DNA of 64,000 nucleotides from Raja brachyura (lineage: Eukaryota): assembly GCA_963514005.1 (NCBI GenBank), contig OY740797.1, positions 20,026,001-20,090,000 on the forward strand. Reading direction: 5' to 3'. The position numbers and the translations under genes were made by a program. Under the pieces are notes generated by a model, which was given only the letters and a program-made list of their open reading frames with translations, ran no database searches and had not been told where the DNA came from. Each line of letters starts with the position of its first letter. Position 1 is the stretch's first letter. Positions 1 through 64,000 of this stretch are shown here, piece after piece.

Positions 1-1197
1 CTTGCAGTGTGCTGCCAGGGGTGGTGGTGGAGGCAAATAACAGTGGTGTTTAAGAAGCTTTTCGATAGGCACAAGGAAGTGCAGGGAATAGAGGGATATG
101 GATAATGTACAGGCGAATCATCCACTTTGGTAGAAAAGATAGAAAGGCGGAATATTTTGTGGACTGAGAAATGGAAGTGTTTGGTATTTCGAGGGACTTG
201 GTTGGCTGGATACATTATTGCAAATAGGCCAGTGCAATGTTGGCCTTCATTGCAAAATAATTTGAGGGAATGAGTAGGGATGCCTTGCTATATTTATGCA
301 GGGTCATTTTGAGGCCACAGCAGTAATGTGTATATTTCTCATCTCTTTGCTTAAGAAAGGTTATACTTATGACAAAAGGTTTGCAGTAAAGGTTCACTAA
401 ATTGAAACCAGCAGGTTTGTCAGATGAGGAGTGAATATATGGTCTGCAATTATGCTGTCTTTGTTTTGGATCTATGAGGTGTGATGTCATTGAAATATGT
501 GCAATTCTTAATTTTTGATGGCAGTGTAGGCTGTATACATGAGGTGGATGTATACAGGCTTAAGGGTGAGTATATTATGGGGTAACTAGAGAGATGATGG
601 GGCCACTCAGAAGCCAGAGTGTTCATCAATGTGTGGAAGTGCATGAGATGGGGAAAGGTTCTCCATGAATATTTCTCTTCTGTTTTTCACGACAGAGAAA
701 GACATAAAGACCGGGGAACTTGGGGGAAGTTGATGGAGATATCTTGAGGATAGTCTGAGAATGTCAGAGTTGAGCAAGTACTGAAAGTCCATAGATGTAC
801 AAAGGTAGATGAATCTACCGTCTCATCTAATAAATCCAAGAACACTGGGAAGCTGAAGTCTTGTTATCGTTAGACACAGGTGAGGTGCTAGACAACTGGA
901 GGGTGACTAATGTTATGAATGAATACGTTTATTGGCCAAGTATTCACATACAAGGAATTTGCCTTGGTGCTCCACCCACAAGTGACAATGAGATCTGCAA
1001 TGTAAGTTGAACCAATACTGCAGTAATTAATAGTTTTGGCAGTCTACAAATATTTTTCCTTTTTTCTATTCAGAGATTATAATCATCAGAATTCCTCTTT
1101 ATTTTTGTAAAGAAACTGTAAGAGAAACATGTCTACTTTATTGCAGCATAAATGCTTCTTGACAAGTTTACCTGTGCCTTTCTGCCTTCCTTTACAG

Positions 1198-1346
1198 AAC
1201 TGGGTCTTCAGGTCAGCACTCAGCCATTCACACACTGTGTGATACCAGACTTTATACAGAGTCAGTCATTCTTGGCAGGACTTCAAAATGACCTTCTGCA
1301 ACTAAACTTTCATGAAAAATCCAATGATCTTTATAAATTTAAGCAG
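1198..1346 (+). CDS. OGFOD1: OGFOD1 exon 2
   Basis: tttacag|...aagcag|gtgaga; [50 protein letters not shown]. Confidence 0.95.
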
Positions 1347-4300
1347 GTGAGAAGCAGTTTTGCAGATAACAAATGAAAGGGTTGGTTGGAGGGAGAAAAA
1401 AATGAAATTCATAACACCAAAAGGACAGGGCCTTTTGCTACAGTATATGCATGCTAATGAAACCATGCTGTAGTGATACTAATTTCCTTGCTTTGAATGA
1501 GCCCAGCATGCATATCATGAACAGCTTCTTCAGAAGGGTATAGACATTGGGGTTCTATCACTAGCAATGTGCGCACAATGTGAACAGAAGAATAGGCAAA
1601 GGGATAGAATGAGAGAAAGAAGGAGTTAAGTAATTTTCATATACAAAATTATTTTTGCATCATTTTAGTTATTTTCAAAACCCTGCAGCCAATTTACCAT
1701 GTTAATACTTTAGCCTTTGTTGTAATTTCAGAAAATATGCAGAATTCTTGGAATGGCAAAGTTGAGGTGATGATTGTATAATAGAAACTCTGAAATGTGG
1801 GGTGAGGTGCATAATGTAAAGTTTGCAGTGACTTGACAAAGTCACTGCAAACTTTGACAATCACATTAAGTTCCAGTTACAATGTTTGCTGACATTTTAG
1901 TTTCTTAATAGAGACAAGATGTTACAGACATTTTTAAAATATAATTTGAAAGATTGTATTAAATTATTGAAGGTAAATTGGAGAGTGTAAACCACAGCTG
2001 ATCCCATGCAATGGTGCCTGGAGTGGCCATTAATAGAAGTGATGAGATGAAATTTCAAATGTAAGTATGTAAAGACGGCACAGTGGTGGAGCACCAGAGA
2101 CCAAGGGTTGATCCTGGATATAGTTGCTCTCTATATGGAGTTTGTACGTTCTCCCTGTGACCGCATGGGTTTTCTCTGGGTGCGCTGGTTTTCTCCCACA
2201 TTCCAGAGACGTGTGGGTTTGTAGGTTAATTGAATTCTGTAAATTGTCCTAAGTGTGTAAGTTAGAACTAATGTACGGGTGATCATTGGCTGGTGCGGGC
2301 TTGGTGGGCCGAAGGGCCTGTTTCCATGCTGTATCTTTAAACTAAATTAAGCTATTCTGATTGAGCTGACGGAATGATGTTCCAGGTGAATATTCAGAGC
2401 TAAGGTTTTAATAGCGGAAAATAAATGATGCTATTAAAGAAACCCGTCTAGATGTAAATATATAGTTGGGAATGATTGATTTTGCTGGATGTTTATGTTG
2501 TCTTTTGTTTCCTGATAGTCAGATGACCTCAGGAGGAGGAAGGGGTACCATATCTCAGCACTAAGGCGAGTTACTATGAAACCACAGCTTATCCTCTTGT
2601 GGACACAACGTGATACTTCAAAAAAAAAAAAGCATTGTTCTTTTACAACAATGGGAGATAGTACAAACATTCATTGCTTTATTTGATTTATGAGATTTGC
2701 CATAATGCACTATACAACACACACTCAACAGACCCTGGTGAGTTGAAAGGCAATGTGGGAACCAGGGCCTAAGGTATTTAAACGAACTATGGGAAATTTG
2801 GCCCTCTGAGATTCATGTGAAAAGAGAAAACCAATCCCAGGTGAGTTTAAAAAGAGCACTAGAAACAGTTCCCTATGAGTTTGGAGGGACCTTGGGAAAC
2901 AGATGTTGATATTAGAGGAATTAGAGGCATTAGAGAAACACACCCTTCAGCCCAACCTGATCAGGATGCCCATCAACACTAGTCCCATCTTCCCACATTT
3001 GGCTCGTATCCCTCTGAGCCTTTCCTATCCATTTATCTGTGCAAATGTATTTTAAATGTTGTTTAAGTACATGCCTTAACTACCTCTTCTGGCAGCTTGT
3101 TCGATGCACCCACCACCTGCTGTGCGGAAACAGTTGCCTCTCAGATTCCTATTGAATCTTTCTTCTCTCACCTTAAACCTACGTCCTTTTGTCTTGATTC
3201 CCTTACTTTGGGTAAAGGATTCTGTGCATTCACCCTATATATTCCCCTCATTATCTTGTACGCCTCCATAAGATCCAGGCACGTGCCGTGAGTAATTGCT
3301 CAGGGTAGGCAGTCAGTCGGCTTAAAAAAAATCTTAAACTGTGCATGGGTAGATTGCTCTCCTCTCCGTAAGCTGTCAGTCGACTTTTATAAAGTCTTCA
3401 AAAGCCATATCTCTTATAAAAAGAACCGTAAATCCCGACAATGAAGATGCACCTGCTTCGAAGATGCACCCCCATTTTGAGTTGCTAAATTTTGAAAGAA
3501 GGCTGGTGGGACATAGAATTTCTCACGCACAAAAAAATAAAAAATAAAAATAAGGAAAGTAACAATTCAATTTGCCCAAGGCTCCCAAATCTCCTTCATT
3601 TTGAATTACTGAATAGGTGGGGGGTGGAAGGTGACGGCAGGTGGAGAGATGGTAGGAATAACGGGAGCACACCGGGACAAGTTGAATCAGTTGTGATCTT
3701 ATTGAATAGCAATACTAGTTCAAGGGACCAATGGGGGGGGGGGAGAGTTCCTTTCACAATGTGTGGGGAGTCTGGCCAGGGGTAAAGTGTGGGGAGGGCA
3801 GGAATGTTGAGAAGGAGGGGGTCGGGGATCATGTCAGTAACTCACTCAATCACAGCTGCTGCGGCGCTCCGAGAGCAGAGCCACTCCTTCTCACTCCTCC
3901 CTGTCCTCCTCCTTCTCAACGCTCCTGACCTCCCCGCAACTGTATCCCTGGCCAGACTCCCCGCACGCTGTGAAAGTAACTCTCTCCCCCCCCCCCCCCC
4001 CCAGCGATGCTGCCCTTTTATAGCCGCTTGCCTCTTTACGGCCGCTACCCATCAGCTGCCGGCAATGAGGGATAGACTTGGCTATCCCTCAGTACAGCAA
4101 CATCATTCTAGATGTTGCTGTACTGAGGGATAATCAAGTCTATCTTTCTTGGCTAACAACCTAACCTTTGGCCTCCAAGATACAGGTAAATTTTCGTGTT
4201 TTATTTTTGGGTAAAATATAGTGTCTTCATTGCCAGGAAATACGGTATTTAAAAACATATAGCTCAAAAAATTTACTTACCACATTATTTGTACACAAAC

Positions 4301-7300
4301 TCCACTCTTCTCTCTTTGTTCCTTAAGATACTCTTAAGATAATGGCAATCTATGTTTGAAAAACCCGCCAAGAAAGTTGTGCTGCGCATGCGCAGTAGGC
4401 CGCTGCGCATGCGCAGTACGCAGTCCACGATGCAAAGGCAGAATTTCAGCTGCCTTCAGCTCCCCTTGCCGTGAAGGCTTGAAGCAGTGTCGACAGCACG
4501 TGAGCTGCACATACTTTTGCGTGTTATAAGTGCTGCAGATGAAAGGCACGGAGAATTATGCCTACCTAAGAGATCGATCACTTAGGTAGGCATAATTCTC
4601 CCGTGCCTTTACTAGTTATATTTAATAATCACCATTTTATAATTTTAGTCAGGGTAGGCAGTGCCTATCTTGCCTACCCTCACGTCATGTGCCTGCTAAG
4701 ATTACCCCTCATCGTCCTGTGAGGAATGAAGTCCTAGTCTGCTTAACCTCTCCCTATCTACCAGGGCTAACTACTATATCTCTGCAAAGTAATACTTTGA
4801 TTGCTCCAAAATTGCCTGAGTTCTGATGAAAATTGATCAAATTGTTTCTCGCACATGATCTGTGTATTTCCAGTATTCTCTTATTATTGTGCATTGAGAT
4901 ATAATTTATCAGAGTTTATGAGCTGCTGATTGTTCTCTTGTAATTTTATTTCACTTGGTCTGTTATAATTTGGTTGAATTCATGATCAAACTTGGGTTTA
5001 GCTGAGATTGCAAGACCAATTTCTCTCCATGAATAAAGTTTTGTTGTATCGTATCGATTAAGTTGTTCAGATGGTTTTCTTCTATCTCTCTCCAGGAAAA
5101 TACTTTATGAAGATTTTCGTTTATGGCTCTCCGATATTGCAGATGTAAAACTGGAAAGCACAGTTGATATATCTTGTGCTAAGTATGAATACACAGGTAT
5201 ATGGTGTTAATAAGGCAAATATGGAAGATATTGATTACATGTCATTTTACTGTGAGTTCTGCCTATGTTGTATTATGTGGTACATCTGGTGTTTCAGTTG
5301 CAATGTTGCATGGCATGCACATTTAATTTCTGAGATGTATAGAGTGAACATTTTTGCTTTCAGTTGCAGATATCCAAGGAATATTTTACTATGGGAATTC
5401 TATAAATGCTATGTTTACCTTCATAATTGGTGAATTAAAACATCATCACTAGATATAATTTATATCACTAGATATAATTTATGATCATCATGTGTTGTCC
5501 TACACAGTGTGAATATTACATACAATTACTTTGTGACTGTTTTATGGGTGGTCTTCAGGTTTTCACTGTAGTTGTATATGAAAATCTTAAAAGTCTCCTA
5601 TGTTTAAAATGTTGATTTGGAGCATGTATTTAATATAATGGGTGTGCTTTGAAAAACACACAGCTTATGTCTAATATTATTTTTATGTACAACTGGCTAA
5701 AATCTTGAGTATTGATCAGGTGAAGGATTATTGCTACATCATTTAGAAATGTTACAATTTGTGTACATTGCCTTACAAGTGCTTGGATTGCTACATAGGT
5801 AAAATTGACTTTTATGTATAATCATGAGGTATATAACCAATTAACTTTTCATCCTTGTTGAGTGAGAATTGCTGACTGGTTCACCAGAGTTTTACTCCGT
5901 TGTCCACTGTAAGCTTCCTATAAGGTGATTGCCACAGATAGAAGACGCCTTCTGCAGACTCAGATCATCCATGAAGAGGAATGTTAGGGGTAGGCAAATG
6001 CTCATTGTAAAGCAATTTTGATTGCAAAAATGCTTGACAATGCAGGCGAGAATTGATTTGCAGTGTGAGCAGTGCATTGAGAAAACTGCATATATAGCAT
6101 TGTACAACCCACTCTGAATAGAGATTTAGTGTGATTGTTCCTCTCAAATAATATTACTTATGAGCTTTCAGATCAAGCAGAAACTTCTTCTTCTGTAGTA
6201 ACTGGTAGCTGTCATTATTCCAACCAGTGTGGTTAAAAGTCCAGCTGACAGGATTTTCATACTGGAAGAACAACACCAAAACGTATTCCACAAAATTAAG
6301 TGTTTCAATGTTGACATTATGAAACGCGGTAATGTACACGTTTTTAAGGCAGCCCCTTACGGCATTGCAGAGACAAATTTCTGATACATTTTTGAAAAGG
6401 CATGCTCAGAAGATAAAACAGGAAAGCATTCCTTTTCCATTATCCTGGAAAGCTATTTTCACGTGTGTTGCCTGATGTCCAAAATTTGCACGTATTATTG
6501 TTCATGTGAGTCTAGACTTGGTGCCTTAACACCGTATTTAATCACAAACCAATTGCAGCTCTTTGTTATCAATTGATTTTATAGCAGGCACCATTGAACT
6601 GAAAAATAAGAAATGTTGATAGACTTTCTGTGCCAGGAGAAAACATGATGCGATCCAACAATGGATTGAGAAAGGTGCCTGGCTTGAGTAACTTGGTATA
6701 CAGAATGGTGGATGTAATCAAACCATTAACAAAAGTTATATGATTTGAAAAACCCATTTAAAATATTCTGTAAATGTAACAGTTACATTTTTTGAACTGA
6801 AAATGAAATACTCGGTACTCTTTCATAATTTCTGAGAAAGTCTAATTAAACACTTTTAAGTAGCAACTATATTGATGTTTTGAACCCAATGTTGTTGCAG
6901 ATGTGTTGCTCTGTCATGATGATGAATTAGAAGGGCGGAGAATTGCTTTCATCTTGTATCTTGTGCCTGAGTGGCAACGAAGTGATGGTGGCACCTTGGA
7001 TCTTTATGATGCAGATGGTGAGTAGGATTTGCAACATATCACTGACTTGTATCGCTTTAGCCATGATGTACTGGTGACTCCCAAAGGTGTCTAACATATA
7101 TTCATCATTATGGTGTACATCGTTTCTGCTGATGTTTTAATTTGCAGTAATTAATGTTATGAATACCCTGACAACATCCAATGACCATGTATGTACAAGC
7201 ATAAAACAAACTGCTGAAGAATCTCGGCGAGTCAGGCAGCATTTGTAGAGGGAAATGGACAAACTATGTTTCCGATTGGGATCCTATTTTAAACTGTTTC

Positions 7301-10300
7301 TCGCTGAGTTCCTCCAGCAATTTCATTTTTTTTGCTCATGTGCTGCTGAGTTCCTCCAGCATAGTATAATTGTAGGGAATCTTGTGATTCGCCTGTGCCC
7401 TGAAGCTGGCTTTCACGTGGGGCCCAGTTGTCATATTAATTACAGCTCTGATAGGAACAGACACAAAGAATAGTTCATAAAGCAGTGGTGAGTTTCTCAA
7501 ACAAGTCAGTTTATTCAAGGCCTTAACAGTACGAGCTGGGAAACACGCTGAGCGAACCCAAAGTGTTTCAAAGATTCACAGCATCCATTGCATTTTATAT
7601 TCCCACAACATAATGGTTACATGTTCATTTTATATATTTTAAATAATTCATCATTGATCAATGTCTCTGTAGTCTTTTATCTTGTTTTTATTCCCAGTTA
7701 TCTTTAACCTTCTGACCCCTTTTAGAAAACCACTCTTCCCATTTGCAATAAAAACACTATTTCCTGATCAATTTTCTTTCCCTCAACTTAGTTTACAGCC
7801 CCCAATGTTTTTGTTAACAGGCTAGCTATGCTGTGGAATCTAAATACCTTATTACATCTATTTATTGCTTATCCTAACATCTTTAAGTTCCCTTCACTCT
7901 GTTGGCCTCTTTTCCCATCATGCTTCCCCAGCATGTTAGCTCCTGAGTTAAACATATTAAAAGCTGCTCATTTTTCTTGTAATTTTCAGATTTTCCTATA
8001 TTTATAGGTGTAATTGTGAAAAATGTAGATTTTTTTAAATTAGATGTACATAATAAAAAAACATTTTGTTTGTGGTAGTCATACATTATTAATATTGTCA
8101 ATATTATCAATTATTTAATAGTTCTACTATATATATTTTTTTAATATAGATAGAAAATAATAAAGAGAGAGAGAAAAAAACAAAAAAAAACAGAAGGTAT
8201 AATGATAGAGAAAGGAATAATTAACTAATAATACATCACTGGAGATATGTCCGTAAATTATAAAATGTAACTCTTCATCTAATCCTTAATTCGGGTTTCA
8301 GTCAGGTTCTCGTGCCGAACCAGTTTGCCCCTATAAATAGTCAATAAATGGAGACCATGTTCTGATAAAAAGTTCTTGTTTGTCCGTTAAGACAAATCTT
8401 ATTCTTTCCAAATGTAGGGTCTCCAACATTTCCATAATCCACATTTTGATTGGGGGGGTTATGGGACCTTTCCAAAATTGTAATATTAGTTTTTTCCCAA
8501 TTATTATACTGTAGTCGATAAAGTTTCTTTTGCTTGTTGTAAATATTTGATTTTGTTCTAATATTCCTAATATTATTAGTTTTGAGTCGGGGTCCAATTG
8601 GGTGTTGACAACTTCCAAAATTATCTTTAAAATTTCTGTCCAAAAATTATTAATTTTTATACAATTTACAAATGTATGCATTAGGTTAGCCTCTAAGTGC
8701 TGACATTTTTCACAGATAGGAGATATGCTTGGGAAAATTCTATTTCATTTCATTTTTGAATAACGTAATTATGTAATACTTTAAATTGTATTAACATAGA
8801 AACTAGGTGCAGGAGTAGGCCATTCAGCCCTTCGAGCCTGCACCGCCATTCAATATGATCATGGCTGATCATACAACTCAGTATCTTGTACCTGCCTTCT
8901 CTCCATACCCCCTGATCCCTTTAGCTACAAGGGCCACATCTAACTCCCTCTTAAATATAGCCAATGAACTGGCCTCAACTACCTTCTGTGGCAGAGAATT
9001 CCAGAGATTCACCACTCTCTGTGTAAAAAATGATTTTCTCATCTCGGTCCTAAAAGACTTCCCCCTTATCCTTAAACTGTGACCCCTTGTTCTGGAGTTC
9101 CCCAGCATCGGGAACAATCTTCCTGCATCTAGCCTGTCCATCCCCTTAAGAATTTTGTAATTAAGGAATGACTAGCATTTAACGAACAGTGATGTATAAG
9201 TTGTAAGCTTTCATTCCAAATATCTTGCATTAAAATATAGATAGAATTTGAGGATCTTATTTACTATGGGTTTTCAGCAAGATAAATAGGCCTTGCAGAT
9301 TTGGGCAAATTCCTTATTGTAGAATTCAGAATCAAAACATTTGCCATAGCAGACAAAATTAAAATTAGGAAAGAACATTTATTTATAGAGTCTTAGAGTG
9401 ATACAGTGTGGAAACAGGCCCTTTGGCCCAATTTGCCCACATCAGCCAACATGTCCCAGCTACACTAGTTGTGTAGCTACACTTGTTATATGCAGTAAAC
9501 TAGCTACCCTAATTATGTGCAGTAAAATTAGGACGCAACATTTTATTATTGATCAAGGGTCTTTTTACAAGTAATACAAAAGTCTTGATTTAGATGTTGG
9601 GCTGGATGGACCCATGGTCCATAATAACATCAGCAGGTTGAGTGCCAACCAGAGAACTCTCATTAGTGTGGGTCCGACAACTCTCCAACAGTTTGACACC
9701 AATCAGAATAAGGCGGTTCACCAATCTACCATCATAAACATCCATTCCCTCCACCTCCAGCACACTATCTACAATAGTCATAAGGGAACACACTTGCCTG
9801 CAGATTCAGCAACAATTTGTACACCATTATTTTTGGAAATAAATTGTCCTACCTCATTAACTAGTTCTAAAACACTGAGTGACCTGCCCTGCCCCACTGT
9901 GGAGCACCTTCATCAATTGACTAGACTTCTGCTGTCACTTCTAGTCTTCAGTGGAAAGTCACGGCAGAAGATGAGGGTGTGCAATCTTGTTTGTGAGTGT
10001 GGAAGTGATATAGGGCAAATGTGAAATTATATTTGATGAGTTGTAAGAATATTAAATATATTCTACTTGCTTGTTTAGAAATTGCAGACTTGCACTGATG
10101 CTTTTCAATCTAATTGGCTTCTATAGACCATTACCAGCCTCGAGAGATTGTCAAGTCATTAACTCCAACATGGAACACATTAGTTTTCTTCGAAGTTTCT
10201 CCTGTCTCTCATCATCAGGTACAAATGTGGAAAAAGTTCATAATAAGCTAACTGTGGACAAACGGACAAAGATGTTTCAGATGAAGACTTCAGACATTTG

Positions 10301-13300
10301 GAACCTTTGTTCTTGTTTGACGAACTTGATTTAAAGATGTTGTGATAGGTATACTGTCATAGGTGTGTTTTTTCATTATGCCCATGATATTACTGGAATA
10401 GGAATGCCCTTTGTAAAAATACACAGGAAAAGAAGCATAATAGAGAATGCCAGTTAGATTTGGATACAAAACGACATCACCAATCCTCTAACTAGGGGTA
10501 ATTCTGTTGAACTGGCTAAATAAACATTGGATTTAAGAAGGACGCAAGAGAAGGTGTGCCATCTGGTACGTTGATCAGCGCTAACACAAGCTGTAAAACG
10601 GGTGCTGCCAATAGCTAACTATCCTGCTGTTATGTTTGGCTCCATTAGAGTTTGAGCTTATTTTGCACTCTTTCCGGTCTCACAACCATTAAAAATGATT
10701 GGAGTATCGCCTCACTCCTTCACTTGGTCAAGTACTCATCTCCAGGACTCCTGGAATCCTGTCAGCCTGTGAATTTTGCCTAGTGTTTTTGTAATCCAAG
10801 CAATTTTTGCAGATGTTGAGAAATGTATTAAAACTGCTGATGGGCTTTGTAAAGGTAAAGGGACAATTTTATTCCCATATGACTTTCAAAATTTGGCTCA
10901 TGATCAAAATGGGATTTGATAAAGTTACAAATGGCTTATTTTGGTACAACATGTAACACAGGTGCACCACCAATTTTCTAGCATCCTTGGTTGCAGAGCG
11001 TTGCTGGATTATCTGTTTTGCCAGCACAACCAAGGTCATCACCTCCGAGAAGAGTCGAACGGTATTGGAATGGTCCGCCTAGGCCATCGGCGAGCCCACA
11101 AAGTCGGCCTTGGAAGTCAGCTATGGGAATGATCTGCTGGTTCTGGCTGGGCTGGAATTCGATAGCCCCAGCCATTGGGGGCAAATTCGACTTGCAGATC
11201 GATCACGGAAGTCAGCTATGGGAACTGATCTGCCGGTTCTGGCCAGGCCTGAGTTCCATTGCCCCCGCCACAGAGGGCAAATTTGACTTGCCGCAGAAGT
11301 CACAATAAGATCCAGATAGGCCATGTCTTCTGGCCTACCTGCCACTTTTTCGGGAAGATTTCCGTGAGGGATTTCAAGTGAGACCTTGTAATGTTGTCTG
11401 GATTAAACGAGGTGCCAGACCACCAGTTGTCAGAAAGTTGATTGTAGACCTGTATGAGTCATTGTGTTTTAACATTTACTGATCAATGCTTTACCTGCTC
11501 AGGTGTCCGAAGTGGTGGTAGAGGGCAAATGCCGTCTTTCTATCAGTGGCTGGTTCTACGGGCCAATGTTGGAGAGGCCACCTCGTTACATTGAATGCCT
11601 TTCTCAAGTGCCACATATTGCGTGTGATGTAAGTTGAGATTTTTCTCACAATCTGCCTTGAATAAACATTTTCTTGTCAAATACACACAAAATAGGTTAA
11701 AAGCACGATTGAGACCCAAAGAAAAGGTTGTCAAACTCTGGCCAACAACCCATTTCAACTGCAATGATGTGCCAATTATATTTTCCTATCAGTTGTAGTC
11801 TTTCTAATCGGTGCCAGTTTGTGTCAGACCAATATCATGCTGATGCAATAGTTCACACCTTATGATAGTTTTATTTATTGTCTCCTGCATCGTAGTCCTT
11901 CTGTGCACCAATAATGGAATTTGTAGAATCCACGAATGGCTCAACGGCAATGTTGATACTCACGGTAGTGAATGCAAGTCATCTTCGAGTCTGAAAGGCA
12001 GCTAAAGAGGAAGCATATCCAAAGTCCATTAGAAACATTATCTTAATAATTATAATCTTCTTTGGAATGTGCCTTTGATTGTACTACAGACTTGGTTTTT
12101 TCCACTATTATGGTTACCTATTATTACTGCTATTTCTTTATTATATTTTGATTATTATATGTGAAGTGATGTATACATATGCCGTTAAAGCACAAATAAT
12201 ACCTGATACACTAGCAGAATCTACGATTACATTAATACTTAAGAAAAATAAAGATGTGGAAGAACCCGGATAATATAGAGCTATTGCGTTGTTAAACACA
12301 GATCAAAAAATATTAGCGAAAATATTAGCTAGAAGATTAAGTAAGTATGCCAGTAAATTAATACATCTGGGTCAAACGGGGTTTATCCCTAAGATACAAT
12401 CATTTAATAATTTGAGATGTCTCCTCAACATAATGCATTCACAACAAATTGAAGATCAAAAACTAGCAATTATTTCGCTGGATGCAGAGAAAGCATTCGA
12501 TCAGGTTGAATGGAATTATATGGTTAAGGTATTGCAAAAATTTCAACTGGGAGAGAATTACATTCTATGGACTAAATTATTATATAATAAGCCAACGGCC
12601 AGAATATTTACTAATAATATTTTATCTACGAAATTTAATCTGCCAAGGGGTAATAGACAAGGTTGTTCATTATCACCATTGTTATTTGCCCTTATAATTG
12701 AACCATTAGCGGAAAGAATTAGAACCCATCCGAATATCCATGGGTATAATACAAAATATTCAAACAATAAAATATCATTATACGCTGATGATGTACTTTT
12801 GTACATCACAAAACCTTATATCACTATGCCCAATATTTTAAACTTAATTGAGGATTTCGGATCATTTTCAGGTTATAGAATAAATTGGAATAAAAGTGAA
12901 ATCATGTCAATAAAACCGAAAGATTCTACACATCTCTTACAGTTTCCTTTTAAAATAGCTAGGGAAAAATTTAAATACTTGGATATTGAAATCACTAGAA
13001 GATATCAAGATGTTTAATGCAAACTATAACCCTGTACTTAAGAAATTGAAAATTTAATTAAATTTTGGAAAACGCTTCCGATGTCCTTAATAGGCCGGAT
13101 AAACGCCATAAAAATGATTTTTCTACTACAAATTCTATACTTGTTCCAATCAATCCCAATAAACCTACCCAAAAAGTTTTTTAAAAAATTGGACTCTGAC
13201 ATTACAAATTTTATTTGCGATTATAAATCCCATAGAATACAAAGTTCACACTTGAATCCTCCAATATCATGTTTTACTATTGGTCTGTAAATATTAGAAA

Positions 13301-16300
13301 TATGATTCAACTGCTGGATAACTCTCCCCAGCAACCGAAGTGGATTATTATGGAGAAAGAGGACTGCTCCCCTTGTAATATCGGAGCGATCCTTCTTTCA
13401 CCAATGATGTTGAATAATACAAATGACAACAAAAATCCAATTATACATAGTACAATCAGAATTTGGGAAAATATAAAATATAACTTAAAATTAAGAAATG
13501 CATCTCTCCTATCCCCTATCGCTAAAAACCCTTCGTTTAAACCCTCAATTATAGATAAAGCATTTATACAATGGGAAAGAGCAGGAATAAAACTTTGGGA
13601 GATTTGTATGAAACGGGAAAGATATTACCATTTAAACAATTACAACTAAAATACAATTTGGGTAACAATCAGTATTTTAAATATTTTCAAATATGTGATT
13701 ATCTGAAAAAATATGCACAAGAATTTCACAATATGCCATCAGATATACTGGATGAAGCAATGAATACAAAGGCTGAATCAGCAAATTTAATCTTATATAT
13801 ATATATATTATATATATATAAGATTATATATAATATATATATATATATAATATTATTCTAAATGCAGAAATACCAACATCTGAAGGTATCAGAAGAGACT
13901 GGGAAAATGAATTAAGTATAAAAATATCCAAAGAAAGGTGGAAAGAACAGTTATTAAATGTGCATAAATGTTCAATTAACGTAAGACACACTTTAATACA
14001 ATTTAAAATCTTATACAGATTATACTATTCAAAAACCAAATTAAGTAAACTTTTTCCCAATGTCTCACCTATTTGTGATAAATGCCAGTCTCAAGAAGCT
14101 ACTATAGCGCATTCATTTGTCTTTTGTACAAAAATTTAAAAATGTTGGATTGAAATCTTTACAAAACTATTTAAAATAAAACTGACACCAAAAACAGATT
14201 GGATTATTTTCGGAATAACGGAAGGTAGCCCTGAATTAAATGTGTTTCAAAAGAATCTATTTGAATATGGCTTAATAACAGGAAAAAAGCTAATCTTAAA
14301 ATTCCGGAAAAATGCCCCTATACCAACAGTAAATATGTGCATTTCAACTATGTTTGAAACACTACATCTGGAAGATATGAGACTCCGTCTGGCAGGAAAA
14401 ACAGATAGTTTCTACCAGATGTGGTCTGCATTTATAAATTTATAGATTTGCTACACTCTCTCTGTTTCTACTCTTTTTCTTTAAAAGCCTTAAAATTAAG
14501 GGGTATAGTGATTGTAACAATATATATGGGATGTACACTGATGTATTTACCTCTATTGAATAAAAACATTTTTTTTTTAAATTATATATGAAGTGTGTTT
14601 ACAGGACTGGTAAGATGTAGCAAGTAAGAATTGATTTTGTTCTGCCTCTGGACCTATGACAATTAAACACTTGACTATTCTCAAGAGTGGAAATAAATAG
14701 GTATTTTTCACATAGGGGACCTGACAAGCAGGGTGATACAGGGTTAAATGCTGGACTTGATGTCAAAGATATGTTTGAGAAAATCAAATGCAAGTCTGCA
14801 ATTCCCCTGCTCATAGCTAGGTGGCAATGAGGGCTGAGATGGTAATGTCACATATGGTTGCTCAAGAGATGCAGACAGGTTAAGTAAGGTTGGCAGGTAG
14901 CAAAAAATATCACGACAGATTATTTTTTACATCATGAGAGGTTGAGAAGAGTCATTGTGCATCATTCCAAGTCAGCATGCAGGCAAAGCAAGGAATTAGG
15001 AAAGCAGGTGATATTTGTCCTCGTCCAAGAGGATTTGATTTCAAGAGTAAAAATATCTTCCTGCAATTACAAAAGATCCCTGTGAAACTGTGACTGGAAT
15101 ACTGTGTACAGATCACGTTTTCTGACTTAAGGAAGGATATACTTGTGAAAGAGAAAGTACATTGAAAGTTTGTCATATTGATTCCTGGGCAGGAATGTTT
15201 GTTTTACGGATATAGATTAAAGAGATGGGTCAATGATGTCTTGAATTTGTGTGATCCTACCGAATTATACAACATTCTTACAAGCTTTGATAGGATAAAC
15301 AAGGCTATAACGAAATCTCTGGTTGGGGTCTCTCGAATCAAATCAGAGGTACAATATGAGAATCATTCAACACTGGCATAACAAATTTCTTGACCAAGCA
15401 TATAAATGATAAACTGAGACACTGTGTCCAAGATACATTTGGAGGCACAGATGCTTCACGTAAACAAGACAAAGATGGATTGATGTTAATTAAAAGCAAG
15501 GCTCAGTGCATGAGGTTGCAGCTAAATCAAAAGATCAGACGTGATCTTGATAAGGATGTTATATCTGAAGGGATGCAATGGCCAGTTTATGTTTCTATTT
15601 CTTCCAACTGAACAGGAAGTTGCATATTGATCGTGACGAGACATTGATCCTCTGTGACCTGCTTTGTCTTAAAATGTTTCAGGAAGAAATACTCTATGAA
15701 TGGATCAATCCAATTTACATGGATATGTCGGCTCAAGCGAACATCCAGGAGCAGTTTGAAGAAAAATCTGAAATTCTTCTAAAGAATTTTTTCAAGGTAC
15801 GTGTGTGGCAGGATCTTATTCGGTTGAATTTAGAAGATGCCTCCCACACATGGATAGGAAAATGGATATGAATCTCTCACCTTGTCCATGAAAAAGTGTT
15901 TGGAGTAAATTAATGTCTTTGTTATAATGTCAATATATGATGTCTCTGATTTCACTGTTAATTGTTTTGTGATAATTATCACCCACAGATATCATGTATT
16001 GGTGGTATCTACATCTGGTTGCTTTAGGAGGCTTTTTTTAAATTTCATTGAATGAATAATGTCAAGGGGAAAAGTGGTTTTATCCCAGGTTTATGTGGAG
16101 AATTCAGAGCCTTAATCTATTTAGATTATGTTAAGGGAACAGTCAACATGGAGCAAAGTTGTGAACTGCTGTTGTTGTAGATTTAAAGTAAGCTATGTGT
16201 TCTGTACATTTCACCTGCTGTGCAGTTTAAAAACTTATAATCATCTTTAATTCACCCTGTTTATATCAAACCATCTGGGGAGATCAAAGAAACAAGAATT

Positions 16301-19300
16301 CTCAAGGCCCAGGAATCTAATCTGGATTGCAGGATAATTATTTTGTTACATCTTTTGGTTTTGTTTCAAATGGTCATTAGGGCAGCCATAAAAAAAATAT
16401 GATCCTTCAGGAACTATTCCGAAACCAAAGAAGTGTATTGTATCAGATTTCAAAGGTGAACAAAATTCCTTTTTGGTTTTATGTGAAGGTATTGGAGATA
16501 CTTTTATTGACATTTCTGCTTCCGTGAGAGTATATTAAAAAATAAATCACATTTACACAGCACTTTTTTGGGTCTTGGGAAGTCCTAAAGTGCTTCACAG
16601 CTAGTGAAATATTATTGGAATAAATTGTGATAATCTAAAATAAAATAGAAAATATGGAAATACTCAACAGGTCAGGCTGCAACTGGGGCTAGGCCAACTG
16701 AGAATTTTCAGCATTTTCTGTATTCTTAGTGTTCATAAATAGATGTGTTTGCATGGTAATCTTCCAAATGGCAAGCATGACTATATAATTGCTTATAGTA
16801 ATATTATTTGATAGATTAATGTAAGCCAGTTAACCAAGAGACCTCCACTGCTCTAGTTTAAACATTGCATTGGATGTTTTGGTGTGACTCCTAGGCAGGC
16901 AGATAGGAGAGGACTTTGATTAACAGCATCATCTGAAAAATAGAACCTCAGAGATTGTACAGTTTCATCAAATCAGCACTGCCCTTTCAGCCCAGATTAT
17001 TTAGAGCCATAGTCAAAGAAACAGACATTTTGCATAAAACGTCAACCCACTGGTTTGTATTGACCATCAGGCTTTGAAGTTTATTCTACAAGTTGTGAAA
17101 GTCGTCATGTTGGTGGGTTAATGGCAACAGTTGGTAAGAGTGTAAATTAACAAAAGCTATGAAATGACAGCAATTAGAGCATGAGAATCCAAAAAAAGAA
17201 ATAAATGAAGTTTCAAAATGTAAAATATTGTTAATGCATGGATACCACAGACGATAACAGTAAAACAAACATTTTCTGCATTTTCTGATCAGAAAGAAAA
17301 ATTTCAGATGGTATGTGAGGCTATATCTAGCCCAAATATTAAATGGAAGAGAAGAGGACCAGCCAACAAAAGGTAGGTGGATCAGAAATCTGAAAGATTG
17401 GCATTCATGAATATTAAAGATGTTGAATGATTTTTTTTAAAGCACTTATCAATAGAATACTTAATCCAGAAGCACCTGTACAGAATTTACAGCAGGACTT
17501 TTCTGTAACGTTGTATTACTCCAAAAATCAAGCCCACCTAAACCTGGAATGGAAGAGAATGGCAGTCACTGCACTTGCACTTCATTATTTCAGCAATAGA
17601 AAAAAAACATTATCTGTGCTACAGCATGTATATCTAGGCTTGTAAAAGTTTCATCTTTTTTATCCGTCTCATTTTCATTCCACTTCATGAGATCGTATGA
17701 ATCATGACCTGTTCACAGGCCCACTCATTATATTGCTCAGGTGATTTAATGGGCCTAGCTTGACCACTTTACCTAAATTTTCAATCTCTGCAGTAGTATG
17801 GTCTTTCAATGCTGCACAATTGTTTCCTTTTGCACAATAGAAGCTAACTTGAGTTTCTGCTCATAACAGATGGGTTGCCAGATTTGTTTAATGCATTTGT
17901 GAAATAAGTGACAAACCTTGTTATTGTTCAGAGCTCTGGTCTGTTTTTCCTGGATTTGTGGCATGCTCTCTGATAGCGCCTCTCTGTTTCTTAGATGCTA
18001 TGATCAAGCAGAGGAAGATGGCTTTCCTGATATTCTTGACAAATGTATGAAGCTCTTTTATTCCGAGGCCATGTTCCTGCTCCTGTCCAATTTTACTGGC
18101 TTAAAGCTACATTTCCTCGCAGCCTCAGATAATGATGAAAAAGATGAGCAAGAAGATGACCTGGAGATGTCTGATGAAAATGAGCAAGCATGCTCTAGCA
18201 CTGAAAAGGATGAGAAATCAGATTCAACATTACTTAATGGCAATGATAGCAGAGGAGGTAGTGTACTTGAAACAACAGAAAAAACAATGCCAACGGACAG
18301 TCCACAAAGTAAGATTTATTTAAAAAATATTTATTTTTAGGGATTGGCAGATGTCATCACTTGGTACTACGGCAGGTAAAAAATAATTGTTCAAGTTAGA
18401 TGATATTAGTGAAGCTGGATTTTAACAAAATTTGGTGTAGTACTGGTTTTACAATGTCCAATATTGCTCCCCTCTGAACCAAATAGTGAATACAATTGGG
18501 CGGGTTTAAAGCTGTCAACATGTCCAAGCCTATCAGTTGGTCAGAAGCAGACTACATTTTTACTCCTCTTTCTTAACTCTGATATTTCAGAAATCAGTCT
18601 GATTACTGAAGGCTCAGAAAAATGTTTAATGGAAACCTCATGGTGTGATGTTAGCAACTAAATTTGTTTTGGAGAATGCAGATATGTAGTCAGTGAGGTT
18701 GATCAGAGCCATGATGAAGTTGAATAAGTTGACGGTACCCAGACGTGGGGCCGACAGACGAGAGGCCGAAGCAAAGAAGTCGAAGCCAAAGAACTGAATG
18801 GAAACGAGGCCGAAACGACAAAAAAACGAAAGAGTACGAAGGCGAAATGCCAACTAACTGAAAGGATGGGACGCCTAAATGCAAACTAACCGAAAGGGCG
18901 GGACCCCTAAAAGCGAGAGGAGGAGGGTGAGAGCGAGAAGGGAGAGAGAGAGAGAGAAGGGAGATGGGGAAGGGGGGTGAGAGGAGGAGAGAGTGAAAAG
19001 GGAGAGGGGGGGAGAGAGAAGGGGGAGACGGGAGGGTGGGGGTCATTTTTCCACACAAGCCGTAGGTGACTAGGCAATCTAAACCCAAGCACCAAGTTGT
19101 AAGCGACCGAAGGTGCACATCCCTCGGGACAGCCCCCACTCTCCCACGGTCACCCTCCGCGGGCTGTGGGTCAGGTGGAGCGGAGGTGTGTGACGATGTT
19201 CATCCCTCCACAGTGATGTGATGGACGCGGGGGTTTGGACCAATCACTGACAAGTCCCGCCCCCCCCCCCGCAACGTGATGCCCGTTATTGGACTTTTCT

Positions 19301-22300
19301 GCTTGTAGGTGACGCCGCCTTTTGGGTAAGTGGCGTTTCGACAGAGCAGCCATTCGGTGAGTTTGCTTTTAGGTGACGCAGCTTTTCAGTTAGTTGGCAT
19401 TTAGGCGTCCCGCCCTTTCGGTTAGTTTGCATTTAGGCGTCCCATCCTTTAGGTTAGTTGCCTTTTCGTCTTCATACTCTTTCGGTTTTTTGGCGTTTCG
19501 GCCTCGTTTCCATTCGGTTCTTAGGCTTTGACTTCTTTGCTTCGGCTTCTCATCCGTCACTGCCATGTCCGCACACCTTATTTTAGATTACAGGAAATAT
19601 TAGCTTCAATAGGATTTGCTGAAATTAGCAGTCAATTAACATACCACACAGTTAAAAAAAGTCAGCACAGCTGTACTCAGTTGAATGTTGTGGATATTGA
19701 CTTCATGCTACACTGTGAAATGGGAGAAGAAAGTTGTAGCTGAAGGTCGTTCTGCAACAATTCAATACATTTGAGCAGCAGTGATCTTGGAGTAATGCCA
19801 GAGCATCAATGTGTCTATTGATGAATATTGCGTGGCAACAAAATTAAAAAATGATAAGATGGTAAAGTTAAAAATAACAATGGAGACATTGTTTGGTTCT
19901 GGACATACTCAATGAAAAGCAAGTGAAAGAGTTTGAAGATGCATCAATCAATTATTTTTCAGAGCCTGGCGTTCCTGTTTGCCGAGGAGAATTAAGACGT
20001 TGGAAAAATGGATACTACACACTTATCCATGACACCAATGTGGAAAACACAGAATTTGCCCTAGACCTCTTGTTAAACTGCGGTTGTGAAGGTAAATGTG
20101 CTGATTTTAATTTACAGGATATGTATTACACATCTGGTGTAATGCTGGATCACAACATTGCTTTTGTTATACCATTGAGGGGAAGAGCAAAACATTGTAT
20201 TGGAAATACAATGTGATCGGATTAGGAGAATGAACATGTGTATTTCTCTGTTCCAGGCTGGGATGAGGAATTTGGCGGTGTCACTTCATACATTGCAAAA
20301 GGGGAAGATGAAGAGGTATGAAATGAATTAATTCAAATTAATTTTATAAGGAGATTTAAAACTTTTGAATTAATATAGGCTTAATAAATTTTTATGCGCT
20401 GTACCTTGGTACTTGTGACACTAAAGGACCATTGAACAATTAAATGTTATTTAGCAATCCCAGTAACCAAGTCATGTTGCCTTTTGCATGCAAGTTCCAA
20501 CATACATTGCATTCTGCAACAAATTAGACAGAATACTGATACATCACGAGGATCAGTGTGGGACTCTCGTTATTTTTGATGTATGCTATAGTTTTGATGG
20601 GAACTTGGGTCTGATTAGTAAGTTTACAGATGGAATTTAATTTTGACAAGTGCAAGATGATGCATTTTTGCTCAGATAGATGCAGGACAATAAATATTTG
20701 GGTGCTAAGCAATGTTGATGAACATAGGGACCTTGTGGTTTATGCCCATAATTTCCAGAGAGTGGAAGTGCAGATAGTAAGCGTTGTGCACAAGGCATGT
20801 TTGTCTTTATAAATCAGTGGATATAAAAAAAGAAGGGTTTCAACCTGAAATGTCAACTGTTCCTTTTCTCCAGAGATAGACAATAGGTGCAGGAGTAGGC
20901 CATTTGGCCCTTCGAACCAGCACCGCCATTCAATGTGATCATGGCTGATCATCCCCAATCAGTACCCTGTTCCTGCCTTCTCCCCACATCCCCTGACTCC
21001 ACTATTTTTAAGAGCCCTATCTAGCTCTCTCTTGAAATCATCCAGAGAACATGCCTCCACCGCCCTCTGAGGCAGAGAATTCCACACTCACCACTCTCTG
21101 AGAAAAAGTGTTTCCTCGTCTCCGTTCTTAATGGCTTGCTCCTTATTCTTAAACTGTGGCCCCTGGTTCTGGACTCCCCCAACATCGGGAACATGTTTCC
21201 TGCCTCTAGCATGTCAAAGCCCTTAACAATCTTGTATGTTTCAGTGAGATCCCCTCTCATCCTTCTAAACTCCAGAGTGTACAAGCCCAGCTGCTCCATT
21301 CTCTCAGCATATAACAGTCCCGCCATCCCGGGAATTAATCTTGTAAACTGACGCTGCACTCCCTCAATAGCAAGAATATCCTTCCTCAAATTAGGGGACC
21401 AAAACTGCACACAATACTCCAGGCGTGGTCTCACTAGGGCTCTGTACAACTGCAGAAGGACTTCTATAATTTGATTCCTCTGGTTATAAAGGTCAAGATG
21501 CCATTTGCTTTCTTCACTGCCTGCTGTACCTGCATGCTTGCTTTCATAGACTGATGTACAAGGACCCCCCCCCCCCCCGATCTCGTTGTACCCCCCCCCC
21601 CCCATTTCCCAACTTGACACCATTTAGATAGTAATCTGCCTTCCTGTTTTTGCTACCAAAGTGGATAACCTCACATTTATCCACATTAAAGTTCATCTGC
21701 CCACTCCCCCAACCTGTCCAAGTCACCCTGCATTCTCATAGCATCCTCCTTAAAAATTCACACTGCTACCCAGCTTTGTGTCATCTGCAAATATGCTAAT
21801 GCGGTTGCTATTTGCTGATGCTGCCTGACCTCCAGTATTTTATGTCTATCTTCCATAAAATATAAAAGTTAAATGCTTTTGTTGCAATTTTACAAAACTC
21901 TACTTGGATCGTACTGGGCACCACACTGCAGGTACGATATGGTTACGCTGGAGAGAGTGCAAATGTTGCCTGGATTGAAGTAGTTCAGTTATTGGAGATT
22001 ACTGATATTGTTTTTTTATTTGCACCATGTTTTAAAAGAAGACAAAAGATCAATTTATAATACCATACAGTGCTGGGAGGGAAGGGAAGCCCAGAGGGCT
22101 TATATAAAGTCCGCTCCCATCTGAAAATTAGCGTTAAGGGCAAATCAGGGGGTAGGAGAAATAAAAAAGACAATAATAAATAATAATACAGTTTAAGAAT
22201 GAAAACTAAAAATATGATATTAAAAATATGAAAATAGATAAAATAATAAGGTATAGTATGAGATAAGAGTCAACAGAAGTAGTTTGAGCTCATAACTAGC

Positions 22301-23100
22301 ATTACAAAAAGCTGGAAGTCAGAACTCAGGACATGATGAGAAACTTTTTAAGCTCAATCTTAAAGGTGGCTAAAGATTAGATAGGCAAATTTTTATTTTC
22401 TCTGAAGAAAAAGAGCCTGATAACTGACCTGCTAACGCTATATAAAGTTTATGGGCATAGGTAGCTATAATTATTTCCCCGTAGTGGGAAGTATCAAACA
22501 CATGTGGCCATAAATTTAAAATGGCATTAAGGCATATTTAAATGGGATTTTAGTCAAATGTTTTTTACAGAATGCTGATTATTTAAATTTACGACCACTG
22601 GAGATAGTAATTATATTTGAGAGCCATTTAGAGAGATGTTGAGATAAGCAAAATAAGGATATGCACCTAATGTAGGCCATTAGGAATGATGCAAATGGCA
22701 AACAAAGAAATGGGGGTGTGGGGGCTGAATGACCCATTTTGGGGCTGCGCTGTTCTCTAACTCTGAATCATATGGGAAGGCTCCCTGCATTGACCGGCAA
22801 GTATCTCAGCTGGATCCTATAGTTTGCTCATGCACCCCCCCAACTTTTTCATAAGAAAAACATAGGGAATCTTGGAGTGATGGAGAATAAATCAAGTGTT
22901 ACTTTTCTATAACAAAATTAATTTATGTTGTATTTCAGTTACTTACTCTTTGTCCAGAAGACAACGCATTGGCATTGATCTACCGAGATAAAGAAACATT
23001 GAAATTTGTGAAACATGTTAACCAGAAGAGCATCAATAAATTTAACAAGAATAATGATGGCTGTAGTTTCTGGGACTTTTCCTTTGTGTATTATGAGTGA
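1198..23100 (+). CDS. OGFOD1: OGFOD1 (2-oxoglutarate/Fe-dependent prolyl 3-hydroxylase of uS12/RPS23); spliced CDS exons 2-13, exon 1 upstream of window
   Basis: 12 exons join in frame: 1198-1346, 2519-2565, 5096-5196, 6901-7017, 10127-10218, 11503-11628, 15683-15796, 17293-17372, 17995-18308, 19963-20091, 20257-20315, 22939-23100. The peptide matches OGFOD1 as I recall it ([51 protein letters not shown]-terminal [10 protein letters not shown]). HxD...H iron ligands and the 2OG-binding Arg are present. Confidence 0.97.
2074..2350 (+). mobile_element. V-SINE (HE1-like)
   Basis: V-domain core TGGAGTTTGTACGTTCTCCCTGTG...GGTTTTCTCCCACA; CR1-like 3' tail GGGCCGAAGGGCCTGTTTCC...(CTAAA)n. Confidence 0.8.
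2519..2565 (+). CDS. OGFOD1: OGFOD1 exon 3 (47 nt, GC donor)
   Basis: gatag|tcagat...ctaag|gcgagt; [16 protein letters not shown]; phase fits exon 4. Confidence 0.9.
3276..4695. mobile_element. Non-autonomous hAT-like DNA transposon inserted in a minus-strand CR1 3' fragment (about 2935-3275 and 4696-4760)
   Basis: 17-bp TIR CAGGCAC(G/A)TG(C/A)CGTGAG; 8-bp TSD ATAAGATC/CTAAGATT; subterminal GGGTAGGCA motifs. Confidence 0.75.
3426..4245. mobile_element. Tc1/mariner (pogo/Tigger-like) MITE nested in the hAT element
   Basis: TIRs CCGTAAATCCCGACAATGAAGA and revcomp CCGTATTTCCTGGCAATGAAGA; TA after the right end. Confidence 0.6.
5096..5196 (+). CDS. OGFOD1: OGFOD1 exon 4
   Basis: ctccag|g...acag|gtat; [33 protein letters not shown]. 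Confidence 0.95.
6901..7017 (+). CDS. OGFOD1: OGFOD1 exon 5 (HxD motif)
   Basis: ttgcag|...gatg|gtgagt; [39 protein letters not shown]. Confidence 0.96.
8050..9240 (-). mobile_element. L1 3' fragment interrupted by a CR1 3' end (about 8796-9160)
   Basis: ORF 8331-8681 resembles the other L1 C-termini; CR1 tail peptide 8878-9141; L1 sequence resumes at about 9160. Confidence 0.82.
10127..10218 (+). CDS. OGFOD1: OGFOD1 exon 6
   Basis: ctatag|...catcag|gtac; [31 protein letters not shown]. Confidence 0.95.
10959..11452. mobile_element. Tigger-like MITE with internal 95-bp tandem repeat
   Basis: CAGGT...ACCTG degenerate TIRs, TA at 11453-11454; repeat units start at 11112 and 11207. Confidence 0.6.
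11503..11628 (+). CDS. OGFOD1: OGFOD1 exon 7
   Basis: gctcag|...tgtgat|gtaagt; [42 protein letters not shown]. Confidence 0.94.
12169..14580 (+). mobile_element. 5'-truncated L1-clade LINE in OGFOD1 intron 7
   Basis: RT motifs [18 protein letters not shown]; AATAAA near the end; 15-bp TSD ATTATAT(G/A)TGAAGTG at 12154-12168 and 14581-14595; internal (TA)n near 13795-13850. Confidence 0.9.
15683..15796 (+). CDS. OGFOD1: OGFOD1 exon 8
   Basis: tttcag|...ttcaag|gtacgt; [38 protein letters not shown]. Confidence 0.95.
17293..17372 (+). CDS. OGFOD1: OGFOD1 exon 9
   Basis: gatcag|...aaaag|gtaggt; [26 protein letters not shown]. Confidence 0.93.
17995..18308 (+). CDS. OGFOD1: OGFOD1 exon 10 (includes acidic low-complexity linker)
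   Basis: ttcttag|a...caaa|gtaaga; [42 protein letters not shown]...SPQ. Confidence 0.93.
18734..19577. mobile_element. Foldback-type non-autonomous DNA transposon with about 170-bp modular TIRs
   Basis: 18734-18910 is the reverse complement of about 19400-19577; arms built of 16-bp units; internal GA-rich tract. Confidence 0.75.
19963..20091 (+). CDS. OGFOD1: OGFOD1 exon 11
   Basis: ttttcag|...gaag|gtaaat; [42 protein letters not shown]. Confidence 0.94.
20257..20315 (+). CDS. OGFOD1: OGFOD1 exon 12
   Basis: ttccag|...gaagag|gtatga; [20 protein letters not shown]. Confidence 0.94.
20880..21800 (-). mobile_element. CR1 3' fragment inserted into a Penelope terminal fragment, within older CR1 debris
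   Basis: ORF 21021-21623 [17 protein letters not shown]; Penelope motif halves on both sides (20830-20878, 21817-21850). Confidence 0.85.
22939..23100 (+). CDS. OGFOD1: OGFOD1 exon 13 (terminal, TGA 23098-23100)
   Basis: tttcag|; [53 protein letters not shown]. Confidence 0.95.
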   Translation, partial: LLTLCPEDNALALIYRDKETLKFVKHVNQKSINKFNKNNDGCSFWDFSFVYYE

Positions 23101-23515
23101 TTGCACTTCTGCCTTCTCTGCCTAAATCATTGCATCTGATATGGGATAAAGCGCAAAAGTACTCAACACCATGGTCTTCCTGATAAAGAAGATTTCTGTG
23201 GTAATATGTGCTAGGCCATTCCAAGATCAGACACATAATGGTCCTTGATCACAACTACATTTTCGATGGGCTGGATATTTGGTTTTCCAGAAGTTGAGTG
23301 AGGACTTATTTGACCTGCGAAAAGGTACTGCAAGTCTCGTAGAAGTGATTTACATCTTTTTTGAACAAATGTGGTTTTTATTCCCTATTAAAAATGTCTG
23401 AACAAATGTGAATTACGTCTCCCTTAATTTATTTTGTCTAACATTGACTGCACTTTGCAGCTAACTATGTTCAGTGAGTGATCTGGGTTAAGAGACCCAT
23501 AGGGTTCATACTTTT

Positions 23516-23521
23516 AATAAA
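23516..23521 (+). promoter_or_regulatory. Candidate OGFOD1 polyadenylation signal
   Basis: First AATAAA about 415 nt after the stop codon. Confidence 0.5.
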
Positions 23522-24744
23522 ATGAATCTCGCAATACACTTATTGATGCTTGCAGCAGATTTGTTGATGCTGCTATCAATATCTGGTTAATTTGATGGTG
23601 ATGTATCCTTATGATGGTAGACATTTTTGGAGGTATATTTTTGTTTACATTTCCTCTAGTTTATATTATTTTATATCTAACTTTGATTTATGGCTGTGCA
23701 CCATTTTCTTGCTGAGAGTGTAGATGGTAAATTTGTCTGTCTGCTGCCCCATTAACTTGGACGTTGGCTGCTCAACGATATGTGGGAAGCCAAGGCAAAT
23801 ATTATTTTATTTTCTCTCCATGATGAAATGATGCACAAAGTAATATGGCTTTGATCGGGTCACTCAGAGGCAATAAAGATGATTGGGAAGCAAAATCTAT
23901 ACAATGTTTAAGAGGTCATTTTCTGGAGTTTAGGAATGTGGATACATTCTCTTCATCTGACAATACTGTTGAAATATAAAAGGAAGCCTGATGCTCACTC
24001 TTAGTGCACAAAATAAAAAAGTGATTCTAAAATTTCCACACTTTCACTGTGCAGTGAAGAATGTAGATTAACTGACTGGTGTGGCTGCCATGATTTTGGG
24101 CAGAGAATGGTACCAATCAAAGATTGAGACAATAGTCCGGTTGATATTATAAAACTGGGAAAGGCAAATGGGATGTTAGTCTTCAGTGGAAAATAAGTTT
24201 GGTATAACTGTAATGAAGATATTAGCAAAATAAAATCTAGCCCTTTTAGTTTAGAGATCCAGCATGGAAACAGGCTCTCTGGCGCACTGAGTCATTGCCA
24301 ACCAACAATTATTCATCCGTTCACACTAGTTCCATATTGTTCTATTTTCCCATCTACTCTTTTGAGAGGTGAATGAAGATTTATCAAATTACTGATTGAT
24401 TCCTGAGATAAGAAAGTTCTACTGAAGGACATTGGGTCTAATGGCTCTCTGTGTTAGAATGCCCGAGATCTGGTTCTCAGAAGAAAGCAGACCTCCTGGT
24501 TCATCCAAGGCTTCGGGTTGTGGAACAGCGAGGTGGTTTTCATGGGAGAACACTCCACACATTTCCTTATGAAGTTGGTAACAATTGGTTTGTTAACCGG
24601 GAGAAGTTTATTGCAACTTGCTCCTTGATTTATCTTTCAGTCCAGATCTGAGGGAGCTGCATTCCAGCTTTTCTAATTATTGATACACCAACTATTTACT
24701 TTGAATTCTGTCCTTTTATCATGGGTTATCAAAACTCATTGGTT

Positions 24745-25330
24745 TTCATCAGCCAGAGTATTGAGTATAGAAGCTGGGAGGTCATATTGCAGTTGTATGA
24801 GACGTTGGTCAGGCCGCATTTAGCGTACTGTGTTCAGTTCTGGGCACTGTGTTATAGGAAAGATGTTGTTTAGCTGGAAATGGTGCAAAAAAGATTTACA
24901 AGGATGTTGCTAGGACTAGAATATCTGAGCTATAGGGAGAGGTTGAGTAGGCTGGAATCTATTTCAGGAGGTTGAGGGGTGATCTTGTTGAGATGTGTAA
25001 GATAATGAGAGGGGAGATGCACAGTCTCTTGCCCAGAGTAGGTGAATCGAGCACTAGAGGACATAGGCTTAAGGTGATGGGGAAAAGATTTAATAGGAAT
25101 TTGAGGGGTAACGTTTTCACACAAAGGGTAGTGGTTGACTGCAACATGCCAGAGGAGGTAGTTGAGGCAGAGACTATCTCAACATTTAAGAAACAGTTAG
25201 ACAGGTACATGGAGAGGACAGGTTTGGGGGGATATGGACCAAATGTGCGAAGGTGAGTCTAGTGTAGTTGGGACATGCTGGGTGGTGCGGGCAAGTTGGG
25301 AAAGAGGGCCTGTTTCCACACTGTATCACT
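24745..25330 (+). mobile_element. CR1 3' fragment (second, older subfamily)
   Basis: ORF 24972-25256 TRGHRLKV...FTQRVV; 3' end GGGCCTGTTTCCACACTGTA. Confidence 0.8.
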
Positions 25331-25334
25331 CTGG

Positions 25335-25920
25335 GTCAAGAGTGTTTTATTGTCATATGTCCCAGATAGAACAATGAAATTCTTACTTTCTGCAGCACAA
25401 CAGAATATGTAAACATGGTACACTGTAAATGATATGATATGACTAACAGGAAAAATTTGGATAACTGAAGAGCATGCTGACTCCAAGTTTCATGAGTTTA
25501 ATGAAGAGTTTGGATGGGATAAACATATGGAAAGCAGAGTCTATGAATAGAAGTCTGTAGGTGTTTCTCTTATCCAGGTGTTCTAGGGATGTGTGAAGGG
25601 CCAGGGAGATGGCATCAGCCATGGACCTGTTGTGACGGTAGGCAAACTGCAATGGGTTAAGGTTACTTGGTAGACTAGATTTAATGCATTCCATAACCAG
25701 CCAAGACCACTGGACGGTAGTTGTTAAGAAATTAGATCTTGTTTTTCTTTGGCAGTGGGATGATAATGGTCTTTTTTAAACAGATGTGTACCTCAGAATG
25801 GAGGAGGGAGAGATTGAAGATGCCTGTGAACACTCCCGCTAGTTGGTCCATGCAGTTCCCAAAGACATAGCCATGGGCTCTGGACCAATAACTTTCCATG
25901 GATTCTCCCTCAGGAAGGCT
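25335..25920 (-). mobile_element. Rex1/Babar-like LINE RT fragments
   Basis: QLAGVFTGIFNLSL, IIPLPKK, LNPLQFAYRHNRS.ADAISLALH, LFID.SAF. Confidence 0.75.
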
Positions 25921-26169
25921 GATCAAACTTCTGCAACAGTGACCCTGGGAGGAGTCGCCCATTTCATGGATTGATATTTCTGCATTATATAAAACAACAT
26001 TGTTTTCCATGCCTATCTTGAGCGAAGTTTTGAACTAAAAATTAAGTTTCAATTGACAACACTGATATATGTTCCAAAGGCAAGGGACTTTTTGGCAGTT
26101 GTTAAGAATTAAGAGGTTTTAGAAATAATAAGTTGCCATGAAGCCAGCCATGTTTTTTACAATATCTTG

Positions 26170-29100
26170 TACTGCGGAGGGGAGAAAGAAGAGTGGAATG
26201 GGCTATTGTAATAGGGGATTCAATAGTAAGGGGAATAGTTAGGCGTTTCTGCGGCCGCAAACGAGACTCCAGGATGGTATGTTGCCTCCCTGGTGCAAGG
26301 GTCAGGGATGTCACTGAACGGCTGCAAAACATTCTGGAGGGGGAGGGTGAACAGCCAGCTGTTGTGGTGCACATTGGCATCAACGATATAGGTAAAAAAC
26401 GGGATGAGGTCCTACAAGGCAAATTTAGGGAACTAGGAGATAAACTTAAAAGTAGGACCTCAAAGGTAATAATCTCTGGACTCCTACCGGTGCTACGTGC
26501 TAGTCAGAGTAGAAATAGGAGGATATTGCAGATGAATACATGGCTTGAAAAATGGTGCAAGGGGGAGGGATTCAAATTACTTGGGCATTGGAACCAGTTC
26601 TGGGGGAGGTGGGACCAGTACAAACAGGATGGTCTGCACCTGGGCTTGAAGGGAACCAATGTCCTTGGGGGTATGTTTGCTAGTGCTGTCAGGAAGGATT
26701 TAAACTAATGTGGCACGGGAATGGGAGCATGAGCAGAGAGACAGAGGGATGTAAAATGAGGGTAGAAGAAATAGGTAACAAGGTGAAAAGTAAAAGTGGC
26801 AGGCAGAAAAATCCGGGGCAAAAATCAAAAAGGGCCACTTTTCAACATAATTGTATAAGTGGTAAGAGTGTTGTAAAAACAAGCCTGAAGGCTTTGTGTC
26901 TCAATGCAAGGAACATTCGTAATAAGGTGGATGAGTTGAATGTGCAGATAGTTATTAATGAATATGATATAGTTGGGATCACGGAGATGTGGCTCCAGGG
27001 TGACCAAGGCTGAGAGCTGAACATCCAGGGAGATTCAATATTCAGGTGGGATAGACAGAAAGGAAAAGGAGGTGGAGTAGCGTTGCTGGTTAAAGAGGAG
27101 ATTAACGCAATAGAAAGGAAGGACATTAGCTTGGAGGATGTGGAATCGATATGGGTAGAGCTGAGAAACACTAAGGGGCAGAAAACGCTAGTGGGAGTTG
27201 TGTACAGGCCACCTAACAGTAAAAGTGGAGTTGGGGATGGCATCAAACATGAAATTAGAAATGCGTGCAACAAGGGTAAAACAGTTATAATGGGTAGACT
27301 TCAATCTACATATAGATTGGGTGAATCAAATTGACAGGGGTGCTGAGGAAGAGGATTTCTTGGAATGTATGCGGGATAGTTTTCTAAACCAACAAGTAGA
27401 GGAACCAACGAGAGAGCAGGCTATTCTAGACTGGGTACTGAGTAATGAGGAAGGGTTAGTTAGCAGTCTTGTTGTGCGTGGCCCCTTGGGCAAGAGTGAC
27501 CATAATATGGTTGAGTTCTTCATTAGGATGGAGATTGACATTGTTAATTCAGAAACAAGGGTTCTGCACTTAAAGAAAGGTAACTTTGAGGGTATGAGAC
27601 GTGAATTGGCCAAGATAGACTGGCAAGTGATTCTTAAAGGGTTGACGGTGGATATGCAATGGAAGGCATTTAAAGACTGCATGGATGGACTACAACAATT
27701 GTTCATCCCAGTTTGGCAAAAGAATATATCAGGGAAGGTAGTGCATCCGTGGATAACAAGGGAAATCAGGGATAGTATCAAAACTAAAGATGAAGCATAC
27801 CAATTAGCCAGAGAAAGCAGCCTACCAGAGGGCTGGGAGAAATTCAGAGTCCAGCAGAGGAGGACAAAGTTCTTAATTAGGAAAGGGAAAATAGATTATG
27901 AAGGAAAACTGCCAGGGAACATAAAAACTGCCTGCAAAAGCTTTTATAGATATGTGAAGAGAAAAAGGTGAGTTAAAACAAATGTAGGTCCCTTGCAGTC
28001 AGAAACTGGTGAATTGAACATGGGAAACAAGGACATGGAAGACCAATTGAATAACTACTTTGGTTCTGTCTTCACAAAGGAAAACATAAATAATCTGCCA
28101 GAAATAGCAGGGAACCGGGGGTCAAATGAGATGGAGGAACTGAGTGAAATCCAGGTTAGCCGGGAACTGGTGTTAGGTAAATTGAATGGATTAAAGGCCG
28201 ATAACTCCCCAGGGCCAGATAGGCTGCACCCCAGAGTACTTAAGGAAGTAGCCTCAGAAATAGTGGATGCATTAGTGATAATCTTTCTAAACTCTTTAGA
28301 TTCTGGAGTAGTTCCTGAGGATTGGTGGGTAGCTAATGTAACCCCACTTTTTAAAAAGGGAGGGAGAGAGAAAATGGGGAATTACAGACCAATTAGTCTA
28401 ACATCAGTAGTGCTGAAAATACTAGAGTATATTAAAGATGGGATAGCAGCACATTTGGAAAGCGGTGAAATCATTGGACAAAGTCAACATGGGTTTATGA
28501 AAGGTAAATCATGTCTGACGAATCTTATAGAATTTTTTGAGGATGTAACTAGTAGAGTGGATAAGGGAGAACCTGTGGATGTGTTATATCTGGTCTTTCT
28601 GAAGGCTTTTGACAAGGTTCCACATAAGAGATTAGCATACAAACTTAAGGCACATGGTATTGGGGGTTCAGTATTGATGTGGATAGAGAACTGGCTGGCA
28701 AACAGGAAGCAAAGAGTAGGAGTAAACGGGTCGTTTTCACAATGGCAGGCAGTGACTAGTGGGGTACCGCAAGGCTCAGTGCTGGGACCCCAGCTATTTA
28801 CAATATATATTAATGATCTGGATGAGGGAATTGAAGGCAATATCTCCAAGTTTGCGGATGACACTAAGCTGGGAGGCAGTGTTAGCTGTGAGGAAGATGC
28901 TAGGAGACTGCAAGGTGACTTGGATAGGCTGGGTAAGTGGGCAAATGTTTGGCAGATGCATTTTAATGTGGATAAATGTGAGGTTATCCACTTTGGTGGC
29001 AAAAATAGGAAAACAGACTATTATCTAAATGGAGGCCAATTAGGAAAAGGGGAGATGCAGCGCGACCTGGGTGTCATGGTACACCAGTCATTGAAAGTAG

Positions 29101-29801
29101 GCATGCAGGTACAGCAGGCAGTGAAGAAAGCGAATGGTATGTTAGCTTTCAAAGCAAAAGGATTTGAGTATAGGAGCAGGGAGGTTCTACTTCAGTTGTA
29201 TAGGGTCTTGGTGAGACCACACCTGGAGTATTGCGTACAGTTCTGGTCTCCAAATCTGAGGAAAGACATTCATGCCATAGAGGGAGTACAGAGAAGGTTC
29301 ACCAGACTGATTCCTGGGATGGCAGGACTTCCATATGAAGAAAGACTGGATAGACTTGGCTTGTACTCGCTGGAATTTAGGAGATTGAGGGGGGATCTTA
29401 TAGATAATAATACAAAAATAGATAATATACAAAATTCTTAAGGGGTTGGACAGGCTAGATGCAGGAAAATTGTTCCCGATGTTGGGGAACTCCAGAACAA
29501 GGGGTCACAGTTTAAGGATAAGGGGGAAGTCTTTTAGGACCGAGATGAGAAGATCTTTTTTCACACAGAGAGTGGTGAGTCTGTGGAATTCTCTGCCGCA
29601 GAAGATAGTTGATGCCAGTTCATTGGCTATATTTAAGAGGGAGCTAGATGTGGCCCTTGTGGCTAAAGGCATCAGGGGGTATGGAGAGAAGGCAGGTGCA
29701 GGATACTGAGTTGGATGATCAGCCATGATCATATTGAATGGCGGTGCAGGCTTGAAGGGCCGAATGGCCTACTCCTGAACCTATTTTCTATGATTCTATG
29801 A
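26170..29801 (+). mobile_element. Long CR1-clade LINE: ORF1 SGNH esterase plus disrupted ORF2 (APE endonuclease-RT)
   Basis: ORF1 26193-26708 GDSIVRG/HIGINDI/DGLHL; ORF2 VYRPP, SDHN, GVPQGSVLGP, FADD; in-frame stops and a frameshift; (TTCTATGA)n tail; 5' boundary approximate. Confidence 0.93.
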
Positions 29802-30044
29802 TTTAAGAAACTTACAAAGAAGAACAATCATAGAGTGGGTACATATACACACATATACATTAAAAATCTATACAGCTTTGACTTGTCTAAGGACAAGTGA
29901 ATTCAAAGCGAGCAAAGCTGTATAAAGCTCTACCCTGTTTATCCCCTTGTTGGGCAAAGTTGATTTTCTTATAAAGTATTTTTATAGTTAACACAGTAGA
30001 TTTAAAATCATCCAATGGTGTCTATAGAAAAAGTAATAGTCATT

Positions 30045-30412
30045 TACAGGAAGGTAGACACAAAATACTGGAGTAATTCAGCGGGACAGGCAGCATCTCT
30101 GGAGAGAAAGAATGGGTGACGTTTTGGGTCACTGATGTCAGGGGAATGGGCGGGATATAGATAGAACGTAGTCGGAAACAGTAAGACTGGTGGGAGAACT
30201 GAGAAGGGGGACGGGATGAAGAGAGAGGGAAAGCAAGGGCTATTTGAGGTTAGAGAAGTCATTGTTCATACCGCTGGTGTGTAAGCTACCCAAGCGAGAT
30301 ATGAGGTGCTGTCCCTCCAATATGCGCTGGGCCTCACTCTGACAATGGAGAAGGCCGAGGACAGAAAAATCAGATTGGAAATAGGAGGGGGAGTTAAAGT
30401 GCTGAACAACCG
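30045..30412 (-). mobile_element. Penelope-like terminal repeat fragment
   Basis: GACACAAAATACTGGAG...GCAGCATCTCTGGAG...GACGTTT motif shared with copies at about 35300, 37860, 38150, 42130, 48240, 49150, 63150 and 63870. Confidence 0.65.
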
Positions 30413-30423
30413 GGAGATCACTT

Positions 30424-32696
30424 ATTTATTTATTTATTTTTTTCTGTTAAATATTTTTTATTAGAAGTAAGTACATATCAAGATAAGGATATACATGTCA
30501 TATACATTCTTATTATTAATATTAACAATTGTTTCTAATTTGTACTTCTATGATTTTTTTCATTTTTAATATAGATAGGAAATAAAAGAGAGAAATAAAA
30601 TAAGGATAGATGAATGAAGTATTAAGCAGTTTGTACATCATTGGAGATATATCCATGGGTTATTATATGTAAATCTTCGTCTATTTCTTCGTTCAGGCAT
30701 CAGTCAGGTTCTCGCACCGAACCACCTTGACCCTTTAAATATTCAATAAATGGCGACCATATCCCTCTGAATTGATCCAACTTGCCCAGAAGGACAGATG
30801 AAGTGTCTCCGACATTTCAGTGACCCACAGTTTGATTGTGGGGGATGTAGGACCTTTCCAAAATTTCAATATTAGTTTTTTCCCAATTATTAAACTGTAA
30901 TCAATAAAAATTATTTGATTTATTGTTATTAATTGATCTATTTCTAATATTCCTAATATTATTAATTTTGAGTCAGGAAGCAAATTTGTATTAACAACAT
31001 TCGAAATTATCTTAAAACTTTCTGCCCAAAAGTTAGTAATTTTTATACAGTTTGTGAATGAGTGCGTTAGATTAGCTTCTAAGTGTTGACATTTATCGCA
31101 TATGGCTGGTATATTTGAAAAAAATCTATGTAATTTTGATTTTGAATAATGTAATCTATGTAGTACTTTAAATTGTATCAAGATGTGTCTAGCATTTAAC
31201 GAACAATGATGTATATTTTGTAAACTTTCATTCCATATTTCTGGTCTAATTGTTTGACCTAATTCGTTTTCCCATGATTGTCTATATGTTTCTGTCATTG
31301 GTACATCATTTTCTAATAAAATAGTATAAATATATTATATCAATGTTTCTGTATTTGGATGCTTATTTAGACATTCATCTAAAATTTCTGCCTTTCTATT
31401 TCTAATTTCCTGTGTGTTTGATTTTACGTAGTCTCTGATTTGTAAATATCTAAAATAATCTTTTGAATGTAATCCATAAATTTGTTGTAATTCTTGAAAT
31501 GAAAGAAAGGAGTTTTCCCTGTAAAGATCACCCATCCTAATAATTCCATAATTTTTCCATTGTGAAAAACCTTTACCCATCATTGAAGGTTTAAATGTGA
31601 CATTGTTTACAATGGAGAGAGCTAGTGGTATACATTCCAAATTTAATGTTTACTTAAGTTGTTTCCAAATACGTATCCCACTCTCTATTATAGGGTTTTC
31701 TTTATAGGTTTTCTTATCTAGTTTAGCATTAGCAAATAAAATTGTGCTAATGTCAAAAGGTGTACAATCTTCTTTTTCCATTTTTAACCAATTTGGTTGT
31801 TTATCTAATTCATCCAGCCAAAAATTCATATTTTTAATACTAACTGCCCAGTAATAAAACATAAAATTTGGTAATGCTAGACCTCTATTTATTTTTGATT
31901 TACATAAGTGTTTTTTATTTATTCTATGACTCTTATATTCCCAGATAAAATTGGTGATTATGGAGTCAACTTTTTTAAAAAAGTTTTTAGGAAGGTATAT
32001 TGGTATCAATTGGAAAAGATATAGTATTTGTGGAAGAAACATCATTTTTATTGCATTAATTCTACCTAACATTGAGATAGGTAATGTTTTCCAATATAAA
32101 ATATTCTTATTTAGTTTATTCAGTAATGGTGGGAAATTAGATTTAAATAAAGAATCATATTTTTGTTATGTGAATTCCAAGATATTTGATTTTTTCTTTT
32201 GCTATCTTAAAAGGATATTGTTGTAATGTATGTAGATTATTTACCGTTATTGGCATAAGTTCACTTTTATTCCAATTAATACTATATCCTGAAAACAAAC
32301 CAAATTCAGTTATTAAATTTAATAAATTTAAAATACTAATTTCCAGTTTTGTAATATAAAGTAATACATCATCAGCATATAAGGAAATTTTATTTTCAGT
32401 TTCTCTAGTTTGGTACCCATATATTTCAGGATGTAATCTCACGCTTTGAGCTAATGGTTCAATTGCAAGTGCGAACAATAGTGGGGATAAGGGACAACCT
32501 TGTCTACAGCCTCGGGATAAATTAAATTTAGTTGATAACATTTGATTTGTTAATATTCTAGCTGTTGGATTAGCATATAATAATTTAACCCATGATATAA
32601 ACTTCTCTCCCAACTTAAAAGTTTCCATGACCGAAAACAGGTAAGACCATTCCACCTGGTCAAAGGCCTTCTCCGCATCTAATGAAATAATTACTA
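30424..32696 (-). mobile_element. 5'-truncated L1-clade LINE
   Basis: RQGCPLSPLLF, LYADD, C-terminal CDKC zinc motif; TSD GGAGATCACTT at 30413-30423 and 32697-32707. Confidence 0.9.
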
Positions 32697-33654
32697 GGAG
32701 ATCACTTTTAGAGCACGGAATGAGAACCGTTGTGAAATGTTGTCATTTACAGGATTTTGCTGCAAACTTGCTCTCTTAATCTTTGCTTGTTTCATATCTA
32801 TTTTTATCTGAATTGATTTTAGAAGCGATAACGACCCAAGTTCACAATGACTTTTGTACAACACCAGTTAAAATGGTGAAATGTGTGAAAATTTCGCATT
32901 CTGGACCTGAGATACTACACACCTACCTCATATATTGTTGTTATGTGTTTTGAACGTCAAAATTCAAGATTAGAGAACGTACATGCATTGTGATGCTCTC
33001 AGTGTGTAAAAAGATAACAAAGAAGTTAACTCGAGTTGATGGCTTAATTTATTGCTTGGAGTATGTTAGTTAATATTAAATTATTCTTTACCTTGCAATG
33101 ACAAGTTAACTCCTCGTTTTCTTAAGCACCCGTAAATATTTTTGATTATATTTATACAGCTCACTAAGACTTTTTGGAACAATAAGTGCAAAGCAAGCGA
33201 TCTAAAAATTCCAGGAGTGTAACTAGTTGTTTCAGATGTCAAATGACACAGCTTTTTTGACAATTTGAATGTAAAACTTTAACAATTAGAATGGTTGTTT
33301 CCCCCAAAGAAATGACAGCAAGGAGAAAGTGCAAGTCGATGATCAAATCTTGCTTGGAGCAAATAAGTGAAATCAGAGGATAGAGATGGGATTGTCCTTG
33401 CTACATATCAAGGTTTAAATTTGGAAATGATACACGTGTTTGAGTTTCAGCTGCCTCTAAAATATCCCTATTGTGGGGAACATTTCCGCTCATGTAGCAA
33501 TCAGATCGACTGGAGAATCTCGCAAGGGATACGCACAAGCACTGCATGCTGTGTTATCTGTTGAGGGTGAATGTAGAGCCTCTTGTACATTTGGCTTCCC
33601 GTGAAGTTAAAAATATGTATTCTGCGCAGGAGCAGGAATCTGCAGATCATGGAG

Positions 33655-34032
33655 GGGAACAACAGGAAGTTGCTGAGCCACACAGCTCCCTGCCTTCACC
33701 CCTAACAATCCTGTCAACCCCACCCCCGCCACGCACATCTTGTGATAAAAACTCTGCTTCAATGTATTTTCGAATTCTTTGAATTAGCCTCAATTTCCAT
33801 TTCCAGCTACGAGCATGTTCTTCGCAGATCTCAACTGACGTTTGAGGGTACTGAAACCGCAAAGCTGCAAGTCTGACATTTAGTTTCGTTTGCACAATAT
33901 ACCCCGTCAAAAAAAAGTACCGTTATTCCCACCCACCATCCCCAAACCAACGCAGCTGCGTGGCTCAGCAACTTTCTGTTGTTCGACTCCGCGGTCTCTC
34001 GTGGCTCCTCAATTGCGAAGTCGGTACTCAGT
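33655..34032 (+). promoter_or_regulatory. Putative promoter/5'UTR of the IgSF gene (CpG-enriched; ETS and IRF-like motifs)
   Basis: CAGGAAGT at 33663, AGTTTCGTTTG at 33882-33892, TTTCCATTTCC near 33794; CpG visibly higher than in flanks. Confidence 0.4.
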
Positions 34033-34087
34033 ATGTATGGAAAAAATGAATTTAACCCCTTCCTCATTCTGGCCGTTACTTGCACAG
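34033..34087 (+). CDS. IgSF receptor exon 1, leader peptide
   Basis: ATG...acag|gtattc; MYGKNEFNPFLILAVTCT, 55 nt, phase 1, 240 bp upstream of the V exon. Confidence 0.7.
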
Positions 34088-37000
34088 GTATTCTTCAAAA
34101 ACACTTGCACATGAAGCAGCGAGTTCACTTAGCAAACTAATTATCATTTGTTTTGTCGCTCTTTTTAATTCATTGTGTCTGGTCTTTGGAAGTATCTGTT
34201 CATGTGTGATTGTACATCAAGCAAGTCGCTATTTCCATGGATTTCTTAAAATCAACTGAAAGATGAGGTTTGTTGTTGTCCTGAGCCTTTCGTAAATATA
34301 CACACTCTTTTCCGTTTATTTTTGCAGCATTCGCCGTGGTTACGGAGGTGCATCAAATTCCGGATAAAGTCGATGTATTAGCAAGGCAGAACGCGAGTTT
34401 GCAATGCTCCTTCGAGCTATTTAAAAACAAAAATAACATTAGGGTGTATTGGTGGAAAACTGGAGAACGGCAGTTTTTCAGAGAGGGAGATGATCCCAGG
34501 AAAATGTTCAAGGTGGAATCTAGAGCGAGTGCCGCGCTTAAGATTCGGAACGTGACAATGGGAGATGCCGGAATCTATTACTGCAGGGTGGAGGGTGAAT
34601 ACACTGGAAATGGAACAGGTGTAACCCTTGGAGTAAAAGGTGAGCGATCGTTCTCAGCAACATGCTGCCACTTTTGTTTATAACCCTGGCTCAGTGCAAT
34701 GTTAATCCGCTGCAGTGCGACAGGAGACTGGAAAGGAATGAAGGGAATAAAAAGTAGCTAAAATATATTTCCGTACAGTTTTCTTTTACGGTTCATACGC
34801 TACGCGTAAATAATGGTCGCTGCCGGGAAAACCCTTACAGCAGTGACAGGGGGTACAAGGGAATATCGGTACCGGGCATTGCGAACCACGGGAGACCATT
34901 ACATGTATAATAATGGAAGGGGGATATTCGTAAATGAACGCGCCGAATGCATATTTTGTATCATCCATCTGCGTCCCTTTATTATTCCGTGCGGCAACCG
35001 CGGGCATCGGCTGAACAGTTATTTCGAAATCATTTGCTGAACAAAATTGTACTTTTAAGGTATATGTCGCAATACGCTGTGCTCAGTAGCTGCAACATAT
35101 TGTCTGAAATGCATTACCATTTCCCCAGTATCCGTCTACTTCTATCCATTGAAATTGCTGACTTCCCACAAACTTGAATGTAGTTCATTAAGACGAAATA
35201 TTTGAATTTAATTATCAGTTATCGTTTACCCCTAAAGAGTACCGGTATGGGGTTTCAGTTCAGCTGGGCAGGGAAGAAGCAGACCGTTGATTGTATTTGT
35301 TAAAGAAGGAACTGCAGATGCTGGAGGATCGAGGGTACACAAAAGGCTGGAGAAACTCAGCGGGTGCAGCAGAATCGAAGGAGATAGGCGACGTTTCGGG
35401 TCGAGACCCTTCTTCAGACTGGTTAGGGATCAGGGAAACGAGAGATATAGACGGTGATGTGGAGAGATAAAGAACAAACAATTTTCAGGTGTTCCATCCA
35501 AGGGGAATTGCCACGTTTTCTGCAAACAGCTACTTAATGTTATATGTTATTATATGTTATATGTTAATAAACAATTCCCGCTACTTAATAAACAATTCGG
35601 TTCCCAATTGGTTGCGGCATTCCACAGGAAGGGAAATCAATTTCCAGGATACACTGGAAGAGCTGCCGAAAGGGTGGAAGGCAGAATCAACTGGGCTGAT
35701 GGAAAATGGCCATCTGAGTTATCGATGTATATTGCTACATCACGAGTGGTCTGTGTAATATTCCAATATGTTTCACGGGAGAGTAGCGCATTGATTCATG
35801 CTCAAACATGCTGGGGTAGAATTATATGTACGCATTAATTTTCCCCTCACAATGGACTGCCACCCGGGGAGCAAAACAATAATTCCTGGAAAGTCGGGTT
35901 GCAATGGGATAATTGCACTGAACTCTCTCCGGTTAATGCACTATATGTGCCGTCCGACGGTGCTGTCAATTTGGCAGAAATATATTGGGGAAACTTAATT
36001 GGTGCTAACCTCAGTGAATGTATATGGAGCTCTGCATTTAATTTGCTTATTTCCAAAACTGAAGTCAGTCGCTCGGATAGCATACACAATATTTGAACTT
36101 TAAATTCCCCTGCTCCACCAATCGGTTGCTTCAGAGATGCATTTCTCTTTAACCGATTGTGTCTGAAGTGGGGCAGTTTGGACTGTAAAATTTGCACAGT
36201 TCATTGACATATTTCGTTTGGTGGTGTCACGCGAAGTTAAATTACTAATCCAGCCCAGACTCATTCAGCGTTATGTTATTGCATACATTGGGAAACTAGG
36301 GACCGTGTCGAAAGAATTTCAAAGCCAAATTGCGAGATTCTGCGATTACAAATAGACCAATTCCTCCCCGTGTCGAAAGAATTTCAAAGCCAAATTGCGA
36401 GATTCTGCGAGTACAAATAGACCAATTCCTCCTTAAACAATGTTACAAAAATATGTTAATATGTGCTAGAGTTGCGCTGTTATTTCAGGGATCGCGAGTG
36501 CCCCGAAGGGGATGGATGATGAAGGCTACTCGCCCGCTCAAGTTACATACCTTAATTTTTATTTGATCAATCCCAAATCAACACATTCAATTATTCGGTT
36601 CTGGAGCATTAATCCCATTCCGATTGGAAATGTTAATAGTTAAATGGTAAACGTTGAAAGTACCAATTTCCCTTCCCGTCCACCAATAGCCCCTGTGTCT
36701 ATTTCAAACCTTGTTCTCCAGAGGAAAAATTGGACGAGTGAATGTGCTAACCAACGATTGACAAAACAAAAACTTAATTTCTGGACATCTAAATTTAAGC
36801 CCTGGATAGGCTCCTTTGGGCGTTATTTCTGGATATATAAATTATGTAATCTATGTTCTGTAATTTATGTTTCCAGAAAATCCTGGTTTATTTGTGCAGT
36901 TTACAAGTACTGACACGGGTCTGAAGTTAAATAGCCCTTATTAGAATTCCAAGGGACTCATCGGCTTTCATATAACCTACTTTCTTACCGTTTTTGTTTA

Positions 37001-40000
37001 TAAAAGCCAAATTGACTGACTTTGCAGGATAGTCAACTGACAGACTATCCTCCCAATGCAACATGAAGATATTATTTCATTTAAAGATGTTTCATAGTAT
37101 TGAGAATGCATGCATTATTTCTGTTGCTCTCAGTCAAAGCATTTGCCTATCCTTTAATAATATTTAATGTTCTCTGCTGTAGATTAAGTATCTATAATTG
37201 TATTGCTTTTCTTTAATTGTAGATACTTATCAGCATTTTTAACAGAGGATGCCGCAGAAAATTTGCACTACTGAAATGCATGATTTAAGCAGACCATTCT
37301 TAATGATTAAGAATGGGGTTTGGTGGGACAGAGGCATGGAGTTAGTGGGAAGGGGTGAGAACAAGTGGCAACAGTGTGAATATTTGGAACAAAATGTATC
37401 ATTCCTATAGGTAAAGACTGATTTCATATGAATGGTCCTGGCAGCCATTTTCCCACATTATCAATTATTATTTAATTATACAATGCAAATTATGTATTTT
37501 TAATATTCTAAAATGTTTCTTAATTTATTGGTAATTTGACTAGAAGTAAAGTAGGCCATGTTGGTCTTACCATTATTTATCTTCAATTGAGACAATCAAA
37601 ATTATTTTTTAAATTTTGTTACACTTTGCAGAATACAACTTTGTATGATAATGATGCTAAATTATTTTGGCAAGTAGAGTTTTATGACATATGCCCAAAT
37701 ACAGTAAGTACAATGAACAGCTTGCTTACAGTAGCATCAAAGGCAGGCAGACTAAGACAGCTAACAGACCATATTTTATGCATGAAATTAAACATAAATT
37801 ATGAAAGCCAGTGCAAAGAAAAACAGTGTGTAATACAAGAAATTTGTGCAAAACAGATTCTGAAGAAAGGCCTCGACCCGCAATGTCGCCCATTCCTTCT
37901 CTCTATAGATGCTGCCTCACCCGCTGAGTTACTCCAGCATTTTGTGTCTACCTTCGATTTTACCAGCATCTGCAGTTCTTTCTTACACAGATTTAAAATC
38001 AAGTCCATTGTTGTGCAAGAGGTGGTCCTTAGCGTTTCGCTGCTGAGGAAGGATTAAGATCATGAAGGCCATTTCAGGATTTGATGGTGTAGGAAAATAG
38101 CTGTTCCTGAACCTGGTGGTGTGGGAATTTAGTGTTCTGTACAAGAAGGGTTTCATCCCAAAACATCACCCATTCCTTATTTCCAGAGATGCTGCCTGTT
38201 CGCCAGTTACTCCAGCATTTTATGTCTGTCTTCAACTTAAACCACCATCTGCAGTTCTTTCCTACACATTAGTGTTCTGTACCCCCTGTCCGACAGTAGC
38301 AGAGAAAAGAGAGCATGAGCCATTTGGTGGAAATCACCGATGATAGATGCTGTCTTCATTGTGTAGATGCCTTCGATGGTGAACTGCATAAAGCTTATGC
38401 ACTGTACAAGCATCACAATTTATTTAAAAAATGTTGTTACATTTTGTAGAAACTAGCTTTTTATTGTAATGCTGCTGTTCTTTTGCCAAATACAAGCTTT
38501 TACTCTGACAAGCTTTGTTTTAATAGAGACATGAATATTACCTGACAATGGAATTTTTTAATGAATGAATGAATAAGTTTATTGGCAAAGTAAGTCCACA
38601 TGCAAGGAATTAGCCTTGGTGCTCCGCGCACAAGTGGCAACATGACATTCAGAGACAATTAAGGATGACACATATATTAACATATACAATAAACATTAAC
38701 AATAAAACATTATCGATTAAACATGTGAATTAAATAAAATACCACAGCCAAAGGAGGCTACAAATTTTTGGTTATTGAGTAGAGCTATTACTCGTGGGGG
38801 AAAAAGCTGTGTTTATGTCTCAGCTATTTGATTAGATAATGGTAGCTGCCTACTTTAACAATGTATTAATTTCACAAAATGATCACATTATATTCAAGTG
38901 CAAGACAGACATAATTGGAATTCAGACTACACAACCTATATTTGGGTTTACACCAGGGCATATCATTCTGTGCCAACCTAGCTCAGTACTTCATTCATTT
39001 CAGGCTGATTTATTCGAGTATGTACCTACACTTTTGTTGAATAAAACCATTAAGTGTGCAGGATAGCTTCTTCCTTTCCCATTTCCAGCAAATGCACCAG
39101 GTCATCTCCTTTTTGTTAATGTAGGTGTAAAATATAAGTAGACAAGCCCAGAGTTAATTTGGATTCATCATGATTGGGTTTTTAATTTTATATCCACATA
39201 GATCTTTACAGTGCAGAACAGAACACATTTACCCAATAAGTCCCTATTATAATATTTTTTGTACAAGATGGTGTCAGATTATTATACCAAAATGTTCTAT
39301 AGATCAGCGAATAGTCATTTTTAATAATGGAGGAATGAAATATTAGAAAATGGAATATTCTAACATATTCCAATGTATACCAGACAAATATATTGGTTCA
39401 CATCTTGTTTGTAATATTGAAATCAGAACATATGTTATTTTTAACATTTTCTACAGCTACCCCAGAACCAATGAAGATTTTGGAATCACAAGATGCGGAT
39501 GGTTCTCTGCTGTGCAAAACCTCTGGGTTCTATCCTGCAGACTACAGCTTGTCCTGGTATAGAGATGGTCAAAGAATTACGAATGGAGTAAAAACAAACC
39601 ATCAGCTTAATGCAGAGAGTCTAACTGAAGCCTCCAGCTATTTGCACGACACACAGCCAGCACAGGAAGGAACTATCTACGAATGTGAAGTGTCTCACTC
39701 CACACTCAAAGCTCCAGCTTCGGCCACTTATATTGTCAAACCTGCAGGTAGAAACATCCCTCTTTTGACAAAGCATTTAATTTGTATATGATTACGTTAT
39801 GTCTGGTTGAATTTTTTATTGTAGTAATACCTAGCAGGCGATGAGTTAAAATCTGAATTTTCAGAAACTGGGTTTGCATGGAGTGTTTTAAATTAATAAC
39901 AGTACACACCAGCTGCAGCTTCTAAGCTATGTGACATGACTTTACACTACTTCTTAAGGTCCACTTTTATTCAATATTTCCTTGGGTGTAATCCTTTGCT

Positions 40001-43000
40001 GATATGTTTTTGCACAATTGTTTTAACTGATGAGATATCTTAAGTTAAAAACAGAACGTATTGGAAAAACTCTGCAGCTCAGCCAGCATTTGTGGAAAGA
40101 TGCATAGAGTTAAGAATGATCTCCAACCTGAAAGGTTAATTCGCTTTCTGTTTCCATAGATGCTGCCTGTTCTGCAGAGTGCTACTGGCATTTTTGTATT
40201 TTTACTTCAAATTTCCAGCATCCATGGATTTATGATTATTTTCATGCCTCAGTTACTTACTCATTCTATGCAATATGCCACAGAATCATAGAATGATTAC
40301 ATCACACAAGGAGCCCTTTTAGCCCATCATGTGTGTGCTGATTTTCTACCAGAACAAATCACCAGTCTCCACACACCAGCACATTCTCTGCAGCATTGCA
40401 TTTTTTCTGCAGCTTATATTAATACAATTTATCTCTTTGATGATATGGCAGAACTTGCTTCCATTACATCCATAGGCAGTGCATTCTCTTCCCCCATTAT
40501 CTATGACAGCTCTTTGGTCTTTGTGTTTCACTATCTCTATACATTTTCTAGCCTTCATCGATTTATCTATTTCCATCAAATCTCCCCTCTGCCTTCTCTT
40601 CTCCAAAGAAAGGATGGGACAGCTTGTAAAGTTGCTGACGGTTGGCATGGACTTGGTGGGCTGAATGGCCAGTTTTTATGCTGTACTTTCAATCAGTCAA
40701 TCAAACAATCAAAACTGTTTTATTCATTCTAAACCTCTGTCATGATTATAGTGCTAGGAACCAATTTTGTTTAACATCTTCACGTCCTTCCGATAATGTG
40801 GTGACTGGAAATTAGTATAATATTTCCAGCTGAGGCCAAACAAGAATTTTATACAGATTCAGCATAAATTCCTTCTTTCATACTCTGTCTTTACTGATAA
40901 GGCACAGAATTGTGTTTGCCTTATTATCCACTTAACTTCCCCAACCACGTTTAATGATTTGTGCACACATCCTCTTTCTCCTGCACCCCACTTTGAAAAG
41001 TATAATTTTCTCTCCCTTGCCTCTCCTCATTCTTCACAGCAAATTGCATCATGCATATTTCTCCACATTAAATTTCATCTATCACCAGCTGGTTTATATC
41101 TGGCTGCAATATATCCCTATCTCCTTTGTTAATCACAATACACCAAGTTTTATGCCATCTTCAAATTTAGAAATTTAGGTTTGACCCCCTAATTCTAGGT
41201 TATCAAAATAGATTATAAAAAAAACAATGATCCTAAACTGACACCTAGAAGCACCACTATTAACAATTTAAATCTGAAAACCACTCATTACATTGCTCTT
41301 GTTATCTTTTACTTTGTCAACCATAATTTTTTTTAATTGTCTCCTTTTAAGGATTGTGCTTCAGCTTTGCTGATAAGTGTGGTATAGGGCATTTAACATA
41401 AAACATCGCATAGAACTGCATTACTTTCATTATCTGTTATCTCAAATTATTTAAATATGATATGCCCTTAACAAATCCATGCTTGCAACCCTTAAACATT
41501 TCAGCCCATTAGTGAATTAGTATTTGCCTCGTTCTGTTGCAAAAATATTAACAGACTCTGTTTCCATTCCCCTTAAAGGAAGAGTTTGCCAAAGCTTTCA
41601 GCCAGTGGAGAGAATGAAAAATTCCACTCGTCTGCCTTCAATGTGTGATCCTTTATTTTAAACAGTGACAACTAATCATTCTGTGAGGAAATATCCTTTC
41701 CATTTCCACCCTGTCAAGACTTCTCATGATTTTACATTTGTCAATCAGGACCCTTCTCACTCTGTTGTATCGCAGCAGACACAATCCTAGCCTGTAAAAC
41801 ATTTTCCTGTAAGGCACACATTAGTGCAGTAAAAGTTCTCTGAACTACTTCTGCCATATTAGTCTTTACTTAAACAAGTAGGCCATTACTGGACTAGATT
41901 CTCCAGATGATGTCTCATCAATGTCCGATGTAAATAAAGCAAGGTCTTCCTACTCTTGTATTCAATTCCCCCAGCAATAAAATATAATAAAAGAAAATGT
42001 TCTGACAGCTTTGTGAATTACTTGCTGTACCTGAATACTAGATGTTTGCAGTTCATGCACCCAGATTTCCTTGCATCTCAGAACAATGATGGCACCTCAT
42101 TATCTCATGGTAACTAAACCAGAAGACTGACAGAGTTTCAACCCGAAATGTCACCTATTCCATTTCTCCAGAGATGCTGCCTGACCCACTGAGTTACTCC
42201 AGCATTTTGTGTCTATCGCCAGAAGACTAAAATGCAGGGAACCACGGTGACTTGGTAGTTTGGATTCAGAACTGGCTAATCCATAGAAAGTGGGTTAGTG
42301 ATGGAAGGGCATAATTATGGTTGAATGTCTGTGACCAGTGGTGGTTTGCAGAGATCAGTGCAGGCACCTCTGTTCGTTTGTGATATATATAAATGACTGA
42401 GACGAAAATGTAGATGGGATGGTTAGCAAGTTTGCGGAATACACAAAAATGAGTGGAGTTGCAGAGAGTTAAGAAGACCATCAATTGATACAACCGGATT
42501 TAGACCTTTTGGGTGGACACATGGCAGATAGAGTTTAATTTGGGCAAATGTGAGCTGCTGCACATTTGGTGGTCAAATGTAAAAGGATGTAATGACAAAA
42601 CCCATAATAATATTGATGTGCAAAGGGATCTTGGTGTCCAAGTCCAAAGCTCCCCGAAAGTAGCAACAAAAGTGGATGGTATTAAAGAAGGTGCGTAGGA
42701 AGTAACCGCAGATGCTGGTTTAAATCAAAGATAGACACAAAAAGCTGGAATAACTCAGTGGGTCAGACAGCAGGTCAGAAAAAGGTCTGAAGAAAGGTCT
42801 CAACCCGAAATGTCAGCTGTTCCTTTTCTCCAGAGATGCTGTCTGACCCGCTGAGTTACTCCAGTTTTTTTGTGTCTATCTTTGTATTGAAGAAGTCATC
42901 TGGTTTGCTTGCCTTCAGAGGTCAAGCCATTCAGTATAAGAATTGGGAAGTCATTTTGCACCTGTATAAAGCTTTAGTTCTGCCACATTTGGAGTATTGT

Positions 43001-46000
43001 GTGCAATTCTGATTACCGCATTACAGGAAAGTAGTGCAGAATATGGAGAAGGTGAAAAGAGGTTGACCAGGATATTGCATAGATTAGTGAGTGTTAGCTA
43101 TAAGGAGAGGTTGCACAAACTTGGATTGTTTTCCCCGGAGCGTTGCAGGCTGAGAAGAGACCTGATAGAAGTTTACAATGTCATGAGAGGCAAAGATGGA
43201 GTAAACAATCAAAACGGACATAAATTGCTGGGGTAATTCAACGGGTCAGACAGCATCCCTGGCGAACATGGACAGCTTACCTTTCATATCGGTACCCTTC
43301 TTCAGAATCTTGTTCCCAGGATGGAAATGTCAAACACAAAGGAGCATTGGTTCAAGGTGAGAGTGGGAACATTTAAAGGAGAAGTTCGCTGCAAGATTTT
43401 TTGCATAGAAAGTAATGGGTGCCTAGAATGCGCTGCCAGTGCTGGTGGTTGAAGCTGTTTTGATAGTAACAGATCAGAGCCTTTTAGAGTGGCACATAAA
43501 TATGCAGGGACTGGAGGGTTATGGATCATATGCAGGCAGAAGGTTTTAGTTTAATTTGGTATCAAGCACAGCACAGACATCATGGTGCAATGGCCTATTC
43601 AGTGCTCCATGCCTATAAAATCTGTATTTTTCACATTATAACAGTTTAAAATTACTCCATTAGTTAACTCAAAGGTTTGAGCCCTACCAACCAGTAATGG
43701 GACAGAGATTCTCAAAACTCTTTATATTTCAGGTTGATGAGGTATTATATTTTAAATGAGCTTAATCACACTATTTGTTTCTGTTCGTTTGAGTATTGGT
43801 TTGAACATTAGTGCTGTTTTTGCACAGGGCGATTTTATTTATAATATAGTTTTATGCAGAGCCCTCAGAATGTCGTAACCTCCCAAATCATGTTTGTCTT
43901 GAGAGTACAAGTGATTTTATTTCTGTTTTATATCTGCTTTCTAGAAGTCAGTCCAATGACTACTTTGCCTTGGTGGATTCCTCTTTGTGGAGCACTGTTT
44001 CTACTGCTTCTACTGATTATTGTAGCAATAGTCAGTTATAAACTCTGCAAAGGTAAGGGACAATCTCTTTTCAATTATTTTAGTGTTGCATTGATTCAAT
44101 AATTATAACAAGCAAAAAGGTTATTGTAAATTAATCATTCATAACTGAAATAGCCAGACTTCAGATAAAAAAATTGTTATATGTTTTTTTCTGAGCTGTA
44201 CATTGTAACAGTAATAAGTATTGAAAATTGGACACTTCCACAATGGACATTGAGTTTTCAGCTTAGACAGAGTGCATTTTAAAGCGAAGTATTCAATGTA
44301 TTTACTGCACTCGGATATTTATTGCTGTTATGTGGAGAGAACTAAATTGATGAAGGTTGTTTTTTGTGGTGAAGGGGATTTTAGGAGGAAGTCAAAGCCA
44401 TCAGTTTGCCATTTTTGATTGAACATAGCTTGAAAGCTTTGGCCATGTCGAGCATTCATGTGTTATGGATGTCAATATTGAGATGCAGCTTCACTTACAA
44501 CTAGATTTTGTGGGATTTGCAGAACTTTCATCTGATTGATTTGTGTGAGACTGTTCAGCTCTGTTAATTACATGCTACATTTGTTGTTTAACACAATTGT
44601 AGCCCAACATTGCAGCTTCACAAAGCTAACATATCATCATTTCTGATTTTGCCTGGTACTGATCTTGGCATGTCCTTCTGCATTCCCCATTCAACCAGTG
44701 TTGAATGCGGCATGTAAGTAATGATAGTAGGATCTGTCTCCATAAAGTTCACGTTGTGTTCACTTCTACCAATGGTATCATGAACAGATGTATCTGCCAC
44801 AGGTGAATTGGCGAGAGTGAGGTCAAGTGTTTATATTGGTTGTGTTGGTTCACTCACTATCAGCCATGGACTTCCTTTCAAGAGTCAGCCAACACACGTG
44901 CTACAAGCCATGTTTGGGATGGAGAGTCCACAGCTATGGAATATTTTGTCTTTATTACTTCAAATTATAGTTCAACAAGAAGGATTGTTGGGAATTTAGG
45001 CAGCTGCAATCGCCAGACAAGTGGAGAGTATTCCATCGCACTCCTAACTTGTGCTTTGTAAGTGCTAAAAATAACTCGGATGTTAGGAGTGCAAGCAAGT
45101 TACCATAGGATATCCACCATCTGGCATGCTTTGTAGGCACATTGTTTATCTATGGTTCAGTTGAATTTATGCTCAAAGGTGACCTTCAGGATGTTGATGG
45201 TGGGGCATTTAAAAATGGTAATGGCATTGAATATCAGGGGTACATGACGCTAGGTATAAGCTAATAAAAGAAAGTGATTCTTTAAAATTGCTCCAGTTTT
45301 TCGAGTTCATTATGTTCTTTCCCACCTCCAATCTTCTGACATAAAAACGTATCAAAATTCTGAGTAATCTTGGGCCATAGCTCATGTTTCTTAATACAAT
45401 TAAGGCTACTTTCATCTTCACGGTAAGATTGGAGTATTAAATTGAAGAAAAGTTAGCTTTGATTTATTATTATTTGTTTAGGCCAGAAGTGTCTGATGGA
45501 GCTTCTGTTTTGTGCAGCAAAAGAAAATGTTTCGTGTTTTAAAGTGGAGATGTAATAACTTCCGGTTGGCCGATGAGCTGCTGAGCACCAAAATCAACTT
45601 GCACCTCAATGCTGCAATCCATTTTATATTTCCCAAATTAATTGTCTTGTTGTTTTCTGGCTTCATGAATGAAAGTGATCAAGTTATGAATAATTTCAGG
45701 TTTATCATATTCATCAGAATGTGGAATCTTGCAGAGAATTCCTGCCTGTTTAGAAAAGTACAGCCTTCCAAACAAACACAACATCTTTATACCAATTGAA
45801 ACCCTCTGACATTAATTGACTAATTATCACATTTTATTGTTCAGTTAGAACAATATACAAGAAGTACATTTATAGTCTCCTGGCCTACTTGCATATTAAA
45901 CATGACCACTTTACAATTGTTTCTTCCATTGAACTCATGAACGCAAGGATTAAAAACAAAGAAAACAATGAGGAAACAGAGGAAATCATGTGTTTCCTCT

Positions 46001-48916
46001 GCTCCTGTTTGTTATTTCCTCAAGACTAAACCATCGCTTTAACACAATCCTTGCTGTGAGTGTTTGTGACTGAGGAGGCCCTGCTAGCTTTTTACAATTT
46101 GTAATTTCACTGTGCTGCTAATCCCTTAATAGTTAAGCAAAATTCAAATAATATATTGCCAATCTATGTTAATACTGACGATTATATCAGAAATAATGCA
46201 GCCCACTGGTTTTCCACATTTGAACACCAGACAGACATTATTCCACGGGTGCACCTTTTATATATTTATAAGGTAGTGAATATTTTGATGAATATTTCTG
46301 GTTGATAGTCTGGCTCCTCCCCCAAACCTCCACCCTCATCCTGGTCTCTATCCTTTTTTAACTTTAATTTGGATATTGTTTGATTGTTTCATCATTATTG
46401 TCCTTATAAATCAACATATCTTGCCTTTTATCTTTAATTTTATCTATTGTCTTTCATCGTGTGAAATTCTCCATTATCTCTTGCTTGTCTGAAATACCTC
46501 CACCACTAACTTTGCTTTCAGGAAGCTTCATTTCCTCCTTACAGCCAAATATATATATTTTTTCACATTCTTAGTTTTAAAATAACACCTCAGACTTAAA
46601 TTCCGTTTTTTTTCTTTGTTCATTTCCAGTGATGTAGGTGTCACTGTAAAGGCCAACATCTCTTGCCCATCCTAATAAATAGAAAGGCCTCATAATCAGT
46701 GGTATATTGTTTGCCAGTAACTTTGTGCCACTCTTGCATATTTTCATTTCATAAAATCTGGAACAAATCTTGTTTAATCAGAATAACATAAAAATACGGT
46801 AAAATGTAAAACCATAAGTTGACCGGCTTTGACCAGCTTTCAGCGTGCTCTCCTTTCTCTGTAAGGGCATTGAGTATAGAAGTTGGGAAATTATGTTACA
46901 GTTTTACAAGACTTTGCTGAGGCCACACTTGGGGTATTGTGTTCAATTTCGGTAATCTTGGCAGAGGAAAGATGCCATTTTGCTGGAACAACTACAGAAA
47001 AGTACGTGACAATGTTGCTAAGACTGAAGGTTGAGCAGGCTAGGACTTTATTCCTTGAGGCGTAGGCGAGTTAGGGTGTACTTACACAGGTGTATAAAAT
47101 CGAAAGGAGAATAGAAAAAGTGAATGCACATTTTTTTGTTTTACAAGGTTTTCCCTAGAGGGCGTAGGTTTAAGGTGAGAGGCGTTAGATTGAATAGGAA
47201 CCTCAGTGACAACCTTCTCACACAAAAGGTTTGGGTATATGGAGTAAGAAGCCAGAGGAAGTGGCTGAGGCAGGAATATTAACAATATTTAACAAATATT
47301 TGGACAGGTAAATGGATGGGCAAGGGTTCGAAACGTTATTCCCTTATCTTTACATCTGTACACTGTGAATGCTTGATTGTTATCATGTTTTGTCTTTCCG
47401 CTGACTGGTTAGCATGCAACAAAAGCTTTTCACTGTACCTTGGTCCCTGTGACAATAAAGTAAACTTTTATTGTGTTATTGTTGTTCATAGAAACATGAG
47501 TGTAATGGGTACCCAAAGTTACAGGGACTACAATTTGTACTTTGTTGGTTGCAGAGAACTTCAGTTCTTTTGCAAGGTTAAAGTGCACTAACTTAAAGTT
47601 GATTAATTTAGCATTGTGAAAACTTGTTTTGTTTTCACCCTCCCCTCGTGACGTCCCTCTTTCCGATACAGAACGGTCTGTCCTCAACAAAGGCCTTACC
47701 TTTATACGTCTCCACCCCCACCTCAATGAGTTCCGGGCTCTCCATGACGTAGAGCTCTTTTACCATCGCCTCCACTTCCGGGCATTTTTCTATGGAAAGG
47801 TGTCCGCACTGACCAGTGATGACCGCTTCTCTTGTCTGCAACATCACCCTTCCTCTTGGACTCCCTCTGCTGGCTCTTTGTTTCTAACTGTAGGCACGAC
47901 ATCAACAGTCTTAACTTATCTACTGCCTTCAGACACTCCAACACCACACCCTCTGAATAAACAGCCCTAGGCTCACTTAGCAATAAACCCAACAAAACAG
48001 GGATGCTGCTTGACTTGCTGAGTTACTGCCGCAATTTGAGTCCTTTTGTATATTAACCACCATTCACAGTTCTTTGTTTCTACATAGTATTTAATGCATT
48101 TCTTCCAGATTCCCATTCCCATCAGTCATATAGCGTGCAATTCAAGGCCTTTTCACGAGGGGAAATTCTGACCTTGCCAATGACCTTGTATATGATCGCT
48201 GACAGTCTGTGACAGTAGCCAGACTTTTAAGGAGGTCCACACAAAAAGCTGGAGAAACTCAGCGGGTGCAGCAGCATCTAAGGAGCGAAGGAGATAGGCG
48301 ACGTTTCGGGTCGAGACCGCTCCTTAGATGCTGCTGCACCCGCTGAGTTTCTCCAGCTTTTTGTGTAACCCTCGATTCTCCAGCATCTGCAGTTCCTTCT
48401 TTAACACTTTTAAGGAGGTCGTTCCTGATCCCGCTATAACTAAATCTTATCACACATGCTGCTTTGTAAACAACAAGTACAAGACAGGGAATTTTATTCG
48501 ATCATCCCACTCTTTAGGCTTTGGACACAAGGACAATTTTAGTAATCCTAACATCATCTTGATGCTATGACTGAGCTTTGCTGGATTAACATTGCTTAGT
48601 ATTAGTAGTAGCTTGTCAGATTGTGAAGGTAAAGTTTCTTTGGGAATGTTTCTGCACTTTTTAATTGTCAGTGAAAACTTTGCACCTTATATTTCATGTT
48701 ATTTTACTTTCAGCACATAAAGGCAAGGTTCAAATGAAGACCTGCGTACGTTGCACTCAACCTATCGTGGCAAATCCTAATAATCTGAATGACGAAACAG
48801 TTCAAGGGAATACACAGATGGAACAGTGGAACCCAATCACAACAGCAGAAGTTACCGATGCCACGCCAAAAGTAAAAAAACACCGTAAAAGGAAAAATGA
48901 CCCAATGAATATTTGA
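34033..48916 (+). CDS. Non-rearranging IgSF type I membrane receptor (leader-VJ-C1-TM-cytoplasmic, 322 aa; NKp30-like V domain in a SIRP/tapasin/B7-H6-like V-C1 layout)
   Basis: Five exons with all phase-1 GT-AG introns: 34033-34087, 34328-34639, 39457-39747, 43945-44052, 48714-48916 (969 nt, open frame). Confidence 0.85.
34328..34639 (+). CDS. IgSF receptor exon 2, V-set (VJ-type) domain
   Basis: tttgcag|...aaag|gtgagc; SLQC, VYWWK, DAGIYYC, J-like GNGTGVTLGV. Confidence 0.93.
35300..35478 (-). mobile_element. Penelope-like terminal repeat with minimal hammerhead core
   Basis: Minus strand CTGAAGA-A-GGGTC-TC-GACCC-GAAAC-GTC at 35417-35390. Confidence 0.65.
36303..36432 (+). repeat. 65-bp tandem duplication (1 mismatch)
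   Basis: CCGTGTCGAAAGAATTTC...AATTCCTCC at 36303-36367 and 36368-36432. Confidence 0.9.
39457..39747 (+). CDS. IgSF receptor exon 3, C1-set domain
   Basis: ctacag|...gcag|gtaga; LLCKTSGFYPADYSLSWYRDG...YECEVSHSTL (C1 hallmarks FYP, W, YxCxVxH). Confidence 0.93.
42240..43610 (+). mobile_element. Old decayed CR1 RT/3' fragment with Penelope insertions
   Basis: WQIEFNLGKCELLH, RDLGVQV, SYKERLHKLGLFS; Penelope inserts at about 42695-42885 and 43215-43305. Confidence 0.7.
43945..44052 (+). CDS. IgSF receptor exon 4, transmembrane
   Basis: ttctag|...aaag|gtaagg; EVSPMTTLPWWIPLCGALFLLLLLIIVAIVSYKLCK. Confidence 0.88.
47620..48085 (+). mobile_element. Penelope-like element fragment (ORF N-terminus plus terminal piece)
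   Basis: LSDTERSVLNKGLTF...LNEFRA.HDVELF, typical of a PLE ORF start. Confidence 0.65.
48239..48366. repeat. Perfect 49-bp inverted repeat (Penelope terminal fold-back)
   Basis: Arms 48239-48287 and 48318-48366, 30-nt spacer. Confidence 0.9.
48714..48916 (+). CDS. IgSF receptor exon 5, cytoplasmic tail
   Basis: ttactttcag|; phase fits; AHKGKVQMKTCVRCTQP...KVKKHRKRKNDPMNI*. Confidence 0.7.
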
Positions 48917-49489
48917 TCTTTTTAAAATCTGAGAAGCATTTTATAGTAATTATTATAGATTCTTTTGCATAACTTTCAATGTTTGTACAGCGTGCACTTC
49001 TTGAAACTCAAAGAAAATACAATTTTATGAGCATCAGATAACTGCATTTTATTATATTTATTCACTGACTAGAACATTGTTCTCATTTTCAAAATTGCAG
49101 AATTTATAATGGTGTTTACTGACTTATTCTAAATATGAAGATGGAGGCAAAAACCTGGAGTATCTCAGCGGGACAGGCAGCATCTCTGGAGAGAAGGAAT
49201 GGTTGATATTTTGCGTCGACGTCTTGACCTGAAACGTCACCCATTCCTTCTCCTCAGAGATGCTGCCTGTCCTGCTAAGTTACTCCAGCTTTTTGTGTCT
49301 ATCTTTGGTTTAAACCAGCATCTGCAATTCCTTTCTACACATTTATTCTAAATATGGTTGGGATTTTAAAAGGCCATTCACAATTGTTTGTTAAATCTTT
49401 GAAGAATTTCAGACATACAAAGTGCACACTCATTTTGAGAGCTCCAGTCCAGCATGGAATTTTTGTCCAAAATAAACAGCCTTATTGGA

Positions 49490-49778
49490 TGACACGGTTG
49501 CGTAGCAGTAGAATTGCTGCCTTACAGAGCCAGATACCCGGGTTCGATCATGACTAGGTTGCTATCTGTATGGAGTTTGTACGTTCTCCACATGATCGGC
49601 GTGGGTATTCTCCTGGATGCTCGGTTTTCCTCCCTCACTCCCAAGACCTATAGTTTTGTAGGCTAATTGGCTTGGCTTAAATGTAAATTGTCCTTAGGGT
49701 GTGTAGAATAGTGCTAGTGCGTAGAGATCGCTGGTTGGTGTGGATTCGGTGGGCTGAAGGGCATCTCTAAACTAAACT
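49490..49778 (+). mobile_element. V-SINE (HE1-like)
   Basis: tRNA-like head with GGTTCGATC B box, V core, CTAAA tail. Confidence 0.8.
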
Positions 49779-52029
49779 GTTCAAAATAAAACTCATTGGG
49801 TTTCTTTGATCATCATTCATTAACATTGTGTGGATTTCAGGGCCTTTTCACTAGGAGAAATTTTGAACTTGTCCAATGGCGTATACAATGGCAAACAGTA
49901 AATAGTCTGATTAATTTCTGATTAATTGTTTAATTATTATTTCTGTTATCTGCTCTCCACAAATATAAGGAATTGTATAGTCACTTTTCATACCAATATA
50001 TAGGATAGGCTTTTGTTCGCACATGTGATATAAAGTTACATTTTATTCAGACACTGTGCTTTGGGGAAAAAATTGGTGCTTAAAGTGTGAAATTTCATTC
50101 CACAGTGAATTGCATTCAATTGCACATTTGTAGTGTGCTCAGAGTTCAGATCCTCTGTCTAATGTACAGTCCCCATTCTACTCACTGCATGCTGTGCATA
50201 ATTTCTAACTGTCCAGACCCCCATATAGATGTACAATGCTCATATTTGTGACGTAATAGGAAACCATCAGCCCATTGCACCTGTGCCAGTTCTTAGGACA
50301 TTACCATCAGTGCACTTCTCCCACCATATTTACTCTATAACTGGCATCCTCTCACATGTTCATCAACTCTTCCCATTTCTGCCACCCATTTACGGTAGGA
50401 GAAATTTGCAGGAGCCTGTTAATCTAGCAGCATTTGTTGGCGATATGGGAAGATGCCAGAATATCTTGGGAAAACCATCAGGGAAATCATGCAACTTCCA
50501 AGACAGCACCCAAGGGCAGAATTGAATCTAGGGCACTGGAGCTTTGTGACAATTAAATTATTTGCAGTACTACTATACTGCCTCAAATATTTTGTCATGA
50601 TTCAGCTGATTTCAAATTAGTATGATGCTGCATTCAAATTCTATTCCAAGAACTTGATCACATGAATCTAGACATTTTAAAGCTGATGATATCTTCATTT
50701 TTTGATGTGATATTAAACTAAAGTCCTGCAGATAGATTAAAATGATTCTCTGACAGAATGTTAAAAAGCAGGTTCATTATCCCTAATATCCTGGACAATA
50801 TTTATCTCTTGACCTGAGCAGATCATTTGGCCATCATCAACTTATTTGTGGAAACTTGATGTGCACATTTCCCATGTTTCTTGTTATTTAGATCAGTGCA
50901 TTCTTTGGTTCATGCCTTATTTATGCAATTCGTCTTTCTTCTTCTATAAACTACAGTCTTCCAATGTTCCATTCAAGCCCGAATTCAGTTTTCAATTTCT
51001 ATCCAATCAGAATTGTATTTTGAAAATCATTGTAAATCAACATTATGCAATTGCTCACACGATTATGTTAAAACAAAGTATAATTATATATGAGCATAAA
51101 ACGGTCAAGTTATGGAGGATAGTAATGTGATCAAGATTCACGGAAAATGGTGGACAAGGCTAGTAGAACATTCAGTATCTGTGGAGTGAGAAAAAAATCA
51201 GTTAATATTACAGATAGTGCTTCAACACTCATCCCGAGTCATCTGATTGATGCTTGAATCTGAGAATTTACATGGTACAGGTAAAATAGTTCAATGGTAT
51301 AGGAAAAATAGGTAAAATAGTTTGGGCATTAATATAACTATCTGACAGACAATCATCTGCTATGCATTTACCACAATGTGATTTCCACAATTACCTTCAA
51401 TGTTTACTCCACAATTTTCTTTTGCAGAGAACATTTCAATGTTATGATTTCCCTAGTCATCTTGTGCATTGCTGCGTATACCTCAGTTACAGCATTCCAC
51501 ACTAATTATTGCAAGTGAGCAGAGAGACAAGTGACACAACCTTTTCAGTTTACTTTTTCAGTCAGCAGCAATTCTGATTTCTCTTGAATACATTTGCAAC
51601 CAAGCAATTTCTACTTGCTGTATATTTATTATATTTTCATGCATATTATATATGCTTTGTTTAAACAGCTACTGTCAATATAATAATTATTAATTTTCAC
51701 AGGCTTTGAAAGTGCAACTATGGGTGTCATTATACAGTTATGTATGTTTACATAATTTCAGAGCTATCTTGGTTGTGTCCCCATGGAGGTAACAAATAAA
51801 GCTTTTCTGTTAAATGCTTGTCTTGTGAGATTGCTTTCATTTTACTGTTAATAAGTCAGTACATAAGTTCTTCCTTTGTAAACAAAAGTGTGTGCAGTTA
51901 AAGTTGATTTTACCTGTTGCTTAGTGTATCCCCAAATCAAAAGTGGATGTGTCATTTTCAACAACTTAGTGATAATATTGAATTCATTCAATCCAGTACT
52001 GCCTGCAAAGAGTACTGCAAATTGTGAAA

Positions 52030-52775
52030 GATTAGGAAAGGGGGAGATGCAACGAGACCTGGGTGTCATGGTACACCAGTCATTGAAAGTAGGCATGCAG
52101 GTGCAGCAGGCAGTGAAGAAAGCAAATGGTATGTTAGCATTCATAGCGAAAGGATTTGAGTATAGGAGCAGGGAGGTTCTACTGCAGTTGTACAGGGTTT
52201 TGGTGAGGCCACACCTGGAGTATTGCGTACAGTTTTGGTCTCCAAATCTGAGGAAAGACATCCTTGCCATAGAGGGGGTACAGAGAAGATTCACCAGACT
52301 GATTCCTGGGATGTCAGGACTTTCATATGAGGAAAGATTGGATAGACTCGGCTTGTACTCGCTGGAATTTAGAAGATTGAGGGGGGATCTTATAGAAACT
52401 TACAAAATTCTTAAGGGGTTGGACAAGCTAGATGCTGGAAGATTGTTCCCGATGTTGGGGGAGTCCAGAACAAGGGGTCACAGTCTAAGGATAAGGGGGA
52501 ATTCCTTTAGGACCGAAATGAGGAAAACATTCTTTACACAGAGAGTCGTGAGTCTCTGGAATTCTCTGCCACAGAAGGTAGTTGAGGCCAGTTCATTGGC
52601 TATATTTAAGAGGGCGTTAGATGTGGCACTTGTGGCTAAAGGGATCAGGGGGTATGGAGAGAAGGCAGGTACGGGATACTGAGTTGGATGATCAGCCATG
52701 ATCACATTGAATGGCGGTGCAGGCTCGAAGGGCCGAATGGCCTACTCCTGCACCTATTTTCTATGTTTCTATCTT
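52030..52775 (+). mobile_element. CR1 3' fragment (same family as 26170-29801)
   Basis: Near-identical to 29040-29800; (TTTCTAT)n tail. Confidence 0.9.
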
Positions 52776-52924
52776 TCTATGTCTGCATTTCAGCAGGTAC
52801 ATAGGAATATTAAAATTAGCAGTATCTGGTCAGTCAAGACTGTACCACGATTCAATATGATTGAGGCTGAACAGCCCAAGGTCATTTCATTTCTGTGCTT
52901 CTTCATCTCACCATAGGTGGCATG

Positions 52925-53221
52925 GGGGCACAGCGGTAGAGCTGCTGCCTCACAGTGCCAGAGAACCAGGTTTGACTATCAGGGTGCTGTCTGTATGGAG
53001 TTTGCATATTCTCCGCCTGACCTGTGTGTGTTTTCTCCCGGTGCTCTGGTTTCCCCCCCCACACTCCAACACTCCAAAGATGTGCAAATTTGTGGATTAA
53101 TTGGCTTGGGAAAATTATAAAATGTTCTCAGTGTTAGTGAGGGTGGATCACTGGTTGGCACAGACTCATTGGGCTGAAGGGCCTGTTTCTGCACTTTATC
53201 ATTAAACTTAACTAAACTAAA
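52925..53221 (+). mobile_element. V-SINE (HE1-like)
   Basis: Same head, core and tail as 2074 and 49490. Confidence 0.8.

Positions 53222-64000: not shown

Follow-up and report, generated by a model that had tools for sequence, protein, structure and literature searches.

Gene structure and transcription

The 64,000-nucleotide stretch of Raja brachyura DNA analysed here (the window) carries an intact, transcribed, germline-joined gene whose product consists of a signal peptide, a V(J) domain, a single C1 domain, an uncharged transmembrane (TM) segment and a 67-residue tail. The upstream neighbour of this gene is OGFOD1, which is the sole identifiable neighbour within the window. OGFOD1 is not a marker of the MHC or of an antigen-receptor complex. 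The features of the gene are as follows.

33850..34032, + strand: 5' UTR (minimum extent; transcript contig X3 record 8 covers 33850-34084 with 0 mismatches)
34033..34087, + strand: exon 1, start ATG, most of the signal peptide (MYGKNEFNPFLILAVTCT) and 1 nt (split leader, phase 1)
34328..34639, + strand: exon 2, end of the leader and complete V(J) domain (Pfam V-set)
39457..39747, + strand: exon 3, C1-set constant domain (CKTSGFYP...WYRDG...YECEVSH)
43945..44052, + strand: exon 4, short stalk, conserved PWWIPLCG, uncharged TM helix and juxtamembrane Cys (YKLCK)
48714..48916, + strand: exon 5, 67-residue cytoplasmic tail, then the TGA stop

An earlier note, made from the DNA letters, had described five in-frame phase-1 exons for leader, V, C1, TM and tail. 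All five were recovered at the positions that it gave, in phase 1 and with GT-AG borders, and their product is a type I membrane protein. The exon 1 leader differs by one residue from those of skate orthologues P0206 and P0207. An alternative start codon (ATG at 34046) was rejected, since its frame does not fit the phase-1 splice and the orthologues do not use it. A tblastn search of the window found no Ig exon beyond the V and C1 exons.

Spliced transcripts, proposed by the earlier note as a check, were found in small runs from four related species. Intron-less contigs from these runs join leader, V and C1 as predicted (34087 to 34328 and 34639 to 39457). The leader-V splice is present in contigs of three species, and the V-C1 splice likewise in three (organisms A, B and E). 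The point at which the contigs depart from the genome is precisely the C1 donor (39747). The best of them (X3 record 8) is 1560 nt in length, has 0 mismatches to the genome and runs 131 nt further upstream of 33850. Read depth is zero over non-repeat intron sequence, and the covered intron parts are high-copy repeats only. Use of the TM and tail exons is supported by the colinear 321-aa RefSeq orthologues of two skates and by the length of the transcript contigs, rather than by junction reads.

V and C1 domains and absence of rearrangement

The V exon matches the Pfam V-set domain (E-value: 7e-11; 42.7 bits, cut-off 26). It encodes Cys26-Cys85, a WW motif, YYC and a J-like NGTGVTLGV carrying an N-glycosylation sequon. 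The J-like G strand (YYCRVEGEYTGNGTGVTLGV) sits within the V exon, and in an AlphaFold (AF2) model of the domain (pLDDT 94) it is interrupted at G95-T96-G97, like a J-type bulge. The closest solved V domain is that of NKp30 (3noi): its Foldseek TM-score is the top one (0.82 at 28% identity), and no other solved V domain exceeds it in identity (28-30%). IgNAR V was also matched. A V-only profile matches NKp30 over its full length (35 bits). Superposition of this V model on VL kappa gives a Z of 14.3 and an rmsd of ~2 A across 95-99 residues, J part included (VIA). The strand C-to-D stretch is short (Cys-Cys spacing of 59 residues), the model has no C'' strand and a WWK motif is found where antigen receptors have their WYRQ interface motif.

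No RSS (heptamer, 12/23 spacer and nonamer) was found in or beside the V exon, and the transcript contig is colinear with the germline. The gene is thus expressed and non-rearranging. A weak RSS-like match on the minus strand, at 34696, differs from the consensus at 2 heptamer and 3 nonamer positions and is no better than chance.

The C1 exon matches the Pfam C1-set domain (E-value: 1.6e-12; 48 bits, cut-off 21), compared with 21 bits for a CD80-like C2-set. A phmmer search of the PDB with this exon matched Ig CH/CL and UrIg2. The AF2 model of the domain (pLDDT 87) is closest in fold to MHC class II beta2 domains (TM-score ~0.8). The ESM Atlas returned generic V/C1 clusters only. As modelled, the V fold resembles those of NKp30, IgNAR V and VL, and the C1 fold resembles those of MHC class II beta2 and Ig constant domains. 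The V domain with an in-exon J-like strand, the C1-set assignment and the lack of an RSS had all been claimed in the earlier note, and each is borne out by these results.

An orthologue group within a cartilaginous-fish family

Judged by sequence, the window gene is the skate-lineage member of an orthologue group that has one copy per species sampled. The search for orthologues in sharks, rays and chimaera that had been suggested at the outset found members in all of these; the group spans skates, rays, sawfish, sharks and chimaera (Holocephali, sharks and batoids). Its members include proteins of Amblyraja (XP_032891954.1), Pristis (XP_051884092.1), Hemiscyllium (XP_060694223.1) and Callorhinchus (XP_007902833.1). 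They are 321-327 aa in length with a single C1 domain. Three natural full-length orthologues (P0002, P0151 and P0206) were used as proxies for the whole protein, and the window exons were searched singly. In the V tree, the window gene belongs to a clade of 14 rows, each from a different species (100/99*), the branching of which tracks species relationships. In the C1 tree, it falls in a 13-row set (97/89*). Compared with the 321-aa skate orthologues, the window gene is 77% identical in V, 86% in C1 and 88% in the tail, with a near-identical TM. Differences from close species are mostly nonsynonymous, with the reading frame intact, and among skates V is the least conserved domain. Low V conservation is usual in ligand-binding immune receptor domains.

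The group belongs to a large V-C1 receptor family that is confined to cartilaginous fish, as far as relatives are detectable. All relatives detected in an exhaustive HMMER scan of 1.84 billion representatives and in a profile search are from cartilaginous fish, and no bony-vertebrate V-C1 protein is among the 150 best of these representatives. The non-chondrichthyan matches that were looked up (pIgR-like, otk-like, a gar SIRP-beta-2-like protein and a pufferfish TCR V protein) have domain scores of 20-50 bits, compared with 90-147 bits within the family. A V-only profile search, limited by a word filter and a length window, found cartilaginous-fish proteins only and no NCR3 of other vertebrates, a blank that carries no weight under these limits.

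A survey of TM segments and tails showed that the paralogues come in two forms, one with an ITIM tail and one with a short tail and a charged TM residue (Arg or Lys). From their sequences, they look like paired inhibitory and activating innate receptors, in the manner of SIRP or PRARP. The orthologue group differs from these paralogues in its uncharged TM, its lack of a tyrosine motif and its tail with invariant C-x-R-C and KKHRKR. It is also conserved and present in one copy per species, whereas the paralogues are multi-copy and variable.

RefSeq auto-names conflict even within the orthologue group (SIRP-like, NCR3LG1-like, Ig lambda-like, CD276 and BTNL10), and the database names of the family as a whole (SIRP-like, Ig lambda-like, tapasin-like and MHC II beta-like) are misleading. 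No described V-C1, SIRP-like family of cartilaginous fish was found in the literature. The gene has been annotated automatically and has not been studied before. The earlier note had called it an uncharacterised, non-rearranging, TCR-chain-shaped receptor. This description holds for its architecture, expression and lack of rearrangement; it fails as a claim of lone novelty, as the gene is a member of a large auto-annotated family. Curation and placement of the family would benefit the annotation of immune genes in sharks and rays and add a lineage to V and C1 phylogenies.

The TM and tail set the orthologue group apart from its paralogues. R, K, D and E are absent from the TM core of every member of the group. 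The tail is tyrosine-free, with KTCVRCTQP and a C-terminal KVKKHRKRK; it is 88% identical to that of Amblyraja (P0206) and 51% identical to that of Narcine (P0164). C-x-R-C and KKHRKR are found in all full-length members, and the group markers (a PWWIxxC(G/I) TM start, C-x-R-C and the KKHRKR tail) are all present in the window gene.

The proposed model for the protein is as follows. The NKp30/VL-like V domain would bind a ligand at the cell surface, presumably in an immune role, with the C1 domain serving as the membrane-proximal module. The cysteine and basic motifs of the tail would carry signalling or anchoring. Because the protein has no ITIM, ITAM or charged TM, such signalling or anchoring would have to use these invariant motifs. 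By analogy, the juxtamembrane Cys is probably palmitoylated, and the C-x-R-C-(S/T)-x-P of the tail could form a metal or kinase-docking clasp. The conserved Lys-Thr-Cys...Cys-x-x-Pro cluster in this tyrosine-free tail resembles the cytoplasmic zinc-clasp motif of CD4 and CD8-alpha, but its spacing is C-x-x-C and not C-x-C. A bolder version of this model is a long shot: the orthologue group would be an ancient invariant TCR-chain-shaped subunit, kept for ~400 million years, that engages a Src-family kinase through a Cys-x-x-Cys metal clasp, perhaps as a pre-RAG side branch surviving only in cartilaginous fish. If this were true, a signalling solution of the CD4/CD8 style would have been placed on an antigen-receptor-like ectodomain. 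Complex prediction for an orthologue ectodomain homodimer gave a score of 0.00, which is evidence neither way. The tyrosine-free Cys/basic tail poses a concrete signalling question.

Known receptors and alternative readings

As a whole, the locus is best explained (with a probability of roughly 0.65) as the gene for a non-rearranging V-C1 type I membrane glycoprotein, the skate copy of a chondrichthyan orthologue group. No orthology to a characterised gene was found in the sequence comparisons. The earlier note had named clear one-to-one orthology to a characterised gene as evidence against its reading. Such orthology to NCR3, NCR3LG1, SIRP or TAPBPL was not seen; the auto-names conflict and the detectable relatives are all from cartilaginous fish.

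Several known systems share parts of this architecture. The V domain of NKp30 likewise does not rearrange, and its J-like G strand, already joined, carries a GNGT sequon; the earlier note had pointed out the likeness of this strand. However, NKp30 has no C1 domain, and the window gene has a C1 spliced directly to V, an uncharged TM and a different tail. Mammalian NKp30 uses a TM Arg for pairing with an ITAM adaptor. Shark NCR3 is reportedly MHC-linked, and the positions of the window gene and of the white-shark family given below bear on this only indirectly. SIRP resembles the window gene in having V followed by C1-set, and its ITIM and charged-TM forms are paralleled in the family of the window gene. 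The SIRP-alpha V-C1 unit aligns in a single stretch with the family profile (E-value: 4e-28), and SIRP is the commonest auto-name among the paralogues. SIRP differs in having two C1 domains where the window gene has one. SIRP-alpha has ITIMs and SIRP-beta a charged TM with a short tail, whereas the window gene and its orthologue group have neither. Because the auto-names are inconsistent and every near relative is from cartilaginous fish, no SIRP orthology is evident.

UrIg and UrIg2, two elasmobranch genes, likewise do not rearrange; each has its VJ in one exon, a split leader and C1-type domains, and UrIg2 (9dmx) is among the best PDB matches of both the C1 domain and the family profile. UrIg is a secreted protein with three C domains, while UrIg2 has nine or more C domains and a TM and lies within the Ig/TCR complex (PMC12227049). 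The plan that defines the two is a homodimer with at least three C1-type domains behind VJ. The window gene differs from both in having one C1, a paired-receptor-like family and OGFOD1 alongside. TCR and Ig light chains share the order of leader, V+J and one C1, followed in TCR by a TM. The window gene has neither an RSS nor separate V and J, its transcript being colinear with the germline, and its TM has none of the charged residues through which TCR chains assemble with CD3. Overall, its tie to Ig/TCR appears no closer than its tie to NKp30, SIRP or UrIg2. Non-rearranging VJ-C1 genes (UrIg, UrIg2, NKp30 and PRARP) underpin ideas on the origin of antibodies and TCR. To these the present locus contributes a clean, expressed case that has a single C1 and a membrane anchor and is conserved in all cartilaginous fishes.

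A reading that overlaps with the orthologue-group explanation is that the family, including the window gene, is the cartilaginous-fish counterpart of PRARP. PRARP genes are non-rearranging VJ-C1-TM genes with an ITIM from chicken, reptiles, amphibians and bony fish. PRARP is not known to have been reported from cartilaginous fish. Fu et al. (2019) reportedly describe a V-C1 structure with an ITIM for non-avian PRARP, which would fit the ITIM paralogues of the window gene, and reportedly place PRARP orthologues from bony fish to birds with none in cartilaginous fish, which argues against the reading. By description, PRARP shares with the window gene a non-rearranging VJ, a C1 (in non-avian forms) and a TM, but the ITIM is matched in the paralogues and is missing from the window gene itself. 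The lack of a bony-vertebrate V-C1 protein among the 150 best representatives, with other matches scoring far lower, also speaks against it. Two papers cite PRARP as a joined-VJ gene family (PMC10751288; PMC11599192), in keeping with the proposed relationship. A strongly diverged bony-vertebrate counterpart such as PRARP may exist, and this identity for the family is possible, though the odds are against it.

Alternatively, the window protein could be a surface ligand of the B7, B7-H6 or butyrophilin type rather than a receptor. Such a role would suit the NCR3LG1-like, CD276 homolog and BTNL10 auto-names of the orthologues, the tail without ITIM or ITAM, the uncharged TM and the one conserved copy per species sampled, set against multi-copy, variable paralogues. 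It is unlikely, however, as the V domain has a receptor-type G strand with GNGT and its closest solved single V domains are NKp30, IgNAR V and VL. The 60 best PDB matches of the family profile do not include B7-H6; SIRP-alpha, in contrast, aligns through both V and C1, and CD276 is a weak match of the V profile only. The nearest relatives of the window gene are also clear ITIM or charged-TM receptors.

It is quite doubtful that the window gene is a present-day relative of the pre-RAG ancestor of antigen receptors, pairing V-V and C1-C1 with itself or a paralogue. VJ, a single C1 and a TM with a split leader do make up the architecture of a TCR chain, the V model superposes on VL including its J part, and both the C1 domain and the family profile have good scores against UrIg2 and Ig chains. 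These scores show no specific Ig/TCR affinity over NKp30, SIRP or UrIg2, however, and the short C-D stretch, the missing C'' strand and the replacement of WYRQ by WWK count against this reading. The genomic position is also contrary. The window gene adjoins OGFOD1, and in white shark, where chromosome 19 carries the MHC (PMC10751288), the family is found on a 193.5-Mb sequence. A search of the supplement of PMC10751288 found neither OGFOD1 nor the orthologue accessions. No role in the ancestry of antigen receptors is supported.

The remaining reading, that of a pseudogene or a chance array of Ig-like exons, has a negligible probability and is refuted by the spliced contigs and the V tree: the moderately high nonsynonymous share between close species (17 N : 7 S) is all that favours it, and it is opposed by open reading frames that these differences leave intact, canonical splice sites, spliced contigs in four species and the retention of all five exons across cartilaginous fishes.

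Exon structure and splicing of the V-C1 receptor gene

The receptor gene at 34033-48916 has five plus-strand exons, all of phase 1 and with GT-AG borders as read from the sequence:

34033-34087, +, leader exon, encoding MYGKNEFNPFLILAVTCT plus one base
34328-34639, +, V exon (Pfam V-set)
39457-39747, +, C1 exon (Pfam C1-set)
43945-44052, +, stalk and transmembrane (TM) exon, 108 nt
48714-48916, +, tail exon, 203 nt, with TGA at its end

The exons were searched singly, with natural full-length orthologues as proxies for the complete protein. The V exon is most similar to Pfam V-set (E-value: 7e-11), with I-set second. The C1 exon matches C1-set (E-value: 1.6e-12) with 48 bits, versus 21 bits for CD80-like C2-set. 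A tblastn search of each exon against the window found no second copy of any of them.

The V exon is present in near-identical form in sequencing runs from five organisms. Four small runs, one per organism, were mapped onto 33850-39800 (leader through C1 region), where depth is limited to the exons and two high-copy repeats. Single contigs span 33850-34084, 34325-34637 and 39455-39747; less two to three shared bases each, their joints are the GT-AG junctions 34087/34328 and 34639/39457. The top contig (1560 nt, from the run X3) has no mismatches and diverges from the genome precisely at the C1 donor site, continuing for 588 nt, which leaves room for a 3' UTR in addition to the TM (108 nt) and the tail (203 nt). 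The contig picture is the same in organisms B, C and E. As the contigs are joined at the predicted sites, the gene is transcribed, splicing of its leader, V and C1 exons follows the prediction, and the V(J) is encoded in the germline. The five-exon V-C1-TM-tail gene described in the earlier note is real; contigs cross its leader-V and V-C1 junctions within 33850-39800, and use of the TM and tail exons is predicted from colinear orthologues.

The earlier note also described a non-rearranging V domain with an in-exon J-like G strand, and this description holds. The V exon encodes a complete domain, including the J-like strand ...YYCRVEGEYTGNGTGVTLGVK. AlphaFold (pLDDT 94) models the G strand as broken at Gly95-Thr96-Gly97, the position expected for a J-type bulge; in the literature the J consensus is given as FGxGTx(L/V)xV (PMC11599192). 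No recombination signal (RSS) is found within or beside the V exon. Because the C-to-D stretch is short, with a Cys-Cys distance of 59 residues, and the C'' strand is absent from the model, the domain is a compact V like that of IgNAR or NKp30, not a textbook VH or VL.

A cartilaginous-fish family with three tail designs

When the V exon was searched exhaustively with HMMER against 1.84 billion representative proteins, all true single-domain relatives among the 150 best matches were from cartilaginous fish, and the remaining matches were multi-Ig proteins summing weak matches. Searches with a full-length orthologue (11 proteins) and with a family profile (49 proteins) likewise returned cartilaginous fish throughout. 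The RefSeq names of these relatives are discordant (SIRP-alpha-like, SIRP-beta-like, NCR3-like, NCR3LG1-like, Ig lambda-1-like, tapasin-related-like, CD276 homolog, BTNL10 and MHC class II beta-like), a pattern often seen in families in which no orthologue has been characterised.

Maximum-likelihood trees were built separately for the V and C1 exons. In the V tree, the gene lies inside a 14-row clade (support 100/99) with one row per species, branching approximately in species order (chimaera, sharks, batoids). In the C1 tree, it lies inside the corresponding 13-row set (support 97/89). The nearest annotated orthologues, from Amblyraja radiata (XP_032891954.1) and Leucoraja erinacea (XP_055504648.1), are 321 aa each and colinear with all five exons. 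Identity to these skate proteins is 77% for V, 86% for C1 and 88% for the tail, with the leader and TM almost identical, which marks the window as DNA of a skate-like batoid; V changes fastest of all parts of the gene in this comparison. In the reads, differences from close species are 17 nonsynonymous and 7 synonymous, and the reading frame is undamaged. All seven V-exon differences from the two closest species are nonsynonymous. These comparisons hint at diversifying selection on the putative ligand-binding V domain.

The region following C1 was surveyed in all fetched family members. One design has an uncharged TM and a long tail with ITIMs (LTYAAL, VSYAAL, SVYAQL and so on), and a second has an Arg or Lys in the TM and a tail of 5-34 residues. 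Together these two designs are the hallmark of paired innate receptors, one inhibitory and one activating, such as SIRP-alpha and SIRP-beta. The third design is that of the orthologue group: an uncharged TM starting PWWI(Y/P)(L/I)C, Cys-rich juxtamembrane residues and a tail of approximately 73 residues without a tyrosine motif, bearing an invariant C-(V/S)-R-C-(S/T)-x-P and a C-terminal K-x-K-K-H-R-K-R. Within each species, orthologue and paralogues lie on one chromosome-sized sequence. Among named molecules, the family's most plausible relative, judged by description, would be PRARP, reportedly a VJ-C1-TM-ITIM protein of bony vertebrates.

Domain duplications occur in some paralogue models, as V-C1-C1 in P0043 (Amblyraja) and V-V-C1 in P0168 (Scyliorhinus torazame); these are either real exon duplications or models fusing neighbouring genes. 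The P0202 protein cluster (S. torazame and S. canicula) is a V-only membrane protein with ...GKPKQTGNGTLVTV and without C1, one member of which is called NCR3 in UniRef. The P0202-type gene is on a 229 Mb chromosome-sized sequence and the V-C1 family on a different one of 266 Mb. P0202 is probably the true catshark NKp30-type gene.

Relationship to antigen receptors and proposed function

The best PDB matches to the family profile are Ig chains, UrIg2 (E-value: 9e-35) and SIRP-alpha, whose V and first C1 align as one stretch (4e-28). NKp30 matches a V-only profile over its full length with 35 bits, level with IgNAR V and light-chain V. Foldseek places IgNAR V and NKp30 at the top for the V model, NKp30 (3noi) having the best TM-score (0.82) and identity (28-30%). 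With VIA-align, many kappa VL domains tie at Z 14.3 (rmsd approximately 2 A over 95-99 of 103 residues, including the J part). The C1 model (pLDDT 87) is best matched by MHC class II beta2 domains (TM approximately 0.8). This spread of matches indicates ordinary good V(J) and C1 domains that are not specially close to Ig/TCR. The reading of the gene as an antigen-receptor ancestor is an unlikely one and gains no specific support. UrIg (VJ and three C domains, secreted) and UrIg2 (VJ and nine or more C domains with a TM, within the Ig/TCR complex) (PMC12227049) are different genes.

The gene product is a membrane-anchored V-C1 protein from germline DNA. Its V domain likely binds a ligand at the cell surface. 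As the protein has no ITIM/ITAM and no charged TM, the signalling route presumed for the paralogues would be closed to it. The invariant tail cysteines and basic C-terminal end are likely functional elements, and the membrane-adjacent cysteines may be palmitoylated. The tail Cys-x-x-Cys cluster is loosely reminiscent of the CD4/CD8 clasp, in which the spacing is C-x-C. The protein could equally be a ligand-type molecule. The gene is confirmed as real, and is uncharacterised but not unknown, since its orthologues already have automatic gene models. The most fitting place for it is as an unnamed addition to a known class, the non-rearranging VJ-C1 receptors of the IgSF, within a paired-receptor-like family that the searches found in cartilaginous fish alone, and with a distinctive tail.

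Neighbouring gene and mobile elements

The other features of the window are as follows:

12289-13017, reverse-transcriptase fragment
15578-20216, +, OGFOD1 (2-oxoglutarate/Fe oxygenase) exons, 3' part, upstream of the receptor gene on the same strand
26193-29441, +, LINE; ORF1 of GDSL-esterase type at 26193-26708, reverse-transcriptase ORF at 27993-29441
32155-32655, -, reverse-transcriptase fragment
56103-57395, -, reverse-transcriptase fragment
57676-61895, -, pol region of an LTR retrotransposon, within GC-rich sequence (56% GC)

OGFOD1, with its Ofd1_CTDD domain divided over ORFs 15578-15871 and 19893-20216 and an acidic exon at 17918-18340, is the sole recognisable, conserved non-immune neighbour inside the window and may be useful for tracing synteny of the receptor gene. 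In the LTR pol, RVT_1, RNase H and an integrase zinc-binding domain share an open frame of 1087 aa; the integrase core follows in a frame of its own, so pol is apparently interrupted by one or more frame breaks.

Two very high-copy repeat pieces (35243-35640 and 37830-38800) lie in intron 2 of the receptor gene; their summed contig depth is at least 10^5 in each of the four runs. Contigs link them on opposite strands (35390 to 37907), and the pair looks like inverted copies of an abundant, transcribed SINE-like element.
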